NCBI GenBank assembly: GCA_016929435.1 | Contig: JAFGIV010000014.1 | Location: forward strand, 1 to 58,444 | Reading direction: 5' to 3' | From: Candidatus Uhrbacteria bacterium | GTDB taxonomy: Bacteria; Patescibacteriota; Patescibacteriia; SG8-24 | Length of the DNA stretch: 58,444 bases | Shown: piece after piece, positions 1-58,444 of the stretch | Layout of the letters: each line of letters starts with the position of its first letter | Position numbering within the stretch: the stretch's first letter is position 1 | Position numbers and translations under genes: made by a program | Notes under the pieces: model-generated | Databases searched by the model: none | Seen by the model: the letters and a program-made list of their open reading frames with translations, nothing else | What the model was told of the DNA's origin: nothing

Positions 1-64
1 GAGGAAATCCTTGTTGGGTTTCTAAAAATTGCACATTTACAACCTAAAAAGGAGGTGGGTTATG
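1..64 (+). repeat. 64-nt leader (hairpin + SD AAGGAGG + ATG), copy 1; truncated by the window start
   Basis: Positions 1-64 are the exact reverse complement of 4635-4698 (compared base by base). Confidence 0.95.
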
Positions 65-838
65 AAATGGTCCGATCGTCTCTACTTCGGTACGTGGCAA
101 CTCGGAGGACAGTTCAAAAGTCTGTCTAAGGCATATATCGAATCGCTTCTTCTTTTTGCCATCAGTTCCGGTATTCGTCGTTTTGATACGGCGGCCGTCT
201 ATGGCAGTGGCAAGGTAGAGGAGATGCTTGGTGTATGTCTGCCGAAAGATGCAGCCATCGTAACCAAAATTCCTGCGGCATCGAAACCGAATATAAAAAC
301 ACCTGAACCAATCCAGAAATTCTACTCACGAGATGTCATGCATCGAAGTGTGGACGAATCACTGGAAAGATTGCAGCGCTCTTCTGTCGATGTTGCGCTT
401 CTGCATAACTGGCTATCAACATGGTCGGAAGATGCAGTCGCAATCCTCGAGTGTCTAAACGAGCTCAAGGATCAGGGCATGATCCAACGTGTTGGGATTT
501 CTCTGCCCGACAATTTCTCATGCCCCATCAGTGACGCTGTTTTATCGCACATTGATGTGATTGAGGTTCCATTCAATTCGGAACAAAGATGGGTGCTTAC
601 ACAGCTCCCAACTTTAATCGAGTTGAAAAAGGAAATTATCCTGAGAAGCTTGTTTGGTCAAGGAAAACTACTCGCTGGGCGCTCTGCTGAGTCATTGATT
701 CAAGACGCGCTCGAACTCGAAACGTCTGTTGTTATTGGTATGACAACGGAAGAACAAATCACCAAAAACATCAACTGCTTAAGAGGAACATCGGGAAGTA
801 TCACGCCGACCGAAGAAGTGACCAACAACAACCACTGA
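62..838 (+). CDS. Aldo/keto reductase family protein
   Basis: FGTWQLGG, FDTAAVYG (catalytic D/Y), TK and LLHNW motifs; ATG at 62 after AAGGAGG (the ORF-track TTG at 29 lies in the leader). Confidence 0.85.
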   Translation: MKWSDRLYFGTWQLGGQFKSLSKAYIESLLLFAISSGIRRFDTAAVYGSGKVEEMLGVCLPKDAAIVTKIPAASKPNIKTPEPIQKFYSRDVMHRSVDESLERLQRSSVDVALLHNWLSTWSEDAVAILECLNELKDQGMIQRVGISLPDNFSCPISDAVLSHIDVIEVPFNSEQRWVLTQLPTLIELKKEIILRSLFGQGKLLAGRSAESLIQDALELETSVVIGMTTEEQITKNINCLRGTSGSITPTEEVTNNNH

Positions 839-875
839 CCCGTCTTGTGTATATCATTAGGCGGGTCATTTTTTT
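836..875 (+). terminator. Rho-independent terminator after the AKR gene
   Basis: TGACCCGTCT/AGGCGGGTCA stem followed by T7. Confidence 0.8.
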
Positions 876-892
876 GAAAAAAACACAAAATC

Positions 893-1516
893 ATGTATAA
901 TAAAATCATGAATAAGGGTTTTTTGTTACTTACATCAACAGGCCTCACGTCCCCGAATATTTATGAAAAATTTAGGGGTCTTGTTTCTGATCCCAAAAAA
1001 CAGTCAGTTGCCATCATTACCACGGCAGCTGAAGGTAAAGAAAATAACAAGTATTCACAGCTCGCAAAGAAGCAGTTTGAGAGTTTGGGTTTTGTAAACG
1101 TAGATTTTGTAGACCTCGAAACACAGCCAGAGAAAGACTTCTCGCCTTACGGGATCATTTATGTCTGTGGAGGTAATACTTTCAAGCTTCTTAAATTTGC
1201 GAAAAAGGCAAACTTTAAATTATCTATCAAGAAGTTGCTTGAGCGAAACGGAATATACATAGGAGTAAGTGCAGGAAGCATTATTGTTGGTCCATCTATC
1301 AATATCGCTAATGAAGTTGAACCTGACCCCAATGACGTTGGTTTAGAGGATCTTACGGGTTTTGACATAACTAGTCTGATTGTCCTACCGCATTATTCCC
1401 CGGAAATGGAAACTGAAACGGATAATTTTGAGAAAAAATATAGGCTTATTGTAGAACGTTTAGACAACTCACGGGCTATTTTGATTGATAATGGCGAAAA
1501 GACTTTTATTGAATAA
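893..1516 (+). CDS. Peptidase E (S51) / type 1 glutamine amidotransferase-like protein
   Basis: IYVCGGNTF, GVSAG (nucleophile Ser) and LPHY motifs; visibly AT-rich. Confidence 0.85.
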   Translation: MYNKIMNKGFLLLTSTGLTSPNIYEKFRGLVSDPKKQSVAIITTAAEGKENNKYSQLAKKQFESLGFVNVDFVDLETQPEKDFSPYGIIYVCGGNTFKLLKFAKKANFKLSIKKLLERNGIYIGVSAGSIIVGPSINIANEVEPDPNDVGLEDLTGFDITSLIVLPHYSPEMETETDNFEKKYRLIVERLDNSRAILIDNGEKTFIE

Positions 1517-1519
1517 AAA

Positions 1520-1543
1520 GGAGGCACACTTTCGTATGCCTCC
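1520..1543. terminator. Hairpin between convergent genes, probable bidirectional terminator
   Basis: GGAGGCA/TGCCTCC stem with an A-run on the left. Confidence 0.6.
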
Positions 1544-1546
1544 AGG

Positions 1547-2302
1547 TTAGAGCAACCTCTTAATTTTACCCACCACATCCGCCACCCTTTCTCTCCTTGA
1601 GACCTTCAGGGCGACTTCATAGATGAGCAGGTCCGAAGACCTAAGGAGCTTCGCTTGTTGTTCAAGCGATCGAAATCCACGGAAGTATCTTTGGCTGCGG
1701 GCAAATGCAAGCCGAACCATCGAGGCTGTAACATCCGAGAGGCATATTTCTCGCTCGATAGTTGCATTTTCACGCAATTTCTCAAGTGTTGAGAGTTTCT
1801 GCCTGATCTCGTCAGTACACAACTCAATGATAGATTTCGAGAGCGAAACAGGGTAAGGAACAAGCAGTTCCCTGAGTCGGATATTGATGTCCGTAACATC
1901 ATATAGAGTCTCGGCAGTTGCCAAGTCCCCACACAACGCTTCCGGCAACCAATATCCGGTAGCCCAAGGACGATGTTGACCGCCCAGATTCCTGCCCTCG
2001 ATCCACCCCTCGACCTGCTTGACGAGTAAGGCTGAATCGCAAACTGCGACACCGCCTGATCCCGTCGGCATATCAAAGCGAACACTGTCGTCGCACACGA
2101 AGAAGCTTCCGGTTGGCCATCGATTTTCCAGTAAGGCCTTGATGGGATGGGAATATTTCTCGATACTCCCCTCATTGCAGCCCGCCAAAAGGTCAATCTT
2201 TCCTTTTGCCAAATTCCTCTTCAGTCCAACATGCAGCAGCACCTTCATGCCACGCAATTCACGCAAAACGTGAGACAGATCGGAGACTAAGCTATTTTTC
2301 AT
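1547..2302 (-). CDS. Nucleotidyltransferase-like protein (DUF4037-like C-terminal part), degenerate catalytic motif
   Basis: IDLL near the N-terminus; LPEALCGDLATAETLYD...LRELLVPYPVSL resembles NTase/DUF4037 proteins; ATGA overlap with the upstream gene and an AAGGAGG SD. Confidence 0.45.
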   Translation of the reverse strand: MKNSLVSDLSHVLRELRGMKVLLHVGLKRNLAKGKIDLLAGCNEGSIEKYSHPIKALLENRWPTGSFFVCDDSVRFDMPTGSGGVAVCDSALLVKQVEGWIEGRNLGGQHRPWATGYWLPEALCGDLATAETLYDVTDINIRLRELLVPYPVSLSKSIIELCTDEIRQKLSTLEKLRENATIEREICLSDVTASMVRLAFARSQRYFRGFRSLEQQAKLLRSSDLLIYEVALKVSRRERVADVVGKIKRLL

Positions 2303-3417
2303 AGTGCCTCCTTGTTTCGTTTCGACTCCTCGAGCTCAATGAGAGCCTTCGGAAATCCGAATGTGGATGTCAGATACTCGATGTCTGATCCGGTCAGACG
2401 GCCATTCCTGCGAGAGACAAGTTTTGCGTATTCTTTCCTCCCGCACTCAAGCCCCCTCTCGAATTTTGACACCTCTTCGGCAAACACAGTCTGCACCGCA
2501 TCAGCCGAGCCCCATTGATTTCCGGATATCACGACAAACTCATCAAATGAGACGGATGTCTGTCGGCAGAGGATGAAAGCCTCTCGAATGAGTTTCCGAA
2601 GGACATAACCCGCCGCTTTGTTTCCAGGCCGAAGCCCTTCCGATACCAGGAGTACTGCCGCTTTGCCGAGATCGGCGAGGCGACACACGGTGGCTCGATC
2701 CTTTTTACGGGATCGCTCCGTGACGGATTCGATCACGCCTTTCCAGTTTGAGTTTTCATAATCGCTGCTACAGCATTCGGCTGCCGTGACGATACGATCA
2801 ATGCTCGCTCCCGAATCGGCGGCAATCTTCTCCAGGGGAGACTCGAAAAGCGTCTCGCCCAGAAACTCGGTAAAGACCAAGTTCCAGAGCTCGTTCGACT
2901 TATCCGTGTCTGGATTTCTCCAGACGATCTCCGTGCGAACACCGCATCGATTCTGGGTCGGAGTAAAAGTGACGTTCTTGTCATTGCTGACAGTCCTGAC
3001 ACCCAATTTTTCCCATATTTTCTGCGATGTTATATCTTGTGGGTGCACTGTTGCCGATAGCGTGGCGGGGCTGATCCCTGCACACACTGTCAGATAACGC
3101 CAAGCACTCTCGATCATTACATCCTTCACCTCGGCTTCCTTTCCCTCGTAGAGGGAAAAGTGACCGAGCATGTCGAATGCAAGATGGTGTCTTCCCGACA
3201 AACCGATCTTCTCCCATCCGTCTGTCCGCAGGCATGTCTGAACCGAAACGACACGGATCTTCTCAGGGATTGCTCCGTGAGAGATCACATCCTCGAACAC
3301 GACACCGCCAGAGATGTTGAACAGTAGCTTGGGGTTTGCGCTTACGATCGGAATGCTGTTTTGCCACTGGAAACCGAAGGTCCCGAAGTGGCGTCTAATT
3401 TCATCATACGTCTTCAT
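2299..3417 (-). CDS. Truncated alanyl-tRNA synthetase paralog (catalytic + helical domains only; no editing or C-Ala domain)
   Basis: Divergent AlaRS motifs in order: YDEIRRHF, QTCLRTD..GRHHLAFDMLGHFS, ELWNLVF, DSGASIDR, GNKAAGYVLRKLIREA, EEVSKF, LTSTFGFP; 372 aa. Confidence 0.85.
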   Translation of the reverse strand: MKTYDEIRRHFGTFGFQWQNSIPIVSANPKLLFNISGGVVFEDVISHGAIPEKIRVVSVQTCLRTDGWEKIGLSGRHHLAFDMLGHFSLYEGKEAEVKDVMIESAWRYLTVCAGISPATLSATVHPQDITSQKIWEKLGVRTVSNDKNVTFTPTQNRCGVRTEIVWRNPDTDKSNELWNLVFTEFLGETLFESPLEKIAADSGASIDRIVTAAECCSSDYENSNWKGVIESVTERSRKKDRATVCRLADLGKAAVLLVSEGLRPGNKAAGYVLRKLIREAFILCRQTSVSFDEFVVISGNQWGSADAVQTVFAEEVSKFERGLECGRKEYAKLVSRRNGRLTGSDIEYLTSTFGFPKALIELEESKRNKEAL

Positions 3418-4637
3418 GGAGAACCTCCCATTGCCAGATGTTTGAATGCAGTCTGCCTGACTGCGTAGGTGAACTTACTCATCTCGGGATGAGTAACAAG
3501 TCCGTGGTTCATATCCCAACTCACTACGTGAGCCGGAATTCCGAGGCCGTTCAAGATACCCTGTGCTCGTTCGGCTGTCATGTTGTAAACCGAACCTTGA
3601 GTGCAGATTCTCCGCTGGGCCAGAGGGCAGCGAGATGCCTCGCATCCTGATCGTGCGAAAACCTGTACCGAAGTGATGCTCGGAATCCTAAGCATCCGAG
3701 TAAGGGCGCACGACGACTTGAGATAGACGGGGATACCCGGAAAGTGATCGGCGCTCAGTGAGAAGATGGAGTTCACCAGCTCCTGCGGCAACGATTTCAC
3801 GTTGTCATCCCGAGGGATGTCCGGCATGGGGAGCTGGTGAATCTCCACCAGTCCGTTCTCGATACCTTCCGTCCAGCGCAGGCCGCCCGGAACGATCATA
3901 TCGATGACTTCGCCGTAGTGTTTTTTCACCCACAGCATCATCATCTCAATTCTGTCCCGATTACCGCTCCACCCAGGAACGATCGGTCGCATATACCATG
4001 CGATGGTGGCTCCTGCTTCCTTGGCTTCCTCAGCGTTGAGAAAGCGGTTATTGTGCGTGGGCTCAATCGTGTCAGGATTATCTGCCCAGCACAGCGACAG
4101 CATCAAGCCGCGCGTCGCATTCGAGATGCGAGCGAAGTCTAGTTTCCTCCCTTTGGGAACGCCGCCTTTGGTAACGATCCAGAAGGGATTCCGCAGACCG
4201 CGTCGGACGAATCCGTCCATAATCTCGAACGTACTGTCTACGACAGCAGGAGCGAACGGCTCCGTGCTTGCTGTTCCGATGCTGATGATTGTCTCATCAG
4301 CAATAAAGAACGGATGTTTGACCAGTTCATCGAGGATTTGATCTGCGGTAAAATGATTACGTCGTCTTGGTTTTTTCGGCATTGTGCCTTGGTCAGCAAG
4401 ATCTTGATTGGTGTCTTGAACATGACAGTATCTGCACTGCCACGAACATCCAATCCAGAGATCGATACTCAGTGAGCTGTTAGACACGCTGACGCATGAT
4501 AGGGGATGGTTACTGTTTGGCACAAGAACTCCGTATGTGTATTCACGCACAGAAAATTCTCGGCCAGTAGTCATCCCATTGATTGTGACGTGCGGTTCCG
4601 AATTAACGGCCGTAAAGTAGTCCTGCTTAGTTTCCAT
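3414..4637 (-). CDS. Radical SAM enzyme (SPL/SplB-like features)
   Basis: CSWQCRYC (CxxxCxxC), GTASTEPF and VTKG motifs; extra C-terminal Cys cluster CEASRC...C; ATG at 4637 after AAGGAGG. Confidence 0.9.
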   Translation of the reverse strand: METKQDYFTAVNSEPHVTINGMTTGREFSVREYTYGVLVPNSNHPLSCVSVSNSSLSIDLWIGCSWQCRYCHVQDTNQDLADQGTMPKKPRRRNHFTADQILDELVKHPFFIADETIISIGTASTEPFAPAVVDSTFEIMDGFVRRGLRNPFWIVTKGGVPKGRKLDFARISNATRGLMLSLCWADNPDTIEPTHNNRFLNAEEAKEAGATIAWYMRPIVPGWSGNRDRIEMMMLWVKKHYGEVIDMIVPGGLRWTEGIENGLVEIHQLPMPDIPRDDNVKSLPQELVNSIFSLSADHFPGIPVYLKSSCALTRMLRIPSITSVQVFARSGCEASRCPLAQRRICTQGSVYNMTAERAQGILNGLGIPAHVVSWDMNHGLVTHPEMSKFTYAVRQTAFKHLAMGGSP

Positions 4638-4698
4638 AACCCACCTCCTTTTTAGGTTGTAAATGTGCAATTTTTAGAAACCCAACAAGGATTTCCTC
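4635..4698 (-). repeat. 64-nt leader, copy 2 (inverted relative to copy 1), upstream of the radical SAM gene
   Basis: Exact reverse complement of 1-64. Confidence 0.95.
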
Positions 4699-4705
4699 CG
4701 TCGTT

Positions 4706-4734
4706 CTTTTAACACAAATTCGTGTTTTATGCAA
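4706..4734 (-). promoter_or_regulatory. Putative sigma70 promoter for the radical SAM operon with an operator-like inverted repeat in the spacer
   Basis: Minus strand TTGCAT-17nt-TAAAAG; AACAC-N6-GTGTT at 4711-4726. Confidence 0.45.
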
Positions 4735-4763
4735 GCCCGCTCGCATCAGCGACGTTCTACACT

Positions 4764-4935
4764 AGTTGCACCGACTTGGCAGGATAACGGTCTTAGAACA
4801 TGGGATCCAAAGATACGCAACACGGGGAATTCAACCTTGCCGAAAGGCGGGGGAGACAGCCCATGCGTTCAGGCGCTGCGTCGAGACCCTGCCGCACGGG
4901 TTCGTCCGGTCCGTGTCCTTTCCGACGCTGCAACT
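4764..4935 (+). ncRNA. Candidate structured ncRNA of unknown family
   Basis: Five mutually compatible helices including a GAAA-capped hairpin; the G-U pairs work only on the + strand; no credible ORF. Confidence 0.4.
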
Positions 4936-5025
4936 GAAACTTGAGTTTCGGGGGGGGTGACATGTCGATGGGCGGATGCGAAAACGGGTCTCATGGCTGA
5001 AACCCGCCTTTTCGTTGCCGTAATG

Positions 5026-5100
5026 TGGTGCGGGCGGAGGGAATCGAACCCCCATTAACGGTTCCGAAGACCGCCGTTCTGTCCGTTGAACTACGCCCGC
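5026..5100 (-). tRNA. tRNA-Arg(UCG)
   Basis: Cloverleaf, anticodon loop CT-TCG-GA, GGTTCGATTCC T-arm, encoded CCA. Confidence 0.95.
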
Positions 5101-5272
5101 CTGTTTTGCCTGTCAAAAATAGCAGTTTCGGACGGATTTGGGAAGGGGTTCGTGGGGGTTGATATAAAACCGAAAGTATGCCATGATGAGTAATCATCCG
5201 ATAATGGATGGTGGCCGCCGCCGGAAGGCTGCGCAAACCGCATATTTAAAAACCAAAAAACGAGGAGGAAAA

Positions 5273-6088
5273 ATGTTCATGATTGGCGATAGGGTCAAGG
5301 TTGTCTCTTCTGTCCTTCACGACGGGACGGCGACCGTCACCGGTCTTTACGAGAAATTCGTGGGGTGCAACAATTCCGGGCTGAAACCCGGAAAGTACAC
5401 TGACCGAGAAAGCGTTGTCCTGACGCACGATGACGGTCGGACCGAACCGGTAGGGGTTGACCGTTGCCGTTTGGCCGATTCGGAACTGGCCGCCAGGCGG
5501 GAAAGTGAGGAGCGCGCCTGGCTGGAACAGAACCCGGGTCTCGACCTCAGGGAACGGGACCGTGTGGGGGACTTGCCCGAGGAGTTCTTTTGGGAAGGGG
5601 ATTCGGTCAGGGTGGTTGGCGACCGTTTTCCGTCCCTCGGTTCCGGTACCTTCCGTATCGTTCGGGCCGTCTATGACGGTCTTCCGCAATGGTTGCCGGA
5701 GGGATGTAAAAAATACCCGTTTTACTCCCTTGAGGGAGAGGACGAATCAAGATTTTTTCCGCAGGATTGCCTTAGTCTGGCGGAAAAGGGGACTGTCCGC
5801 CTGTTTTACGGCGGAGGGTATGTGTTCTTTCCCAACATTTGGGAACAGGCCAAATTCTACGACCGAATAGGTCATGCCTGGCGGATCAGGAACCCCAAGG
5901 ACGGGACATACGAATGGACCGTGGAGGGAGTCCGAACGGCGATCCGAAACGGGATCGCCCACGGCTATGAGCAGGCAAAAGGCGATGTCGGTCCGGCCTG
6001 TGCCGTCAGGTTCAGGGATGAGTCGTTCGGCAAATGGGTGGCCTACAACACCCTGATCGGGGTGTCGTACGCAATAATTGTTTTTTGA
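5273..6088 (+). CDS. Hypothetical protein with two KOW/SH3-like starts (IGDRVKVV, EGDSVRVV)
   Basis: Long ORF, GAGGAGG SD before ATG 5273, lies between two tRNAs. Confidence 0.7.
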   Translation: MFMIGDRVKVVSSVLHDGTATVTGLYEKFVGCNNSGLKPGKYTDRESVVLTHDDGRTEPVGVDRCRLADSELAARRESEERAWLEQNPGLDLRERDRVGDLPEEFFWEGDSVRVVGDRFPSLGSGTFRIVRAVYDGLPQWLPEGCKKYPFYSLEGEDESRFFPQDCLSLAEKGTVRLFYGGGYVFFPNIWEQAKFYDRIGHAWRIRNPKDGTYEWTVEGVRTAIRNGIAHGYEQAKGDVGPACAVRFRDESFGKWVAYNTLIGVSYAIIVF

Positions 6089-6196
6089 AGGGCCTTGCGC
6101 ACCGATCGGGTTTTGACCCGGTTGGTGCGCTTTTCGGTTTTTCCTATTGACTCCGTTTTTTGGCCGTGATATATATTTTAAGGTCAAAAAAAGTTC

Positions 6197-6272
6197 GGGT
6201 CGGTAGCTCAGCTGGTAGAGCAAGCGCCTCTTAAGCGTTAGGTCCTGGGTTCGAGCCCCAGCCGACCCACCA
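6197..6272 (+). tRNA. tRNA-Lys(CUU)
   Basis: Cloverleaf, anticodon loop CT-CTT-AA, CCA end. Confidence 0.95.
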
Positions 6273-6305
6273 AAAGCCTCCCATCAGGTTGATGGGGGGC
6301 TTTTG
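6273..6305 (+). terminator. Terminator after tRNA-Lys
   Basis: AAAAGCCTCCCATCA-GGT-TGATGGGGGGCTTTT hairpin plus T-run. Confidence 0.8.
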
Positions 6306-6395
6306 TTTCCGTCTGTTTTTTGTTCGGCCCCCCACATTCTTTTTGGCGTGGCCAAAAGATGGTATAATTAAGTAAGGCTATAAAGGGGCATTATA

Positions 6396-8891
6396 ATGGA
6401 TCTATTGGCGATAATCGGGTCTTTGATTGCGGGAACCGTGGCGGCCGTGGTGGCGTTCGCCTGTTTTTTCCTGATACACAGGGAGTTTCGCCGTCGGAGA
6501 CAGCCCCACCTACTGGTTTTTTCCCTGGCGTTCCTGGCTTGCGGTCTCGGTTTTTCGGCCCTGTTCGTGTCCCGGTGGGCTTGGGCGTATGCCGCCCTTT
6601 CGGCCTCCGTTTTCGGTTATGGCCTGGCGTCCTTCTTCCTGACCGTTGTCCCGTTTTTGGTGTTGGAGGGGGTATCCAGGATTCGGGGCGGACGTTTCGT
6701 CGCCTGGAGAAGCCTGGCCAATGCTGTTGCCGCATTGGCCTTTCTCCTTATCCTGGCGGTTTGGGACCGAGGATCCCTGTCCGCCTTCTTTCCCGGAATT
6801 TCGGGTGGTGCCGGCGGTTGGCCGCTCCACACCCTGACGGTCATTGCCTGGGTATTGGGACTTGCGGGCCTGGCGGCCGGTTTTCTGGCCCGCAATTTGG
6901 GATTCGGGACCCGTCGGTTAGGTGGGCTTTCCCTGGCCAGTTTGTCGTTTGGCATTTTCCTGGGGGCCCTAGTCCTTTCCGGCCGGAACATCGGGCTGGT
7001 TCCGGCGGTCTATGCGTCCGTTTCGGTGTTCATGATCCTTCTTTCCCTGGCCGTTTCCGCTTTCGGACACCCGGACCGGGAGGTGACGGACCGTCCGTGG
7101 CGCATGGTCCAAAGGAGCCTGACCTTCAAGGCGGTCATATTCAACGTGGTGTCCTTCTGGGTGATGTCGTTCCTGGTGATGGCGATTGCGGTGCTTTATT
7201 TCGTCCGCCTGGATGTCCACGGTAAGCAGTTGGCGGTTACGGACGGCACTGTCCGGATGTCGAAATGCGTTACCAACGCGAAAGACTCCGCCCTCCAGGC
7301 GGTCCAGTTCCTCTCCTTTTCCTCCAGGCGATCCCCGATCGTGGCCAGCGGTGACGGTTGGCGGTCGGACGGGACGGAATATTTGCTGGACGCCAACCGG
7401 AGCCAGTTCATTCGGATACTGGACGGCGGCGGGAGGGTGATTTACGGGAATTTTGGATCCGACGAGATCGGACGGGATTTCATCGGGTTGAGGGCCGTCC
7501 AGGGAGCCTTGGCCGGCCGGTCGCTGTCCTTCCTGGAGGAGGATCCCGGATTCGGTAGGGTAATGCTGCAGGCGGCCGCCCCGGTTTCCCTGGAAGGCGG
7601 AAAACAGGGGGTCATTCTCCTGTCCCGCCAGATGGACCTTTGTCAGGATACGGTATTTGGGACCGGTCTCATGCCGACGGGTTTCGGGATGGTTGACCGG
7701 TTCGGCCGCCCGATCGTCAGTGCCGGGCATCCCATTGACCTTAGGCAGGCGACGGCCGAATACGTCACGGCCGACGACGTTCTTTCCCTGATCAGGGAAG
7801 GGCACGGCGGATTGGCGGCCGTTGAGGCAATCGGCGACGCGGACGGCCGGATCGAGGCTTTCGTCTTTTCCCACCTTTCCCCGACCGTGATCCATGCGGG
7901 GGCCGTTCGCCTGGCGGCCGTCATCATACTCATCCTTTTGGCGGCATTGGCCATGATAACGGTCGTCCTGACCTACAGCCTGACCGGCCTGGTCCGGCCG
8001 ATTCGGGAGATGCGGAAGGTGGCGAGGGCCGTCGAGTCAGGCGACTACGGAAGGAGGGTTTCCCACGGCGGCCAGGACGAGCTTGGCCAGCTGGCCGTTG
8101 GTTTCAACCGAATGGCCGTGACCATCGGCGAACAGACCGAACGGCTGCGCCGTCAGATGAGGGAGCAGGAGGATTTCCTGATCAACACCGCCCACGAGAT
8201 GAGGACACCGATCAACATTTTCAGCTGGACCGTTGACCTGATGCGTTTCGGGGATACTGGCCGGATGAACAAGTCGCAGCTGGACCTGGTCCATCAGCTG
8301 AGGCAGACGACCGACCGGCTCTCGGCCCTGGTCCAGAACCTCCTGGATACCGCCGAGATGGACCGGGGCGGGATTTCCGTCCAGGCAGAGGACGTCAACC
8401 TTTCCGACATAATCGATGCCGCCGCGGCGCTCATAACCGTCCGGGTCAAGGAAAAGAGGCTGGAGATGCTTTGGGAAAGGCCGGAACCGGCCATGATGGC
8501 CGTCGGTGACGGGAAGCGCATCCGCCAGGTCTTGGATAACCTGCTGGGAAATTCCGTGAAGTATTCCCATAAGGGGGGACGGATACGGATATCACTGGCT
8601 CCGGCCAGCCGCCGTTCGCCGGACGGCCCGAAGGGGAAGTACCTGAAGGTTACCGTTGAGGACAACGGCCGCGGCATCCCCAAGGACGAGCAGCATCGGG
8701 TCTTCACCCGCTTTTTCCGGTCCAGGAACGCCGTGGCCGGGGACATCGAGGGTGCCGGATTGGGTCTGCATATCGTCCGGCGGCTGGTGGAACTTCAGGG
8801 CGGTGAGGTCTGGTTCGAATCGGTCGAGAACGTAGGCAGCGTCTTCAGTTTCACCGTCCCGGCCGCCTCGACCAGGAAATCCCAGCATTGA
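6396..8891 (+). CDS. Multi-TM sensor histidine kinase (N-terminal TM bundle, extracytoplasmic Cache-like region, HAMP, HisKA, HATPase)
   Basis: H-box TAHEMRTPI, N-box NLLGNSVKY, G1 DNGRGI, F-box, G2 GAGLGL; HAMP ...DELGQLAVGFNRM; TGGTATAAT upstream. Confidence 0.92.
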   Translation: MDLLAIIGSLIAGTVAAVVAFACFFLIHREFRRRRQPHLLVFSLAFLACGLGFSALFVSRWAWAYAALSASVFGYGLASFFLTVVPFLVLEGVSRIRGGRFVAWRSLANAVAALAFLLILAVWDRGSLSAFFPGISGGAGGWPLHTLTVIAWVLGLAGLAAGFLARNLGFGTRRLGGLSLASLSFGIFLGALVLSGRNIGLVPAVYASVSVFMILLSLAVSAFGHPDREVTDRPWRMVQRSLTFKAVIFNVVSFWVMSFLVMAIAVLYFVRLDVHGKQLAVTDGTVRMSKCVTNAKDSALQAVQFLSFSSRRSPIVASGDGWRSDGTEYLLDANRSQFIRILDGGGRVIYGNFGSDEIGRDFIGLRAVQGALAGRSLSFLEEDPGFGRVMLQAAAPVSLEGGKQGVILLSRQMDLCQDTVFGTGLMPTGFGMVDRFGRPIVSAGHPIDLRQATAEYVTADDVLSLIREGHGGLAAVEAIGDADGRIEAFVFSHLSPTVIHAGAVRLAAVIILILLAALAMITVVLTYSLTGLVRPIREMRKVARAVESGDYGRRVSHGGQDELGQLAVGFNRMAVTIGEQTERLRRQMREQEDFLINTAHEMRTPINIFSWTVDLMRFGDTGRMNKSQLDLVHQLRQTTDRLSALVQNLLDTAEMDRGGISVQAEDVNLSDIIDAAAALITVRVKEKRLEMLWERPEPAMMAVGDGKRIRQVLDNLLGNSVKYSHKGGRIRISLAPASRRSPDGPKGKYLKVTVEDNGRGIPKDEQHRVFTRFFRSRNAVAGDIEGAGLGLHIVRRLVELQGGEVWFESVENVGSVFSFTVPAASTRKSQH

Positions 8892-8923
8892 AATGGGGAC
8901 AATCCCCGATTCTTACGAAACAT

Positions 8924-9343
8924 ATGACCGAAAGAACCAAGAAAAACAAGCCCACCGTTCTGGTGATCGAGGACGAACCGGCCCTGTCCGAAATCTTCAC
9001 CATGGCCCTGGAGATGGACGGTTTCCGCGTCGAGCGGGCCTTTGACGGGGTTGAGGGGCTGGACAAGGCCATTCACCTGAAGCCGGACATCATCATCCTG
9101 GACCTCCTCATGCCGATCAAGGACGGTTTTGACGTCCTCGGTGACCTGAAATCCAACGAGGGGACGGTAGGCATTCCGGTGGTCATCCTTTCCAACCTTG
9201 GCCAGGATTTCGAGAGGCAGCGGGGGTTGGAGATGGGGGCCGTCTGTTTCTACACCAAGACCGACCTGGACCAGGGGCAGCTGGGTTCCCTACTGAGGTC
9301 GGTTATGGCAGGGACGGGATGCAATATTGCGGCCCGGGAATGA
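8924..9343 (+). CDS. Single-domain response regulator
   Basis: VLVIEDE, DIIILDLLMP..DG and SN motifs; no output domain. Confidence 0.9.
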   Translation: MTERTKKNKPTVLVIEDEPALSEIFTMALEMDGFRVERAFDGVEGLDKAIHLKPDIIILDLLMPIKDGFDVLGDLKSNEGTVGIPVVILSNLGQDFERQRGLEMGAVCFYTKTDLDQGQLGSLLRSVMAGTGCNIAARE

Positions 9344-9374
9344 TCCAGCGGGAACAGTGAACGCGCATTGACTT

Positions 9375-9791
9375 ATGACGCCAACGGCGGCACAACCCGA
9401 GGCCGCGGGGAAGATACGGGTCCTGGTGATCGAGGACGACCGTTTTCTCCAGAAGATTCTGCTGATGAAGTTTCAGTCGGAGGGTTTTGACGTCCGTGGG
9501 GCATCGGACGGGGAGGAGGGGCTGAAGATGATGTTGGCCGACCCGCCCGATCTGGTGGTGCTTGACCTGATCCTTCCCAAGATGAACGGTTTTGAGGTCC
9601 TGACGGAAATGAGGACCAGCGTCTCGACCAAGGAAATACCGGTGGTGGTCCTTTCCAACCTCGGACAGGACGAGGATATCCGCCGGGTGATGGAGTTGGG
9701 GGCCCTGGAGTTCCTGGTTAAGAGCAACCATTCGATCATGGAGGTGGTCGGAAAGGTGAAGGAGGCTTACGCCCGTCACCTGAACCGGTGA
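9375..9791 (+). CDS. Single-domain response regulator
   Basis: VLVIEDD, DLVVLDLILPKMNG and FLVK motifs. Confidence 0.9.
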   Translation: MTPTAAQPEAAGKIRVLVIEDDRFLQKILLMKFQSEGFDVRGASDGEEGLKMMLADPPDLVVLDLILPKMNGFEVLTEMRTSVSTKEIPVVVLSNLGQDEDIRRVMELGALEFLVKSNHSIMEVVGKVKEAYARHLNR

Positions 9792-9808
9792 GATAACCCT
9801 TCCGCTAC

Positions 9809-11491
9809 ATGGCGTTGGAGATATCGGAACTCAGGAAGATGCTGGTCGGTTCCGGCCTGGTGCCGGAGGCGGATTTCGAGGCGGCGGTTCGGGAATCGTC
9901 CGAATCGGGCCAGTTCCTGGACCGGATACTGGTGGAACGGGGCCTGGTGCCGGACGAATACCTGGGACAGATGGTCGCCGAGGGGTTCGGTGTCCCCTTC
10001 GTCAGCCTCGGCAGTCGGGAGATACCGGATGAAACCCTGCGAATCATCCCGGAACGGGTGGCCCGGCGTTCCCGGATGGTGGCTTTCGGCAGGGACGGCT
10101 CCGGAAAGGTCCTGCTGGCCATGGCCGACCCGACCGATCTGGAGACGATACGCCTGATCGAGAAGAGGGCGGGGGTGCCGGTGGTCGTCCATTACGCCAC
10201 GGACGTCGGCCTGGCCCGGGCCCTGGAACGGTATTCGACGGACCTGGAAAGCGCCATCCGCGGGGTTCTGGACCGGAAGGGCGCGGACGGCGATGACGGG
10301 GAGGGGATACCGGTTACGGTGGTGGAGATGATTTTGGGGTATGCCTTCCAGAGCGGGGCATCGGATGTCCATATCGAGCCGCAGCAGAAGGGCATTGCCG
10401 TGCGCTATCGGGTCGACGGCATTCTCCACGACAGGGTCAACCTTCCGAGGGACCTGCTGGACCCGATAATCAGCAGGATCAAGGTGATGTCCCGAATGCG
10501 GACCGACGAGCATTTTGCGGCCCAGGACGGGAAGTTCCAGGAGGTCATCGACGGCAGGCGGGTGGATATCCGCGTCTCTGTCCTGCCGGTCGTGGACGGT
10601 GAGAAGGTGGTGATGAGGCTCATGGCCGAGAAGGGCCGGCGGTTCGACCTGGCGGATCTGGGATTTTCCGTCGATGACCTGAAAAGGATCCGCCACCACA
10701 GCCAACGGTCATACGGCATGATACTGGCGACCGGCCCCACCGGGTCCGGCAAGACCACCACCATGTACGCCGTACTGAAGACCCTGAACACCAGGGACGT
10801 AAACATCGCCACCATCGAGGACCCGATCGAATACGCCATCGAGGGGGTCAGTCAGATACAGGTGAACCCCAAGGTCGGACTGACGTTCGCCTCCGGGCTG
10901 CGGTCCATAGTCCGCCAGGATCCGGATATCGTCATGGTCGGGGAGATACGCGACGAGGAGACGGCCGGGATCGCCGTGAACGCCGCCATGACCGGGCACC
11001 TGGTCCTTTCCACCCTCCACACGAACGATGCCGCCACCACCCTGCCGCGTTTCAGGGACATGAACGTGGAACCCTTCCTGATATCGTCGTCCATCAACCT
11101 GATAATCGCCCAAAGGCTGGTCCGGAAGATATGTTCGCGCTGCATCGTAAGCGCCGACGTTACCGAGGAGGAGTTGGGGGAGAGGATGTCCGGGGACATG
11201 GTAAGGGAGCTTTACCGCCTTCGGACCTCCAGGAAGGGGCCGTTGCGCCTGTATCGGGGAAAGGGGTGCGTCCACTGCGGCAATACCGGTTACTCCGGAC
11301 GGATCGGCATCTACGAGCTGTTGGAGGTTACGGATGCCGTTCGGGAACTGATCATGGCCGAGGCCAACGCCAAGGTGATCCGCGGGAAGGCCGTTGAGGA
11401 GGGAATGACCACGATGCTGGAAGACGGTTTCCGGAAGGCGATTTCCGGACAGACGACGATCGACGAGGTTCTCCGGGTCGCCGGAGAATAG
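9809..11491 (+). CDS. pilB: Type IV pilus assembly ATPase PilB/GspE
   Basis: Walker A GPTGSGKT, Asp box TIEDPIE, Walker B MVGEIRD, His box HLVLSTLHTND, Zn CxxC...CxxC. Confidence 0.95.
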   Translation: MALEISELRKMLVGSGLVPEADFEAAVRESSESGQFLDRILVERGLVPDEYLGQMVAEGFGVPFVSLGSREIPDETLRIIPERVARRSRMVAFGRDGSGKVLLAMADPTDLETIRLIEKRAGVPVVVHYATDVGLARALERYSTDLESAIRGVLDRKGADGDDGEGIPVTVVEMILGYAFQSGASDVHIEPQQKGIAVRYRVDGILHDRVNLPRDLLDPIISRIKVMSRMRTDEHFAAQDGKFQEVIDGRRVDIRVSVLPVVDGEKVVMRLMAEKGRRFDLADLGFSVDDLKRIRHHSQRSYGMILATGPTGSGKTTTMYAVLKTLNTRDVNIATIEDPIEYAIEGVSQIQVNPKVGLTFASGLRSIVRQDPDIVMVGEIRDEETAGIAVNAAMTGHLVLSTLHTNDAATTLPRFRDMNVEPFLISSSINLIIAQRLVRKICSRCIVSADVTEEELGERMSGDMVRELYRLRTSRKGPLRLYRGKGCVHCGNTGYSGRIGIYELLEVTDAVRELIMAEANAKVIRGKAVEEGMTTMLEDGFRKAISGQTTIDEVLRVAGE

Positions 11492-11501
11492 CCGCAAGCC
11501 C

Positions 11502-12731
11502 ATGTCATACGGTTATGTAGCGTCAACCGGCGAGGGAAAGCTGGTTCGGGGGGTGTCCGAACTGTCCAGCCGGAATTCGGTGATCCGGGACCTGGAATCC
11601 CGGGGCCTGGTCGTGGTTTCGGTCGATCCGGTCCGCCGTTCCCGGTCCTTGGTCCGATTCAGCCTCCGTTCCCTTGGACTGGTCAGCCACCTGGACAAGA
11701 TGATATTCATCAAGCACCTGACCGTCATGGTCAAGGCCGGACTGTCGCTCCTGGAATCCCTGAGGATCCTCCGGGAACAGGCCGCCTCCTTCCGGTTCCG
11801 GATGATCCTGGGGGAGGTAGTCTCCTCGGTCGAGAAGGGGGGAAGCCTTTCCGATTCCCTGGCCCGTTTTCCTAAGGTGTTCTCCGCGTTTTTCGTCAAT
11901 GTAGTCCGGTCCGGGGAGACCGCCGGAACCCTGGAGGGCAACCTGGAACACCTGTCGGAACAGTTCTCCAGGGACCACGAGCTTCGGGGCCGGGTCCGGA
12001 GCGCCATGATGTATCCGGTTTTCGTTATCCTGGCGGCCTTGGCGATCGGCTTCTATTTTGCCCTGTACATAATTCCGCAGGTCGCCGGTCTTTTCGGCGG
12101 ATTGGGGGGGATTGAGATGCCGCTGGCCACCAGGGTCATGATGGGCATTGCCGGCTTTGTCAGGAATCACGGCCCGGCCCTTGCCATCGGAACCGTCGCC
12201 GGCCTGGCCTTTCTGGTCTGGCTGTTGCGGCGGAGGTTCATCCGTCCCCTGACCCACGGCATCATCCTGAAGGTTCCGATTTTCGGGAAGCTCGTCCGGA
12301 ACATCAATTCGGCCCTGTTCTGCCTGGTGTTCGGCACCCAAATGCGCAGCGGCATCCCGATCCTCCAGGCCCTGGAGGTTACCGCCAGCGTCTTGGGGAA
12401 CTGGCACTTCCAGCAGGCCATCCTGGCCACGGCCGAATCGGTCCGGCGCGGGCAGTCCCTTTCCGAAAGCCTGGCGGAACACCCCCGGGTGTTTTCCCGC
12501 CTGACGGTCCGGATGGTGGAGGTTGGGGAACGGTCCGGCCGGCTGGACGAGATACTCGGTTTCCTGGCCGATTTCTACGGTCTGGAGGTCGAGACGACCA
12601 CCAAGAACCTTACGACGATACTGGAACCGGTCATGTTGGTGACCATCGGCCTTCTGGCCCTGGGGCTGGCCTATGCCATCATCATCCCGATCTACAATTT
12701 CGTCGGTTCAATCGGGAACATGGGGCGATAG
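11502..12731 (+). CDS. pilC: Type IV pilus platform protein PilC/GspF
   Basis: Two T2SSF repeats (GE..GTLE..L; MVEVGERSGRLDE), VRSAMMYP, LEP. Confidence 0.93.
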   Translation: MSYGYVASTGEGKLVRGVSELSSRNSVIRDLESRGLVVVSVDPVRRSRSLVRFSLRSLGLVSHLDKMIFIKHLTVMVKAGLSLLESLRILREQAASFRFRMILGEVVSSVEKGGSLSDSLARFPKVFSAFFVNVVRSGETAGTLEGNLEHLSEQFSRDHELRGRVRSAMMYPVFVILAALAIGFYFALYIIPQVAGLFGGLGGIEMPLATRVMMGIAGFVRNHGPALAIGTVAGLAFLVWLLRRRFIRPLTHGIILKVPIFGKLVRNINSALFCLVFGTQMRSGIPILQALEVTASVLGNWHFQQAILATAESVRRGQSLSESLAEHPRVFSRLTVRMVEVGERSGRLDEILGFLADFYGLEVETTTKNLTTILEPVMLVTIGLLALGLAYAIIIPIYNFVGSIGNMGR

Positions 12732-12740
12732 CCGACAGCC

Positions 12741-13229
12741 ATGGTTTTCTTGCGCGACAAGAAGGGGAAACCGATTTCCGGGTTCGGTCGAAAGGCTGGC
12801 CTGACGACAATTGAGGTTCTCCTGGCGATCACCCTGTTTGCGGCCGTGGCGGCCATGACCGCCCCCTTTGCGGGGCGGACCGTCGGCGGCGGTCAGGTTT
12901 CGGCCACGGCCGAGCGGGTGACCGATGCCCTGCGCCAGGCCCAGTTCGGGGCCATGAACGGCCGGAATCCCGGGCGGTTCGGGGTCCGTTTTGAACCGGA
13001 CCGCTTCACCTATTTTTCCGGTCCGTCCTACAGTCCGGCTGATCCGGAGAACGTCGTCACTGTCCTGGACGGCGGAGTTTCCATTTCCCACAGCCTTTCC
13101 GGGAACGACGAGGTCGTTTTCGGCAACCATTTGGGGCGGCCGTCGGCGTCCGGTACGGTTACCGTAACCGCCGATTCCGGCCAGAGCCAGACCGTTACCG
13201 TCGGTTCGGACGGCCTGATCGGGCGCTGA
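12741..13229 (+). CDS. Minor pilin / GspH-FimT-like pseudopilin
   Basis: Prepilin site AG|LTTIE followed by a hydrophobic helix. Confidence 0.8.
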   Translation: MVFLRDKKGKPISGFGRKAGLTTIEVLLAITLFAAVAAMTAPFAGRTVGGGQVSATAERVTDALRQAQFGAMNGRNPGRFGVRFEPDRFTYFSGPSYSPADPENVVTVLDGGVSISHSLSGNDEVVFGNHLGRPSASGTVTVTADSGQSQTVTVGSDGLIGR

Positions 13230-13252
13230 CCGGACGAACGGAGACAGGTGCC

Positions 13253-16200
13253 ATGCCGACCTTCCGCCGCCATCGCCATACCGGGGGTTTCTCCATATTG
13301 GAGGCGATCATTTCCGTCGCCGTTTTCGGCATCCTGGCCTCCGGCGTCATGATGCTCGTTACCGGCCCGATGTCCGTGGCCAACAAGTCAGCCGATCGGC
13401 AGCGGGCCCTGTTCCTGTCGGAGGAGGGGGTCGAGGCCAGCCGTTCGATCCGCGATGAGGGTTGGGCGGGGCTGGCGGTCGGTAGCCACGGCCTGAGCTC
13501 GGTTTCCGGCCGGTGGCGGTTCAGCGGCCCGGAAGACTCCACTCCCGACGGATTCACGAGGGTGGTCACCGTTTCCGAGGTCCGGAGGGATACGGAAGGG
13601 AACATCGTCGTTTCCGGAGGCAATCCGGACAAACGGACCCGTCAGGTGACGTCCACGGTCAGCTGGGACGACTTCGGCCAGGTCCGTTCGGTCAGCTCCG
13701 TCGCCTACCTGACCGACTGGGACACCTACGACTGGAGACAGTCCACGGACGGGGATTTCCTTCCCGGAACCAGGAACGGCACGCGTATATCCGGCAGCGG
13801 GGAACCGGCGGCCGTGGAGCTGGCGCCTGCCGAAGGGAAGCTCTGGACTTCGGCCGAGGGGAACCTGATCACCCACACGACCGATACCGACTGGTCAGGC
13901 GGCTCTTTCGCGGATACGGAGCTGGTCGGTTCGGGAACGGATGCCTCCATTGCCGAATCCGGACCGATGCGTTGGGTGGAGATCCGGTCCGGCAAGTCGT
14001 TTTTCCACACGACCGACACGGATTTCCTTTCCGGCACCTTCAGCGGCACGGTTGCGGAAGGCACCGGGGACCTGGGTTCGCTGACGGTCGACCGGACTGA
14101 AGGGTGGTCCGTTTCGGTTTCCCCCACCGGTCAGGATATCCGCGGCATTTACATGTTGAGCGATACCGACGGCTGGGCGGTCGGGACAAGCGGCACCATC
14201 CTCCGTTGGGACGGAACTGTTTGGTCGGTATTCGCCGATACCGGCAGTCAGGCCTGGTCCGGCGTCAGCTGCGTCTCGCCCGACGACTGCTGGGCCTCCG
14301 GGGACAGCGGCCGCATCGCCCGCTGGAACGGCACCTCCTGGTCCCAGTTCGTTGACCTGGGGAACCAGGCCTGGTCCGGATTGGCCTGTACGTCATCTTC
14401 CGATTGTTGGGCCGTGGGGAATAGCGGCCGCATCGCCCGCTGGAACGGCACCTCCTGGTCCCAGTTCGTTGACCTGGGGAACCAGGCCTGGTCCGGCGTC
14501 AGCTGCGTATCGTCCGACGACTGCTGGGCCTCCGGGAATAGCGGCCGCATCGCCCGCTGGAACGGCACCTCCTGGTCCCAGTTCACGGATACCGGCAGCC
14601 AGACCTGGAAGGCCGTCCGGATGGTTTCGGCTGCGGACGGTTGGATTACGGCCACAAACGGCAATATCCGTCGCTGGAACGGATCGTCCTGGGTCAGTGT
14701 CGCCTCTCCTACCGCACAATCCCTCAACGGGCTGTTCTGCCTATCGGCCAACGTTTGTTTGGCCGTCGGCGGAAGCGGAATCATCATCGGATGGAACGGC
14801 ACCGCTTGGAGTCAGGTGACTGATTTGGGCGGCCAGGTTTGGTCCGGAGTCGCCTGCGCCTCCTCGGACAGGTGCTGGACAGTCGGGGATGACGGAAACA
14901 TGGCCCGGTACGGTCCCCATTTCCTGCCTTCCGGCACGTACCTGTCGGACGTTTTCGATGCCGGGGAAACGGTCGATTGGGGCTATGCCTTCTGGTCCGA
15001 AAGCCTGCCGGACAACACCGAACTGACCGTGGCGTTCCGTTCCGGCAACGTCCCGGTTCCGGGCGGGTCATGGTCGGCCTGGAGCTCGGAATACACCGAT
15101 CCGGTGAACACCCAAATCCCGTCCCCCTCCTCCAGGTATTTTCAGTATAGGGTCAGCATGTCCACCGGCGATCTCGACGTTGCCCCCAGGCTAGAGGCGA
15201 TTGCCGTGTACTACAACCAGCCTCAGCCGGTCAGCTATTTCGACATGAAGACGATCGGCGATACGGACGGCTGGGCCGTCGGACAGGGCGGGGCCATTGC
15301 CCGTTTCGACGGCAGCGAGTGGTCGTCATACCCGTCGCCCACCTCCAGCACGCTTTACGACGTTGATTTCGCTTCGGCCGACGACGTTTGGGCGGTCGGG
15401 GCCAACGGCACCGTCATCCACTGGAACGGCAGCTCGTGGGGTGCGGTCAGCTCACCGACATCCTGGGCCCTTTACGGCATCGATATCCTGCCCGACGGAA
15501 CCGGCTGGGCCGTCGGCCGGAAGGGGACGGTCATCGAGCTGCGCGGTAACGGGAATTGGTATTCCGCCGTTTCCCCTACCGCCCGTGACCTGAATGCCGT
15601 GAGTCTGGTTTCCGGGACGGACGGGTGGGCCGTGGGAAACCAGGGTTCGGTAATTCGCTGGAACGGCACGGCCTGGTCGACCGTTTCCGTTTCCTACAGC
15701 CAGCGGCTAAACGGTGTCCATGCGGTCAGCGGATCGTTTGCGGTGACTGTCGGCCAGGGCGGGACAGTGTTCGTTTGGGACGGTTCGTCTTGGGTCGGGA
15801 GCGATTCCACCGTATCCAACGAGCTTTTGGATGTCTGGTGCCGGTCAACGGACGATTGTTGGGCCGTCGGCATCCAGCAGACCTTCGTCCAGTGGGACGG
15901 AACCGGATGGTCACAGTACTATTTCAGCAACCCGTCCAATCCCGTAGTGCAGGGGGTTTTTCTCCCGTTGGCCGGTGACGGTTGGGCGACCGGTGAGGGC
16001 GGGGCGCTTTACCGCTATACCGCCTATCGCCAGCCGGTTGCCTACTATACCGGTCCGGCCGTGGATTCCGGTGAGGACGGTGCGGTCTGGAACACGGTCA
16101 GTTGGGAATCCCTCCAGCCCCTCCTTACCGGCCTGTCGGTTTCGGTCCGGACCGGTCCGACACCGTCCCCCGACGGGTCCTGGTCGGCCTGGTCCGGTGA

Positions 16201-17314
16201 GCTTTCGGACGGGGGAGGTTCTACCGTCACCTCGCCGCCCGGACGGTATCTTCAGTACCGGGTGACCTTCACCAGCGGAGATCCGGCGGCCACGGCCGTC
16301 CTGCAGGAGATCGGGATGGTTTGGGGGGCGGTTACCGGGCAGGAACTTCAGGACACCGACGGTTCTGCGGTCAGCGACGTTTGGGCCGTCGGCAGGTCCG
16401 GAACGATCGTCCATTATGACGGCCTGTCATGGTCGCCTGCGGTATCCCCGACCGTCCGGAGCCTGTTTGGGGTGGCGGTTTTGGGCGCCAATGACGCGTG
16501 GGCCGTCGGCGACTCCGGAACGATCCTGCGGTACGACGGCTCGGACTGGTCACAGGCCGCTTCCCCGACCCCGAACGGGCTGCGCGGGGTTGACCTGTCG
16601 GGTACTGATTTCGGTTTTGCCGTCGGCGACTCCGGAACGATCCTGCGGTACGACGGCTCGGACTGGTCGGCCGTCGCGTCGCCCGTATCGGCCAGGCTCA
16701 ATTCCGTTTTTTTGGAATCGTCCGATTTCGGCTGGGCCGTGGGCGACTCAGGCACGATCCTCCATTGGGACGGTGTTTCGTGGTCGTCCGTGCCGTCACC
16801 GACGGTCGTCAGGCTGAATGCCGTAGAGAGCCGTTCGGTGAACGAGGCCTGGGCCGTGGGCAATTCCGGGACGATAGCGTATTGGGACGGGTCCGAGTGG
16901 TCGTCGTTCTCCTCCCCGACGGCCAGGGATCTTTACGGCCTGACCGTCAGGGCCCCGACCGACGGTTGGGCCTGCGGCAACCGGGGTGTCCTTTTGCGCG
17001 ACCCGGAATCCTATCCGCCGACCGGCACCTTCATCTCCACCGTGCTGGACGCCGATTCCCTGGCCGAGTTTAAGACCGCCTTTTGGGAAGGGGAATACCC
17101 TCCGGGGACGGCCGTGACGGTCGCCGTCAGGAGCGGCGATGTGGCCGTGCCGGACGCCACCTGGACGGGATGGAGCCCTGAGATGTCCGGCGATTGGGGG
17201 GCACAGCCGGTTACGGACGGGCGGTATTGGCAATACCGCCTTACCCTGACCACCGGCGATCCGGCCCTGACCCCGTCGTTCCAGGCGATAGTCTTCACTT
17301 ACATGCTACGGTAA
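13253..17314 (+). CDS. Giant minor pilin (1353 aa) with three Trp-rich beta-propeller (YCF48/BNR-like) blocks
   Basis: GG|FSILE prepilin motif; about 20 repeats of ~40 aa (WAVG..GTI..WDG..W); three QYR-containing beta-sandwich segments. Confidence 0.85.
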   Translation: MPTFRRHRHTGGFSILEAIISVAVFGILASGVMMLVTGPMSVANKSADRQRALFLSEEGVEASRSIRDEGWAGLAVGSHGLSSVSGRWRFSGPEDSTPDGFTRVVTVSEVRRDTEGNIVVSGGNPDKRTRQVTSTVSWDDFGQVRSVSSVAYLTDWDTYDWRQSTDGDFLPGTRNGTRISGSGEPAAVELAPAEGKLWTSAEGNLITHTTDTDWSGGSFADTELVGSGTDASIAESGPMRWVEIRSGKSFFHTTDTDFLSGTFSGTVAEGTGDLGSLTVDRTEGWSVSVSPTGQDIRGIYMLSDTDGWAVGTSGTILRWDGTVWSVFADTGSQAWSGVSCVSPDDCWASGDSGRIARWNGTSWSQFVDLGNQAWSGLACTSSSDCWAVGNSGRIARWNGTSWSQFVDLGNQAWSGVSCVSSDDCWASGNSGRIARWNGTSWSQFTDTGSQTWKAVRMVSAADGWITATNGNIRRWNGSSWVSVASPTAQSLNGLFCLSANVCLAVGGSGIIIGWNGTAWSQVTDLGGQVWSGVACASSDRCWTVGDDGNMARYGPHFLPSGTYLSDVFDAGETVDWGYAFWSESLPDNTELTVAFRSGNVPVPGGSWSAWSSEYTDPVNTQIPSPSSRYFQYRVSMSTGDLDVAPRLEAIAVYYNQPQPVSYFDMKTIGDTDGWAVGQGGAIARFDGSEWSSYPSPTSSTLYDVDFASADDVWAVGANGTVIHWNGSSWGAVSSPTSWALYGIDILPDGTGWAVGRKGTVIELRGNGNWYSAVSPTARDLNAVSLVSGTDGWAVGNQGSVIRWNGTAWSTVSVSYSQRLNGVHAVSGSFAVTVGQGGTVFVWDGSSWVGSDSTVSNELLDVWCRSTDDCWAVGIQQTFVQWDGTGWSQYYFSNPSNPVVQGVFLPLAGDGWATGEGGALYRYTAYRQPVAYYTGPAVDSGEDGAVWNTVSWESLQPLLTGLSVSVRTGPTPSPDGSWSAWSGELSDGGGSTVTSPPGRYLQYRVTFTSGDPAATAVLQEIGMVWGAVTGQELQDTDGSAVSDVWAVGRSGTIVHYDGLSWSPAVSPTVRSLFGVAVLGANDAWAVGDSGTILRYDGSDWSQAASPTPNGLRGVDLSGTDFGFAVGDSGTILRYDGSDWSAVASPVSARLNSVFLESSDFGWAVGDSGTILHWDGVSWSSVPSPTVVRLNAVESRSVNEAWAVGNSGTIAYWDGSEWSSFSSPTARDLYGLTVRAPTDGWACGNRGVLLRDPESYPPTGTFISTVLDADSLAEFKTAFWEGEYPPGTAVTVAVRSGDVAVPDATWTGWSPEMSGDWGAQPVTDGRYWQYRLTLTTGDPALTPSFQAIVFTYMLR
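14249..14599 (+). repeat. Three tandem 117-nt (39-aa) near-identical blades within the giant pilin
   Basis: QAWSG...GRIARWNGTSWSQF repeated three times, with long identical DNA stretches. Confidence 0.85.
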
Positions 17315-17862
17315 TGTCCCGTTACCAGACGGCAACCCGGAAACCTTTTGACCGGCGGGGATCCTCCCTCCTGGAGTTTATCCTTTATTTTGCGGTGATC
17401 GGGATGATCCTGACGGCCGTAATCGGTTTTTCCGCCGAGTTCGTCGGTATCCATAACCGGACGGCGATCCGGAGGGAAATCAGTCGGGACGGCCGCTATG
17501 CCGTGGCCCGCATCGCCGCGGAGATCCGTTCGGCTGTTGGGGTGAATTCGGGGGATTCGGTATTCGGTTCCGGAAACGGACGGCTGTCCCTGGCGGCATC
17601 GAACCCGTCCGAAGACCCGACGGTGTTTGCGGTCGACGGCGGCCGGTTGGCCGTCAGTCGGGGGGGCGGGGGGCTGGAGCCGATCACCTCCCTTTCGTCG
17701 GCGGTCGGCGGTTTCACGGTTTACGACGTCTCCGTCCCCGGACGGTCCAGGGCCTTCCGGATCGTTTTGGCGCTGGAGTCCGTCGATTCGTCCCAGGGTA
17801 ACGTTACGGTAACTTTCGAGACCACGGCCCAGGTCAGGAAGGGCCAGGGTTTCCCCGACTGA
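17314..17862 (+). CDS. Minor pilin (PilW/GspJ-like)
   Basis: RG|SSLLE motif; ATG overlaps the TAA of the upstream gene. Confidence 0.75.
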   Translation: MSRYQTATRKPFDRRGSSLLEFILYFAVIGMILTAVIGFSAEFVGIHNRTAIRREISRDGRYAVARIAAEIRSAVGVNSGDSVFGSGNGRLSLAASNPSEDPTVFAVDGGRLAVSRGGGGLEPITSLSSAVGGFTVYDVSVPGRSRAFRIVLALESVDSSQGNVTVTFETTAQVRKGQGFPD

Positions 17863-17863
17863 T

Positions 17864-18295
17864 ATGGTTAATCGCATCCGTTCGGGCCGTGGCGGCCTTC
17901 AGAAAAGCGGCGTGATAGGCCTTTTGACGGTGATCATCCTGGGGGTGACCGTTTTGACGGTCGGTTTGGCCGCCTCATGGTCATCCCAAACCGAGCTGCT
18001 TCTGGTTGGCGACAGCGATCGGGGGCAATACGCCCGGCAGCTGGCCTCCTCCTGTCTCGATGAGGCCCTGTATCGCCTTAAGCTCGATTTGAACCATGCC
18101 GGCGGGACGGTCCCGGTACTTTCGTCGGAATGCGCCGTTTCCGTAAGCGGTTCGGGAACCGAACGGACCCTGACCGCCACGGCCACGGACGGGGACTGCT
18201 CGCGAACCCTGGAGGTGACGGCCGAGCTTCGGGCGAACGGCAGCGGCAACGCCCGTTCCTGGTATGTCCGTTCGTGGCGGGAGGTCGATCCGTAG
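17864..18295 (+). CDS. PilX-like minor pilin
   Basis: SG|VIGLLTVIIL hydrophobic N-terminus without E5; A...A.SCLDEAL..L pattern. Confidence 0.7.
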   Translation: MVNRIRSGRGGLQKSGVIGLLTVIILGVTVLTVGLAASWSSQTELLLVGDSDRGQYARQLASSCLDEALYRLKLDLNHAGGTVPVLSSECAVSVSGSGTERTLTATATDGDCSRTLEVTAELRANGSGNARSWYVRSWREVDP

Positions 18296-18350
18296 GGAAG
18301 TCGGTGGGTTTGTGGTATGATGAAAATGATTTTGGATGCTTATTTTTGGT

Positions 18351-21002
18351 ATGTCTAAACCCATCCGTTTCGGATTGGACATTTCTGACCATTCGGTGGA
18401 GGTTCTTTCACTGTCCGAAAGGAAGGGGCGGGCCGTAATTGAGTGGGCCGGCCGGACGGACATGCCGTCCGGAATCGTAAGCCGGGGGGTCATCCTGGAC
18501 CAGGACGGCCTGGCGCAGGTCCTGAACCGGCTGCTCATCGGGGTGTTCGGCAGGGTTCGGGGCCGCCTTCAGGCCGGCCTGTCCGTTCCGGAAACCCAGG
18601 TTTTCAGCCGGGTGTTTCCCATGCCGATCGCCCTGGAGAGGGAGATGGCCGCCAAGGCGGCGATGATCGGGGCAGCCGACGTATTTCCGGTTCACCCCAA
18701 CGATTCCCTTACGGCCATGGTGGAGTTGCCGGTCGTTCCCGGATCGGGGAACAGGGATTTTTTCCTGGCGGCCGTTGATCGCCGGTTGGTGGAGTCCTAT
18801 CTTGTTGTCCTGGGTCGGGCCGGGGTGGAGGTGACTTTCGTGGAACCGGAATCCGCGGCGCTTTCCCGGTCTCTGGTCACCGAACGGGACGAAACGGTCA
18901 TGGTGGTGGACATCGGCGCGGCCGTCACCAACATGTTCGTCAACGACCGGGGGGGGATACGGCTTGTATCTTCCGTCGGCGTCGGCGGCGATTCCCTGAA
19001 TGCCGCCCTGGAGACTAAGTTGGGGCTTTCCCCGGCCGCGGCGGAAAGGGCGAAGCGCCAGAGCGGTTTCCTGCCGACCGGGGAGGAAAGTCGGGCCTTC
19101 CTGGTCCTCCAGCAGCCCATGGCAACGGTAATCGGGGAGATGGCGGAGACGGTCGATTACCACCTGCGCAAGTCGGGGAGGCCGGTAAGGAAAATCGTCC
19201 TGATCGGGGGAAACAGCCTGCTGCCAGGGATCGTGGATTACGTCTCCTCCAATTTTCCGGACGTTCCCGTTGCGGTCGGACACCCTTTCGGCGGCATTGA
19301 CCTGACCGTCAGGCAACGGTCGATAGGGCAACAGGAAGTGCTCTTTTCCGCTGCGGCCGGAACCGCCTGGAGGGCAGCCGGGCTTCGGCACGGATGGGAA
19401 ATTAATTTTTTGCTAACCAATAAACGCCAGACTTCCGGGCTCAGGAACCTTTTGGGGCTTGGGCGAAAGACCGGACTGGCCTTAAGCCATATGGTACGAA
19501 AGTTAACCGGAAAGACCGGAAAGGCCGAAGGCAAGGCCGCCGGTTCGGATAGGGCGGTCAAGCCCAGGAAGGCCGCAGTCAGGAAGGTACGGAAGGAGGC
19601 CGTTCCGGAACCGGCAGTCTCCGGTGCGGATGGCGTATCGGAAATTGAAACGGTCGTTCCCCCGGCTGTCGAACCGCCCAAGGAAGTCGATCGGGCGGAA
19701 ACCGCCTACGGTCCGGGGGAGGTGACTTCCGCGGAAGGAAAGGCCGATCCCAATCCGGAATCCGGACAGGGGATCGGCGATGTCCTGACGGGCATGGAAG
19801 AGACGGATCCGAAAGTCGAACCGGAAGGGGAGCCGGACCTGTTTGTCCTTCCGCCGGACGGGGCCGTCGGCGGGGAAGGGGAAAGGATGTCGGTGGATTC
19901 CATCCTGTCCAGGGCCAAGGAGAACGAGATGAACGGGGAAGGGCTGTCGGTTTACGGCGAGGAGCCGGACCGGTCCGGTCGGGGAAAGACCGTGGCCCTG
20001 GTCGTCCTGGTGGTCGTCCTGGCGGTCGCCACGGCCGGCGGGATATTCATGATGATGAGAAAGAGCGGGATGGTCGCCCCGTTTTCCTTCCTGTCCTCCG
20101 GACAGGAGGGGGCAGGCGAGGACCCGGAGGTTGCGGAGGAAGCCGCACCTCCCGTTCCGCAGTCCGTTTCCCTGACCGTCCTTCTTGGGGTTGAGCGGCA
20201 GCCGGAAGGCCCGAAACCGTTTGTCCTGACCCGGACCGTTGAGGCGGAAAGGGAGGGTTCCGGTTCCTTCGTTTCCACGGGCCAGGTCGCCGTGACGACC
20301 GGCCGGTCCGAGGGGACGATCACCATCGTCAATACGGACGACAGGCCGTACGATTTCGTGGCCACGACGCGGTTCGTCACCGAGGACGGGATCCTCTTCC
20401 GGCTCAAGTTCGGGGCCGCCATTCCGGCGAACGGTGAGGTCGATGCCGCCGTGGTCGCCGACCAGGCGGGCGCCGAATACGACATAGGACCTTCCCGGTT
20501 CACGGTTCCCGGTCTTTCGGCCGAACTCCAGTCCCTGATTTGGGGGGAGAGCAGGGCGGCCATGACCGGAGGGTCCGGTATGGCCAAGGTCGTCACTGAA
20601 GCCGACCTGGCCAAGGCCAAGGCCGACATTTTTGAGGACCTGGAAAGGGAGGCGCTGGCCGATTTGGGGGAGATTGCCGGTGAGGATGGGGTCATCCTGT
20701 CGGATCTCATGACCTCCGAGGAGGTTTCCTTCACGGCCCCGAAGGTCGGGGATTTGGCCGGCGGATTTACGGCCACCCTAAAGGCAAGATTCCGGGCCCT
20801 GGTGGTGCCGCAGGGAGAGTTGGACGGTCCGCTGATCGACCGCCTGGTCTCCGTCCTTCCGGTCGGGGAGAACCAGGCCGACTATGACATCGGCCTTCCC
20901 AGGTATACGGTTGAGGCCTACGACACCATGGCCGGTTTGGCCGAGGTTCGGGTGGAGGCGGACATCTCCAGGGCCACGGTCGCTCCCCCTATCGGAAACT
21001 AG
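18351..21002 (+). CDS. pilM: PilM (actin-like) fused via an acidic linker and one TM helix to a baseplate-J-like extracytoplasmic domain
   Basis: FGLDISDHSV, VVDIGAAVT and LIGGNSLLPG actin-fold motifs; TM VALVVLVVVLAVATAGGIFM; C-terminal GTITIVN...TRF...A.Q.G.EYDIGP.RFTVPGL pattern. Confidence 0.8.
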   Translation: MSKPIRFGLDISDHSVEVLSLSERKGRAVIEWAGRTDMPSGIVSRGVILDQDGLAQVLNRLLIGVFGRVRGRLQAGLSVPETQVFSRVFPMPIALEREMAAKAAMIGAADVFPVHPNDSLTAMVELPVVPGSGNRDFFLAAVDRRLVESYLVVLGRAGVEVTFVEPESAALSRSLVTERDETVMVVDIGAAVTNMFVNDRGGIRLVSSVGVGGDSLNAALETKLGLSPAAAERAKRQSGFLPTGEESRAFLVLQQPMATVIGEMAETVDYHLRKSGRPVRKIVLIGGNSLLPGIVDYVSSNFPDVPVAVGHPFGGIDLTVRQRSIGQQEVLFSAAAGTAWRAAGLRHGWEINFLLTNKRQTSGLRNLLGLGRKTGLALSHMVRKLTGKTGKAEGKAAGSDRAVKPRKAAVRKVRKEAVPEPAVSGADGVSEIETVVPPAVEPPKEVDRAETAYGPGEVTSAEGKADPNPESGQGIGDVLTGMEETDPKVEPEGEPDLFVLPPDGAVGGEGERMSVDSILSRAKENEMNGEGLSVYGEEPDRSGRGKTVALVVLVVVLAVATAGGIFMMMRKSGMVAPFSFLSSGQEGAGEDPEVAEEAAPPVPQSVSLTVLLGVERQPEGPKPFVLTRTVEAEREGSGSFVSTGQVAVTTGRSEGTITIVNTDDRPYDFVATTRFVTEDGILFRLKFGAAIPANGEVDAAVVADQAGAEYDIGPSRFTVPGLSAELQSLIWGESRAAMTGGSGMAKVVTEADLAKAKADIFEDLEREALADLGEIAGEDGVILSDLMTSEEVSFTAPKVGDLAGGFTATLKARFRALVVPQGELDGPLIDRLVSVLPVGENQADYDIGLPRYTVEAYDTMAGLAEVRVEADISRATVAPPIGN

Positions 21003-21088
21003 CGGTGTGTGGTATATTGGTTTGGTGTCTAACTAACAAATCGCCAGAGAACCTGGCCTGCCGTAAGGCTATAAACGAGTCAAACATT

Positions 21089-21640
21089 ATGAAGATTCTC
21101 CGTTCCGGCAATGACCGCGGCTTCACCCTGATCGAGCTGCTGATCGTCATCGCCATCATCGGTTTCCTGGCCGCCGCCATCTTGGTTGCCGTGGATCCGG
21201 TCAAGCGCGTCCAGCAGTCCCGTGACGCCAAGCGCTGGTCAGAGGTCAACGCCATCCTCAACGCCATCCTCACCAAGCAGGTGGACGACCGCCAGGCTTT
21301 CGCCGGTTCGACCACCGTTCCTGTCCTGAATAACGAATATCAGATCATCACTTCCGTTGATACCGGATTCGACTGTGCCATTTTGGAGAACGAGTGTCCG
21401 CCGGCCGGCGTTCTTTCAACGACCGGCAATGAATGCGTTGCGAATTTAGGCGGTCTGGTTGACGAGTGGATCGCCGCCATTCCGATTGACCCGGTCGGAA
21501 CAGGGAATGTTCCCGCGGGTGGGGCGGCATATTTGGGTCCGGAAAACACCGGATATTACATCCATAAGACCGGTAACGGCCGCATCGAAATTGGTTCCTG
21601 CTGGCCGGAACAGGAATCGGCCATCAGCGTCAAGCGATAG
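21089..21640 (+). CDS. Type IV pilin, probable major pilin paralog 1
   Basis: RG|FTLIELLIVIAIIG, own promoter and terminator, C-terminal Cys residues. Confidence 0.9.
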   Translation: MKILRSGNDRGFTLIELLIVIAIIGFLAAAILVAVDPVKRVQQSRDAKRWSEVNAILNAILTKQVDDRQAFAGSTTVPVLNNEYQIITSVDTGFDCAILENECPPAGVLSTTGNECVANLGGLVDEWIAAIPIDPVGTGNVPAGGAAYLGPENTGYYIHKTGNGRIEIGSCWPEQESAISVKR

Positions 21641-21656
21641 TCGGTGATTGTTCAGG

Positions 21657-21686
21657 AAACCGCCCGGGTAAATCCGGGCGGTTTTT
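21657..21686 (+). terminator. Terminator after pilin 1
   Basis: AAACCGCCCGG/CCGGGCGGTTTTT. Confidence 0.85.
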
Positions 21687-21702
21687 GGTATGATACCGGG
21701 GT

Positions 21703-23493
21703 ATGCAATGCGGAAATCGGCGGAAAGGCGGATTTACCCTGGTTGAGGCCCTTGTCAGCGTCGCCATTTTTGCCGTGGTCGCCATGTTCATCTACCAGTC
21801 CGTGATTTTGGCGACAAGGACATCCGGCATGGCCCGGGTTCAGATGGCGGTGGCGGCCATTGCCAACGAGCAGATAGAGATTGCCCGCAACCTTCCGTAT
21901 GGGGAAGTCGGTTTGGTTGACGGTTGGCCGGCCGGCCGTCTTCGGGCCAGCCAAAGCGTAACCCGGGACAGCCGGACCTTCACCGTCGAAACCACCGTCC
22001 GGAACATCGATGACCCGTTCGACGGCACCATCGGCGGCAGCCCCAACGATACCGCCCCGGCGGACCGCAAGCTGGTGGAGATCCGCATCTCCTGTCCGGA
22101 CTGTCCGGGCTACGAGACCGAGGTTTTCGATACCTGGATAGCGCCGGTTTCCATGGAATTCGATTCGGATAACGGGGCCCTTTCCGTTCGGGCCTTTGAC
22201 GCCAACGGCCTGCCGGTTCCCGGGGCCGCCGTCCGTGTCGAAAACCAGTCCGCCGTCCCCCCCTTCACCATCGACGACACCACCGGAAATGACGGCACCT
22301 ACATGCTGGTCGATGTCCCGCCCGGTTCCGGAACCTACGGCCTCACTGTCTCCAAGGACGGATACTCCACCGAACGGACCTACCCGGCCGGCGGTGTCGG
22401 AAATCCTAACCCGTCCAAGCCGCACGCCACCGTCTCGACCGGAGCCCTGACCCAAGTGAGCTTCAATATCGACCGGCTAGGTTCCCTGGAGATCGACAGC
22501 GCCGACCTGGCCTGCGCCGCCGTACCGGAAGTCGGTTTTACCCTGACCGGGGCCAAACTGATCGGCACTGACCCCGATGTTCCGAAATACCGGGCCGAAC
22601 ACGCCACTGACACCGGCGGCCGCCTGACGGTCGGCGATTTGGAGTGGGACTCCTATTCCCTGTCGGTCGGGGACGGCGACCGTGACCTGCTGGGAACCAT
22701 CCCCCCGATGCCGCTCGGGCTTACCCCCGGGGCTTCCCGGAACATGACGATGGTCGTCGGCGCCAAGAGCCCCCGTCGGCTTCTGGTCACTGTCCTGGAC
22801 GTCTCCACCAAGCAGCCCCTGACCGATGTTACCGTCCGCCTGACCCGTTCCGGTTACGATCAGACCATGGTGACCGGCCGCGGCTATCTCCTGCAGACCG
22901 ATTGGGTCGAAGGTCCCGGACAGGCTGATTTTCTCGATCCAAGGATGTATTTCGGTCAGGACGGACACGTCAACGACCAGACGGCCGGACAGGTCAGGCT
23001 TCGGAAGCCGGGAACGCGCTATGACCCGTCCGGTTACCTGACTTCCTCCACCTTCGACTTGGGGACATCGTCGGATTTCCACCAGATTTTCTGGTTGCCG
23101 CAAAACCAGCCTTCCCAGACGGGGACGGATTCCGTTCGCATGCAGGTTGCCGCCAATGACGATAACCTCACTTGGGATTTCGTCGGTCCGGACGGCACGG
23201 ACGGGACATACTATACCCTGACCGACCAGAACATCTGGTCCGGTCATGACGGCCGGCGTTACCTGCGCTACCGTCTTTTCCTCCAGACCGCCAATACCCG
23301 CTATACCCCGACCGTTTCCGATGTCCTCTTTTCCTTTACGGCCGGTTGCCTGCCGCCGGGACAGGTCTCTTTCGCCGGTCTCGGGCAGTATGGCTACACT
23401 TTGACCGTTTCCAAGGGCGGATATTCCACCCAGGTCAAAACCGTTTCGATCCAGTCTGACTGGCAGGGGACGGTCGTCGAATTGGGTCCCTGA
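21703..23493 (+). CDS. Minor pilin with carboxypeptidase-regulatory-like (transthyretin-like) domains
   Basis: GG|FTLVE; repeated V.V.D..G.P..GA.V...Y.LTVSK.GY segments. Confidence 0.85.
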   Translation: MQCGNRRKGGFTLVEALVSVAIFAVVAMFIYQSVILATRTSGMARVQMAVAAIANEQIEIARNLPYGEVGLVDGWPAGRLRASQSVTRDSRTFTVETTVRNIDDPFDGTIGGSPNDTAPADRKLVEIRISCPDCPGYETEVFDTWIAPVSMEFDSDNGALSVRAFDANGLPVPGAAVRVENQSAVPPFTIDDTTGNDGTYMLVDVPPGSGTYGLTVSKDGYSTERTYPAGGVGNPNPSKPHATVSTGALTQVSFNIDRLGSLEIDSADLACAAVPEVGFTLTGAKLIGTDPDVPKYRAEHATDTGGRLTVGDLEWDSYSLSVGDGDRDLLGTIPPMPLGLTPGASRNMTMVVGAKSPRRLLVTVLDVSTKQPLTDVTVRLTRSGYDQTMVTGRGYLLQTDWVEGPGQADFLDPRMYFGQDGHVNDQTAGQVRLRKPGTRYDPSGYLTSSTFDLGTSSDFHQIFWLPQNQPSQTGTDSVRMQVAANDDNLTWDFVGPDGTDGTYYTLTDQNIWSGHDGRRYLRYRLFLQTANTRYTPTVSDVLFSFTAGCLPPGQVSFAGLGQYGYTLTVSKGGYSTQVKTVSIQSDWQGTVVELGP

Positions 23494-23497
23494 ACGT

Positions 23498-24106
23498 ATG
23501 GCCAACGGCCGCCGCCACCTTTCTGGATTTACCGTCATTGAGGCGCTGGTTACCCTGGCCCTGGCCATGGCGATCGGTTTGGCGGCCTTGACGTTTCAGA
23601 AGGACATTTATGTCCTGAATGACGGCCTATCCTCCAGTCTGACCGCCCAAGGTCAGTTGCGTCAGGCCCTGCGGCTGATGACTACCCACCTGCGGATGGC
23701 TTCCCCGTCCTCTACGGGGGCCTATCCCATTGCCGAGGCCGACAGTTCCCGTGTCGCATTCTATTCCGACATCGACGGCGACGGGGTTTTCGAGCGGGTT
23801 CGGTATTTTCTGGACGGCACGACGCTCCGACAGGGGTTGACCGAACCTACCGGCGACCCGCTTGCCTATGATCCGGACAGCGAGACGGTCATCGACATCG
23901 TGGATGGCATCCAGGCCGGAACGGACGTTTTCGGTTACCACGACGGTTCCTATGACGGGCTGACCCCGGCCCTGGACGAACCTGTCGACATCTCCCGCAT
24001 TCGCCTGATCCGCCTGACCCTGGCTGTCCACCGTCCGTCCGCCCGCCAATCGGGTCCGATCACCATGTCTTCCGTGGTCATGCTCCGTAACCTGAAGGGG
24101 CTATGA
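23498..24106 (+). CDS. Minor pilin (PilW-like)
   Basis: SG|FTVIE prepilin motif. Confidence 0.8.
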   Translation: MANGRRHLSGFTVIEALVTLALAMAIGLAALTFQKDIYVLNDGLSSSLTAQGQLRQALRLMTTHLRMASPSSTGAYPIAEADSSRVAFYSDIDGDGVFERVRYFLDGTTLRQGLTEPTGDPLAYDPDSETVIDIVDGIQAGTDVFGYHDGSYDGLTPALDEPVDISRIRLIRLTLAVHRPSARQSGPITMSSVVMLRNLKGL

Positions 24107-25539
24107 CCGGACACCGCCGACAAGTCGGTCCGCCTGACCGAAACGGCCATATCCTGGTCCAGATAATGGTTTTGGGCGGTCTGGCGGCGGTTTTCGTGTC
24201 GTCCATGATGAGCTGGGCAGTGTTGAACTACAGGGCCGGCCGTTCGGCCGTGGAGCGCGAACGGGCCATTCAGCTTGCCGAAGCCGGGTTGGACTATTAC
24301 CGCTGGCATCTGGCCCATGCCCCAACCGACTTCCAGGACGGAACCGGACAGCCCGGTCCCTATCAGCACGACCTTACCGACAGGGACGGCAATGTCGTCG
24401 GTCATTTCGTCTTGGAGATAACGCCGCCGGACACCGGTTCCAGCGAGGTGACGGTCCGTTCGTCGGGGGATACCGGGGCGACCTTCAGCCCGGAGCGCCA
24501 CCTGACGGCCACCCTGACCAAGCCGTCCTTTGCCCGTTATGCCGTGGCCGCCGATGATTTCATGCGTTTCGGGGAGGGGACGGAGGTTCACGGTCCCATC
24601 CACTCCAACAAGGGTATCCGGTTCGACGGCCTGGCCTACAACGTCGTTTCCAGCTCGGTCGACTCCTATGACGATCCGGATCACTCCGGCGGCAACGAGT
24701 TCGGGGTCCATACCCACCTGTTCCCGACCGACCCGCTGCCGCCGTCGGCTCCGCCGTCCCGTTCGGACGTTTTCATGGTCGGACGGCAGTTTCCGGTCGC
24801 CTCCGTCGATTTTGACGGCATGACCGCCGATTTTGCCGTCATGAAATCCGATGCCGAGGATGGCGGGTTCTACCGCCCCAGTGCCGGTGCCCAAGGGTAC
24901 CATATCGTTTTCCGGACCGACGATACCTTTGACCTGTATAAGGCAACCAAGCTCCTCAATGCCCCGGACGGCTGCTGGAACTCCAATAACCAGGACGGTT
25001 GGGGAACCTGGAGCATCGAGAACGAGCACCTGATAGGCAATTTTCCGCTTCCCGACAACGGTTTGATTTTCCTGGAGGACGACGTGTTCGTTGACGGGCA
25101 GATTGACGGTGCCCGGGTAACGGTCGTGGCGGCCTTCCTGCCGGACAACCCGCCGTTTAGGAAAAACATCATCGTCAACAGGGACTTGCTCTATACCGCC
25201 CATGACGGCACCGACTCCATCGGCCTGATTGCCCAAGGCCATGTCATGACCGGTTTGGTCAGCTGGGACGATCTTCGGATCGATGCCGCCCTGATTGCCC
25301 AGAAGGGGAAGGTCGGTCGTTTCTACTACCCTGAAGGCTGTTCCCCATACCACCAGCGCCACTCCATCACCCTTTGGGGAATGATTGCCACGGCCGTCCG
25401 ATACGGTTTTGCCTACACCGACGGCACCGGCTATGCCTTCCGTTACATCAACTACGACGGCAGCCTGTTCCTCAACCCTCCGCCCAGCTTTCCCCTTACG
25501 GCCGATCAGTACGTGGTTACCTCCTGGGCGGAAAGGTGA
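24103..25539 (+). CDS. PilX-like minor pilin with a large C-terminal domain
   Basis: NG|HILVQIMVLG; A.QLAEAGLDYY.W motif. Confidence 0.75.
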   Translation: MTGHRRQVGPPDRNGHILVQIMVLGGLAAVFVSSMMSWAVLNYRAGRSAVERERAIQLAEAGLDYYRWHLAHAPTDFQDGTGQPGPYQHDLTDRDGNVVGHFVLEITPPDTGSSEVTVRSSGDTGATFSPERHLTATLTKPSFARYAVAADDFMRFGEGTEVHGPIHSNKGIRFDGLAYNVVSSSVDSYDDPDHSGGNEFGVHTHLFPTDPLPPSAPPSRSDVFMVGRQFPVASVDFDGMTADFAVMKSDAEDGGFYRPSAGAQGYHIVFRTDDTFDLYKATKLLNAPDGCWNSNNQDGWGTWSIENEHLIGNFPLPDNGLIFLEDDVFVDGQIDGARVTVVAAFLPDNPPFRKNIIVNRDLLYTAHDGTDSIGLIAQGHVMTGLVSWDDLRIDAALIAQKGKVGRFYYPEGCSPYHQRHSITLWGMIATAVRYGFAYTDGTGYAFRYINYDGSLFLNPPPSFPLTADQYVVTSWAER

Positions 25540-25605
25540 CGGCAAGATCGTTGTTGCCCATCCCGGTTGTTTTTATTGATTCCCCGGACGGATGCGCCGG
25601 TCCGG

Positions 25606-25640
25606 CCCCCTTTACGGCAGTCTCCCAAAGGGAGAGGGGG
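25606..25640 (+). repeat. Palindromic unit, family B copy 1
   Basis: CCCCCTTTACGGCAG-TCTCCC-AAA-GGGAGA-GGGGG; shares CCCTTACGGCAGTC-like core with 25870. Confidence 0.6.
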
Positions 25641-25700
25641 CCGAAGGCGGGTCGGTTTGCCGGTGCGGGGCAAGGGGGGTCGGGCCGGTCGCTCCCCAAA

Positions 25701-25718
25701 TCCCCCAATACTGGGGGA
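25701..25718 (+). repeat. REP-like palindrome TCCCCCAATACTGGGGGA, family A copy 1
   Basis: Identical 18-mer also at 33890, 42554 and 49564, and inverted at 43004 and 43121. Confidence 0.9.
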
Positions 25719-25869
25719 TTCGTGTTGATTGGATACCTGTGGATGGGTGTGGTATGCTGAAACCGTAGGGAAAATAAAAAAGCAGCGTAAAAACAGAAAG
25801 GTCAGACAGGCATGTGCGTCGCCGCCAAGGTAACAAATACCGAAGGCGGCGATGCGTTTTTGTCTCTTG

Positions 25870-25896
25870 CCCCTTACGGCAGTCCCCTGAAGGGGA
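25870..25896 (+). repeat. Palindromic unit, family B copy 2
   Basis: CCCCTTACGGCAG-TCCCC-TGAA-GGGGA. Confidence 0.55.
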
Positions 25897-25976
25897 ATGG
25901 AGTTAAGGGGGGTGATGTGAAAATTCCGCATAGTTTGCTATACTGAAACACGTAAACAACGGTTTATTCGGCGGAT

Positions 25977-26564
25977 ATGGACAGAAAAGGCTTCACCCTT
26001 ATCGAGCTGCTGATCGTCATCGCCATCATCGGTTTCCTGATGGCGGCGATTCTGGTTGCCGTTGATCCGGTAAAGAGGATCAGGCAGTCGCGCAATGCCC
26101 AGCGCTGGTCCGAGACCAACGCCATCCTCAACGCCATCCTGAAGAAACAGGTCGACGAGCGGATCCAATACGACGGGGAGGGAACGGCCGGAATCATCAC
26201 CCATCCGGACTATGTCCAGGTGATCGTCCGGGACGATACCGGGGTCATCTGCAACCAGTGGGCCAACCGTCCGGGATGCGACCAGCCGATGGACATCTCC
26301 GGGGCCAACAAGAACTGCGTCGCCAACCTGAACGGCGAGGACGAATCGGGGATCGTCCCGGCCTACATCGCCGAGCTGCCGCTTGACCCGTTGGATATCG
26401 GCCAGAACGGCTGCGGTTCCGGTTCGGGGTGTGAGGTGGAGGGCGGCATGGCCATTTCGGAGGACGGCAATACCGGATACTACATCCGCCGCACCGCTGA
26501 CGGGCGGATCGAGGTCGGGGCCTGCCATCCGGAGCTGGACGAGACGATTAGGGTAAAGAGGTGA
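25977..26564 (+). CDS. Type IV pilin, probable major pilin paralog 2
   Basis: KG|FTLIELLIVIAIIG; N- and C-termini similar to pilin 21089. Confidence 0.9.
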   Translation: MDRKGFTLIELLIVIAIIGFLMAAILVAVDPVKRIRQSRNAQRWSETNAILNAILKKQVDERIQYDGEGTAGIITHPDYVQVIVRDDTGVICNQWANRPGCDQPMDISGANKNCVANLNGEDESGIVPAYIAELPLDPLDIGQNGCGSGSGCEVEGGMAISEDGNTGYYIRRTADGRIEVGACHPELDETIRVKR

Positions 26565-26565
26565 T

Positions 26566-27843
26566 ATGAGATACTCCAGGCTTTTCGGCCGAACATCCAA
26601 GACCGTTCCGTCCGACGCCGATTCCCGAAACGCCCGCCTGCTGGTTCAGGCCGGGTACGTTGACCAGCTGATGTCCGGCGTCTATACCTACCTGCCGCTC
26701 GGCTTGCGATCCCTAAACAGGATAAAACAGGTTGTCCGGGAGGAGATGGAGGCCATCGGCGGACAGGAGATCCTGATGCCGGCCCTTACGCCCAGGGAGC
26801 CGTGGGCAACCACCGGCCGCTGGAACGATCCCGGGCCGGAGGTGATGTTTCGGCTTAAGGGTCGGGGTGACAAGGACCTGGTTCTGGGATGGACCCATGA
26901 GGAGATCGTTACCCCCCTGGTCAAGCGGTTCATCCGGTCCTATAAGGACCTGCCGGTGGCGGTCTATCAGGTCCAGGACAAGTTCCGGAACGAGCCTCGG
27001 GCCAAGTCCGGCCTGTTGCGCGGCCGGGAATTCAGCATGAAGGACCTCTACAGTTTCCACCGCAACCAGGAGGACCTGGACGAATTCTACGAAAGGGCAA
27101 AGACCGCCTACCTCAACGTCTATCGCCGCTGCGGTTTGGATGCCATCGTCACCGAGGCTTCCGGGGGGGCCTTTTCGGAGTACTCGCACGAATACCAGGT
27201 GCTGACCGAGAACGGGGAGGACATCATCTACTATTGCCCCAAATGCCAATACGCCCAGAATCGGGAGATCAGCGGGTACCGGGCCGGCGATGCCTGCCCC
27301 AAGTGCGGTGAGGCGATGGGGGAAGGGAAAGCGATCGAGGTCGGCAACATCTTCCGTCTCGGCACCCGCTTCACGGATCCGTTCGGGGTGACCTACAGCG
27401 ACGAGACCGGAAAGCAGCAGCCGGTCGTCATGGGCTGTTACGGCATCGGACCGTCTCGGGTCATGGGGGCAATCGTGGAAATCCACTCTGACGACAGGGG
27501 CATAATCTGGCCCAAACAGGTCGCGCCGTATCCGGTCCAGCTGGTTTTGGTCCCGTCCAAGGACGGGGAAGAGGCCGTCAGGCTGCGTGAAACCGCCGAA
27601 AAACTTGCCTCTGGCCTGGCCGCCGTCGGTTTGGAGCCTCTCTACGACGACCGGGAGGATGTCCGGGCCGGGGAGAAGTTCGCCGACGCTGACCTGATCG
27701 GCCTTCCTGTCCGTCTCGTGGTTTCCCCCAAGTCTTTGGGGGCCGGAGGGGTGGAGTGGAAACTGCGGTCCGGATCGGATACGGAGATCGTCCCTATCGA
27801 TGCCGTCCCGGACCGGGTCAGCGATTTCTATAACCTGACATAA
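26566..27843 (+). CDS. proS: Proline--tRNA ligase (short form without INS editing domain)
   Basis: GVYTYLPLG, THEE, KFRNEPRAKSGLLRGREF, IEVGNIF.LG, MGCYGIG..R, anticodon-binding domain. Confidence 0.95.
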   Translation: MRYSRLFGRTSKTVPSDADSRNARLLVQAGYVDQLMSGVYTYLPLGLRSLNRIKQVVREEMEAIGGQEILMPALTPREPWATTGRWNDPGPEVMFRLKGRGDKDLVLGWTHEEIVTPLVKRFIRSYKDLPVAVYQVQDKFRNEPRAKSGLLRGREFSMKDLYSFHRNQEDLDEFYERAKTAYLNVYRRCGLDAIVTEASGGAFSEYSHEYQVLTENGEDIIYYCPKCQYAQNREISGYRAGDACPKCGEAMGEGKAIEVGNIFRLGTRFTDPFGVTYSDETGKQQPVVMGCYGIGPSRVMGAIVEIHSDDRGIIWPKQVAPYPVQLVLVPSKDGEEAVRLRETAEKLASGLAAVGLEPLYDDREDVRAGEKFADADLIGLPVRLVVSPKSLGAGGVEWKLRSGSDTEIVPIDAVPDRVSDFYNLT

Positions 27844-27864
27844 ACCCAACAGCGTCAGTGGTTC

Positions 27865-27900
27865 AAAAAAAACACCCCGGCCAATAGGTCGGGGTTTTTT
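27865..27900. terminator. Bidirectional terminator
   Basis: A8-CACCCCGGCC-AATA-GGTCGGGG-T6 between convergent genes. Confidence 0.85.
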
Positions 27901-27911
27901 GGAATTGGTCG

Positions 27912-28679
27912 TTATTCTTTTTGCTTTTCTCCGAATCGATTTTGCCTTTCCAGTAGTTGGATCAACTCCTCAAGTCCGTCCGGCACCTCGATCGTAGATA
28001 GGTTAAATATTCGATTTAACCGATGCCTGATTCCCTGTCTGACGCCCCTGGCTGCCTGGTATCCGGCCGACTTCACCGCCTCGACGATGCGGTCGGTTCC
28101 CGCTCCGGCCCCGTAAGGATAGGCGAAGGAGGTGATTTTTTTACTCAATTTTTTTTCCAGAATCCGTTTGCTGCCCTTCAGTTCGTTTTGAACCTGAGCG
28201 TCGGATATTCTGGTAAGGAACGGATGGGATACGGTATGTGAACCCATCTCCATTCCCGCATCCGCCAATTCCCGCACGTTTTCCCATGTCATGCATCGTC
28301 CCCTGCCGATGGCGCCTGCCATGACGAAGAATGTGGCCGTGGCGCCGTATTTTTTCAGTATCGGCACGGCGTTTTCGTGTTGGTTTTTCCACCCGTCATC
28401 GAAAGTTATCACCACCGGTTTGTTCGGTAGCGGTGTTCCGTTCCGGAGACGATCGGTTAATTTTGATAGGGTAACGAATGTATATCCGTTATTGCGCAGC
28501 CAAAGTATTTGGCTCTCGAAAACATTCGGTTGGACGTTGTATTGATGTTTTCCGTTCCTGACATGGTGGTAGAGCAGGATCGGAGCCGTTACCGCTTTCT
28601 CTGATGGGGCGGCTTTTTGGGGGGACAGAAACAGCGTCGCTGTTGCCAACATCGCCACGGTTTTCTTGATTCCGGTCAT
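27912..28679 (-). CDS. Secreted polysaccharide deacetylase (CE4/NodB)
   Basis: PILLYHHV, TFDDGW, GSHTVSHP and FAYPYG motifs; signal-peptide-like N-terminus. Confidence 0.9.
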   Translation of the reverse strand: MTGIKKTVAMLATATLFLSPQKAAPSEKAVTAPILLYHHVRNGKHQYNVQPNVFESQILWLRNNGYTFVTLSKLTDRLRNGTPLPNKPVVITFDDGWKNQHENAVPILKKYGATATFFVMAGAIGRGRCMTWENVRELADAGMEMGSHTVSHPFLTRISDAQVQNELKGSKRILEKKLSKKITSFAYPYGAGAGTDRIVEAVKSAGYQAARGVRQGIRHRLNRIFNLSTIEVPDGLEELIQLLERQNRFGEKQKE

Positions 28680-28846
28680 TTTTCTCCTTTTTTGGGAAAG
28701 AATTGGTTTGTTTTTCAAGCAACTCCCATCAGGTTAGTGCTGGATTCCGATTTTGTCAAGATTTTGTTTTTCCACCGTAACAAATCCGCCCCGTCTGGCG
28801 ACAGGGCGGATTTGTTTTCCGAATGGTTTCTTGTTATCTTTTGTCC

Positions 28847-29131
28847 CTACCTCTTTCCCTTCAGCGAGTCCTTCAGGGACTTGCCGGCCTTGAACTTCGG
28901 GACGACGACCGGCGGGATCTGGATCTTTTCGGACGGGTTTTGGGGGTTGACCCCGGTCCGACCGGCCCGCTGTTTGGCGGAGAAGGTGCCGAAACCGGCT
29001 ATGGTGACCTCACCACCGGCCTTCAGGGTCTCGGTGACGATGTCGGTAAGGGTCTCGACCGCATCCTCGGCGACCTTCTTGGTCATGCCGACCTTTTCCG
29101 CGATCTTGGCCACTAGTTCAGCCTTGTTCAT
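28847..29131 (-). CDS. hup: DNA-binding protein HU
   Basis: MNKAELV..IA, GFGTF, GVNPQ, PKFKAGKSLK. Confidence 0.95.
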   Translation of the reverse strand: MNKAELVAKIAEKVGMTKKVAEDAVETLTDIVTETLKAGGEVTIAGFGTFSAKQRAGRTGVNPQNPSEKIQIPPVVVPKFKAGKSLKDSLKGKR

Positions 29132-29180
29132 AGGTTATTGGGGTTAATTAGGCTTTGGTTAGGTTTAAATTCGGTTTCGG

Positions 29181-29981
29181 TCAGACGGTTACCGTCCGGA
29201 TGACGGTTTCGATACCCAGTGACCGTCCCTGCCCGTCGGTTTCAATGACAATGGCGTTGACGATCGCCTCGCCGCCATCCGGGATTTCCGTCCGCATGGG
29301 TAGGGACGTCAGGTAATGCGGCAGTGCCGTTTCCCGGCTGAAGCCGATGATGCCGTCCCGTATGCCGCACATTCCGATGTCCGTTATGAAGGCCGGACCG
29401 ATTTCCGGCAGGATTCGGGCATCGGCGGTCATGACATGGGTATGGGATCCCCAGACGGCCGTGGCCCGTCCCTGGACATGCCACCCGAAAGCCGCCTTCT
29501 CTGAAGTGGCCTCGGCATGGAAGTCCACCAGGACGACCTGCGGTTTGGGGGATGGCCATTCGGTCAGTATGCGGTCAAAGGTCCGGAAAGGGTCATCCAC
29601 CCCGGTTTTCATCATCACCCGTCCCAATAAGTTTACCACAAGGACGTTTTTTGTGCCAACCGTAAGCAATTTCGCCCCAGCACCGGGGACCCCGGCCGGA
29701 TAGTTGGCCGGACGGATCAGCTTGGGGGAGATCGCCGGGTCAGCGAAGCAGTCGAAGGACTCCCTCTTGTCCCAGACGTGGTTGCCGCTGGTCATGAAGT
29801 CCACCCCCATGTCCATTATTTCCCTTAGGGTATCGGGGGTGATGCCCTTCCCGTGGGCAACGTTCTCCACGTTGGCGATTGTCAGGTCCGGCCCGAACTC
29901 GTCCTTGAGTTTCGGGAGGGCCTTGCGGACCGCCTTTCGCCCGATCTTTCCGACGATGTCCCCGAAGACGAGTATCTTCAT
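29181..29981 (-). CDS. ymdB: YmdB-family metallophosphoesterase
   Basis: GDIVG, NVEN..HGKG, TSGNHVWD, DFHAEATSEK, GSHTHV; directly downstream of rny. Confidence 0.92.
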   Translation of the reverse strand: MKILVFGDIVGKIGRKAVRKALPKLKDEFGPDLTIANVENVAHGKGITPDTLREIMDMGVDFMTSGNHVWDKRESFDCFADPAISPKLIRPANYPAGVPGAGAKLLTVGTKNVLVVNLLGRVMMKTGVDDPFRTFDRILTEWPSPKPQVVLVDFHAEATSEKAAFGWHVQGRATAVWGSHTHVMTADARILPEIGPAFITDIGMCGIRDGIIGFSRETALPHYLTSLPMRTEIPDGGEAIVNAIVIETDGQGRSLGIETVIRTVTV

Positions 29982-29990
29982 GCGATTTTC

Positions 29991-31526
29991 CTAACGGGCG
30001 TATTCTATCACCCGGGTTTCCCGGATCACGTTGACCCTCACCTCGCCCGGGTATTTCAGCTCGGCCTCGATTTTTCGGGCGATGTCCTTGGCCAGGCGGA
30101 AGGCTCCGAAATCGTCTATCTGTTTCGGTTCAACGAACACCCGGACCTCCCGTCCGGCCTGGATGGCGTAGGCCTTTTCCACCCCCTGGAAGCTGGTGGC
30201 TGTCCTTTCCAGCTCCTCCAGCCGCTGGACGTACATCTCGAACGTCTCCTTCCGTGCGCCGGGTCTGGCGCCGGAGATGGCGTCGGCCGTCTTGACTATG
30301 ACACCCTCAAAGGTGCCCGGCTTGTCCTCGTGGTGGCAAAGGGCCTGGTAGCAGATTTCCTCCTGCACGCCGAACTTCTTCAGGATGTTGTACCCGATTT
30401 CCGGGTGTGCCCCCTGGACGTCGTGGTCCACGGCCTTGCCGATGTCGTGAAGCAGGCCGCCCCGCTTGCAGACGGCAACGTCAGCCCCCAGCTCCTGGGC
30501 CAGCATTGACGCCAGGATGGCGACCTCAATGGAGTGCTTCAGGACGTTCTGCCCGTAGGAGGTGCGGTATTTCAGGCGACCGAGAATCTGGATCAGTTTC
30601 GGATCCAGGGCGGTTAGGGGGATGCCAAGCTCGTAAAGCGCATCCTCGCCGGATTTCTTGATGTCCAGGGCCAGGTCCTTCTTGGCGTTTTGGACCGCCT
30701 CCTCTATCTTGGTCGGCTGGATCCGGCCGTCCTCCAGCAGCTTTTCCAGCGCCAGTTTGGCGACCTGCCGGCGGATGGGGGAGAAACCGGAGATGGTGAT
30801 CGCTTCCGGGGTGTCGTCCACGATGATTTCCGTGCCGGTCAGCTGTTCGATGGTCTTGATGTTGCGGCCCTCCTTTCCGATGATCCGGCCCTTCATCTCG
30901 TCGCTCGGCAGGTGGACGGAGGTGGTGGTGGTTTCCACGGCGTGGGAGGAGGCGGTGCGCTGGATGACCATGGACAGGATGTTGTTGGCCTTGGTCTCCA
31001 GCTCGTCGCTCTGCACCCGTTCCAGCTTATGCAGCCGGGAAACAAACTCCTCGCTGACCATCGTTTCCGCCTCCTTCATTAGGATGGCCTTGGCCTCTTC
31101 CCGGTCCAGTCCGGCCACCTCCTCCAGCTTCCGGAACTGTTCCTGCTTGATTTTCTCTATCTCTGCCCTGGTTTCCTCCAGTTGGGCGGACTTGTCGATC
31201 ACGCCCTGCTGCTTCTTTTCCAGGTCCTTCAGGCGGTTCTGATAGTTGTCCTCGTGCTGCTCCAGCTTCTTTTGGATGATCCTTAGGTCTTTCCGCCTCT
31301 CCTCATCCTCTTTTTTGGAGTCCTCCACTATTTTAAGGGCCTTTTCCTTGGAATCGATAAGGACCTGCTTGGCCGCGCTTTCGGCCTCCCTGACCAGCCG
31401 TTCGGCCTTGGCTTCGGCCGAATTCACCTTGGTGGCGGCCTGTTTGGCCCGGATGGCGTATCCGATCCCGATGCCGGCAGCGATTCCGACGATGGCCGCC
31501 GCCAGACTTACCCAAAAGTAAACCAT
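29991..31526 (-). CDS. rny: Ribonuclease Y
   Basis: N-terminal TM, coiled coil, KH (GRIIGKEGRNI), HD (LLHDIGKA), YAIQAGREVRV. Confidence 0.97.
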   Translation of the reverse strand: MVYFWVSLAAAIVGIAAGIGIGYAIRAKQAATKVNSAEAKAERLVREAESAAKQVLIDSKEKALKIVEDSKKEDEERRKDLRIIQKKLEQHEDNYQNRLKDLEKKQQGVIDKSAQLEETRAEIEKIKQEQFRKLEEVAGLDREEAKAILMKEAETMVSEEFVSRLHKLERVQSDELETKANNILSMVIQRTASSHAVETTTTSVHLPSDEMKGRIIGKEGRNIKTIEQLTGTEIIVDDTPEAITISGFSPIRRQVAKLALEKLLEDGRIQPTKIEEAVQNAKKDLALDIKKSGEDALYELGIPLTALDPKLIQILGRLKYRTSYGQNVLKHSIEVAILASMLAQELGADVAVCKRGGLLHDIGKAVDHDVQGAHPEIGYNILKKFGVQEEICYQALCHHEDKPGTFEGVIVKTADAISGARPGARKETFEMYVQRLEELERTATSFQGVEKAYAIQAGREVRVFVEPKQIDDFGAFRLAKDIARKIEAELKYPGEVRVNVIRETRVIEYAR

Positions 31527-31555
31527 AAGAGTTCCGATGCCGTTCGGGCGGAAAT

Positions 31556-31753
31556 CGGATACGGCCTTTTTTGGCTTACCTAAACCAGCGGTCAGCTATC
31601 GGCTGTCCGTATTGCCCCTGGATGTGGGGCTTTTCGGCGAAATCTCTTGGGTTCGGTCAGCGATGTCCCCGGTCCGTGGTTTTTCCGGAAAGAATCGGCT
31701 GACAACGGAATCTATCCAATCCTGGTCGAAGTTTAGCTCATGGCCCATATCCG
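31556..31753 (-). ncRNA. Candidate 6S RNA-like (ssrS) rod-shaped RNA upstream of rny
   Basis: ~200-nt span whose ends pair (CGGAUAUGGGCC/GGCCGUAUCCG) with further nested helices; TTGCCA-17-TAGCAT promoter on the minus strand at 31874-31846. Confidence 0.45.
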
Positions 31754-31942
31754 TAGTCGGCCCGGCCGGCGGGTTTTCCCCGAAATCGGCCGTCCGTCTG
31801 GTTCCGCCCTGAACGGGCGTTATTGGTGTTTAAGACTACAGGGTCATGCTATCAGGGGCGGGGGGTTCTGGCAAGCCCTTGACTTTCGGCGATATTTGGT
31901 ATAAAAATACCCGTCAGAAACGGCACCGCTCGGTGCCGTGTT

Positions 31943-32725
31943 TTATTTCATGAACTTTAGCCAATCCTCCCCCGTCAGATCCTCCAGCCGGACGGCTTGG
32001 GAAATGTCGAAATCGCCGCTTCTTGTCCGGCGCAACGATTCCAGATAGGCCCCGCAGCCGAGTTTCTGTCCCAAGTCATGAGCCAGGGTGCGGATGTAGG
32101 TACCGGCGGAGACTTTAGTCCGGAAAGAGAGTCTCGGATAGAACTTCTCGCAGGTTCGACTTTCGCTCGGCAAGAGCGCGGCGCTTTCGCAGCTCGCCTC
32201 AGCCCGGTCGTTCGGGGCCGGTTCATAACCGGTGATTTCCAGCTCATGGATCGTCACCTGAACCGGCTTTCTCTCCACCACCCGCCCCTCTCGGGCCAGT
32301 TCGTAGAGCCTCTTTCCCCGTATCTTCTTGGCCGAGTACATCGGCGGGACCTGTTCGATCTGGCCGAGGAAACTGGCGGCCGCCTCTCGGACGGACTTTT
32401 CGGTCGGCAGGGGCGCCTGGTTTGACCCAAGGCCGTCCGCCGAGACAGTCGGGACAATTTCTCCAGTCAGGTCCTGGGTATCGCTGACCGCCCCCAGCAC
32501 GGCCACAGCCTCGTATGTTTTGTCTTTGCCGGTCATCTCACCCAGTCGTTTGGTCGCTTCCCGGCCGATGCCGACCACAAGAAGGCCGGTGGCGAACGGG
32601 TCCAGGGTGCCGGCATGGCCGATCTTTCGGATGCCGGTGATGCGCCGCAGCCGGTCCACCACGTCATGGGAGGTCAGTCCGGCTGGTTTGTCCACAAGCA
32701 GGAAGCCAGAATCTTTCTTTTCCAT
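31943..32725 (-). CDS. truB: tRNA pseudouridine(55) synthase, without PUA domain
   Basis: DKPAGLTSHDVV, GHAGTLDPFATG, QVPPMYSA.K..G..LY.LAR, GTYIRTLAHD. Confidence 0.95.
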   Translation of the reverse strand: MEKKDSGFLLVDKPAGLTSHDVVDRLRRITGIRKIGHAGTLDPFATGLLVVGIGREATKRLGEMTGKDKTYEAVAVLGAVSDTQDLTGEIVPTVSADGLGSNQAPLPTEKSVREAAASFLGQIEQVPPMYSAKKIRGKRLYELAREGRVVERKPVQVTIHELEITGYEPAPNDRAEASCESAALLPSESRTCEKFYPRLSFRTKVSAGTYIRTLAHDLGQKLGCGAYLESLRRTRSGDFDISQAVRLEDLTGEDWLKFMK

Positions 32726-32862
32726 ACGGTGTTTACCTTAACAGAAACTATTTTTTTTGGCTATGCATAGCTGATTTATTGTTATTTTTTGTCTCTTGAC
32801 ACCATCAATTAAGGCTTATAAAACTTAATCGCCGGTAATTCGTAAAATAAAAATATGGTGCT

Positions 32863-33732
32863 ATGATGTTTAAGGATATGCCAAACAGAAAGGTCACCAA
32901 TGAGCAGATAATGGAAGCCCTCTACGGGATGAGGTCTGACGTTAGTGATGTAAAATCCGATGTCGGCGAGATAAAATCCGATATTGTCGTCTTGAAGACC
33001 GACGTCAGCGGGCTGAAGTCCGACGTCTCTATCCTGAAAACTGACGTTAGTGGACTTAAGTCCGACGTCTCGGTCCTGAAATCTGACGTTTCGGTCCTGA
33101 AATTGGATGTCAGTGAGTTGAAGTCCGACGTTTCCGTTCTCAAGACCGACGTTAGTGGACTTAAGTCTGACGTCTCTATCCTGAAGACCGACGTCAGCGG
33201 GCTGAAGTCCGACGTCTCTATCCTGAAGACCGACGTTAGTGGACTTAAGTCTGACGTCTCGGTCCTGAAATCTGACGTTTCGGTCCTGAAATTGGATGTC
33301 AGTGAGTTGAAGTCGTCGCAGGAGCGCATGGGCGCCGACATCGTTAGCCTCAAGTCGTCGCAGGAGCGCATGGGCGCCGACATCGTTAGCCTCAAGTCGT
33401 CGCAGGAGCGCATGGGCGCCGACATTGTCGTCCTGAAGTCCGATGTCGGCGAGCTGAAGTCCGACGTTTCGGTCCTTTCGGAAACGACGGAATTCATAAA
33501 AGACAACGCCTTGATGAGGGATGAGGCTTTTGAGGTTTTTGCGACCAAGGACGACATGAGGGCAATGGAAAACCGCCTGGTTTCCCATATCGACGGTTTG
33601 GCGGAGAGCTTCCGTAACCATAACGATGAATTACTGGCCCACCGCAATCGGATGGATCGAATTACTGGCGGCTTGAATGAGACCAGGGAGAAGGTCAGTT
33701 TGCCGCCCTTGGTTTACGCTGGCCAAGAATGA
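32863..33732 (+). CDS. Heptad tandem-repeat coiled-coil protein (start may be ATG 32878)
   Basis: About 26 heptads LK(S/T)DVS(G/V/I/E) plus three copies of LKSSQERMGADIV(S/V); 21- and 42-nt DNA repeats. Confidence 0.85.
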   Translation: MMFKDMPNRKVTNEQIMEALYGMRSDVSDVKSDVGEIKSDIVVLKTDVSGLKSDVSILKTDVSGLKSDVSVLKSDVSVLKLDVSELKSDVSVLKTDVSGLKSDVSILKTDVSGLKSDVSILKTDVSGLKSDVSVLKSDVSVLKLDVSELKSSQERMGADIVSLKSSQERMGADIVSLKSSQERMGADIVVLKSDVGELKSDVSVLSETTEFIKDNALMRDEAFEVFATKDDMRAMENRLVSHIDGLAESFRNHNDELLAHRNRMDRITGGLNETREKVSLPPLVYAGQE

Positions 33733-33889
33733 CTTGACTGATTGGGTCTTGTTTTGGTCAAGTACTTTTTTAGGGATTCTTCAGAAGTTTCGGATAGTGA
33801 ACCAACGAGGTATCTCAAAAGACCGTTCCCTGAAAAGATCTCCGTCGCCTCTCCCTACTAATCCATACTAATCCATCGGCGTCTCCCAA

Positions 33890-33907
33890 TCCCCCAATAC
33901 TGGGGGA
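33890..33907 (+). repeat. REP-like palindrome, family A copy 2
   Basis: TCCCCCAATACTGGGGGA followed by CTT...GGAAGGGATTTTT, as in the copy at 49564. Confidence 0.9.
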
Positions 33908-34064
33908 CTTACGAGGAAGGGATTTTTATCCCCCCAAGACGTTCCCGAACCCCGTTCCGTCAGCTTGCCTTTACCCGGGATTTACGCATTATTGACAATT
34001 TCGGGGATTGGGGATAGGTTTTCGTAAACGGAAAAATTCAGGATAATGGAAAGGACAGCGAAAA

Positions 34065-34217
34065 ATGGAAGATGGACACGTAATTTTGTTTTTTTTGGTT
34101 GCGGTAGCCGCTTTGATTTTGCTGGTTACCGGGGTAGGGATCCTGGTTAGTGTCAGGAAGGAAATCAGGAAAGATAAAGATGCGGAAGCGGAAAGGGAAA
34201 AAAGGGGAGAAGGGTAA
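34065..34217 (+). CDS. Small (50-aa) single-pass membrane protein, missed by the ORF track
   Basis: MEDGHVILFFLVAVAALILLVTGVGILVSVRKEIRKDKDAEAEREKRGEG; TTGACA upstream, terminator downstream. Confidence 0.65.
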   Translation: MEDGHVILFFLVAVAALILLVTGVGILVSVRKEIRKDKDAEAEREKRGEG

Positions 34218-34240
34218 AAAAGGGTAGCGTTTTTCGTTCG

Positions 34241-34268
34241 GGCAATGCCGCTTTCGGCATTGCCTTTT
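34241..34268 (+). terminator. Terminator after the small ORF
   Basis: GGCAATGCCG-CTTT-CGGCATTGCC-TTTT. Confidence 0.85.
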
Positions 34269-34338
34269 GTCTGAAGGTTGGCCCGCCATCCCCGAAAAAT
34301 TGACTGAACCGCCGATTGCCTATAACATACGGATTGTT

Positions 34339-36351
34339 ATGAATGTCACCGAACTGGCCAGACGGCTGCGGGTCCATCCCGCCGAACTCCTGGAGAAGCT
34401 GCCGCTTCTCGGTTTTGACGTTGGACGCAGGGCCATCAAGATAGATGACCGGACAGTCCCGAAGATCATGGCCAAGTGGTCGGAGATGTCCAAGCGGGAG
34501 CGGTTGAAGGCCAAATACGCCCAGGAAGAGGCCGTGAAGAAGGACGCGGTCGCCAGGGTCAAGTCAGTCACCCTTCCGAAGCTCATCTCCGTGCGGGATT
34601 TCGCGGCCAAGCTTAGCCTGCCCCTGAACGTCTGCATCGGCGAGCTGATGAAAAACGGCATATTGGCCTCGGTCAACGAGCAGATAGATCGGGATACGGC
34701 CAGCATCGTGGCCGAGGATTTGGGGTACCGGGTAGAGAACGAGGGACAGGAGGAGAATGCGGAAAAGGCGGCCAGCATGTCCGCCGAACAGCTGAAGGAG
34801 ATGATCGGACGGGAGGAGGAGGGGAACCTCAAGCCCCGTCCGCCGGTCGTGGTGGTCATGGGCCATGTTGACCACGGGAAGACCGCCCTTCTGGACGCCA
34901 TCCGGAAGACCAACGTCATTGCCACCGAATCCGGCGGAATAACTCAGCACATAGGGGCCTACCAGGTGGAGAGGAAAGGCCGGAAGGTCACCTTCATTGA
35001 TACCCCCGGACACGAGGCCTTTACGATCATGCGCTCCCGCGGGGCCCGGGTGGCGGACATCGCCATCCTGGTGGTGGCGGCCGATGACGGCGTCCAGCCG
35101 CAGACGGTTGAGGTCATAAAGATCATAGACGCCGCCAAGCTGCCTTTCGTGGTGGCCCTGAACAAGATGGACAGGCCGGATGTCGATCTCCATCACGTCA
35201 AGACACAGCTTTCGGAAAACAACCTGATTCCCGAGGAATGGGGCGGCAAGACCGTCATTGCGCCGGTGTCGGCCAAGAACGGGACCGGCATCGATGACCT
35301 TTTGGAGACCGTACTTCTGGTGGCGGACATGAACCGGGAAAAGATAGTCGCCAACCCGGACCGGTCGGCGGTCGGGACGATCGTGGAATCGCATGTCGAT
35401 AGCGGGGAAGGTCCGGTGGCGACCGTCCTGGTCCAGGCCGGAACCCTGAACCGCAATGACCTTTTGGCCATCGGCGATTCCGCCTACGGCCGGGTCAGGG
35501 CCATGAAGGATTGGCAGGGCCGGACGGTTCCGGAAGCGACTCCCGGCATGCCGGTCCGGGTCCTGGGCTTTAAGGTGGCGCCGCAGGTCGGAGATATCGT
35601 GGAGGTGCCGGAAAAGGGAAAGAGGCTGGTTCCGGTCAGGAAGGAATATGCCGGTGACCGGCAGTCCTCTGCCGCCGTCAAGCCAACGTCTTCCGATGAC
35701 GAGGAGGGGGGAGAGGAGGGCGGGTTCAAGGCCCTGAACGTCGTCCTGAAGGCCGATGTCCTCGGTTCCCTGGAGGCGATCGTCGGCACCCTGGAGAAGA
35801 TGGTTACGCCGGAGGTTGGGGTGAAGGTCATTGGCCGGGGGTTGGGCAACATCACCGACGGGGACATCATGGCTGCCGAGGCTTCCGGTGGGGTGGTTGC
35901 GGGGTTCAATGTCCTGGCCACCAGGGATGCGGAAATCCTGGCCAAGGACAAGAAAATCGACATCCTGACCTACAAGATAATCTACGAGCTGTTTGATGAG
36001 GTGAAGCGGCGCCTGCAGCTGATGCTTCCGGTGGAGGTTACCCGGACCGATCTGGGCAAGCTGGAGGTTTTGGCCCAGTTCCGCAGCGACAAGACCGGAC
36101 AGGTGGTCGGCGGGCGGGTCATTGAGGGGTACCTGGTTTCCGGAGCCAACACCGTCATATATCGCGGCGATCAGCCGATCGGTGAGGGGAAGCTGGTCCA
36201 GATCCAGTCCGGGAAGGCCGACGTCAAGGAAATCCACCAGGGGCAGGAGTGCGGGATAAAGATCGCCTGCCGGACACCGATCGAACCGGGCGATGTCGTT
36301 CGGGTGTTCACTGAGGATCGGAAGGAAAGGACCCTGAACCTGCCTAGGTAG
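34339..36351 (+). CDS. infB: Translation initiation factor IF-2 (short)
   Basis: MGHVDHGKT, GGITQHIGA, DTPGHEAF..MRSRGA, NKMD; ATG 34339 close behind a TTGACT...TATAAC promoter. Confidence 0.97.
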   Translation: MNVTELARRLRVHPAELLEKLPLLGFDVGRRAIKIDDRTVPKIMAKWSEMSKRERLKAKYAQEEAVKKDAVARVKSVTLPKLISVRDFAAKLSLPLNVCIGELMKNGILASVNEQIDRDTASIVAEDLGYRVENEGQEENAEKAASMSAEQLKEMIGREEEGNLKPRPPVVVVMGHVDHGKTALLDAIRKTNVIATESGGITQHIGAYQVERKGRKVTFIDTPGHEAFTIMRSRGARVADIAILVVAADDGVQPQTVEVIKIIDAAKLPFVVALNKMDRPDVDLHHVKTQLSENNLIPEEWGGKTVIAPVSAKNGTGIDDLLETVLLVADMNREKIVANPDRSAVGTIVESHVDSGEGPVATVLVQAGTLNRNDLLAIGDSAYGRVRAMKDWQGRTVPEATPGMPVRVLGFKVAPQVGDIVEVPEKGKRLVPVRKEYAGDRQSSAAVKPTSSDDEEGGEEGGFKALNVVLKADVLGSLEAIVGTLEKMVTPEVGVKVIGRGLGNITDGDIMAAEASGGVVAGFNVLATRDAEILAKDKKIDILTYKIIYELFDEVKRRLQLMLPVEVTRTDLGKLEVLAQFRSDKTGQVVGGRVIEGYLVSGANTVIYRGDQPIGEGKLVQIQSGKADVKEIHQGQECGIKIACRTPIEPGDVVRVFTEDRKERTLNLPR

Positions 36352-36412
36352 GAAACCGGAACGTCCGCCTGTCAGGCAAAAAACGCATTAATAAGCTATT
36401 CAGACGTTGATT

Positions 36413-36733
36413 ATGTCCATTGAGGTCAATGACGCCAATTTCGACAGGGAAGTCCTGGAAAGCGAGTTTCCGGTATTGGTTGATTTTTGGGCTCCCTGGT
36501 GCGGTCCGTGCCGGGAGATGGGGCCGATCCTGGATAGGCTGTCCGAGGAGATGAAGGGCCAGCCGGTCCGGATCGTCAAGGTCAACGTGGACGAGAATCC
36601 GGGCACTCCCGGCCGTTACGGGGTCATGAGCATCCCGACCCTGATGATCTTCAGGTCCGGCCAGCCGGTCGATCAGATGGTCGGGATCCAGCCCAAGGAA
36701 GTCCTGGCCGAGAAGCTGGGGGCGTTGATGTAG
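36413..36733 (+). CDS. trxA: Thioredoxin
   Basis: DFWAPWCGPC, SIPT. Confidence 0.97.
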   Translation: MSIEVNDANFDREVLESEFPVLVDFWAPWCGPCREMGPILDRLSEEMKGQPVRIVKVNVDENPGTPGRYGVMSIPTLMIFRSGQPVDQMVGIQPKEVLAEKLGALM

Positions 36734-36756
36734 GCGGATGGTTTGTTTGGGCGAAT

Positions 36757-36783
36757 AAAGACCCGGCAGGGGCCGGGTTTTTT
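36757..36783 (+). terminator. Terminator after trxA
   Basis: ACCCGGC-AGGG-GCCGGGT-TTTTT. Confidence 0.8.
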
Positions 36784-36971
36784 GTCACGCGATTTTTTGG
36801 GCGGATTTTTATGACGCTTGACAATTTTTTGTCAGTAAGCCCAATTGAAATCGATACAGGAACAGACATGCAGCCAATCCGACGGTTTCGACGGAGCAGG
36901 GGATAGCCCCGGCTTTTTGGTGCAGTCAATTTACCTCTACCACCCAAATCAAGTATCATATACGTAAACAT

Positions 36972-37901
36972 ATGCGCGACATCATCATCATCGGCGGCGG
37001 GCCGGCCGGATATACGGCCGCCATCTACGCCGCCCGAGCCAGCCTTTACCCGCTGGTTCTGGAGGGGGGAATGCCCGGGGGGATGCTTACGACCACCACC
37101 ACGGTCGAGAATTTTCCGGGTTTTCCGGAGGGGGTGGACGGCCCGGAGCTGATGTCCCGGATGGCCGACCAGGCCAGGCGGTTCGGGGCCAAACTGGAGA
37201 CGGTTAAGGTTACTTCGGTGGATTTTTCGTCCCGGCCGTTCAGGGTTTCCTGCGGCGACCGGACGGAGGAGGCCAAGGCGGTCATCATCGCCACCGGCGG
37301 CAGGCATCGGCAGTTGGGCGTCCCGTCCGAAGAGGCGCTGAAGGGGAAGGGCGTGTCGTATTGCGCCACCTGCGACGCCTTTTTCTTCCGCGGCAAGACC
37401 GTAGCCGTGGTCGGAGGCGGTGATTCGGCGATCGAGGAGGCTGATTTCATCAGCCGGTTTGCGGAAAAGGTCTATCTTCTTGTCCGGCGGGACGTTTTCC
37501 GGGCGTCCAAGGCCATGCAGGACAGGGCTTTCGGGAACCGGAAGATAGAGGTCATCTGGAATGTCCTGGTGGATGACGTTTTGGGGGCCGAGGAGGGTAG
37601 GGTGACAGGCGTCCGGATTAGGGGGTCAAAAGACGGCACTGTCCGCGAATTGGCCTGTCAGGGGGTGTTTCCGGTGATCGGACATGACCCGAATACGGCA
37701 ATTTTCGCCGGGCAGGTGGAACTGGATGAAGCCGGATATGTCCGCCTGTCCTCGGAACGGACGACCGCCACTTCCGTGCCCGGGGTTTTCGTGGCCGGAG
37801 ACGTGGACGACAGCCGCTACCGCCAGGCCATCACGGCCGCCGGTGAGGGTTGCCGGGCGGCCTTGGATGCCCTGCATTTCCTGGAGGACAATCCCGTTTG
37901 A
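36972..37901 (+). CDS. trxB: Thioredoxin reductase
   Basis: GGGPAG, CATCD, GGGDSA, FVAGDV. Confidence 0.97.
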   Translation: MRDIIIIGGGPAGYTAAIYAARASLYPLVLEGGMPGGMLTTTTTVENFPGFPEGVDGPELMSRMADQARRFGAKLETVKVTSVDFSSRPFRVSCGDRTEEAKAVIIATGGRHRQLGVPSEEALKGKGVSYCATCDAFFFRGKTVAVVGGGDSAIEEADFISRFAEKVYLLVRRDVFRASKAMQDRAFGNRKIEVIWNVLVDDVLGAEEGRVTGVRIRGSKDGTVRELACQGVFPVIGHDPNTAIFAGQVELDEAGYVRLSSERTTATSVPGVFVAGDVDDSRYRQAITAAGEGCRAALDALHFLEDNPV

Positions 37902-37902
37902 G

Positions 37903-38343
37903 ATGACGAATCTTGGACCAGAGGGCAAGTCCGGACTTTGGCGCCGGATCAAACCCTGGCATTGCGGCCTCTCGGTCGGGTCTGTGACGGCTGCGGTGCT
38001 GGTAGCCGGTTGGTTCCGGGGCGATCGGGAGGCAGCGGATATCGGACTGTCCGTGACCCTTGCCTTGGCGACGGGGGCGGCATTTTTCGCCTTAGGGAAA
38101 GCCAGGTTCTTGGCCTGGTCAGCGGTTTTTTCGGCCGGCTGGCTGATCGGCCTGGGGTCGGCCGTCGAGATTTTTGCGGGTGAGGGTTTCGATCGGCAGG
38201 GTTTCGTGGTCCTGGCCACGGTCCTGTTCTGGCTGGTCCTGTCCTTGGTCATTGGGTTCCTGGCGGAATTCATCCTGGCGGTCCACCGCCTGACGCACCG
38301 GCTATGCGGTGACCGCCCGGAAAACCGGGAAAAACGCCCTTAA
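37903..38343 (+). CDS. Hypothetical membrane protein (about 4 TM)
   Basis: Hydrophobic ORF directly after trxB. Confidence 0.6.
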   Translation: MTNLGPEGKSGLWRRIKPWHCGLSVGSVTAAVLVAGWFRGDREAADIGLSVTLALATGAAFFALGKARFLAWSAVFSAGWLIGLGSAVEIFAGEGFDRQGFVVLATVLFWLVLSLVIGFLAEFILAVHRLTHRLCGDRPENREKRP

Positions 38344-38445
38344 CATCCGCTCGGTTCTGTAGTAAGTTTAGCCAATCGGGAAATGGCGTTTTGTGCGGCA
38401 CGGAAGGGATACCCAACGTGCCCGCCCGTAAAAACACGTTTAGGT

Positions 38446-40905
38446 ATGCCCTCATACGATTTCAGGAAAGTGGAGAAAAAATGGCAGGACCGCTGGGAGG
38501 AAAGCGGCATTTTCAGGAGCGATGACGATGCCTCCAGGAAGAAGTTCTATGCCCTGGACATGTTTCCGTATCCGTCCGGAGACGGGCTGCATGTCGGCCA
38601 CCCGGAGAGCTACACGGCCACGGACATCATCAGCCGCAAGCGGCGGATGGAGGGTTGGAACGTCCTGCATCCCATGGGGTTCGACGCCTTCGGTCTGCCG
38701 GCCGAGAACCACGCCATCAAGAAGGGGATCCACCCCCGGATCAGCACGGAGCGGAACACGGACAACTTTCGCCGTCAGCTGAAATCGATCGGTTTCAGCT
38801 ATGACTGGTCGCGGGAGATCAGCACCTGCGATCCGGCCTATTACCGGTGGACCCAATGGCTTTTCCTGTTCCTTTACCGGCACGGTTTGGCCTATAGGGC
38901 AAAGGCCCCGGTCAACTGGTGCGATTCCTGCCAGACGGTCCTGGCCAACGAGCAGGTTGAGGACGGGATTTGCGAGCGTTGCAGGAATCCGGTCCGGCAG
39001 AAGGACCTGGAACAGTGGTTCTTTCGGGTGACGGAATACGCCGACCGCCTGCTGGATGACCTGGAGGGGCTAGATTGGCCGGACCGCATCAAGAACGCCC
39101 AATCCAACTGGATCGGGCGGAGTGAGGGGGCGGAGATCGTCTTCCGCGGCCGTGCCTCGGCTGAATCGTCGTTGGGCGACCGCGATTTCGACGTTAGGGT
39201 TTTCACCACCCGTCCTGACACCCTGTTCGGCGTGACCTACCTGGTCGTTTCCCCGGAGAATCCCCTGGTCCTCGGAGTCTGTCCGCCGGAGCGGCGGCCG
39301 GAAGTTATGGCCTATATGGAGGCTGCCCGGAAGAAATCCGAGCTGCAGCGGGTCAGCCTGGAACAGGACAAGACCGGCGTGCCGTTGGGGGTTTACGTCA
39401 CCCACCCCATGACCGGGGAACCCGTGCCGGTTTGGGTCGCTGATTATGTCGTCGCCACCTACGGCACCGGAGCGGTCATGGGCGTTCCGGCCCACGATGA
39501 CCGGGATTTCGCCTTTGCGGAAAAATACGGGTTGCCGGTCGTGGCCGTTATTGCCCCGCCGGATGGGCAGGGGAACCCCGAAAACGGGGGGAAGGGAGCC
39601 GGATCCGCCCTCTCCGCCGCCCATACCGGTCCCGGGGTCCTGGTCAATTCCGGCGATTTCAACGGGATGGATTCGGTTGAGGCCCAAACGAAAATCGTCG
39701 TGGCCCTGGAGGATGCCGGGGCCGGGCGGTGCCGGGTCCAGTACCACCTGCGCGATTGGCTGGTTTCCCGGCAGCGCTATTGGGGTGCGCCGATCCCGAT
39801 CGTCTATTGCGACGAATGCGGGGAGGTGCCGGTCCCGGAGTCTGACCTGCCGGTCCTCCTGCCGGATGACGTTGATTTCCGCCCGACCGGGGAATCTCCC
39901 CTGGCCCGTTCCGCTGATTTCCACCGCGTCAAGTGCCCGAAATGCGGCAAGCCGGCCCGTAGGGAGTCGGACACCATGGATACCTTCGTCGATTCCAGCT
40001 GGTACTTTCTGCGCTACTGCTCACCTAATTTCGGCAGTGCCCCGTTTGATTCCAGGGAGGTCGCCTATTGGTGTCCGGTGGACCTGTATGTCGGCGGGGC
40101 GGAACACGCCGTCCTGCACCTGATGTATGCCAGGTTCCTAACCAAGGCCCTGAACGATCACGGACTGGTCGGGTTCGGCGAACCTTTCCTGAAACTCCGG
40201 AACCAGGGACTGATCATGGGGGAGGACGGTCAGAAGATGTCCAAGTCGCGGGGTAACGTCATCAATCCCGATGAGGTGATCGAAAGGTATGGGGCCGACA
40301 CCCTGCGCCTGTACGAGATGTTCATGGGCGATTTCGAGGCGGCCAAACCCTGGGACACCAAAGGCATCACCGGATGCCGCCGGTTTTTGGACAGGGTCTG
40401 GCTGGAAACGCACGACCTGGTCCATCACGGGAAGGAAAACACCGACCATGGCCTGACCGCCAGCCTGCACCGGACCGTCCGGAAGGTATCGGGGGACATT
40501 GAGTCCTTCAAGTTCAACACGGCCATCGCTGCCCTGATGTCCCTCCTGAACGATTGGCAGGGGGCCGGGGCCGCGGATCGGGAATTTGTCGAGACTTTCA
40601 TAAAGCTCCTGTCCCCGTTCGCCCCGCACCTGGCCGAGGAAATGTGGGAGCTTTTGGGCCACCAGCACAGCATCCTGGAATCGCCCTGGCCGTCTTATGA
40701 CGAAAAAATGTGCGAGGATAGCGAGGTGGAAATCGGGGTTCAGGTGAACGGTAAGGTTCGCGGCCGGTTTGCGGCCCCGACGGACCTGTCGGAGGATGGC
40801 CTGAAGTCCGCTGCCCTGGATTCGGTCAGGCCATACCTGGAAGGGAAAGAGGTGGTGAAGGTGATCGTCATAAGGGGAAGGGTGGTCAGTATTGTCGTGA
40901 AATAG
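38446..40905 (+). CDS. leuS: Leucine--tRNA ligase
   Basis: MFPYPSG.GLHVGH, FTTRPDT, RQRYWG, KMSKS. Confidence 0.97.
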   Translation: MPSYDFRKVEKKWQDRWEESGIFRSDDDASRKKFYALDMFPYPSGDGLHVGHPESYTATDIISRKRRMEGWNVLHPMGFDAFGLPAENHAIKKGIHPRISTERNTDNFRRQLKSIGFSYDWSREISTCDPAYYRWTQWLFLFLYRHGLAYRAKAPVNWCDSCQTVLANEQVEDGICERCRNPVRQKDLEQWFFRVTEYADRLLDDLEGLDWPDRIKNAQSNWIGRSEGAEIVFRGRASAESSLGDRDFDVRVFTTRPDTLFGVTYLVVSPENPLVLGVCPPERRPEVMAYMEAARKKSELQRVSLEQDKTGVPLGVYVTHPMTGEPVPVWVADYVVATYGTGAVMGVPAHDDRDFAFAEKYGLPVVAVIAPPDGQGNPENGGKGAGSALSAAHTGPGVLVNSGDFNGMDSVEAQTKIVVALEDAGAGRCRVQYHLRDWLVSRQRYWGAPIPIVYCDECGEVPVPESDLPVLLPDDVDFRPTGESPLARSADFHRVKCPKCGKPARRESDTMDTFVDSSWYFLRYCSPNFGSAPFDSREVAYWCPVDLYVGGAEHAVLHLMYARFLTKALNDHGLVGFGEPFLKLRNQGLIMGEDGQKMSKSRGNVINPDEVIERYGADTLRLYEMFMGDFEAAKPWDTKGITGCRRFLDRVWLETHDLVHHGKENTDHGLTASLHRTVRKVSGDIESFKFNTAIAALMSLLNDWQGAGAADREFVETFIKLLSPFAPHLAEEMWELLGHQHSILESPWPSYDEKMCEDSEVEIGVQVNGKVRGRFAAPTDLSEDGLKSAALDSVRPYLEGKEVVKVIVIRGRVVSIVVK

Positions 40906-40929
40906 GGTTTTATCCACAGGGTACCGAAC

Positions 40930-40958
40930 AAAGACCGGCGGTTTTTCCGCCGGTCTTT
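40930..40958 (+). terminator. Terminator hairpin after leuS
   Basis: AAAGACCGGCGG-TTTTT-CCGCCGGTCTTT. Confidence 0.8.
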
Positions 40959-41016
40959 GGTTTTTGGGCCAAAATCAGTCTTGACCGAACCGTGCCAAAA
41001 GGCAATAAAGACCCGG

Positions 41017-42552
41017 ATGCTGTCCAAACTGGCGCAATCCCCATCGAAAAAAGTCCTGGTCCTGACCGTAACCTTTCTGGTCGGGACGGTTCTCCATGCG
41101 GTTTTTGAGTTTCCTTGGCCCGGAAACGGGTATTTTTTGCCGTTCGGCTGCTTTCTCCTGCCTGCCTCCCTTGCCTTCAGGCGGGGGACACCCGGCCGGT
41201 TATCGTGCCTGATCGCAGCTGTCCTGCTGCTGTCGTCTTGGCGCTACGAATCCGCCCTGGCTGGCCTTCCGCCCCCGGTCGAATGGCCGAAATCCAGCGT
41301 CCGGTTTCAGGGTGTCCTGGTTCAGCCGGCCCGTCAGACCATTCGGGGAACGGTCTTGACTTTCGGGAATGTCCGGAGGTTTTCCGAAAGCGTCTGGGAG
41401 GGGGTGGATGGGCGGTTTCGGGTCTGGATCAGGCCGCCGGAAACCGTCCCGTTCGGTCCGGACCTGGAATGGTCCTGTCGGGTTTGGCCGCCGGATGTCG
41501 GGATGCCTTTTTCCTATTACCTGGAACGGGTGGTCGGGGAGTGCAGCCTGCGCGGTCCGCCGGCCGTTGTCGGCGGGGAGGGGGTTTCGGTCGGTCCCAT
41601 GGGGCGATTCCGCGATTACCTGCGCCGGGTGGCTGCCGGACTGTGGCCGGAACCGGAATCGTCGTTCATGCTCGGGCTGCTTTTGGGGGATCGGGACGGG
41701 ATTCCGGCGGAAATGACCGAGGATTTTCGGGAGACCGGCACTTCGCATATCCTGGCCGTTTCCGGATACAACATCAGCCGGGTGGTTGGTTTGGCCATGA
41801 TGTTGGCGGCTGCGGTTCGTTTGCGTCGCCGTCGGGCCGCTCTCCTGTCCGGGGCGGCCGTAATCGGTTTTTCCGTTCTGGTCGGAGGGCAGGCCTCTGT
41901 CATTAGGGCGGCGCTTATGGGCGGCATCGGGCTTTTGGCGATACTCTGGTCCAGGCAATCCGGTGGCGGCAATGCCCTATGGCTGACCGCGGCCGTCATG
42001 CTGGCCGTTTCCCCGCTGGCCCTGAAGCACGATTTGGGTTTCCAGCTGTCTTTTGCGGCGGTTTGGGGTTTGGGGGCGTTCGGTCCCGGGCTGTCCGAAC
42101 GGTTCGTTTTTGTTCCGGAGGCGTTTGGATTGAGGCAGTCCGCGGCCGAAACCCTGGCCGCCACCCTGGCGACCGTACCGATCATCCTGTTCTCTTTCGG
42201 GCGTTTGCCGCTGGTCGGTCCCTTGGTCAACCTGGTGATCCTCCCGTTCATTCCCTGGTCAATGATGCTTGGGGCCGTATCCGTTGGTTTGGGTTCGGTC
42301 AGCCGCTGGTTGGCCCTGCCTTTCTCCTGGTTCGGGTTCGTCCTGCTGCGGATTGTTGAGGCAGTGGTCAGGTGGTCCGCTGGACTGGGGTTTTGGGCGA
42401 TTGAGGCGGATATCGGCCCAGCGGTGGCCGTTGTTTTGGCGGTTTGCCTGGTCGTGTGGGGATGGGGATGGAATAGGGCCGGTACGGACCGTCGTCGCTC
42501 GTCTTCCCCCCATGAGTTTTCAGGCCCCCCTAAGTCCCCAGCGCCCCCCTAA
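41017..42552 (+). CDS. comEC: ComEC/Rec2 membrane (Competence) domain protein
   Basis: GLLLG, GTSHILAVSGYN, SVIRAALM, GFQLSF.A; its stop codon falls inside the left family-A repeat. Confidence 0.92.
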   Translation: MLSKLAQSPSKKVLVLTVTFLVGTVLHAVFEFPWPGNGYFLPFGCFLLPASLAFRRGTPGRLSCLIAAVLLLSSWRYESALAGLPPPVEWPKSSVRFQGVLVQPARQTIRGTVLTFGNVRRFSESVWEGVDGRFRVWIRPPETVPFGPDLEWSCRVWPPDVGMPFSYYLERVVGECSLRGPPAVVGGEGVSVGPMGRFRDYLRRVAAGLWPEPESSFMLGLLLGDRDGIPAEMTEDFRETGTSHILAVSGYNISRVVGLAMMLAAAVRLRRRRAALLSGAAVIGFSVLVGGQASVIRAALMGGIGLLAILWSRQSGGGNALWLTAAVMLAVSPLALKHDLGFQLSFAAVWGLGAFGPGLSERFVFVPEAFGLRQSAAETLAATLATVPIILFSFGRLPLVGPLVNLVILPFIPWSMMLGAVSVGLGSVSRWLALPFSWFGFVLLRIVEAVVRWSAGLGFWAIEADIGPAVAVVLAVCLVVWGWGWNRAGTDRRRSSSPHEFSGPPKSPAPP

Positions 42553-43031
42553 ATCCCCCAATACTGGGGGACTTAATAGGAAAATTTTATTCATAAGTCA
42601 AATAAGAACATGATCGAATATAGGGAGCCGTATCGACAAGAACTGGTGATGATTGCCAGGGGAATGAGGATGAACCCGACCGAGGCGGAAAGGGTACTTT
42701 GGAGTCGCCTGAAAGGAAGACGACTTGGGGTTAAGTTTAGGCGACAACACCCGATCGGGCGGTTTGTCGTCGATTTTTGCTGTCTCCAATCGCGACTCGT
42801 GATCGAAGTTGACGGAAGCATCCATAAAGACCGAACGGATTATGATTGGGAACGCAACCAGCACCTGCAACAACTCGGCTATCGGGTGATGCGTTTCTCG
42901 AATATTCAAGTTCTTCTTCAGACCGATCGGGTTATCGGTCATGTCGATTCAATGATCGCCCATCCATCTCGGCCGAATATATATAAATATTATTCCTAAT
43001 AAGTCCCCCAGTATTGGGGGATTTAGGGGGG
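42544..43031. mobile_element. Putative 488-bp mobile unit: DUF559 gene between 37-bp inverted repeats (1 mismatch)
   Basis: 42544-42580 versus reverse complement of 42995-43031; same core palindrome dispersed elsewhere; no clear target-site duplication. Confidence 0.65.
42610..42999 (+). CDS. DUF559 / Vsr-like endonuclease
   Basis: ARGMRMNPTEAERVLW..L, FRRQHPIG.FVVDF, IEVDGSIH, D.ER...L..LGY.V.RF. Confidence 0.92.
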   Translation: MIEYREPYRQELVMIARGMRMNPTEAERVLWSRLKGRRLGVKFRRQHPIGRFVVDFCCLQSRLVIEVDGSIHKDRTDYDWERNQHLQQLGYRVMRFSNIQVLLQTDRVIGHVDSMIAHPSRPNIYKYYS

Positions 43032-43114
43032 CACCGGAGATCTGAAGGGGAGCAACCGGCCCGACTCGACCCGCCATCGGCAGGCCAGCGGGTTCAAAAG
43101 GTCCCGGGCCGACG

Positions 43115-43148
43115 AATAAGTCCCCCAGTATTGGGGGATTTAGGGGGG
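43115..43148 (-). repeat. REP-like unit, family A, extra copy downstream of the element
   Basis: AATAAGTCCCCCAGTATTGGGGGATTTAGGGGGG, identical to 42998-43031. Confidence 0.9.
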
Positions 43149-43195
43149 AGACGGGGGATTTGGAGGATCAAATAGCGTATATTGTCTTGGTCAAT

Positions 43196-44092
43196 ATGAC
43201 TTTTTTCAGGAATTTTCTCGTTTTTGCCGTAATCGGCCTTGTGACCGTTGCCGTTGCCTACGGAATCGGTCTTTGGCGATTGGCACCGGATCGTTCGGTC
43301 GTTGATTTTCTGGACATCGGCCAGGGTGATGCCATCGTGGTTCGGCAGGGAAAAACCGAGGTCCTGATTGATGGCGGACCGGATCGGTCGGTCCTTTCCC
43401 AGCTCGGACGGGTCATGCCGTTCTCTGACCGGAAGATCGAGTTGGTCGTGGCCACCCATCCCCATGACGACCATATCGTCGGCCTGCTCGATGTTTTCGG
43501 CCGTTATGGAATTGGGGAACTGGTGATTCCCCGGGCCCTGTCCGGGGAATCCGCCTACCGCCCCCTGCTGGAGAGGGCCGAACGGTTCGGCGTGCCGGTA
43601 CGGACGGTTACGTCCGGGGACAGGTTCATTTTGGGCAATGCCGCCCTGACCGTCCTGTGGCCAGGCGACGATTGCCTGGACCGTTTGGCCGGGCTGGAAT
43701 TCGAGTCTGGAGAACATGACCCGGTGAATGTCTGTTCCCTGGTTTTCCGTTATGACCATTGCGACGGGAACGGCTGCCGTCGGGCCCTGCTGATGGCCGA
43801 TGCCACGGGAATATCCGAGGCCCTGATGCTGGAGGACGGGACGTTACCTTCGGCCGATCTCCTGAAGATCGGCCACCACGGCAGCCGATTCGCCACGACC
43901 GCCCCCTTTCTGGAGATCGTCAGGCCGAAGGACGCCATTATCCAGGTTGGGGAGAAAAACACCTTCGGGCATCCCGGCCATGGCGTCCTGCTCCGTCTCC
44001 GGCATGTCGGTGCCGAAATCTGGCGCAATGACCGGAACGGACCGATTCGGGCCGTTCCGGAAGGGAAGGGGTTTGGGGTGGAAGAGAGGTGA
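43196..44092 (+). CDS. ComEC-associated metallo-beta-lactamase-fold nuclease domain
   Basis: FLDIGQGDA, LIDGG, THPHDDH, LKIGHHGS, N.FGHP. Confidence 0.92.
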   Translation: MTFFRNFLVFAVIGLVTVAVAYGIGLWRLAPDRSVVDFLDIGQGDAIVVRQGKTEVLIDGGPDRSVLSQLGRVMPFSDRKIELVVATHPHDDHIVGLLDVFGRYGIGELVIPRALSGESAYRPLLERAERFGVPVRTVTSGDRFILGNAALTVLWPGDDCLDRLAGLEFESGEHDPVNVCSLVFRYDHCDGNGCRRALLMADATGISEALMLEDGTLPSADLLKIGHHGSRFATTAPFLEIVRPKDAIIQVGEKNTFGHPGHGVLLRLRHVGAEIWRNDRNGPIRAVPEGKGFGVEER

Positions 44093-44216
44093 GGCAATCC
44101 TGCCCCTGTCCGGAAATCGACGCCCCCGCCGTTCTGGGGGCGTTTTTCTTCCCTTGAAAACCAGCCGTTCCTGGCCTATAATCCACTCACGGACAATTAA
44201 CCCAAAAAACAACGAT

Positions 44217-44714
44217 ATGATTCAACGCACTCTGGTATTGCTTAAGCCCGATGCCCTGGACCGGGGGATCGTCGGCGAGGTCATCACCCGTTTTGAGAGG
44301 GTGGGGGCCAACATGGTCGGCCTGAAGCTCCTGGTTTCGGCCGAGGATACGGCCAAGCTCCACTATACCGATGATTTGGCCCGCCGTCGGGGGGAAGAGG
44401 TCCGTAACCGGATGATCAGCATGCTCATCTCCGGCCCGATCGTCGCCATTTGTCTGGAAGGGGTGGAGATAATAGAGGTGGTCCGAAAGATGGTGGGCGC
44501 CACCGAGCCCAAGGCCGCGGCCCCGGGAACCATCCGCGGCGATTATGCCCATGTCTCCTACCAGCACGCCGACGAGAAGGGGATCGGCGTCTTCAACCTG
44601 ATCCATGCCTCGGATTCCCAGGAATCGGCTGATTCCGAAATCGGGGTCTGGTTCAAGCCGGAGGAGCTTTGCGTCCACCACCCGTCGTACACCAAGTTCA
44701 CGATCAGGGACTGA
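44217..44714 (+). CDS. ndk: Nucleoside diphosphate kinase
   Basis: RTLVLLKPD, GTIRGDY, NLIHASDS. Confidence 0.95.
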   Translation: MIQRTLVLLKPDALDRGIVGEVITRFERVGANMVGLKLLVSAEDTAKLHYTDDLARRRGEEVRNRMISMLISGPIVAICLEGVEIIEVVRKMVGATEPKAAAPGTIRGDYAHVSYQHADEKGIGVFNLIHASDSQESADSEIGVWFKPEELCVHHPSYTKFTIRD

Positions 44715-44914
44715 CCTTATCCACATCCGGCGGTTGTGGTTAGGCACCGACATTGTTAGACTGACAGTGTCTTGTCGTGGGCGTCGGTCGGTTGGGGATA
44801 ACCCGAATGGCCGATCAATACCTTAAGGCGTTGCCGCCGCTTTCTCTTAGGCCGGACGCCTTTTATTTTTCTTGACCTTTCGGCCGGAGAGTCCATATAA
44901 TTCAGAGGATCGTT

Positions 44915-45397
44915 ATGATCTGGAGAGATGCCGTAAAAAAGGTCGGTTTCGGCCATGTTATTTTGGTCGTCGCTGTCCTGGCGGTTTTGGGGATGTTTGC
45001 GGTGTGGCTTTCGGATCGGGGAAAGGGCGGGGTTCCCGCCCCGGCGATCGGTGACTTGGCCCGCTGCCTGCAGGACAGGGGCGTCAGGATGTACGGGACC
45101 GAGTGGTGCTCCCATTGCCAGAAACAGAAAAAGGCTTTCGGGGAGTCGTTTTCCATGATCGATTACGTGGAATGCACCGATTCCGGAAATCCGATGAGGA
45201 TGTCCGCGGAGTGCGAGAGGGCCGGCATAACGGGTTTCCCGACCTGGCAGTTTTCCTTGGGGAACCTTGTTCCTGGGGAAATGTCCTTCTCCGAACTGGC
45301 GGCCAAGGCCGGCTGTCCGTGGGGTGAGATGGGGGATCCTGATTCGTTCGTGGTCTCCTCCCCGCCCGTTGGGCCGGATACGGAAGGGACGGATTGA
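44915..45397 (+). CDS. Membrane-anchored thioredoxin-like (CSHC) protein
   Basis: TM helix, then MYGTEWCSHC, YVEC and GFPTW; resembles VKOR-associated Trx-like domains. Confidence 0.8.
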   Translation: MIWRDAVKKVGFGHVILVVAVLAVLGMFAVWLSDRGKGGVPAPAIGDLARCLQDRGVRMYGTEWCSHCQKQKKAFGESFSMIDYVECTDSGNPMRMSAECERAGITGFPTWQFSLGNLVPGEMSFSELAAKAGCPWGEMGDPDSFVVSSPPVGPDTEGTD

Positions 45398-45420
45398 GGG
45401 GTTTTGTCGGGACATTTTAC

Positions 45421-45496
45421 CCGCCCGTAGCTCAGGGGTTAGAGCACCGCCCTTATAAGGCGGTGGTCGGTGGTTCAAATCCACCCGGGCGGACCA
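45421..45496 (+). tRNA. tRNA-Ile(UAU)
   Basis: Cloverleaf; anticodon stem CCGCC/GGCGG with loop CT-TAT-AA; CCA end. Confidence 0.93.
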
Positions 45497-45574
45497 ATCG
45501 GAGTGATGCATGCCCCAAGCCGACGGCTTGGGGTCTGTGTTTGTCTGGCGGGTATTTTCTGCTATAATTAAGGC

Positions 45575-46621
45575 ATGAGCAGCGATCGCGTAAAAGGTTA
45601 TTTCCTTGGGGCCTTCCTGGTCGGGAGCGTTGTACTGACCGTACTGATTTTCCGTTCCTACCTTATTCCCCTGGCCTTGGGCGGGGTCATGGCCCTGGTG
45701 GCCATGCCGCTATACCGCCCGCTGCGCCGTTTTTTCCGTTCCGATGCCGTTGCGGCCCTGGTTACCGTGATTTTGGTGACCGGGGTCATCGTATTGCCGG
45801 TTGCGTATTTCTTTTCGGCCTTGGCGTCGGAGATAGGTCGGGTCATCCAGGATTTCGGTTCCTATTTCGATTATACCAGGATATCCGACTATCTCGGCCG
45901 GATCGTTCCCGCTGCCTGGCAGGATAGTGTCCCTGACATCATGGGGCAGGCCATGGAGGTAATTTCGGCCATCGCCAGGAACCTGTCCTCCAATTTGCTT
46001 AGGTTTTTTTCCAATGTCGTTTCCGCCTCCCTCGGTTTCCTGGTGATGCTGTTCTCCATGTATTACCTGATGAAGGATGGCCACAACATCAAGCGGGAAA
46101 TGCTGGCCCTGTCTCCGCTTGACGACGACCGGGACGAGCGGATTTTCCGGAATGTCGTGGTGACGGTCCGTGCCGTCATTGTCGGATTCCTATTCATCGG
46201 TCTCCTGAAGGGACTTTTGGCCGGCTTTGCCTATTGGGCGGCTGGGGTGACGGCACCTCTGTTTTGGGGAACTATGACCGGTTTGGCCTTTTTCATCCCC
46301 ATGGTCGGATCGGGCCTGGTGATGATCCCGATTGCCGCCTATCTGGCGATCACCGGCCATTGGGTAGCGGCCATCGGCTTGGGTCTTTTCATGGTCCTGG
46401 TCGTCGGGATGGTCGACAATTTCATCCAACCCCGCTTTATCGGCAGTCGGGCCAAGATTCATCCGCTGCTCGTTCTCCTGTCCCTGCTCGGCGGAATAGA
46501 GTTTCTGGGTTTTGCGGGAATAATCCTCGGACCGTTGGTTTTGGCCATGACCCTGGCCCTGATCGAGATATACAAGTCGGATTACGGATCCAAGGGTCCC
46601 GGACCGGTTCCGGAAGGTTAG
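45575..46621 (+). CDS. AI-2E family transporter
   Basis: Multi-TM; IPMVG, DNFIQP.FIG, FLGFAGIILGP; TGCTATAAT 6 nt before the ATG. Confidence 0.9.
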   Translation: MSSDRVKGYFLGAFLVGSVVLTVLIFRSYLIPLALGGVMALVAMPLYRPLRRFFRSDAVAALVTVILVTGVIVLPVAYFFSALASEIGRVIQDFGSYFDYTRISDYLGRIVPAAWQDSVPDIMGQAMEVISAIARNLSSNLLRFFSNVVSASLGFLVMLFSMYYLMKDGHNIKREMLALSPLDDDRDERIFRNVVVTVRAVIVGFLFIGLLKGLLAGFAYWAAGVTAPLFWGTMTGLAFFIPMVGSGLVMIPIAAYLAITGHWVAAIGLGLFMVLVVGMVDNFIQPRFIGSRAKIHPLLVLLSLLGGIEFLGFAGIILGPLVLAMTLALIEIYKSDYGSKGPGPVPEG

Positions 46622-46656
46622 TCTTTTCGCACTTTCGTGGGACAAAATGGACAGCG

Positions 46657-46686
46657 AAAAGCCCGGCCGTCAAGCCGGGCTTTTTT
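46657..46686. terminator. Bidirectional terminator
   Basis: AAAA-GCCCGGC-N6-GCCGGGC-TTTTTT. Confidence 0.85.
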
Positions 46687-46693
46687 ACTTTTT

Positions 46694-47824
46694 TTACAGT
46701 TCCAAAGTCTGGTTCGTCGGAGGGTGCAGGCCGTATTCGGATTTTTTAGATTCCCAAATGCCCGCCTGTTCGGCGGTTACCAGGCCGTCCCCCAGGGGGT
46801 TGAAGCCGGAGCTGATTTCAGTGCCGTCCGGATGGCCGTCCCCGTCCGTGTCGGCCAGGAGGGGGTTGGTGCCGTATGTGTTGACCTCGTCCCCGTCAGC
46901 CAGCCCGTCCCCGTCCGTGTCGGCCAGATTGGCGTTGAGTCCCATGCCCAGTTCGATCAGGTCATGCAGCCCGTCCCCGTCCGTGTCGGCCAGCCTTTCG
47001 TTCGGACGTCGCGGGTCGAATCCGGAATCCAGTTCGGATCGGTCGTCGAACCCGTCCCCGTCCGTGTCGGCCAGGAGGGGGTTGGTGCCGTATGTGTTGA
47101 CCTCGTCCCCGTCAGACAGCCCGTCCCCGTCCGTATCCGGGCGGTTTGGATCCGTTCCAATGGCTATTTCCCGCTCGTCAGACAGCCCGTCCCCGTCGGT
47201 ATCGGCCGCCTTTTCCGGTTCCGGGACCGCTGTCGCGGTTTTCGTTTCCGGTTCAGGTTCGTTTTCCCCCGTGCCGGTTTCCTCGCCTTCCGTTCCCGCC
47301 GTTTCCGGGACAGGGGAATCGAATCCGTCCGGGGTCAGCCGGTGCTCTCCGGCCGTCAGGCCCATCAGGTCGCCTTCCAGGGTGAAGGTCAGGGAATAGC
47401 CGTAGTCCGTCAGGCGGTATCCGTACGGTGCCCCTCCGTTTTTGGGATCCGTCGGCACTTCCTTCAGGAACGCGGGCTCCAGGTTTTCCAGCAAGTTCGG
47501 ATATTGGCCGTTCTTTTCGCGGTATTCGGCCAAGCCTATCCTGATGACGTTTATGTCCCGGTATGTCATCCTGTCCCGCTCGGCCGAAAGGGTCGCCGGA
47601 TCGGCGGTTTCGGGCGACTCTTCCGTTTCCGGTGCGGCCTGTTCAGCGGGACGGTGCGGCAGGTTCAGGACCGTTTCCCGGAATTTCGGGGACGCTAACC
47701 AGGCTGACGTGAATCCCCCGAACATGACGACTACCGGAACGGCGACCTTAAGGACCGTCACTATCGGGTTTTTTTCGGGACGTTCCATGGCGGGATGTCC
47801 CGTGTTTTCCTGGAATGTTTTCAT
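46694..47824 (-). CDS. Membrane-anchored protein with a GspG/pilin-like globular domain and Ca-binding DTDGDG (TSP3-like) repeats
   Basis: Y...NGQYP..L..L.P.FL..VPTDP; six DTDGDG repeats; TGCTATAAT 6 nt before ATG 47824. Confidence 0.8.
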   Translation of the reverse strand: MKTFQENTGHPAMERPEKNPIVTVLKVAVPVVVMFGGFTSAWLASPKFRETVLNLPHRPAEQAAPETEESPETADPATLSAERDRMTYRDINVIRIGLAEYREKNGQYPNLLENLEPAFLKEVPTDPKNGGAPYGYRLTDYGYSLTFTLEGDLMGLTAGEHRLTPDGFDSPVPETAGTEGEETGTGENEPEPETKTATAVPEPEKAADTDGDGLSDEREIAIGTDPNRPDTDGDGLSDGDEVNTYGTNPLLADTDGDGFDDRSELDSGFDPRRPNERLADTDGDGLHDLIELGMGLNANLADTDGDGLADGDEVNTYGTNPLLADTDGDGHPDGTEISSGFNPLGDGLVTAEQAGIWESKKSEYGLHPPTNQTLEL

Positions 47825-47920
47825 GTCCTGATTATAGCACGGCAGGCCGGCGATTTGACCGCCGGCCGGATCGGTGGTGTCCTTTACCTGTCGGACTTTA
47901 AAAACAATAGGGAGGTTTCG

Positions 47921-48502
47921 ATGAAAAGGTTTGCGGTGTTGTTTTCGGCAATCGTTTTTTTGGTTTTGGCGGGATATTGCCTGATTTCCCGGATACCGTC
48001 CGTTTTCGCTTCCGGCCAACCGGGGACGAACCGGATTGAACCCATGCCGATCATGAAATACGGATCGGTCCTCTACCGCCTGCCGAATCCGGATTGGTAT
48101 CCGGCCCCCAAGGGGGATTATTCGAAATACGGCCACCGGCCGGATGTGATGCTGTATCACCGGAAAGCCAACCCGTTCGTCGTTCGGGTTAACCTTGAGA
48201 GGGACAGGTTGGGATTCCGTCCGGCCACCTTACTGCATCTGGCGTTCACCCTGCGCTGTCCGAAAGGCGTGGAGTGGGAATGGGTCGTCAGGAACCGGGG
48301 GGAGGGACCGGCCAGGGTAGGCTTTGTCGGCGAAAAGAGGGGGATTCGGGGCCTGGCCGACGCCAGGCACCTTCCGGGTCGCTGGTCTTCCGTCCTGATA
48401 GTCGGCGGATCGTGGCCAAAAGGGAAACACCGCGAATTGCTTCCCCAGTTTGATCTTTTGGTGGAGTCGTTCCGTGTCGCCGGATCCAAGTCCGGCGAAT
48501 GA
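47921..48502 (+). CDS. Hypothetical secreted protein
   Basis: GGAGG SD; signal-peptide-like MKRFAVLFSAIVFLVLAG. Confidence 0.6.
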   Translation: MKRFAVLFSAIVFLVLAGYCLISRIPSVFASGQPGTNRIEPMPIMKYGSVLYRLPNPDWYPAPKGDYSKYGHRPDVMLYHRKANPFVVRVNLERDRLGFRPATLLHLAFTLRCPKGVEWEWVVRNRGEGPARVGFVGEKRGIRGLADARHLPGRWSSVLIVGGSWPKGKHRELLPQFDLLVESFRVAGSKSGE

Positions 48503-48542
48503 CGGCGCCTGTTCGGGCCGTCCCCGCCTTTGGGGATGGCCT

Positions 48543-49496
48543 TTATTTTTCCAGCAGGACTGATTCCAGTTCCCCAATCTCCGATACCCGGACCATTTTT
48601 TCCCGCCAGGCCCCGGCTCCCGGAACCCCCTTGAAATAATGGACCAGGTGGGCGCGGAGGGAGACGAGCGGGGCCGGTTCGGGGTGGGCGACAGCATGCC
48701 TTTCGGCATGCCTTATGATGATTTTGACCCTTTCCCCCCAATCCGGAGCCTCCCATGCCCGTTTGTCGATGAAGGCGGCGATTTCCGCGAAGATCCAGGG
48801 GTTTCCCAAGGTGCACCGTCCGACCATCACCCCGTCGCAGCCGCTGCAGTCCAGCGCTTTTCGGGCGCTTTCCCCGCCTGAAACATCTCCGTTCAGGATG
48901 ACCGGGATCGACAGCCGTGACTTCGCCTTGCCGATCGTCGCCCAGTCCGCCGTTCCGGAATAGCCCTGCTCCTTCGTGCGGCCGTGGATCGTGATCAGGT
49001 CCGCCCCGGCATCCTCGATGATTTTGGAGAACTCCAATATCTCCTCGGGGCTTGTCCAGCCCAGGCGGGTCTTTACGGAGACTGGCTTGGCGGTCGCCGC
49101 CTTCACGGCCCGGACGATCGCCGCCGCCTTGGACGGTTCCCGCATCAGGGCCGAGCCGTTGAAGTTGCCGACGATCTTCCTGGCCGGACAGCCCATGTTG
49201 ATATCGAATCCGTCCGGTCCGAACCTGTCGTCGATGATTCGGACCGCCTCGGCCATGACGGACGGGTCGGCCCCGAACAGCTGCTGGACGATCGGCCGCT
49301 CCACGCCCCCAAAGCGGCACATTTCGACCGTCCGGTCGTTTCCCCTGACGATCGCCTCCGAGTTGGCCATTTCCCGGAAGACGATAAAATCCGGCCCGCC
49401 GCATTCGCGGGCCGTTTGGCAGAAGGCCGAATCGGTCATGTCGGCCATCGGCGCCAGGGCCAGGATCGGTTTTCGGTTTTGGAACCAGAATGGCAT
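48543..49496 (-). CDS. dusB: tRNA-dihydrouridine synthase
   Basis: LAPMA, QLFG, DINMGCPA, SVKTRLG, TIHGRT, NGDV; probable ATG at 49496. Confidence 0.9.
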   Translation of the reverse strand: MPFWFQNRKPILALAPMADMTDSAFCQTARECGGPDFIVFREMANSEAIVRGNDRTVEMCRFGGVERPIVQQLFGADPSVMAEAVRIIDDRFGPDGFDINMGCPARKIVGNFNGSALMREPSKAAAIVRAVKAATAKPVSVKTRLGWTSPEEILEFSKIIEDAGADLITIHGRTKEQGYSGTADWATIGKAKSRLSIPVILNGDVSGGESARKALDCSGCDGVMVGRCTLGNPWIFAEIAAFIDKRAWEAPDWGERVKIIIRHAERHAVAHPEPAPLVSLRAHLVHYFKGVPGAGAWREKMVRVSEIGELESVLLEK

Positions 49497-49539
49497 GTTG
49501 CGTGTTGGGCGTTGCGGAATGGTCGTTTCCCGTCTTTTT

Positions 49540-49584
49540 CCTAAGTCCCCGTTGCCCCCTAAATCCCCCAATACTGGGGGACTT
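49540..49584 (+). repeat. REP-like unit, family A, extended copy upstream of dusB
   Basis: CCTAAGTCCCC-N4-CCCCCTAAATCCCCCAATACTGGGGGACTT, near-identical to 42529-42574. Confidence 0.9.
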
Positions 49585-49689
49585 GAGGGGAAGGGATTTT
49601 TTTATGGATAGTTTGTTACGGATGTTTTGGGTGTACAAACGGCTTTTTCCCAAAAACGCCCCGGACCAGCCGAGGCGTCTTTATTTTCT

Positions 49690-49776
49690 TGGTGCGGACG
49701 GGGGGACTTGAACCCCCACGGGATTGCTCCCGCCAGCCCCTCAAGCTGGTGCGTCTGCCGGTTCCGCCACGTCCGC
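49690..49776 (-). tRNA. tRNA-Leu(GAG)
   Basis: Cloverleaf with long variable arm; anticodon loop TT-GAG-GG; CCA end. Confidence 0.93.
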
Positions 49777-49996
49777 TTACGGATGGCATCATAGCCGAAT
49801 GTCAGGAATTCCGCAAGGGTCAGGACTTTTTCGGGGCGTCTTTTCGTCCCGAGACCATTTGGGCGGCGGCGGAAGCGCTTGGGTGGTGGGTCGGGGGCTT
49901 TACAAAAAACGGAAAATCACCTATCCTGAACCCGGGATTGTCGTTATTGACAATTCGGATGACTGGATAACTGGATAAAAGGAAAGGAGTGCCAAT

Positions 49997-50395
49997 ATGG
50001 GACATGACCTGTCAGCGGTGGCCGACAAGAATTTTGCGGCCTGGAACGGTGCGCTTTTGGGCGGGGATCCGGAAAGGGTCGCTTCCCTTTACGGCGAGGA
50101 ATGCAGCTTCCTGCCGACCATGGCCGGGGATTTTCGGCAGGGTCGGGAAAGGGCAGCCGGGTATTTCCGGCACTTTCTGGAGAGACACCCGTCCGGAACG
50201 GTCGTGGAGGGTCGGGTACAGGCCTTGGGTGAGGGCACGTATATCCATGCAGGCCTTTACGATTTCGAGGTTGACGGCCGGGACGGCGGGCGGGAAACGG
50301 TTCGTGCCCGCTTCACCTTCGTCTGGCGGCTGGATGGGGACAGGTGGTCCATCGTGCACCACCATTCCAGCGCATTGCCGCAGGCAGCGGCATAG
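49997..50395 (+). CDS. SnoaL/NTF2-like (DUF4440, CaMKII association-like) protein
   Basis: W..AL..GDPE.VA.LY; RFTFVW...W.IVHHHSS..P. Confidence 0.85.
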   Translation: MGHDLSAVADKNFAAWNGALLGGDPERVASLYGEECSFLPTMAGDFRQGRERAAGYFRHFLERHPSGTVVEGRVQALGEGTYIHAGLYDFEVDGRDGGRETVRARFTFVWRLDGDRWSIVHHHSSALPQAAA

Positions 50396-50495
50396 TGGGG
50401 CGGAACGCCGTTCCGCCCGTACCGGTGCCGATGCGGATCGGCCCGGTTTTTTTAACGGCCCGGATGTCCTATAATTAACCGGGTCCGTCAGGCAT

Positions 50496-50572
50496 GGGCG
50501 CTTAGCTCAGTTGGTTAGAGCGTCTCGTTTACACCGAGAAGGCCACAGGTTCGAGCCCTGTAGCGCCCACCA
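50496..50572 (+). tRNA. tRNA-Val(UAC)
   Basis: Cloverleaf; anticodon loop TT-TAC-AC; CCA end. Confidence 0.95.
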
Positions 50573-50637
50573 AAAATTCCATCAACTTGAGGTATTTGTG
50601 GTTGCCTTTGTCTGATTATGAGTTATGCTGATTCAAA

Positions 50638-51693
50638 ATGGGTGATAAATATTTGATTTTCAGAATCCCGACACGTTTTTGGCTTACCGAAACCTATGAG
50701 CTTAATGGGAAAGTATCATTGATCCCCGCAGGTGAATTTTCCCAAACACTCGGTCCCAAGACTTGTTTTGCGGGATCCTTTTGGTATGTCGAACGGGTGC
50801 CAGACGATTTAACCATGTTGCCTTTGAAAAATCTAAAGGAATTCATTAGATTTTGGAGCTTTGTTTTTCGGGAAGATTTGGCAGTTACGCATTTTGAGGT
50901 TGAAGAAGAGCACCCTTGCGTTAAGGAATATTTACCAATTAAGAATACCAAGGTAAGAGAGGGTTGGAATGAACCAAAGTTTGACCCTGCAAACATTAAA
51001 TTGAGAATTGACCTTTCTTTTAGCCCAAAAACTTTTCAGCTGTCGGATCTTTTTTCACTATTTGTGGAAGCAGAAAAGCACCTTAAGGATTTGATTGGAT
51101 TGTATAAAATTTACCCAAACAAATATGTGGTTAATAAATTTTTCTGCCTTGATGACAATTATCTTTTTAAGAGCAGCTTAAATGCTGTTATTTTAGATGC
51201 TTTAACCAAAGAAGAACGGTGCACATTCAAGATGTCTTGTCCAAAAGGGTGTAAAAATAATGACGGTATGGATGAATTTCAGTTCTCTCATCCTAAGACC
51301 CCATTTCGCCAAAGAATCAATAATTTACTTTGTAATTTTGAAGATAAAGATTTTTATACTGATATTTGTTTGCATTTCTGTACGACGATAAGGAATAAAG
51401 TTTTTCATGATGCCAAATCCGAAAAAAGACCCAAGACGACTATGCCTGTAATTGACCCAATAACCAGAATGGGTCGACGTGAAGCGACTATGGAAGAAAC
51501 ACTGGTGAGTTTGAGAGACGAAGGTCTTTCGGCCGATAATGCGCAGATTATATTTAGTGAGGTTATTTATTCATTGTTGCTAAATAGATTGATTCCCGAT
51601 CTTAATTTCTGGCCCAAGCTTTCAATGCTAAAAATGGTCACCAACGAAATAACAACTATCGATGATTTATCGGAAGTTCGGGGGGAAGGATAG
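50638..51693 (+). CDS. Putative HEPN-domain protein (ApeA-like), AT-rich
   Basis: RNKVFH (Rx4H) motif in a helical C-terminal region, preceded by a Cys cluster C-x5-C-x3-C...H. Confidence 0.55.
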   Translation: MGDKYLIFRIPTRFWLTETYELNGKVSLIPAGEFSQTLGPKTCFAGSFWYVERVPDDLTMLPLKNLKEFIRFWSFVFREDLAVTHFEVEEEHPCVKEYLPIKNTKVREGWNEPKFDPANIKLRIDLSFSPKTFQLSDLFSLFVEAEKHLKDLIGLYKIYPNKYVVNKFFCLDDNYLFKSSLNAVILDALTKEERCTFKMSCPKGCKNNDGMDEFQFSHPKTPFRQRINNLLCNFEDKDFYTDICLHFCTTIRNKVFHDAKSEKRPKTTMPVIDPITRMGRREATMEETLVSLRDEGLSADNAQIIFSEVIYSLLLNRLIPDLNFWPKLSMLKMVTNEITTIDDLSEVRGEG

Positions 51694-51808
51694 ATAAGGG
51701 CAATATGCATAATCCTCATATTGTTTTTTCTTCTATAAATACGATAATATACGCTGTGTAGGCTTGACGAGCCGTGGAATCGTCCACTCTATCAGACTCC
51801 TTTCCATT

Positions 51809-53014
51809 ATGGCCAACAGCAATCTCGCCAACGCCAAAAGGGCCAAGAACGACGAGTTTTACACCCAATATGGGGATATTCAGAAGGAAATCGGGGCATA
51901 TCTTGAATATGACCCCGATTCGTTTCGAAATAAGACGGTGTACTGCAACTGTGACGACCCGTACGAGAGCAACTTTTTCCGTTATTTCGTGCTGAATTTC
52001 AATAGGCTCGGGCTGAAACGGCTCATCACCACAAGCTATAAGCCCTCTCCGGTGGCCAATACCCAATTGGGGCTGTTCGGTGACGACAGGACTTTGGCGG
52101 AAAAGGGCCGCCCTAAGGTGAACGCCAACAAGTTCGTCATCAATGAGGTCTGCGACACGGACGGCGACGGAGAGTTCAACCTGAAGGACATCGCCGCCCA
52201 GTTGAAGGCGAACAAGAATAACGATTGGGAACCGCTGGAGGGCGACGGCGATTTTCGGAGCGATGAGTCTATAGATTTGCTGAAGCAATCGGATATTGTG
52301 GTGACTAATCCGCCTTTCAGTTTGTTTCGTGAGTTTTTAAAACAACTCGTGGATTATCAAAAAGAATTTTTGATTATTGGCAACTTGAATGCAATTACAT
52401 ACAAAGAAGTATTCCCGTTACTAAAGGAGAATAAGATTTGGTTGGGCAATAACTACAGAATCAACGGAGGGGCAATGTTTTTTGAGATACCCGAGAAAAT
52501 TGCCAATTTGGAGCAGGTTCGCGAGATAAGGACAGATGAGAGTGGGAAGAAGATATTCGTTACAAGAGTGCAAGGTGTTCGTTGGTTCACCAATTTAGAC
52601 CACGGGCGTCGTCACCAACCGATACCGCTGATGATCGAAGCGGAAGTTGTAAAATTCGCAACAAAGAAGCCTTTTGATAAATATGATAATTTTGATGCGA
52701 TTGAAGTTCCGCTAATAAAAAATATCCCCAGTGATTACATCGGTTTGATGGGTGTGCCGATTAGTATTTTTGATAAATATAGCCCCGAGCAGTTTGAGAT
52801 TGTTGGTTATGAAAAAAGTTGCGATCTTAGAACTAAGATTTATCCCAAACAATTGCAGATTGATAAAACGGGGAAGAAAAGTTTTGTTACAAAATTGAAT
52901 GACGGAGCAGCGATTAGAGTCTCAACACCGCCGGATGCTATGACATATTATGTTGTTGATGATGCATACTATGTGCAATCCTTCAAAAGGATTTTTATTA
53001 GGCATAAGAAGTGA
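51809..53014 (+). CDS. Adenine-specific DNA methyltransferase, EcoRI family
   Basis: NL.NAK.AKNDEFYTQ, VYCNCDDP..SNF, GDGDFRS.E, VVTNPPFSLF, GVPISI.DKY.PEQF. Confidence 0.92.
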   Translation: MANSNLANAKRAKNDEFYTQYGDIQKEIGAYLEYDPDSFRNKTVYCNCDDPYESNFFRYFVLNFNRLGLKRLITTSYKPSPVANTQLGLFGDDRTLAEKGRPKVNANKFVINEVCDTDGDGEFNLKDIAAQLKANKNNDWEPLEGDGDFRSDESIDLLKQSDIVVTNPPFSLFREFLKQLVDYQKEFLIIGNLNAITYKEVFPLLKENKIWLGNNYRINGGAMFFEIPEKIANLEQVREIRTDESGKKIFVTRVQGVRWFTNLDHGRRHQPIPLMIEAEVVKFATKKPFDKYDNFDAIEVPLIKNIPSDYIGLMGVPISIFDKYSPEQFEIVGYEKSCDLRTKIYPKQLQIDKTGKKSFVTKLNDGAAIRVSTPPDAMTYYVVDDAYYVQSFKRIFIRHKK

Positions 53015-53015
53015 T

Positions 53016-54029
53016 ATGAAAGGCGACGGACAAAAGGGTGAAATCATCATTTATGAGGGCGGCGACGGAGGGCTGCGGATTGAGGTACAGATGCAGGGCG
53101 AGACGGTGTGGCTCAACCAAGCGCAGGTGGCCGAACTTTTTGGGGTGCAACGGCCGGCAATCACTAAGCACCTGCGAAACATATTCGAAAGCGGCGAATT
53201 GCATGAGGATTCAGTCAGTTCCGTTTTGGAACACACTGCCGCTGACGGAAAAACCTACAGAACCAAATTCTATAACCTCGACGCCATCATTTCGGTGGGT
53301 TACCGAGTAAACTCTTCTGCGGCGACGCGTTTTCGTCAATGGGCCACGGCTCGACTCCGCGAGTATATCGTCAAGGGATTTTCCATAAATAAGGAAAAGC
53401 TGAAGAGTCTTGGCGGCGGGAGCTACTGGAAGGAGCTGCTTGACGAGATCCGCGACATTCGGAGCGGCGAGAAAGTGCTGTATCGGCAGGTTCTTGACCT
53501 GTATGCCACCGCTACGGATTATGATCCGCATGCCGACGAGTCGCTTGCGTTTTTCAAAATCGTCCAAAACAAAATGCACTTTGCGGCGCATGGGCATACG
53601 GCCAGCGAAGTCATCTATCTGCGAGTGGATAGCGACAAGCCGTTTGCCGGGCTTACGAGTTTCAAGGGCGCACAGCCAACGCAAGCCGAAGCGATGATTG
53701 CGAAAAATTACCTTGACCTTAGGGAACTGAAGGTGCTCAATAATCTGGTGTCAGCCTACTTTGATATCGCCGAAGTCAATGCCATTGAGCACAAGCCGAT
53801 GCGCATGGCGGACTATATCCGCGAGCTTGACGCCATCCTTAGGTCCACGGGACGAAAGCTGCTTGACGGCGCCGGGAAGGTGAGCAAGGAAAAAGCGGAG
53901 GAAAAGGCAAAAACGGAGTACGGGAAATATAAAGCCAAGACATTGAGCGAGGTGGAGAAATCGTACTTGGAAAGCCTGAAACAGATCGAGAAGAAGATGA
54001 AGAAACCGGGGAAACTTAAGAAAACCTGA
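53016..54029 (+). CDS. RhuM-family DNA-binding protein
   Basis: [42 protein letters not shown]. Confidence 0.92.
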
Positions 54030-54031
54030 TT

Positions 54032-55201
54032 ATGAACACGACACTTAGGACCGAAATCACCGTCAAGGAAATCTGCGAAGGTTTTGTCTATAACGAACTG
54101 GAGGGCAAGGGGCTGTTCGGCCTGTCCGGCAGGCTGACCATCCAGCCGGAATACCAGCGCAACTACATCTACGCCTCTGACGGCGGGAAAATGGAGGCGG
54201 CGGTCATCGAATCGATCCTCAAGGGCTACCCCCTTGGGCTGATTTACTTCAATAAGGTCGGTGACGATCGGTTTGAGGTCCTGGACGGCCAGCAGCGCAT
54301 CACCAGCGTCGGACGTTTTTTGACCGATAAGTTTGCCGTCAAGGACGAGAACGGCATGGAGCAGTATTTCAGCGGTATGGCCGAAGACAAGAAGAAAAGG
54401 GTATTGGAGACCAAGCTGCTCGTCTACGAATGCGAGGGGAAGGAAAGTGAGATTAAGGATTGGTTCAGGACGATCAACATTGCCGGCGTGCCGCTCAACA
54501 GTCAGGAGCTGCTGAACGCCGTGTATTCCGGGCCGTTCGTGACGCTCGCCAAGGAGGAGTTCAGCAACAGCCAGAACGCCAACATCCAGAAATGGAGCGC
54601 CTATATCTCCGGTACCGCCAATCGGCAGGATTTCCTGGAACGGGCCCTTGATTGGGTCAGCAAAGGCAGCATCGGCGACTATATGAGCCGTCATCGTCTT
54701 GACACGGGCATCAAGGAGCTGAAGACCTACTTCAACAGCGTAATCGATTGGGTCTCGGGCGTGTTTACTGGCGTAGAGAGCGAGATGCGCGGGCTGGAGT
54801 GGGGGAGGCTGTATGAGGAGCACCACAAGAAGGCCTACGATCCGGCCGAGGTGTCGGCGGCGGTGCGCAAACTCTATAGTGACCCCTACATCAAGAATCG
54901 TAAGGGCGTTTTCGAGTATATTCTTGGCGGCTTGAAGGACACTAAGCTGCTCAATGTTCGGGTTTTTGATGATGTGACCAAGAGCACGGTGTATGAAAGA
55001 CAAACTGCTGACGCTCAGGAGAAAGGCAAGTCAAATTGTCCCCTCTGTGCCGAAGGACACGACGCCAACAAGACCAAGATATGGAAACTTGCCGAAATGG
55101 ACGCTGATCACGTGACGGCCTGGAGCAGGGGAGGTGCAACTGAGGCCAAGAATTGCCAGATGTTGTGCAAAACCCATAACCGGGTGAAGGGGAATCGATA
55201 G
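54032..55201 (+). CDS. DUF262 (GmrSD-like N-terminal) + HNH endonuclease
   Basis: [13 protein letters not shown]; C-terminal CPLC...DADH...[10 protein letters not shown]. Confidence 0.92.
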
Positions 55202-55279
55202 GAAATTATCCTGACAAACGGTCGCTGAAAGTGAAAGTCGTCCGAAACGATCGGGCGCAGGGAATTAACGGCAAAAAAC

Positions 55280-55873
55280 ATGAGATTCATCCGCAATGTC
55301 GATTGGGAAGAGGTCTTCAACGGCTGGCGCAGCCGGGAGGCCTGGAACCCGGGTTGGGTGGAGTGCGCCACCAAGGTGAAGGGATGGCCGGATTGGGAAT
55401 CCTGGCGTAGGCACACGGCTTCGCAGATGCGGGCCGCGGAGCGGGACTGGAAGGTCTATGGGCTGGATGACCCGATGCGGGAGGTGCCGGAGATGCTGGT
55501 CGGTCCGTATTCCGGCTGGCAGGATCGGGTGGTTCAGGCCGGTGCCGAACGGAACCGGACGACCTTCGCGGATTTTTTGGATAGCGGGGAGCAGCGGGAT
55601 TTTTTCTCCGGTCATGACGGCGTGCGGAAAATCATGGGCGGCTTGCCGTTCGCCACGGAATTCATCGGCCTTATCCGGGGCGATACCGGGCAGGTCGTCT
55701 GCATCGACGGCAATCACCGGGCCACGGCCATCTCCTTGACCGCAAAACTTGGGCGGCCGGTCGATTTTACCGGGATCCCGGTTACCTTTGCCCTGACCGA
55801 AATGTCCGTTGAGGGATGTCGGGAGATGGACAGTATCCTGGAGCGGGGGACATCGAGATCGCCGAAACCCTGA
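55280..55873 (+). CDS. Hypothetical protein with a ParB/Srx-like DGNHR motif
   Basis: VVCIDGNHRATA; Trp-rich N-terminus. Confidence 0.55.
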   Translation: MRFIRNVDWEEVFNGWRSREAWNPGWVECATKVKGWPDWESWRRHTASQMRAAERDWKVYGLDDPMREVPEMLVGPYSGWQDRVVQAGAERNRTTFADFLDSGEQRDFFSGHDGVRKIMGGLPFATEFIGLIRGDTGQVVCIDGNHRATAISLTAKLGRPVDFTGIPVTFALTEMSVEGCREMDSILERGTSRSPKP

Positions 55874-56041
55874 ACGGTCCGCAAGCGGGATTGCGGCTGG
55901 CGGGAAAGGGGCCGAGTCCGGATCCTTCCCGTCTTTTTCTTTGCGGTTTAGCCTGACCGTCGGATCCCACCGTTTCCCGTTTCCTTGTCCCCGCCGTCTT
56001 TCTGCTGTAAAATTACCCCGTAAGCAATACCGGGGAAAATT

Positions 56042-56311
56042 ATGCTGGGGATGGTTTTTCGCATCATCGGCGGGACGGTCATCGCGACGGTCGGGTCCCT
56101 CCTGGTCATAAAGACCGAGAGGATCATCGAACAGGTCGGCACTAACAGCTGGGCCGAAAGCAAGTTCGGGAGTTACGGCGGCACGCGGTTCATGTGGAAG
56201 ATGATCGGGCTGTTCGCCGTGTTCATCGGGTTCGTGGTGATGACCAACATGACCGAGGGGTTTCTTATGGCCACGGTCGGCAAGCTGCTGATCCCCAAAC
56301 AACCGCTTTGA
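56042..56311 (+). CDS. Small membrane protein
   Basis: Two hydrophobic helices around a G..E.KFGS.GG segment. Confidence 0.7.
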   Translation: MLGMVFRIIGGTVIATVGSLLVIKTERIIEQVGTNSWAESKFGSYGGTRFMWKMIGLFAVFIGFVVMTNMTEGFLMATVGKLLIPKQPL

Positions 56312-56315
56312 GCCT

Positions 56316-56870
56316 ATGGCATACATACCGACAGGAAGGGAAATGATCGACCCGTTCCGGGCATTGGAGTCGGCCGGGATTAGGGTCGGAATGAGGGTGG
56401 CCGATTTCGGGTGCGGCACCCTGGGGCACTATGTCTTTCCGGCGGCGCAACTGGTCGGCCAGGACGGGAAGGTCTATGCCGTGGATATCCTGAAATCGGT
56501 CCTGGGCGGCATTGAAGGCCGGGCCAAGATGGAACGGGCCACCAACGTCGAGGCTGTTTGGGGGGACATCGAACGGGATAGGGGGGTGCGGCTGGGGGAC
56601 TCTTCCCTGGACATGGTCATCCTGGCCAACAACCTGTTCATGTCCAGGCACAGGTCCGGGATGATGGGGGAGATTGCCCGGGTCCTCAAGCCGAACGGGC
56701 GGCTGGCGATCATCGAATGGAAACCGACCGGGTTGACCATCGGGCCGGACCGGAAGGATTTGGTGCCTTCGGACGAGGCCCGTCGGTTGGCCGAGTCCGC
56801 GGGTCTGGTACAGGTCGGGGAATTCGATCCCGGACGGTTCCATTACGGATTGATTTTCGCCAAAAGATAG
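56316..56870 (+). CDS. Class I SAM-dependent methyltransferase
   Basis: VADFGCG.LG, VYAVDI, RVLKPNGRL.IIEW. Confidence 0.9.
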   Translation: MAYIPTGREMIDPFRALESAGIRVGMRVADFGCGTLGHYVFPAAQLVGQDGKVYAVDILKSVLGGIEGRAKMERATNVEAVWGDIERDRGVRLGDSSLDMVILANNLFMSRHRSGMMGEIARVLKPNGRLAIIEWKPTGLTIGPDRKDLVPSDEARRLAESAGLVQVGEFDPGRFHYGLIFAKR

Positions 56871-56882
56871 GGAATTTGCCTT

Positions 56883-57371
56883 TTGTCGGCAATTCGGATA
56901 ACATTTGGTTTCACGGAGTCAAACATCATTTTTTTTGCTATGCCTTTTCTTGCCGGCTTCGCTGCGTTTTTGGACTACAGGTATTGGATAAATACCCGTC
57001 CGGTTCCCTTGGGGCCGTCCTTGGTCAGCGGTTTCCTGCTGTTTTTCTGTTGGTTTTTGGCGGCAGCCCTGGTCCTTTTTCTCCTTTACCGCCTCTACCG
57101 GAAAGGTGACGGCCTGAGGGCCGGAATTTTTCGGCGGTTCGCCGGCATCCTGACCAATGTCGGGCTGATCGGCCTGCTGATCCTGTTTTTTGCCTACGAA
57201 CAGGCCCCTGTCCTGGGCATGCGCCTCTGGTTTTTGGTGTTGGTGGCCTATTTCCTGGTTCGTCTGGGACAGTTGGTCGTTTACGTCATTCGTGACTATC
57301 CGCGGCGAAAGGCGATTATTGCCGAACGCCGGCGGATAAGGAAATATCTTCCGGGATCCAAGGGAAAGTGA
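56883..57371 (+). CDS. Hypothetical membrane protein (about 4 TM); start uncertain
   Basis: Hydrophobic ORF ending KYLPGSKGK, in the same run of genes as its neighbours. Confidence 0.65.
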   Translation: MSAIRITFGFTESNIIFFAMPFLAGFAAFLDYRYWINTRPVPLGPSLVSGFLLFFCWFLAAALVLFLLYRLYRKGDGLRAGIFRRFAGILTNVGLIGLLILFFAYEQAPVLGMRLWFLVLVAYFLVRLGQLVVYVIRDYPRRKAIIAERRRIRKYLPGSKGK

Positions 57372-57741
57372 AAGGAGAAAGGCTCTCGGCCGGGACGGGG
57401 AGGCGGTGGCCGAGCGGTTTCTTGTTGGATGCGGTTTCCGGATCATGGCCAGGGGATGGCGGCCGACAGGGTGGAAAAGGGGGGAGATCGATCTCATCGC
57501 CGAAAGGGGCGGGGAGATCGTTTTTGTTGAGGTGAAGACCAGGCTAGGCGGGATATACGGGCGGCCGGAGGAGGCCGTGGATTGGCGGAAACAGCGCCAG
57601 CTCTGCTTTTTGGCCTGGTCCTGGATGGGGGAGAACCGCATGAATGAGCGGCCGTACCGGATCGATGTCATTGCCGTGACCTGGGACCGCGGCCAACCGG
57701 TGGTCCGCCATCTGGTCAATGCCGTCGAGGCGGCGTGGTGA
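57368..57741 (+). CDS. yraN: YraN-family endonuclease; 5' end apparently frameshifted
   Basis: GEIDLIA..FVEVKTR, RIDVIAV; the conserved LG..GE N-terminus lies upstream of the only in-frame start (57406). Confidence 0.8.
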
Positions 57742-57872
57742 GTGCCTTGCCAACCTCCGAAAAACCTGCTATATTGAAGGCATCAAGGCTGGTTCTAAAA
57801 AGAATCAGCCTGTTTTTTATCCAAAACGGCGCCTTAGGCGCCTGCATAACAACTTACAGAAAGGAAAAACCT

Positions 57873-58444
57873 ATGTCATCGCCCATCTACCAGGCCATCA
57901 AGCAGCTTAGCGACGAGAAGAACATCTCCGTCGAATCGGTCGTGGAGACCATTGAGGCAGCCTTAGCCGCTGCCTACCGGAAGGATTTCGGGGAAAAAAA
58001 CCAGAACGTTCGCGTCAGTTTCGACCCGGAAACCGGCGGTTTTGAGGTTTTTGACGTTAAGACGGTCGTGGAGGACATGGAACTTTTGGGGGACATGGAG
58101 GAGGGCAGTGAGGCCCCGGTTGCCGTCAGGCCGCTCGTTGAGGCCAGCCTTTCCGCCCTTTCGGGGGATTCCTCAAGGTTGGTAACGGTTGACGAGAAGG
58201 GGGAAGTGGTTCCCAGGGAAGAGGGTGACCAGCCCGCCGTTTCCGGTGATGGGCCGGTGCCGGAGGGGATGGGGGAGGGGGAGGAACCGAGGCGTTTCAA
58301 CCCCAAGACCGAGGTGATGGTCAGCGTGGCCCGGGAAACCATGAAGCCAGAGGCCGCCAAAATGTTTGATAAAATGATCATTCTGGATATCGGAGGTTAT
58401 ATGATTTATTATGGCAATCCGGTGGAAGGTATTATGTATTTTAA
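57873..58444 (+). CDS. nusA: Transcription factor NusA, 5' fragment (runs off the window; last ~85 nt atypical)
   Basis: AIKQLSDEKNIS...IEAALAAAYRKDFG..QNVRV.FD, FNPKTE. Confidence 0.85.
   Translation, partial: MSSPIYQAIKQLSDEKNISVESVVETIEAALAAAYRKDFGEKNQNVRVSFDPETGGFEVFDVKTVVEDMELLGDMEEGSEAPVAVRPLVEASLSALSGDSSRLVTVDEKGEVVPREEGDQPAVSGDGPVPEGMGEGEEPRRFNPKTEVMVSVARETMKPEAAKMFDKMIILDIGGYMIYYGNPVEGIMYF

Follow-up and report, generated by a model that had tools for sequence, protein, structure and literature searches.

A putative promoter-leader module, duplicated in inverted orientation at the ends of a mobile two-operon cassette in Candidatus Uhrbacteria

Why should two unrelated genes that point towards each other, one for an aldo/keto reductase (AKR) and one for a radical SAM enzyme, be preceded by the same stretch of DNA right up to the start codon? 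This arrangement is found at the left end of the window, i.e., the complete 58,444-nt contig that was analyzed. As had been claimed in a preliminary description of this DNA, nucleotides 1–64 are the exact reverse complement of 4635–4698, and the identity ends at base 65, directly after the ATG, where the next codon is AAA in the AKR gene and GAA in the radical SAM gene. The match reaches 67 nt if one mismatch is allowed. None is expected by chance (0 matches in 100 shuffles), and there is no third copy in the 58,444-nt window at up to 3 mismatches. The two genes behind the leader are convergent, as described, and the block comprises the following features:

62–838, forward strand: AKR, 258 aa (Pfam PF00248, E = 6e-27), the first gene of the AKR-side transcription unit
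837–876 (stem 837–842/862–867), forward strand: putative terminator-like stem and T run after the AKR gene, recognized by eye
874–901, forward strand: promoter-like TTGAAA-16-TATAAT before the S51 gene (11/12 consensus matches in an E. coli-type scan)
908–1516, forward strand: peptidase S51, PepE/cyanophycinase-like (Pfam PF03575, E = 5e-27)
1520–1543, between the convergent units: terminator-like hairpin from the terminator scan
1547–2302, reverse strand: conserved 251-aa protein, the last gene of the radical SAM operon
2299–3417, reverse strand: stand-alone homolog of the alanyl-tRNA synthetase (AlaRS) catalytic domain, 372 aa (Pfam PF01411, E = 2e-41)
3414–4637, reverse strand: radical SAM enzyme, 407 aa, with a CxxxCxxC motif, distantly Rv2578c/SplB-like
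5026–5100, reverse strand: tRNA-Arg(TCG), with its 3′ end towards the cassette

The 19-nt loop of the stem at 837–876 accounts for its being missed by the terminator scan. The AlaRS-like protein scores far under the cut-off of TIGR00344. The 251-aa protein has no Pfam, NCBIfam, PADLOC or PDB match, and at almost every locus its gene is found together with the radical SAM gene.

Comparison with relatives suggests a longer promoter-plus-leader module, of ~105–110 nt, with these 64 nt at its 3′ end. The module is laid out in the order promoter-like −35/−10, 8-bp 5′-UTR hairpin, conserved box, Shine–Dalgarno sequence (SD) and ATG-GAA-T. Since the window is the whole contig, the truncation of copy 1, which had been ascribed to the window, is due to the contig end. 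The module and its surroundings are made up as follows:

1–64, forward strand: AKR-side arm, cut by the contig end
4635–4746, reverse strand: radical-SAM-side arm with the complete module; homology with the modules of relatives (L003, L004, L010, L011, L041, L045, L052, L061, L063) stops at ~4746
4729–4734, reverse strand: promoter-like −35 TTGCAT, separated by a 17-nt spacer from the −10-like hexamer
4706–4711, reverse strand: −10-like TAAAAG, upstream of the 64-nt match; the start codon lies at 4635–4637
3–10/16–23 (loop 11–15), forward strand: 5′-UTR hairpin GGAAATCC/GGGTTTCT, from folding
32–44, forward strand: conserved box CACATTTACAACC, kept among relatives
49–57, forward strand: SD AAGGAGGTG, followed by ATG at 62–64
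4747–5025: spacer between module and tRNA-Arg, unrelated to the extended arms of relatives

The TTGCAT and TAAAAG hexamers and their 17-nt spacing are kept in 12 variants, and in the short arms (L004, L010) similarity begins 2–3 nt upstream of the −35-like hexamer. This is consistent with TTGCAT-17-TAAAAG being a promoter. The E. coli-type scan misses it, since the −10 hexamer lacks a T at position 6. As the AKR-side arm in the window is visible for 64 nt only, we infer the AKR promoter from relatives.

The 8-bp hairpin with G–U pairs noted earlier was recovered, with two G–U pairs and a folding energy of −9.4 kcal/mol (z = −3.7). In an alignment of relatives 98.9% of its cells are paired; all four one-sided changes give G–U, one double change is seen, and L045 has lost one base pair symmetrically. 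On the sense strand it folds at −6.9 to −10.2 kcal/mol across all variants, and antisense folding collapses in the G–U variants. The covariation is statistically weak, the observed score being reached by 76 of 500 shuffles, and the full window leader folds no better than its shuffles (z = −1.2). Conservation of the stem is high at the sequence level, and in most variants the stem forms a perfect DNA palindrome, so that it may instead be a DNA operator. Nevertheless, the hairpin most likely acts in RNA; lying near the predicted mRNA 5′ end, it would serve as a 5′ stabilizer or as a protein-binding site. The strong SD of the preliminary description is present. Its imperfect palindrome TTGCA-CATT-TACAA does not hold up among relatives: the left half varies (TCACA, CGTAC, AGCAC) with no compensating changes in the right half, and the conserved part of the leader is the box ACATTTACAAC. 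Among Rfam covariance models, only tRNA matched in window positions 1–6000 at E ≤ 1, and none matched in L011 8350–9050.

Another 13 locus families have the inverted module pair at the ends of the same cassette, in which the AKR/S51 and radical SAM operons face each other. Homologs of both genes thus carry the shared leader, a point that the preliminary description had proposed to check. Arm lengths among these duplicated loci range from 107 to 462 nt:

L003: arms of at least 118 nt
L004/L005: 109 nt, 94.5% identical
L010: 107 nt, 88% identical
L011: 435 nt, 99% identical
L050–L057: ~408–419 nt
L063: 462 nt, 100% identical, with unique flanks on both sides

The pair is also present in L041, L045 and L061. 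Over the cassette, L063 and the window are 87–88% identical. No locus in the 719 kb examined has more than two module copies, and these are always at the cassette ends. The long arms (408–462 nt) are non-coding, structured and contain remnants of a recombinase 3′ end: each begins with a copy of this 3′ end and an att-like sequence, which adjoins their fixed outer boundary.

In most other loci, the two genes share a strand and the AKR gene comes immediately before the radical SAM gene, the two overlapping at ATGA. These single-operon loci (L012–16, L018, L020–21, L023–31, L033–40) include relatives at 41–54% identity, and their AKR leader is homologous to the module's leader box. The radical SAM protein starts with M-N-S-K in the single-operon loci, whereas the duplicated loci have ATGGAAT and M-E-x-K. 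One locus, L022, is intermediate, with the module before the AKR gene only. As the single-operon layout is seen in most relatives, including distant ones, the duplicated form appears to have arisen by splitting of an operon. The older and common layout would be a single operon, AKR–radical SAM–(AlaRS-like)–251 aa, with the stop codon of AKR overlapping the start of radical SAM. The AKR gene of one lineage would have moved with its promoter and leader to the far end, facing inward, the stage represented by L022. Next, a copy of the AKR module with its first two codons would have taken the place of the sequence in front of the radical SAM gene, to which it was fused in frame at codon 3. The first two radical SAM codons, ATG GAA, would hence come from the AKR start. 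This history of operon split followed by copying of the module is inferred from the comparison of present-day loci.

The two arms of a locus diverge by 2.6–3.9%, as against 16.5–17.8% between loci, and the between-locus values are the same for same-side and opposite-side arms. The nearest neighbor is the other arm of the same locus for 14–15 of 16–18 arms. Low divergence within and high divergence between loci, irrespective of side, point to concerted evolution, and this comparison supports recombination or gene conversion between the arms as the process that probably homogenizes the copies. Repeated independent duplications could in principle imitate this pattern, but the fusion junction is identical across loci.

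Of the readings offered in the preliminary description, a shared cis-regulatory leader tying the AKR gene to the radical SAM operon fares best: the module precedes both operons in the 13 families, and the common layout joins the two genes in one operon. This reading now extends to the whole promoter-like region. Each convergent unit would start with an identical promoter, leader and ribosome-binding site, and these identical transcription and translation signals would preserve the co-expression of the former single operon. The module pair would thus be a co-expression device and not a genetic switch. We consider it very probable that the explanation as a whole is correct, namely that an inverted promoter-leader pair drives both units, with homogenized arms, in a mobile cargo cassette.

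The arms might alternatively be dispersed MITE-like promoter elements or the terminal repeats of a transposon, with no specific tie to these genes. The non-coding, structured long arms with their recombinase remnants and fixed boundary beside an att-like sequence are in keeping with this, and IS elements do visit the cassette. Against it stand the limit of two copies per locus, always at cassette ends, an inner boundary created by fusing genes in frame at codon 3, the homology of the leader box to the single-operon AKR leader, and the lack of a transposase within the arms. Moreover, the viral contigs searched had no match, and a 27-mer search of JGI metagenomes gave only one other contig. We therefore regard such an origin as very improbable. 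A composite transposon or IS-bounded element was also considered and rejected, the arms being non-coding except for the recombinase 3′-end remnant. Separately, IS30 and IS200-type genes are inserted inside the block in single lineages.

A second alternative, also raised in the preliminary description, is an invertible segment: a recombinase would flip 65–4634 and thereby fuse an outside promoter at the ATG to either the AKR or the radical SAM gene set, giving phase variation. Exact inverted repeats do bound convergent gene sets here, the homogenized arms are a sign that the copies recombine, and a serine recombinase gene adjoins an arm in L011, L045 and L051–54. However, the promoter-like region lies within the arms at every locus with both arms complete, so that an inversion would leave expression in cis unchanged. 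Swapped outer flanks were not found on comparing contigs from different samples: in five contigs of one family, taken from different samples, the recombinase side always adjoins the radical SAM gene, and L050 shows the other flank beside the AKR gene. The recombinase is a large one of the integrase type, and integration at tRNA genes explains where it is found; L063 and L004 keep their arms without it, and none of the 20 ORFs tested in the window, all lying right of the block, is a recombinase. Further, the arms have drifted apart in L004 (94%), L010 (88%) and L064. Homologous inversion between arms may occur rarely, but a dedicated switch is very unlikely.

Finally, the first 64 nt could be a false inverted copy of 4635–4698 made by the assembler or by chimeric reads, since copy 1 sits exactly at the contig end and false inverted duplicates are known to arise at such ends. 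This is extremely unlikely. An independent k = 31 assembly (Logan unitig L001, equal to window 35–4664) breaks at both ends exactly where the copies diverge, with k−1 = 30 shared nt at each end; in L004, L005, L010, L011 and L063 the two arms lie within long contigs and have unique flanks; and the same architecture recurs in assemblies of many samples from JGI, ENA, NCBI and Logan. The misassembled duplicate envisaged earlier as a refutation is countered by that assembly and by the long contigs of relatives. Short-read assemblers cannot cross an exact inverted repeat at least as long as their k, which would explain why the contig ends at base 1, and the comparison supports the repeat as the cause. 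Contigs from several assemblers stop inside the repeat, with overhangs of 30, 122–123, 126 and 141 nt; by breaking short-read assemblies, the repeat also accounts for the many 5–6-kb contigs that hold only this cassette.

The cassette with its module pair is horizontally mobile cargo that appears to land beside tRNA genes. Both composition and distribution indicate horizontal transfer: GC content is 38–55% in the block against ~60% in the host, and the cassette neighbors and the abutting tRNAs differ between lineages, with other tRNAs occupying the tRNA-Arg position in relatives. L011 has a 44-nt direct repeat overlapping the tRNA-Leu 3′ end and L043 an 18-nt direct repeat; no second copy of the tRNA-Arg 3′ end exists within the 58,444-nt contig. 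The large serine recombinase of L011, L045 and L051–54 is absent from the visible window, L004 and L063. Hence, of the earlier suggestion of a repeat with further copies in a larger island, the island-like mobile DNA and the contig break stand, while the additional copies do not. A tentative and rather doubtful extension is that the circular form of the element is symmetric, its inverted arms separating a recombinase arc from a cargo arc, and integrates via either arm; the two linearizations seen in L011 and in L051–54 would thereby be explained. If true, inward promoters would ensure that the cargo is expressed whatever the site and manner of landing, and this would be a new integrative-element architecture in Patescibacteria, with a cassette carrying interchangeable aminoacyl-tRNA synthetase-type genes.

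The locus would thus exemplify operon splitting without loss of co-regulation: a promoter, leader, ribosome-binding site and first two codons were apparently copied onto a second gene and then kept identical by recombination. The shared leader implies that the cassette genes are meant for joint expression. This offers a handle on the function of the uncharacterized cargo, widespread in Patescibacteria, that combines a radical SAM enzyme, an AKR, an S51 peptidase, the 251-aa protein and swappable aminoacyl-tRNA synthetase-like genes.

Several known systems share parts of this architecture. The G segment of phage Mu with Gin, the C segment of P1 with Cin and the Salmonella Hin system are, like the block in the window, a few kb of convergent genes bounded by inverted repeats that reach into gene 5′ ends. 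In those systems the promoter and the constant gene part lie outside the segment, the repeats are recombinase sites of 26–34 bp, and the segment has a gene for a small serine invertase beside it. Here, in contrast, the promoter-like region is inside arms of 105–462 nt, no invertase was found among the 20 window ORFs tested and no alternative orientation was seen. Tycheposon-type elements and tRNA-gene islands with large serine recombinases are alike in being short elements of a recombinase and a few cargo genes that sit at the 3′ ends of different tRNA genes; L011 shares the direct repeat, and the window is compositionally foreign. They differ in that the cargo here is bracketed by long, inverted, promoter-carrying arms and the recombinase 3′ end occurs as an inverted duplicate, with no recombinase visible in the window. 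The enterobacterial tufA/tufB genes, plastid inverted repeats and yeast 2-micron repeats are, like the arms, identical within a genome and diverge between genomes, and such inverted copies separate two unique regions, as the cassette arms do; the proposed circular form likewise resembles the 2-micron plasmid or a plastid genome. Known gene conversion of inverted duplicates concerns whole genes, rRNA operons or FLP target repeats, whereas the unit homogenized here would be a promoter, 5′ UTR and start-codon module common to two unrelated genes. Lastly, the leaders of E. coli ompA and of B. subtilis aprE and ermC place a stable hairpin a few nucleotides from the 5′ end, as the module is predicted to do, and as with these 5′ stabilizers its hairpin is conserved on the sense strand only; its strongly conserved stem would also fit a protein-binding site.

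The first 64 nt of the window are the exact reverse complement of positions 4635-4698, within a 67-nt match that has a single mismatch, and the two copies begin to diverge at the first base past the ATG. Allowing up to three mismatches, the 36-nt core of this repeat occurs at these two sites only in the window, and in none of 100 shuffled sequences. Since the window is an entire contig (58,444 nt, as recorded in the database for the contig that encodes its radical SAM protein), base 1 is also a contig end, and the AKR-side copy is truncated there, with its last 64 nt present. The two copies, hereafter the arms, enclose a cassette in which a radical SAM operon faces an operon coding for an aldo/keto reductase (AKR) and an S51 peptidase:

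62-838, forward strand: aldo/keto reductase (AKR)
908-1516, forward strand: S51 peptidase
1547-2302, reverse strand: 251-aa protein, no family match
2299-3417, reverse strand: stand-alone homologue of the AlaRS catalytic domain
3414-4637, reverse strand: radical SAM enzyme
4635-4746: core of the radical-SAM-side arm, complete in the window

The exact inverted copies reported in the preliminary description proved to be real and recurrent. In the Logan assembly (k=31) of SRR13394437, a 4,630-nt unitig corresponds to window positions 35-4664 and shares exactly 30 (k-1) bases on either side, the de Bruijn graph signature of both block ends entering one node in opposite directions. The inverted pair is also seen in contigs from JGI, ENA, NCBI and Logan, and in several of the loci from other assemblies that carry relatives of the cassette (denoted by L numbers), namely L004/L005, L010, L011 and L063, both arms lie within long contigs with unique flanks. 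The last of these is the closest relative of the window, with 87-88% nucleotide identity across the cassette and arms of 462 nt that are 100% identical. In L003, L041, L045, L050-L052, L055-L057 and L061, the arms match exactly until the contig end, and overhangs of 122-123, 126 and 141 nt at such ends (30 nt in Logan) correspond to k or k-1 under settings that assemblers commonly use. Window base 1 marks a break of this kind; no standard k fits its 64-nt overhang. Of the proposal that the leader is a repeat with further copies in a larger island, the island setting and the repeat as the cause of the contig break stood, while the additional copies did not, there being no locus with more than two copies of the module across 719 kb. 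A 27-mer from the module had no match in viral contigs.

The alignment covered 12 distinct variants of the module. Its 5' part comprises a -35-like TTGCAT/TTGTAT, a 17-nt spacer and a -10-like TAnAAn, with an 8-bp hairpin, AGAAATCC-N4-GGATTTCT, about 7 nt further on, followed in order by AAAATTGCACATTTACAACC, AAAAAGGAGGTG and ATGGAAT. In the short-armed loci L004 and L010, the arms become similar to each other 2-3 nt before the -35-like hexamer. From this conservation and the point where the homology ends, we infer that the 5' part is a promoter. An E. coli-type scan did not call the conserved hexamers, which it misses since the -10 hexamer lacks a T at position 6. A second palindrome had been described in the leader; in the relatives it is not kept as a palindrome, and what is conserved is the box ACATTTACAAC. 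This box is found too in the leaders of relatives with AKR and radical SAM in a single operon. The reading of the arms as a shared regulatory leader is supported. An in-frame TTG start at position 29, which would lengthen both proteins by 11 codons, was rejected in light of the 1-nt and 3-nt indels that relatives have within this segment. Some loci have long arms, in which about 300 non-coding nt precede the putative promoter (L011 8573-8890; L003 1-194; L041 3400-3610; L063 9546-9890); this part features conserved hairpins with CUGGGGA in the loops and compensatory stem changes between loci. An Rfam scan of window positions 1-6000 and the L011 long arm recovered tRNA only.

Pairing in the 8-bp hairpin is retained in 98.9% of the cells of the aligned variants. 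Four pairs show one-sided variation, with every such change giving G-U, and the one two-sided change, from C-G to U-A, is in L022. In L045 one base pair has been lost symmetrically and the stem re-registered; in L041, L061 and L063 the stem is longer by one pair. All variants fold on the sense strand at -6.9 to -10.2 kcal/mol, and the antisense of the G-U variants folds much worse: -9.4 versus -3.1 kcal/mol in the window, and -10.2 to -5.3 and -7.5 to -4.7 in the two L010 copies. Statistically, the covariation is weak, with 76 of 500 shuffles scoring as high. This retention of folding on the sense strand, with weaker antisense folding in the G-U variants, favours a putative role for the hairpin in RNA. 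Given that the stem sequence is itself strongly conserved, either a DNA operator or an RNA hairpin bound by a protein is possible. Folding of the whole leader gave no significant structure, and an SD-sequestering helix suggested by RNAalifold was rejected: it shows only U-A/U-G changes, and its 5' partner is conserved where the 3' partner differs.

The positions of the cassette genes were mapped in every locus recovered with the radical SAM protein. The AKR gene immediately precedes the co-oriented radical SAM gene in L012-16, L018, L020-21, L023-31 and L033-40. This single-operon layout is that of most loci outside the window's clade, including distant relatives (41-54% identity) in Firmicutes and Bacteroidota MAGs, and the outgroup criterion marks it as the older of the two arrangements. 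Junctions were read in close relatives with the single operon (L012-L018); there, the AKR stop and the radical SAM start overlap as ATGA, and the radical SAM protein begins with M-N-S-K. In the window's clade, the AKR gene is at the far end and points inward; the radical SAM start, ATG GAA T.., matches the AKR start, ATG GAA TGG, with the AKR-derived start being joined in frame to radical SAM codon 3 (TCC AAG). L022, with the module on AKR and a radical SAM gene that retains M-N-S-K behind a different upstream region, shows an apparent intermediate stage of the operon split. The fusion of the AKR start codons to the radical SAM gene accounts for the end of the identity near the ATG: in relatives it extends 5-7 nt into the coding sequence, and in the window it stops at the ATG because of a G-to-A change in AKR codon 2. 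In L064, a close relative, the radical SAM start codon is ATA rather than ATG (13370-13627) and the arms have diverged, with the loop and box of the radical-SAM-side arm resembling those of the window.

Since the fusion junction is common to all loci, the arms would stem from a single duplication event and have been homogenised afterwards. Mean divergence is 0.026 within a locus versus 0.165 between loci for the 64-nt region, and 0.039 versus 0.178 for the core of about 108 nt; divergence between loci is equal for same-side and opposite-side comparisons. Of 16-18 arms, 14-15 are closest to the opposite arm of their own locus. The arms are, by these comparisons, evidently under concerted evolution, presumably through gene conversion or reciprocal recombination. 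In L010 (88%), L004 (94.5%) and L064, the arms are no longer homogenised. An invertible segment acting as a switch, the other reading offered in the preliminary description, is not supported: the promoter-like part lies within the arms, so that a flip of the block would leave expression unchanged; the outer flanks are never swapped between sides in contigs that share a radical SAM protein across samples (L050-L057; L041/L043); and a test of 20 window ORFs turned up no recombinase. Exact arms of 64-462 nt should occasionally undergo RecA-type inversion, which may contribute to the homogenisation. Between L041 (3067-3245) and L043 (150-328), two samples with an identical radical SAM protein, a 179-nt segment upstream of the arm is inverted; in L043 it comes after tRNA-Gly(TCC) and terminates in an 18-nt direct repeat of the tRNA-Gly 3' end.

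The block has 38-55% GC versus about 60% in the remaining contig and adjoins a tRNA-Arg(TCG) (5026-5100), whose 3' end faces it. On this side the window keeps the core module only, with 4747-5025 unrelated to the long arms of the relatives. A repeat of the tRNA-Arg 3' end was looked for in the window and not found; neither the tRNA-Arg spacer nor the 271-aa ORF is related to its L004 counterpart, and a database look-up for other assemblies' ends with the ORF adjoining the tRNA, using two alternative start codons, returned no record. In L011, L045 and L051-L054, an arm is adjoined by a large serine recombinase (550 aa; Resolvase, Recombinase and zinc-ribbon domains). An 8.5-kb unit of arm, cassette, arm and recombinase in L011 is bracketed by a 44-nt direct repeat that overlaps the 3' end of tRNA-Leu(TAA). 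The L053/L050 family has, in this order, tRNA-Arg(TCG), tRNA-Leu(CAG), recombinase, arm, cassette, arm and a different flank with tRNA-Gly. The sequence for the C-terminal 57-74 residues of the recombinase is present as two inverted copies, one running into the arm and the other abutting the tRNA-Leu 3' end:

L011, 15044-16696 and 16758-16934: regions with the two copies of the recombinase 3' end
L051, 137-1663 and 1866-2036: regions with the two copies of the recombinase 3' end

Which C-terminal copy belongs to the intact gene differs between the L011 and L051 lineages. The L011 and L045/L051-54 arrangements are circular permutations of a single gene order; simple inversion of the block fails to explain why the recombinase is placed differently in them. 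L063 and L004 retain only remnants of the recombinase region, without the gene. The adjoining tRNAs are Arg (window, L004), Tyr (L022), Gly (L043), Leu (L011, L053) and Val (L063). Given these different tRNAs and the recombinase context, the cassette is horizontally mobile cargo.

The radical SAM, AKR, S51 and 251-aa genes are constant across lineages. The slot for an aaRS-type gene varies by lineage, being filled by one or two AlaRS-catalytic-like copies, an AspRS-core-like version of 304 aa without the anticodon-binding domain, or a class I LysRS-like version of 507 aa. The interchangeable genes are at:

Window, 2299-3417
L004, 11221-12339 and 13815-15107
L003, 1041-1955
L050, 2786-4305

Relative to L063 (838-908 versus 10738-11990), the window has lost about 1.2 kb between AKR and S51, corresponding to a second AlaRS-like gene; its place is taken by a terminator-like hairpin downstream of AKR and, before S51, a strong promoter-like site (874-901). 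Insertion sequences within the cassette occur in single lineages. L003 (2650-3665) has a frameshifted IS30-like transposase, and some members of the L050 family (L051 4477-4920, L052 4452-4895, L059 2102-2545) have an IS200/IS605-type Y1 transposase. No PADLOC defence-system model matched any cassette protein, low-threshold Pfam searches with the 251-aa protein gave no match, and a PDB sequence search with this protein and the radical SAM enzyme yielded nothing usable and no close solved structure.

Other repeats were observed in these contigs. The host part of the window has short intergenic palindromic repeats with the core CCCCCAATACTGGGGGA, resembling REP-type elements, in both orientations (25685-25734, 33874-33923, 42538-42587, 42998-43031, 43115-43148, 49548-49597). 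In-frame tandem repeats are found as 117-nt (39-aa) units in a 1,353-aa Ycf48/BNR-like ORF (13253-17314), and as 21/42-nt units at 32930-33476 within 32809-33732. Near the far contig end are an EcoRI-type adenine methyltransferase (51764-53014) and a GmrSD-like (DUF262/HNH) endonuclease (54032-55201). In L010, a repeat of about 90 nt (88-94% identity) is dispersed in at least four copies over the 16 kb around the cassette (3573-3654, 7302-7396, 8741-8861, 15988-16057), one of them immediately outside the radical-SAM-side arm.

Literature searches returned nothing that describes the cassette or its arrangement. The kinds of phenomena that it combines are already known: promoter duplication, the concerted evolution of inverted repeats and carriage as cargo of an integrative element.

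Follow-up and report, generated by a model that had tools for sequence, protein, structure and literature searches.

In ascamycin biosynthesis, the alanyl transferase AcmF is a truncated enzyme resembling alanyl-tRNA synthetase (AlaRS), and it is accompanied by AcmD, which is of canonical type, and by a hydrolase, AcmE (PMC12945691). An earlier note on the DNA analysed here, a stretch of 58,444 nucleotides that we call the window, had named ascamycin as a pathway with an AlaRS-like enzyme, and this example proved to be real. The AcmD/AcmF/AcmE trio, together with MccF, is the closest precedent for a group of genes at the start of the window, an analogy made strong by a peptidase gene and by a second AlaRS paralog that the window has since lost. 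Our literature search found no paper that describes this gene module, and no member for which a product, substrate or activity is reported.

Layout of the island

Positions 1-4698 of the window hold five genes, arranged as two convergent operons that have the same leader. The features of this island, and the tRNA gene at its border, are the following.

1..67, + strand: leader copy A, with the AAAGGAGG ribosome-binding site and the ATG of the AKR-S51 operon; promoter presumed
62..838, + strand: short aldo/keto reductase (AKR), 258 aa (PF00248, E 6e-27, 94.9 bits against a cut-off of 24)
786..821, + strand: 36-nt remnant of a second AlaRS-type gene, Ala430 (last 11 codons, EHREVSRRPKK, and stop)
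908..1516, + strand: peptidase S51, a PepE-like serine peptidase, 202 aa (PF03575, E 5.8e-27)
1520..1543, - strand: terminator-like hairpin, a 10-bp stem (6 GC) followed by TTTTTATT
1547..2302, - strand: nucleotidyltransferase (NTase)-fold protein of ANT(4')/DUF4037 type, 251 aa (AF2 and Foldseek)
2299..3417, - strand: Ala372, a diverged stand-alone AlaRS aminoacylation and tRNA-recognition core (PF01411, E 1.8e-41)
3414..4637, - strand: radical SAM enzyme of a rare SplB-like subfamily, 407 aa (CX3CX2C at C64/C68/C71)
4632..4698, - strand: leader copy B, of the radical SAM-Ala372-NTase operon; second arm of the inverted repeat
5026..5100, - strand: tRNA-Arg(TCG), 3' end toward the island; host-side border

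The four genes named in the earlier note are all confirmed in place; its inventory had overlooked the Peptidase_S51 gene that follows the AKR, as well as the lost second AlaRS paralog. What it had said of the expression signals holds. Two ATGA overlaps join the window genes, ribosome-binding sites (GGGAGG / AAGGAGG) can be read directly in the sequence, and the AKR shares its leader with the radical SAM operon in the form of an inverted repeat of 67 nt, whose arms (1-67 and 4632-4698, 99% complementary) are identical through the ATG. The first arm is truncated by the window start. In a relative, the two corresponding genes each start at an arm of such a repeat (107 nt, 88%), with a single 25-kb contig (L014) running across the pair, and the leader repeat design is present at the ends of L001 and L002 too. 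The S51 reading frame opens at 893, with its ATG at 908 and a promoter-like TTGAAA-16-TATAAT ahead of it at 874-901, and the hairpin separates the convergent operons, whose stop codons are at 1516 (S51) and 1547 (NTase).

The AKR is 85% identical to that of L001, and its tetrad (D-x4-Y, K, H) is readable in the sequence (FDTAAVYG, VTKI, LLHNW). Its 3' end is chimeric. Compared with close relatives the window lacks 1263 bp, by which Ala430 was deleted: in blastn, window 26-787 corresponds to L001rc 1-768 and window 784-4673 to L001rc 2032-5926, with the deletion junction at 784-787. The Ala430 remnant matches residues 420-430 at 100% in tblastn, and the final 17 codons of the AKR (788-838) are a novel tail resulting from the deletion. 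An independent Logan contig has the same deletion and the same 258-aa AKR. Since Ala430 is gone and the AKR tail altered, the module copy in the window may be partly decayed.

The AlaRS paralogs and their partners

Ala372 covers positions 10-403 of the 552 in the PF01411 model and is without editing or C-Ala domains. It reaches 147 bits against the alaS model, whose cut-off is 457, and matches PDB AlaRS fragments with E 1e-21 to 1e-26; about 107 clusters, of 370-390 aa, are named 'alanine--tRNA ligase-related protein'. In agreement with the adenylation motifs reported in the earlier note, every adenylation residue is kept, and R69, F90, E209, N212, V214, D235, G237 and R242 are invariant across 100 members, a pattern suggesting that Ala372 is under selection as an enzyme. 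The pocket has changed at M43 (to G) and W170 (to T or F), positions at which adenylate mimics bind. Ala372 keeps the tRNA-recognition helix motif (P-x-N...Y-V-L-R-K/R, R310, R314) and N303, and has lost Tyr399 and Asp400 of the G3:U70 reader; the C-terminus lies near E. coli residue 420. Y399 and D400 are absent also from Ala430, a near-canonical 430-aa AlaRS core (E 1e-72 against an Aquifex AlaRS fragment) that is found in most complete clusters and missing from many clusters. AlaRS enzymes conserve Y399/D400 strictly, and kcat/Km falls about 25-fold in D400A/N (PMC6055181). With Tyr399/Asp400 lost, and with a deep clade of its own apart from both canonical and split AlaRS, Ala372 is not a housekeeping or split AlaRS, which agrees with the reading in the earlier note.

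The label 'nucleotidyltransferase-like' given to the adjacent protein is borne out by its predicted structure. Despite the lack of a Pfam match for the window protein, its AF2 model (pLDDT 89.8, 53-sequence alignment) matches the ANT(4') fold over the full length, the best Foldseek matches being ANT(4')/kanamycin NTase 6p01/1kan (TM 0.58), LinB, HalB and 3c18, and DUF4037 was detected in 6 of 11 relatives. In alignments, the catalytic motifs of the CPR clade are degenerate (G-L for G-S, K-I-D for D-x-D, first Asp lost), and these members may not be catalytic.

The radical SAM subfamily has just 233 representatives among 1.84 billion proteins, and matches to the Rv2578c, PA0069 and spore photoproduct lyase models are weak and far below cut-offs. 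The extra C-terminal Cys cluster noticed before is conserved: 14 homologues, drawn from three phyla, all have C310, C332, C337 and C345 together with C183, and an auxiliary Cys cluster is probable. Fusions to TIR or nucleoside-deoxyribosyltransferase domains occur among distant relatives.

The Ala372 family is rare and patchy: of the species representatives scanned, only about 19 have it, and these belong to Parcubacteria, Saccharibacteria and low-GC gut Firmicutes with reduced genomes. A peptidase adjoins the paralog in all 19 species-level loci, and the enzyme in this slot comes from one of three unrelated families: S51 (PDB relatives Lmo0363 and peptidase E), which occupies 8/8 Parcubacteria-type and 2/2 Saccharibacteria loci, MccF-type S66, or M55. 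The S66 members match MccF-type enzymes with E 1e-36 to 1e-27, against 1e-14 to 1e-11 for LdcA. AKR, radical SAM and NTase accompany the paralog in 16 of the 19 species-level genomes, and all three pairwise fusions exist (AKR-radical SAM; radical SAM-NTase, in P0364 and P0367; NTase-AKR, in L009 and others), so that the gene combination singled out in the earlier note does recur elsewhere. Loci beyond this set fit the same picture. At three loci (L027, on the same contig as L011, and L028) the peptidase and the paralog occur alone, an arrangement more suggestive of a write/erase or immunity pair than of biosynthesis. Three lineages have NUDIX genes within the cluster or next to it. In relatives the surrounding genes, among them toxin-antitoxin modules, an integrase, a STAND NTPase and prophage-like genes, suit an accessory and mobile gene set. 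None of the PADLOC models matches any cluster protein, and the clusters have no conserved exporter or precursor-peptide gene, which is unusual for an antibiotic pathway.

A candidate alanylation pathway and its alternatives

With this in hand we tentatively propose, at somewhat less than an even chance, that the module, a conserved set of five to six genes that moves horizontally, builds a modified nucleotide or nucleoside, adds alanine to it and can take the alanine off again; that the acceptor is a nucleotide, which way each step runs, and whether the role is that of an antimetabolite, a toxin or a defence are what we infer. According to this proposal, the radical SAM enzyme, the short AKR and the ANT-fold NTase would form one unit that makes or remodels a nucleotide-like acceptor, their functional coupling being suggested by the three pairwise fusions and the ATGA overlaps of the window genes. 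Ala372, its adenylate pocket intact and the G3:U70-reading Asp gone, would couple an alanyl group (or a close analogue) to this acceptor, either in the manner of AcmF, using Ala-tRNA while the acceptor occupies the AMP site, or directly, via Ala-AMP. Unlike AcmF, Ala372 retains all activation residues, and therefore its sequence does not imply a tRNA-dependent mechanism. Ala430, where present, could be the Ala-tRNA supplier or a product-insensitive, AcmD-like AlaRS copy. The peptidase would cleave the alanyl-acceptor bond, in uncapping or self-immunity; the filling of its slot by S51, S66 and M55, with S66 closer to MccF than to LdcA, argues for such a logic of ligase and hydrolase. The link to nucleotides is drawn from the ANT(4') fold, the NUDIX neighbours, an ANT(2'')-like gene in L092 and the domain fusions of the radical SAM relatives. 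The aminoacylated-nucleotide product put forward in the earlier note is consistent with the NTase, the recurrent NUDIX genes and the MccF-clade peptidases; the actual product, and whether it would be a toxin, an anti-phage metabolite or part of a detoxification route, is still what we infer. If true, an alanine-capped nucleotide-like metabolite would be made and unmade, by a pathway new to the literature searched.

It is conceivable, though unlikely, that the module is instead a cassette for resistance or immunity to an alanyl-adenylate mimic of external origin, similar to ascamycin or microcin C, where Ala372 and Ala430 would be drug-insensitive AlaRS cores, the peptidase an MccF-like toxin hydrolase, and the NTase would nucleotidylate the toxin. 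For mupirocin, albomycin and agrocin 84, resistance through a duplicated aaRS gene is established. An MccF-clade S66 adjoins the paralog, peptidase-paralog pairs stand by themselves like orphan immunity genes, M43G and W170T/F fall where an adenylate mimic binds, and ANT(4') and ANT(2'') are resistance-enzyme families. However, such a cassette offers no obvious role for an SplB-like radical SAM enzyme and an AKR that are fused mutually and to the NTase, and both paralogs lack the Y399/D400 needed for efficient tRNA-Ala charging. A 461-residue AlaRS fragment is known to charge tRNA, and Ala372 ends short of it; Ala430 was deleted in the window lineage.

Less probable again is a system centred on RNA, the AlaRS-like protein docking on a tRNA acceptor stem while the radical SAM enzyme, reductase and NTase modify or repair the base or 3' end of a tRNA, or another RNA, and the peptidase deacylates. 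One aaRS paralog, GluQRS, is established as a modifier of a tRNA base, and the kept recognition helix motif and a cluster located among aaRS genes (L004) would suit such a function, but the clusters contain no conserved tRNA gene or RNA motif. SplB-type enzymes work on nucleic acid (spore photoproduct lyase), although the radical SAM enzyme falls far below the cut-offs of the SplB models. Likewise, CCA-adding and MenT enzymes share the Pol-beta NTase fold and give weak Foldseek matches, whereas the best structural matches are small-molecule ANTs; three aminoacyl-releasing peptidase families and NUDIX also suit a small molecule better.

The peptidase families raise the possibility, in our view a very slim one, of cell-wall or D-alanine metabolism, with the paralog activating alanine (D or L) for an acceptor related to peptidoglycan, and with peptidases that hydrolyse D-Ala or stem peptides. 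AlaRS itself activates D-amino acids. S66 is the LD-carboxypeptidase family, with a match to the NCBIfam muramoyltetrapeptide carboxypeptidase (E 6.6e-30), but the S66 members are much nearer to MccF-type structures than to LdcA. The D-aminopeptidase DppA belongs to M55, and in L092 the M55 gene is followed by a VanZ-like gene, yet no Mur, Fem or Ddl genes were seen in the clusters. We know of no cell-wall role for S51, and the radical SAM/AKR/NTase triad and NUDIX would be left unexplained. D-amino-acid activation by aaRSs is described in one report (PMC6765224).

Host border and origin of the island

The contig-end inverted repeat and the GC step could in principle reflect a chimeric join or fold-back in the assembly: an arm of the repeat coincides exactly with the end of the contig, there is a sharp GC change near 4.8 kb, and k-mer assemblies yield the segment as separate 4.6-5.9 kb contigs. 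We regard this as highly improbable, since the L014 contig contains both arms in diverged form at the same gene starts, several independent samples have the same gene order, and the repeat stops precisely at start codons; a nearby tRNA gene is, moreover, typical of real islands.

GC is 0.39-0.56 within the island and 0.56-0.63 beyond it, the host being at about 0.60 and Uhrbacteria-like, and the homology to L001 stops at window 4673. Island proteins are 85-93% identical to low-GC relatives, whereas the host LeuRS has no relative above 70% and its neighbours are named Patescibacteria/Uhrbacteria, names that support a CPR host. The GC contrast and these identities indicate a recent transfer of the island into the host, in line with the horizontal acquisition by a CPR-type host suggested earlier. 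The least probable reading of all, ordinary housekeeping in which Ala372 (or Ala430) would be the alpha portion of an AlaRS that is split or truncated in a reduced genome, with unrelated neighbours, is already largely refuted: split AlaRS is known from reduced genomes (Nanoarchaeum), the adenylation residues are intact and Ala430 resembles the Aquifex enzyme closely, but the island is foreign by GC and similarity, the family occurs in few of the species representatives scanned, conserved synteny and fusions bind the paralog to other genes, Ala372 forms a separate clade, Y399/D400 are lost from both paralogs, and Ala430 is missing from many clusters and cleanly deleted here. The tRNA-Arg(TCG) gene at the border is a possible integration site.

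Gene content, leader and origin of the island

Positions 1-4698 of the window form an island of five genes in two convergent operons, with a terminator-like hairpin between them:

62-838, + strand: short aldo/keto reductase (AKR); PF00248, E 6e-27
893-1516, + strand (start probably at ATG 908, the position used in relatives): Peptidase_S51; E 5.8e-27
1520-1543: terminator-like hairpin
1547-2302, - strand: nucleotidyltransferase-like protein (NTase), 251 aa; no Pfam match
2299-3417, - strand: diverged AlaRS-core paralog (Ala372), 372 aa; PF01411, E 1.8e-41
3414-4637, - strand: radical SAM protein (rSAM) with a CX3CX2C motif

An earlier note on this DNA, made from the sequence alone, did not mention the Peptidase_S51 gene that follows the AKR gene. 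Its description of both ATGA overlaps and of the GGGAGG and AAGGAGG ribosome-binding sites agrees exactly with our direct reading. The leader that it saw as common to the AKR and rSAM operons is a 67-nt inverted repeat, with arms at 1-67 and 4632-4698 that are identical through the ATG; the window start cuts the first arm. The repeat is genuine, since a 25-kb contig of a relative (L014) covers both arms, which there measure 107 nt, match at 88% and sit at the starts of the same two genes. A small plasmid, which the many contigs of ~5.9 kb with relatives might have suggested, was rejected, these contigs being fragments of k-mer assemblies that end in the repeated leader. An Rfam search of the window returned five tRNAs only, and in the leader neither a riboswitch nor a T-box.

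In close relatives a sixth gene separates the AKR gene from the S51 gene and encodes a second AlaRS-type protein (Ala430; tRNA-synt_2c, 430 aa). Alignment to one of these loci (L001, in L001rc coordinates) pairs window 26-787 with 1-768 and window 784-4673 with 2032-5926, leaving 1263 bp missing from the window, with a microhomology of 4 nt at the junction. What is left of Ala430 is its final 11 codons and stop (786-821), through which the AKR ORF reads in a different frame, acquiring a new 17-codon tail. An independent assembly (run SRR13394437) also has these five genes, with an AKR of 258 aa. An assembly artefact as the origin of the island is largely excluded. A promoter-like site near consensus (TTGAAA-16-TATAAT, 11/12; 874-908 region) ends 6 nt ahead of the probable S51 start. 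This start lacks a ribosome-binding site, and S51 may be transcribed on its own as a leaderless mRNA.

Outside the island the window has genes for type IV pilus proteins, ComEC, RNase Y, IF-2, LeuRS and a class II aaRS. The nearest named relatives of this LeuRS, at ~58% GC and none above 70% identity, come from Patescibacteria and Uhrbacteria, and the CPR-type host assumed in the earlier note is therefore supported. Horizontal acquisition, also proposed there, gains support from three features: the GC of the island is 0.39-0.56, against ~0.60 in the host; its end lies ~330 nt from the 3' end of a tRNA-Arg(TCG); and its proteins share 85-93% identity with their counterparts in relatives of lower GC, of which the closest is labelled Nomurabacteria (locus GC 0.42). 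Set against the lower identity of the LeuRS relatives, these features point to a recent lateral transfer between CPR lineages. The ~330 nt from the island leader to the tRNA-Arg (4699-5025) are GC-rich and non-coding and match nothing in Rfam. A 301-aa ORF (5183-6088) between the tRNA-Arg and a tRNA-Lys has no match in Pfam, NCBIfam or PADLOC, and its exact sequence is absent from the protein collection searched.

Recurrence and composition of the module

The paralog family comprises ~107 clusters (90% identity) of proteins of 370-390 aa, some of them annotated as 'alanine--tRNA ligase-related protein' in Patescibacteria MAGs. Taking one genome per species, we obtained 19 true paralog-family loci, the other loci kept being canonical AlaRS genes, and determined the gene content of the 19 by tblastn with the cluster proteins. 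AKR, rSAM and NTase stand beside the paralog in 16 of them, so that the four genes singled out in the earlier note do recur together. Ala430 is present in six Parcubacteria-type loci, in both Saccharibacteria loci and in L093, and a peptidase gene in every locus. No relatives were found among IMG/VR viral contigs.

Table. Gene content of loci of the paralog family
Parcubacteria-type, L013-L020 (8 loci): AKR, rSAM, Ala372, NTase and S51 in 8/8; Ala430 in 6/8
Saccharibacteria, L029 and L030 (2 loci): complete six-gene set
Low-GC gut Bacilli, Erysipelotrichaceae and Clostridia MAGs, L021-L024, L026, L031 (6 loci): NTase-AKR fusion, rSAM, Peptidase_S66, paralog
L025 (low-GC gut Firmicutes group): S66 and paralog; rSAM gene detected in part only
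L027, L028 (low-GC gut Firmicutes group): S66 and paralog only
L092: ANT(2'')-like gene, AKR, rSAM, paralog, NTase, then Peptidase_M55 (DppA family)
L093: six-gene set with NUDIX, second rSAM, LuxE and methyltransferases; adjoins prophage-like genes
L094 (same contig as L030): NUDIX, toxin-antitoxin modules and integrase nearby

There is strong evidence that AKR, rSAM and NTase work as one unit, because all three pairwise fusions exist: AKR-rSAM (P0373, P0374, P0376, P0381), rSAM-NTase (P0364, P0367) and, in gut Firmicutes loci, NTase-AKR. The rSAM protein is of a rare type, with only 233 relatives among 1.84 billion representative proteins in an exhaustive HMMER search, 33 of them with E <= 1e-30. 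Its motif C64-x3-C68-x2-C71 is invariant among homologues, as are C183 and the extra C-terminal cysteine cluster that had been noticed in the sequence (C310, C332, C337, C345). Since the match to PF04055 reaches 19.8 bits, under the gathering threshold of 29.5, membership of the radical SAM superfamily rests on the motif together with weak family matches. The sole curated families with detectable similarity to the core are the Rv2578c, PA0069 and spore photoproduct lyase models (COG1533), where scores of 17.7-27.7 bits against cut-offs of 360-430 place the protein outside each family. It differs from these proteins in an N-terminal extra segment of its own, in the C-terminal four-cysteine cluster and in gene context, and a PDB sequence search returned no relative. 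C183, a conserved extra cysteine, recalls the H-donor cysteine of spore photoproduct lyase. Distant relatives (P0420, P0450, P0453, P0434; 27-30% identity) carry a fused N-terminal TIR or nucleoside 2-deoxyribosyltransferase-like domain, nucleotide-processing domains that are typical of conflict systems. PADLOC 2.0 matched no cluster protein, and in the TIR-rSAM fusions it recognised the TIR part and no system beyond it.

The AKR scores 94.9 bits against PF00248 (gathering 24), over model positions 2-140 only. It is short, at 245-258 aa, and candidates for the Asp-Tyr-Lys-His tetrad are visible in its sequence.

The 251-aa protein, earlier called nucleotidyltransferase-like, has such a fold in its predicted structure. 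AF2 gave a pLDDT of 38.6 from the single sequence and 89.8 with a 53-sequence alignment; in Foldseek the model best matches ANT(4')/kanamycin nucleotidyltransferase, along its whole length (6p01, 6un8, 1kan; ~256 columns, TM 0.56-0.58, probability 1.00), followed by LinB, HalB and the DUF4037-type 3c18. DUF4037 was detected in 6 of 11 NTase relatives, and a profile of the family gave noise only against PDB sequences. The NTase shares with ANT(4') an N-terminal Pol-beta NTase domain, a helical domain and the same size (253 aa), but its sequence identity to ANT(4') and DUF4037 proteins is ~10% and its G-S and D-x-D motifs are degenerate in the CPR clade, where they read V-G-L and K/R-I-D, the first Asp being replaced by Lys or Arg. 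Unlike ANT(4'), it has an obligate link to AKR and rSAM, in some cases as a fusion, and nothing indicates an aminoglycoside substrate. In the window clade D71 is invariant, and D37 and D72 are each kept in at least 90% (alignment A2). The fused homologues of Firmicutes retain G-S and D-I-D. Because of the replacements in the CPR clade, catalytic activity of the window NTase is uncertain.

The gene beside the paralog encodes an S51 peptidase in CPR, an S66 peptidase in gut Firmicutes and an M55 peptidase in L092; the window S51 scores 95.1 bits (Pfam gathering 23.9) over positions 1-195 of 206. The three hydrolase families are unrelated: S66 and M55 enzymes release a terminal residue, and S51 enzymes cleave dipeptides. 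That unrelated families displace one another in the same position argues that hydrolysis of an aminoacyl-X bond would be an integral step of the module. The S66 proteins beside the paralog in Firmicutes-type clusters are closest to MccF-type structures (4e5s, 3gjz, 3tla; E 1e-36 to 1e-27, against 1e-14 to 1e-11 for LdcA), and MccF enzymes cut the aminoacyl-nucleotide amide bond of adenylate mimics. However, the microcin C system has a peptide-adenylation machinery and the module nothing of the MccA/MccB type, the window itself has an S51 peptidase in place of the MccF-type S66, and the ligase of the module is of the Ala type, whereas MccF prefers Asp/Glu conjugates.

The neighbourhood of the module in L092 is conflict-system-like: one flank (1-5416) encodes an EAD7/caspase-like protein, SurE and a 1254-aa STAND protein (DUF4062 + NB-ARC + TPR), and the other (9987-12707) Peptidase_M55, a VanZ-like gene and a 489-aa PLP-dependent (PALP) enzyme. 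In L009 (2953-5863), which lies on the same contig of a gut Bacilli MAG as L021, a RelA/SpoT-family gene (HD + RelA_SpoT + TGS, 480 aa) and the NTase-AKR fusion gene share 14 nt at the start of the latter, suggesting that the RelA/SpoT gene is co-transcribed with the module; an AMP-binding acyl-CoA-ligase-like gene follows the paralog there.

The AlaRS-derived proteins and the ascamycin precedent

Both paralog clades were compared with 19 canonical AlaRS translated from the fetched loci. Residue numbers are those of E. coli AlaRS, with positions set by conserved motifs and checked against the 19 canonical sequences. The editing (tRNA_SAD) and C-Ala domains are absent from Ala372 and Ala430 alike. 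On the alaS equivalog model TIGR00344 (cut-off 457 bits) Ala372 scores 147.3 bits and the Ala430 of relatives 352.7; Ala372 covers PF01411 positions 10-403 only, stopping near E. coli residue 420. Ala372 matches solved AlaRS fragments with E 1e-21 to 1e-26, and Ala430 matches Aquifex AlaRS with E 1e-72.

Ala372 retains the class II fold of canonical AlaRS, the motif 2 and motif 3 arginines, the Asp235 alpha-amino anchor and the helical tRNA-recognition domain with Asn303. R69, F90, E209, N212, V214, D235, G237 and R242 are invariant across 100 family members, and all eight are kept in canonical AlaRS and in the Ala430 clade too. In the control alignment with the 19 canonical proteins, the adenylation and alanine-pocket residues (R69, N212, V214, D235, G237, R242) are kept in 16-17 of the 17 paralog members. 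Apart from the missing domains, it departs from canonical AlaRS in the change of M43 to Gly, the altered W170, the loss of Tyr399 and Asp400, and a deep clade of its own. M43 and W170 are presumably pocket residues of AlaRS. Of the G3:U70 recognition set, Asn303 with Tyr399/Asp400/Gly403, only the Asn and the Gly are kept. Chong et al. (PMC6055181) report that Tyr399, Asp400 and Gly403 are strictly conserved in AlaRS and that D400A/N lowers kcat/Km ~25-fold. A motif-2 loop lacking 'GGKH' was rejected as a special feature of the paralog, being also found in 17 of the 19 canonical controls.

Table. Residues of canonical AlaRS and their counterparts (canonical; Ala372; Ala430)
M43: M; G; M (7/8)
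W170: W; F/T/H; W
E91: E; D/E/N; R (mostly)
Asn303: N 18/19; N 14/17; N
Tyr399: Y 16/19; K/T/A/S; K/H/F
Asp400: D 17/19; S 15/17; T5, E2, S1

From the clusters examined, an ordinary housekeeping AlaRS is very unlikely and a split one unlikely, because the paralog family is rare, the island is foreign, and Ala430 is dispensable, missing from many clusters and deleted in the window. As to a split enzyme, Ala372 does not group with canonical AlaRS in a neighbour-joining tree, where it forms a separate deep clade and Ala430 a long branch beside the canonical proteins, and a scan of the clusters found no beta-like gene in any. A pyrrolysine-like code-expansion cassette was rejected since none of 24 clusters contains a tRNA gene, the tRNA-Arg of the window belonging to the host flank.

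The AlaRS-like enzyme of ascamycin biosynthesis, which the earlier note had cited, is real: it is AcmF, the only described AlaRS-like biosynthetic enzyme found in the literature searched, and part of the trio AcmD/AcmF/AcmE of Streptomyces sp. 80H647 (PMC12945691; Zheng et al., ACS Catal 2024). AcmD, an AlaRS of the canonical type, provides Ala-tRNA; AcmF, truncated to the aminoacylation and tRNA-recognition domains and devoid of the Asp-plus-Asn G3:U70 architecture, transfers alanyl to an adenosine analogue in its AMP site, at the sulfamate of this adenylate-like acceptor; and the hydrolase AcmE strips the alanyl group (PMC12945691).

By description and gene content, Ala430, Ala372 and the peptidase mirror AcmD, AcmF and AcmE. 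Ala372 has the same truncation, like AcmF it is without the Asp-plus-Asn combination for G3:U70, and it is encoded with a canonical-type AlaRS (Ala430, deleted in the window) and a hydrolase. However, the residues for ATP and alanine activation that are lost in AcmF (N219Q, D232E) have invariant equivalents in Ala372, N212 and D235, along with both motif arginines, and Asn303 is kept, unlike in AcmF. AcmE is a secreted alpha/beta hydrolase, whereas the hydrolases of the module are S51, S66 or M55 peptidases; the scaffold comes from the sulfamate pathway in ascamycin and would come from a SplB-like rSAM, an AKR and an ANT-fold NTase in the module; and the hosts are Streptomyces in the one case and CPR and reduced Firmicutes in the other. 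There was no Streptomyces protein among the 119 matches of the paralog-family search, and literature searches on the gene combination, on AlaRS with MccF and on AlaRS in Patescibacteria brought up the AcmF review and nothing else. The module is real, recurrent and undescribed in the literature searched, and is a variant of the aaRS-paralog or aminoacyl-nucleoside theme in an unexpected host group.

A possible alanylated nucleotide, its alternatives and the rest of the window

Our best explanation, held tentatively and at slightly less than even confidence, is a mobile module whose enzymes produce a modified nucleotide or nucleoside, alanylate it and are able to de-alanylate it. According to this proposal, the rSAM/AKR/NTase unit, joined by NUDIX in some lineages, would make the compound, Ala372 would alanylate it, Ala430 would act as supplier of Ala-tRNA or as an insensitive AlaRS copy, and the S51, S66 or M55 peptidase would de-alanylate the product. 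The analysis shows the gene content, its recurrence, the fusions, the residue patterns, the fold and the lateral transfer; that the acceptor is a nucleotide, in which order and direction the steps run, and that the product serves as capped antimetabolite, toxin or defence are inferences. A more specific form of the proposal is possible, albeit doubtful: in CPR and reduced gut Firmicutes the three enzymes might forge an adenylate-like nucleotide that the intact AlaRS paralog caps with alanine and an MccF-like, S51 or M55 peptidase uncaps, yielding an antimetabolite against phage, host or competitor cells.

The peptidase-plus-paralog pairs that stand alone (L028 and L027, the latter sharing its contig with L011) would fit a resistance cassette against alanyl-adenylate mimics, but such a cassette leaves the rSAM/AKR unit unexplained and we consider it unlikely. 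An RNA-modification system is improbable, and a role in D-Ala or cell-wall metabolism more improbable still.

Secondary or specialised metabolism is generally considered to be almost absent from CPR bacteria. A module that is conserved, exchanged laterally and centred on two AlaRS-derived enzymes would be a rare exception and, if the alanylated-nucleotide proposal is true, the first aaRS-paralog-based pathway to a bioactive nucleoside outside actinomycetes and the first in CPR. It would add beside AcmF a second, mechanistically different family of AlaRS-like natural-product enzymes, with the adenylation site kept, and would give a context to an uncharacterised SplB-like rSAM subfamily and to DUF4037-type nucleotidyltransferases. 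Were the product an aminoacyl-adenylate mimic, it would be a candidate aaRS inhibitor with built-in immunity genes; were it a capped antimetabolite, it would offer a new logic for phage defence or for the interaction of an episymbiont with its host. A few recombinant proteins would be enough for a direct test of the hypothesis.

A second low-GC island (50638-55201; GC 0.45-0.48) follows the tRNA-Val at 50496-50572 and has the look of a small tRNA-associated defence island:

50638-51693: 351-aa ORF, upstream of the methylase; no Pfam match
51764-53014: EcoRI-type adenine methylase
52950-54029: RhuM-family protein
54032-55201: GmrSD_N + HNH type IV restriction-like protein

The 351-aa ORF may be the cognate endonuclease of the methylase. 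Several LeuRS homologues from Patescibacteria (P0254, P0263, P0288, P0320 and others; 935-958 aa) carry a fused NUDIX domain (PF00293), and the window LeuRS (38383-40905) is without this fusion. The type IV pilus cluster encodes PilB (9809-11491), PilC (11502-12731), a PilM-like protein (18336-21002) and a pilin-like N_methyl protein (21703-23493), and within it lies a 1353-aa ORF (13253-17314) with BNR/YCF48-like repeats.

Follow-up and report, generated by a model that had tools for sequence, protein, structure and literature searches.

Repeats of the BoxC/PIT/TM type, known since the 1990s and abundant in E. coli, Enterobacter, Neisseria and cyanobacteria, are found in hundreds of bacterial genomes and have been linked to genome instability. 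Salmonella reportedly lacks TMECO, whereas Enterobacter asburiae LF7a has 143 copies and E. aerogenes fewer than 30. The BoxC elements, PIT elements and TMECO intrastrand triplex motifs were reportedly described by Bachellier (1999) and by Hoyne and Maher (2000). To our knowledge, neither the origin nor the function of these repeats has been established so far, nor any activity that mobilises them. We likewise know of no function assigned to DUF559, a very large protein family, or of any characterisation of its member in E. coli K-12, YcjD. We searched the literature for DUF559 together with repeats, palindromes or mobility, and for ycjD and boxC, and no paper found there connects the gene family with the repeats. 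Repeats of the BoxC/PIT/TM class have three blocks, arranged C-G-G, or C-C-G on the other strand, with short loops (PMC4666352). Holder et al. (2015) saw more rearrangement at TM loci than at intergenic control sites, neither promoter nor terminator activity for PIT/BoxC elements, and no mobility gene near TMECO (PMC4666352).

We found that the window (the whole 58,444-nucleotide stretch of DNA that was analysed) contains a single DUF559 gene, and that this gene lies between inverted repeats. The features of this locus, and the copies of the repeat elsewhere in the window, are:

40957..42552, plus strand: comEC-N (DUF4131 + Competence), adjoining the insertion site on the left
42526..42542, plus strand: extra outer partial box CCCCCTAAGTCCCCAGC, which pairs with the outer part of copy C
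42543..43032, plus strand: whole putatively autonomous unit of ~490 bp, from the left repeat through the AT-rich leader and the DUF559 gene to the right repeat
42543..42582, plus strand: left terminal repeat GCCCCCCTAAATCCCCCAATACTGGGGGACTTAATAGGAA, made up of C-box, hairpin and inner arm
42610..42999, plus strand: DUF559 / Vsr-like PD-(D/E)xK endonuclease gene (predicted), 129 aa, intact
42993..43032, minus strand: right terminal repeat (repeat B) TTCCTAATAAGTCCCCCAGTATTGGGGGATTTAGGGGGGC (C-block/loop/G-block/ATTTA/G-block), containing the DUF559 stop codon
43033..43116, no strand: spacer from right repeat B to copy C
43117..43166, minus strand: copy C, a third local repeat, gene-less, with the extended G-box run GGGGGATTTAGGGGGGAGACGGGGGATTTGGAGG
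43197..44092, plus strand: MBL-fold ComEC partner gene, right neighbour, which abuts comEC-N in relatives
25685..25718, plus strand: solo copy between pilin-like genes, third block degenerate
33884..33923, plus strand: solo copy, intergenic, upstream of infB, third block degenerate
49538..49597, plus strand: solo copy flanked by tRNA-Leu(gag) and dus; its outer box CCTAAGTCCCCGTTGCCCCCTAAA is complete

The DUF559 gene is enclosed by a 37-bp inverted repeat (42544-42580 / 42995-43031) with one mismatch; counted in full, the terminal repeats are of 40 nt each. The inverted pair extends to 61 nt at 84% (42535-42595 / 42980-43040), and there is an outer inverted pair of 50 nt at 86% (42526-42575 / 43117-43166). 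The left terminal repeat supplies the last codons of comEC-N and its TAA stop (42550-42552), and the TAA stop of the DUF559 gene (42997-42999) is inside the right repeat. The core of the repeat, the 18-mer TCCCCCAATACTGGGGGA, occurs in six exact copies, at 25701(+), 33890(+), 42554(+), 43004(-), 43121(-) and 49564(+); none is expected (100 dinucleotide shuffles), and these six copies are the only C5-loop-G5 hairpins within the window. The solo copies at 25701, 33890 and 49564 are all intergenic. Some copies have longer flanks in common, CCTAAGTCCCC-N4-CCCCCTAAA upstream and GGAAGGGATTTTT downstream, and the spacer at 43033..43116 and the flank of the solo copy at 25701 both contain GGCGGGTCG...GTCGGGCCGGTYGCTCCCC. 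Every coordinate given in the sequence-only reading of this DNA is confirmed; it had placed the gene between the two comEC genes with both stop codons inside the repeats and had given the 37-bp pair, the six copies in both orientations and the common flanks. An Rfam scan of the window found tRNAs only.

Judged by its layout, the window repeat appears to belong to the BoxC/PIT/TM class, and it may form an intrastrand triplex. It folds as a 7-bp hairpin, and four of the six copies have the arrangement CCCCC-AGTATT-GGGGG-ATTTA-GGGGG(G), that is, C-block, loop, G-block, short loop, G-block. Like the described repeats, which are abundant in Enterobacteria and Cyanobacteria, it is G/C-rich, intergenic and multi-copy, and it occurs as single units and as inverted doublets. 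In contrast to TMECO, which has blocks of 9 nt, the window blocks are of 5-6 nt (CCCCC/GGGGG), the sequences differ, and the window copies do not match the TMECO consensus CCCTCNCCC N3-6 GGGNGAGGG N3 GGGNGAGGG. The published work also has no associated gene, whereas here a DUF559 gene lies between two units. The sequence-only reading had missed that the repeat falls in an already described class.

The ORF at 42610-42999 matches DUF559 (Pfam PF04480, E=2.7e-35, 121 bits against a cut-off of 20.6), and the residues R45, Q46, D55, F56, E66, D68, G69, D79, R82 and R95 are invariant across 45 sequences that include the window protein. Profile matches in the PDB were to 3hrl (E=1e-39) and 3r3p (E=3.4e-5). 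The structure predicted by AF2 (pLDDT 88) would have a restriction-endonuclease-like fold, with Foldseek matches to 3hrl, 3r3p (I-Bth0305I) and 1vsr (Vsr). The closest characterised relative of the enzyme is I-Bth0305I, a homing endonuclease, so homing-type copying is at least as good an analogy as REP/RAYT; this kinship was not mentioned in the sequence-only reading. The catalytic domain is homologous to that of I-Bth0305I (3r3p; Foldseek E=9e-5, TM 0.61/0.78), a member of the EDxHD, Vsr-like homing endonucleases (free-standing or intron-borne), and both systems show presence or absence at a conserved site and no target-site duplication. Unlike the I-Bth0305I family, the window gene is in no intron or intein, its product lacks the N-terminal DNA-binding domain, the putative target is a dispersed repeat and not a unique gene, and inverted repeats bracket the gene. 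Vsr itself has the same fold and catalytic core but is a different family (PF03852), and the window gene is inside an insertion without an adjacent C5-cytosine methyltransferase. The neighbours are comEC-N, the MBL gene and NDK, and the window has just one methyltransferase, an N6-adenine enzyme of the EcoRI type at a distance of 9 kb. Membership in a defence system was considered and rejected; a PADLOC search gave only a marginal match to DpdF (E=0.004).

In relatives the comEC-N and MBL genes abut, so the DUF559 block at their junction is an insertion. The gap between them is 9 bp in L196 and a 4-bp overlap in L198, both of which are syntenic with the window, compared to 607 bp in the window. 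These are the relatives with an empty junction for which the sequence-only reading had proposed a search. In L197, the closest ComEC relative, the junction is 165 bp long, contains C5/G5 hairpins that are unrelated and lacks a DUF559 gene, and is therefore uninformative for the exact ends. On the right side, the ORF at 43160-44092 is a Lactamase_B gene, whose translation probably begins at the ATG at 43197. The composition of the unit is foreign: its GC content is 0.45-0.52 compared to 0.60-0.66 in the adjoining genes, and GC3 is 0.52 in the insertion and 0.7-0.8 in the neighbours. A candidate target-site duplication, ATGA(G/C)TTTT..CAGG, was rejected; it reduces to an 8-nt match that was equalled in 208 of 1000 shuffles.

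A homologous unit of ~490 bp with matching termini is present on another contig (L200, positions 484-973), at an unrelated locus. It encodes a DUF559 protein that is 62% identical to that of the window and is between 60-nt inverted repeats. The two units are homologous from one outer C6/G6 box to the other, with unrelated sequence on either side. The presence of this unit at the L200 locus shows that gene and arms travel together as one unit to unrelated loci. The hairpin loop is TAGCA in L200 and ATAC in the window, and within each unit the loop is identical in both arms. That is, arms match within a unit and differ between units. DUF559 proteins are 62% identical within a repeat family and 47% identical between families, and the nuclease thus co-diverges with the type of repeat.

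The pairing of DUF559 and repeats is general and spans many bacterial phyla, as would be expected from the association proposed in the sequence-only reading. At 84 diverse DUF559 loci, the density of G/C homopurine hairpins was 4.59 per kb beside DUF559 and 0.64 per kb in other non-coding DNA, a 7-fold difference. Inverted repeats scoring at least 16 flanked the gene at 27 of 64 DUF559 loci, compared to 1 of 156 shifted controls. When gene boundaries were matched, flanking inverted repeats were found for 11 of 60 DUF559 genes and 1 of 149 other genes (Fisher p=5e-6). Many DUF559 flanks in the metagenome loci match the TMECO consensus CCCTCNCCC-N3-6-GGGNGAGGG-N3-GGGNGAGGG exactly. The metagenome loci are the closest 80 of at least 596 relatives and do not sample the family at random. 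The arms have two architectures, with boxes outward or boxes inward. No single simple transposition model explains both, which counts against a selfish element.

The repeat is also dispersed without the gene, in this contig and in other phyla, as solo copies and as doublets; such gene-less derivatives had been anticipated. The exact 18-mer was found in >115 stretches from Cyanobacteria, Chloroflexota, Armatimonadota and others; this count and those of 18-mer copies and loci below are among the matches listed in the contig scan, so totals are lower bounds. The window-type box accompanies 57 listed copies, 38 of which are in inverted doublets. Many cyanobacteria have an identical 30-mer at scattered sites, for the most part in inverted doublets without a gene. 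Three listed loci have a DUF559 gene, in each case within ~100 bp of the 18-mer, and in all four of the other cyanobacterial DUF559 loci a repeat of this family was found within 30-300 bp. Two further observations count against a selfish element: 112 of the 115 listed loci have no nearby DUF559 gene, and the window protein is 44% identical to the cyanobacterial DUF559 protein with the same repeat, not closer than to other homologues.

Based on these results we think the chances somewhat better than even that 42543-43032 is a compact selfish element, in which a predicted Vsr/I-Bth0305I-type PD-(D/E)xK gene is centred in a composite palindrome. Each arm of the palindrome would be a BoxC/PIT/TM-type unit consisting of a C-rich box and a G/C hairpin (C-block/G-block/G-block on one strand). 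The copies at 25701, 33890, 43121 and 49564 and the gene-less inverted doublets of cyanobacteria would be non-autonomous derivatives. The nuclease may recognise the repeat, either as duplex or as a transient hairpin, cruciform or triplex, and nick or cut it. Host recombination or repair synthesis would then copy sequence from another copy of the repeat. If the donor were a gene-bearing doublet, the gene would be copied into an empty doublet, a homing-like event that leaves no target-site duplication. Short units might reach new intergenic sites via repair-associated template switching. Since a nuclease of 129 aa would lack strand-transfer activity, mobility of this kind must rely on host functions, a further point against the model.

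It is possible, although unlikely, that DUF559 is a passenger: the BoxC/TM repeats would be independent, structure-forming fragile sites that promote rearrangement, and the gene would have been captured or kept there without acting. The elevated rearrangement of TM loci and the lack of a mobility gene nearby (PMC4666352) fit this idea, as do the many listed 18-mer copies without a DUF559 neighbour and the copies retained in ycjD- O157:H7 genomes. However, no other gene family recurs beside the 18-mer in the 115 listed loci, other genes of the same contigs are rarely flanked by such inverted repeats (the 1 in 149 given above), the arms are tightly placed with stop codons inside, and both the shared loop within a unit and the co-divergence of protein and repeat type would be unexpected of a bystander. 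A rather less probable idea is that DUF559 is a structure-specific repair nuclease for TM hairpins or triplexes, or acts in Vsr-like short-patch gene conversion that homogenises repeats; the gene would be retained beside the repeats, which would themselves spread by replication slippage or template switching. Its Vsr-like fold, the link between TM repeats and instability, the striking homogeneity of copies between phyla, and the single-copy, vertical inheritance of E. coli ycjD within phylogroups (PMC12817139) are consistent with such a role, but it leaves unexplained the joint insertion of gene and arms at new loci and the exactly central position of the gene in the palindrome in many lineages.

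We give very little chance to the idea that the hairpins serve the DUF559 gene as terminators, insulators or RNA-stabilising elements, with the solo copies being ordinary terminators. The hairpins are at gene ends, and one copy was terminator-like in a loose scan, but most copies are not followed by a T-run, the orientation at 49564 is mismatched to the flanking minus-strand genes, neither promoter nor terminator activity was seen for PIT/BoxC elements (PMC4666352), and an identical 30-mer between phyla is not expected of terminators. We had considered promoter and terminator roles for the window repeats and rejected them; there was no promoter match, and the loose terminator-like match had no real T-run. 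It is equally improbable that DUF559 is irrelevant and that an unseen HUH or DDE transposase elsewhere moves the repeats, as in a classical REP/RAYT or IS/MITE system. The source genome is seen as one 58-kb contig, which leaves room for such an enzyme. Against this, no Y1_Tnp, RAYT or other transposase was found in the ~40 window ORFs scanned, and no transposase recurred within 1.5 kb of the 119 listed copies, a check raised by the sequence-only reading. In addition, the repeats have no GTAG/CGTC REP tag, there is no target-site duplication (the best direct repeat across the junctions is the 8-nt match described above), and Holder et al. found no such enzyme near TMECO (PMC4666352).

The sequence-only reading had suggested a REP/RAYT-like system with a different enzyme. 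As a description of anatomy and association this holds; the role of the nuclease is one that we infer. As in REPIN-RAYT systems, an enzyme gene is inside inverted palindromic repeats, singlets and inverted doublets of which are also found dispersed, a target-site duplication is lacking, and enzyme and repeat co-diverge. In contrast, the enzyme here is a PD-(D/E)xK Vsr-like nuclease in place of an HUH Y1 transposase, the repeats are without the tag but have a third block, and the window-type unit of gene plus repeats is itself found at new loci. MITEs and their parent IS resemble the window system in having an autonomous unit with terminal inverted repeats and short gene-less derivatives, but here there is no DDE transposase and no target-site duplication.

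A broader and more tentative form of the selfish-element reading, to which we give somewhat less than an even chance, is that the enzymes missing from the BoxC/PIT/TM repeats are the small DUF559 nucleases that stand alone, E. coli YcjD among them. Nucleases and repeats would then make up a mobile system that is driven by a nuclease and needs no transposase, with the gene-bearing palindrome as the autonomous form and solo and doublet repeats as the non-autonomous forms. It would spread from phylum to phylum, in this case between a CPR bacterium and cyanobacteria, by cut-and-copy repair and not by transposition. The specific pairing across phyla gives both the nuclease family and the repeats a testable function; if confirmed, it would be a non-transposase route for short palindromic repeats to colonise genomes.

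In E. coli, ycjD is followed by a TMECO/BoxC type A copy that fits the TMECO consensus. ycjD and TM copies make up a 658-bp presence/absence segment, and the gene is single-copy and vertically inherited within phylogroups (PMC12817139). We found ycjD in 3378 of 5426 genomes; within phylogroup D, ST69 is ycjD+. In an evenly spaced sample, ycjD+ genomes had 14-30 TM copies (median 22) and ycjD- genomes 2-23 (median ~4), a contrast that is confounded by phylogroup. The TM copies are on one side of ycjD only, and O157:H7 has ~15 TM copies without ycjD; both observations count against the selfish-element reading.

We also asked whether the element had split comEC and rejected this, since all close ComEC-N homologues are ~500 aa and without an MBL domain. 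The split is ancestral in this lineage and not the element's doing, a point missed in the sequence-only reading.

We found that the DUF559 gene in the window is enclosed by a family of dispersed hairpin repeats. The 18-mer TCCCCCAATACTGGGGGA has six exact copies, in both orientations, precisely where the sequence-only reading had placed them (25701, 33890, 42554, 43004, 43121 and 49564; chance expectation 0), and the window has no other C5-loop-G5 hairpins. All three distant copies (3/3) are intergenic. The features at the DUF559 locus are:

42543-42582 and 42993-43032: inverted repeat pair around the DUF559 gene, 40 nt
42610-42999: DUF559 gene, intact, 129 aa (PF04480, E=2.7e-35)
43117-43166: third repeat copy, which pairs with 42526-42575 as an outer 50-nt pair

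The inverted repeats, described from the sequence alone as 37 nt with one mismatch, are indeed present and longer: 40 nt, also extensible to 61 nt at 84% identity. As that reading had stated, comEC-N and the DUF559 gene both have their stop codons within the repeats, and the repeat provides the ~10 final codons and the stop of comEC-N. The ORFs on either side encode a ComEC Competence-domain protein and an MBL-fold protein. GC content is 0.45-0.52 across the DUF559 block, down from 0.60-0.66.

Every repeat unit combines a C-rich box with a 7-bp C5/G5 hairpin and a short inner arm; the opposite strand reads CCCCC-AGTATT-GGGGG-ATTTA-GGGGGG. The same three-block layout defines the BoxC/PIT/TM intrastrand triplex motifs, and the repeat class is therefore already known. 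The TMECO motif has 23 copies in E. coli MG1655 and 3610 across 262 proteobacterial genomes; TM motifs are very numerous in cyanobacteria and Neisseria and occur as inverted doublets (Holder et al., PMC4666352). The window also has a TM-like motif of another kind (TCTCCC-AAA-GGGAGA-GGGGG) at 25622-25641, immediately upstream of the 25701 solo copy, whose flank resembles the spacer at 43033-43116.

Comparison with relatives indicates that the DUF559 block at the comEC-N/MBL junction is an insertion. The distance from comEC-N to the MBL gene is 607 bp in the window. Two syntenic relatives have an empty junction, as sought by the sequence-only reading to define the ends: one (gene order LeuRS-x-comEC-N-MBL-NDK) has a gap of 9 bp, and in the other the two genes overlap by 4 bp. 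No significant target-site duplication is present at the insertion. The ComEC-N homologues are from Patescibacteria/Parcubacteria. Because all close ones are ~500 aa and lack an MBL domain, the comEC split is ancestral; this rules out the split as the work of the DUF559 element. The same junction in the closest ComEC relative (L197, 1660-1790) carries GGAACTCCCCCGCGTAAAT units in tandem, together with other C5/G5 hairpins, and no DUF559 gene; the junction seems prone to gaining such repeats.

The DUF559 gene and its repeats travel together as a unit. With 62% identity, the closest DUF559 homologue is on L200, a contig that shares its sample of origin with the closest ComEC relative; there the homologue sits among unrelated genes and is flanked by 60-nt inverted repeats. 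Window 42543-43032 aligns with L200 484-973; homology stops at the outer C6/G6 boxes, and the DNA beyond is unrelated. The hairpin loop is ATAC in the window unit and TAGCA in the L200 unit, and both arms of a unit have the same loop.

The exact 18-mer is in more than 115 reference-genome stretches (a lower bound), from many cyanobacterial genera, Chloroflexota, Armatimonadota and others. Among the matches listed, 57 of 119 copies have the window-type left box, giving the 30-mer CCCCCTAAATCCCCCAATACTGGGGGACTT, and 38 of those 57 have an inverted partner no more than 80 nt downstream, forming gene-less doublets. Only 3 of the 115 18-mer loci listed have a DUF559 gene, and in each (3/3) the gene and the 18-mer are no more than ~100 bp apart. 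The DUF559 genes of four more cyanobacteria (Stanieria, Dactylococcopsis, Nodularia, Okeania) each have same-family repeat arrays 30-300 bp away (4/4); in Dactylococcopsis salina (L203, 1170-2270), tandem arrays of at least five AGTTCCCCCCAAAGTTGGGGGGTTAGGGGGGC units lie on both sides of the gene. The presence of an identical 30-mer in the Patescibacteria-like window contig and in many cyanobacterial genera implies transfer between phyla and perhaps also an ecological association.

We examined the generality of the pairing in 80 metagenomic DUF559 loci (the closest 80 of at least 596 relatives) plus the loci already described. Flanking inverted repeats scoring ≥16 were found at 27 of 64 DUF559 loci and 1 of 156 shifted control positions; measured from ORF boundaries, at 11 of 60 DUF559 genes and 1 of 149 other genes (Fisher p=5e-6). 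At a score of ≥14, measured from domain boundaries, the count was 44/81. The sequence-only reading had proposed a test for 18-mer enrichment beside DUF559 genes; G/C homopurine/homopyrimidine hairpins number 4.59 per kb of non-coding DNA within 250 bp of DUF559 and 0.64 in other non-coding DNA of the same contigs, and at 65 of 84 loci one or more of these hairpins lie no further than 150 bp from the gene. Many of the flanking sequences fit the TMECO consensus (e.g., GGGAGAGGGTTAGGGTGAGGG). There are two architectures, with boxes outward (the window type) or inward. DUF559 proteins are more alike within a repeat family than between families (identity 62 vs 47, 52 vs 48.5 and 62 vs 47).

The pairing extends to E. 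coli. At the stop codon of the DUF559 gene ycjD is a partial TM hairpin, and ~150 bp beyond it a complete TMECO type A copy, CCCTCGCCC-CTCTG-GGGAGAGGG-TTA-GGGTGAGGG. Across 5426 genomes this 56-mer has a median of 19 places each, and ycjD is found in 3378 of the 5426. In an evenly spaced sample of 60 genomes, those with ycjD (n=37) had 14-30 places (median 22, one being ycjD itself) and chromosomes without it (n=22) had 2-23 (median ~4; UPEC 536, 2; CFT073, 4; O157:H7, 15), a contrast confounded by phylogroup. In phylogroups A, B1 and C, ycjD is in place of eefRABCD (PMC12817139). The K-12-specific segment relative to strain UM146 is 658 bp: TM, a ycjD 3'-end remnant, partial TM and ycjD. The ~60-nt duplicate of the ycjD 3' end, between two TM copies downstream (L199, the K-12 region, 6250-6400), looks like what a second copy, or gene conversion at the repeat, would leave behind.

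The window protein retains all family-invariant DUF559 residues. PDB profile searches matched 3hrl (N. gonorrhoeae DUF559; E=1e-39) and 3r3p (I-Bth0305I homing endonuclease catalytic domain; E=3e-5), and the AF2 model (pLDDT 88) had 3hrl, I-Bth0305I and Vsr as top structural matches. No cytosine methyltransferase adjoins the gene.

Both the anatomy and the comparative data support the view, put forward in the sequence-only reading, of an autonomous unit and its non-autonomous derivatives. The arrangement is analogous to REPIN-RAYT but has a Vsr/homing-endonuclease-like nuclease and BoxC-type repeats. Most likely, the nuclease would cut at the repeat and recombinational copying would follow; gene-bearing copies would home into empty doublets, and solo units would arise by template switching. 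It is unlikely that DUF559 is a passenger captured at fragile palindromes, and still less likely that it has a guardian or repair role; each model accounts for fewer observations than a mobile unit. The same is true of the view that the repeats are expression signals, which we consider very improbable; these motifs have no promoter or terminator activity (Holder et al., PMC4666352). Movement by an unseen transposase seems equally improbable. A transposase beside the same repeat would have counted against the sequence-only reading; neither a transposase nor another protein family recurs near the 18-mer among the 115 loci listed, and near TMECO there were "never ... remnants of transposases or integrases" (Holder et al., PMC4666352).

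The BoxC-type repeats and the DUF559 family are each already known; the searchable literature yielded no account of the two as a pair. The pairing makes two old unknowns one testable hypothesis, in E. coli K-12.

Several other features of the window were apparent. A 67-nt inverted repeat (1-67 / 4632-4698; 99% complementary), one arm of which opens the contig, may have arisen as a fold-back artefact of assembly; ordinary genes lie between the two arms (aldo-keto reductase, peptidase S51, an AlaRS-like fragment and a radical SAM protein). The region 50638-53014, adjoining tRNA-Val, contains a low-GC3 ORF (0.36, no Pfam match) followed by an EcoRI-type N6-adenine methyltransferase (E=2e-121); the two are probably a type II restriction-modification pair gained by horizontal transfer. 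At 45421-45496 lies a tRNA-Ile with anticodon TAT, a type seldom seen in bacteria. Tandem repeats of 21/42 nt lie within a coiled-coil (LPP-like) gene (32930-33476), and 117-nt repeats within a 1353-aa gene of the type IV pilus cluster (14166-16922).
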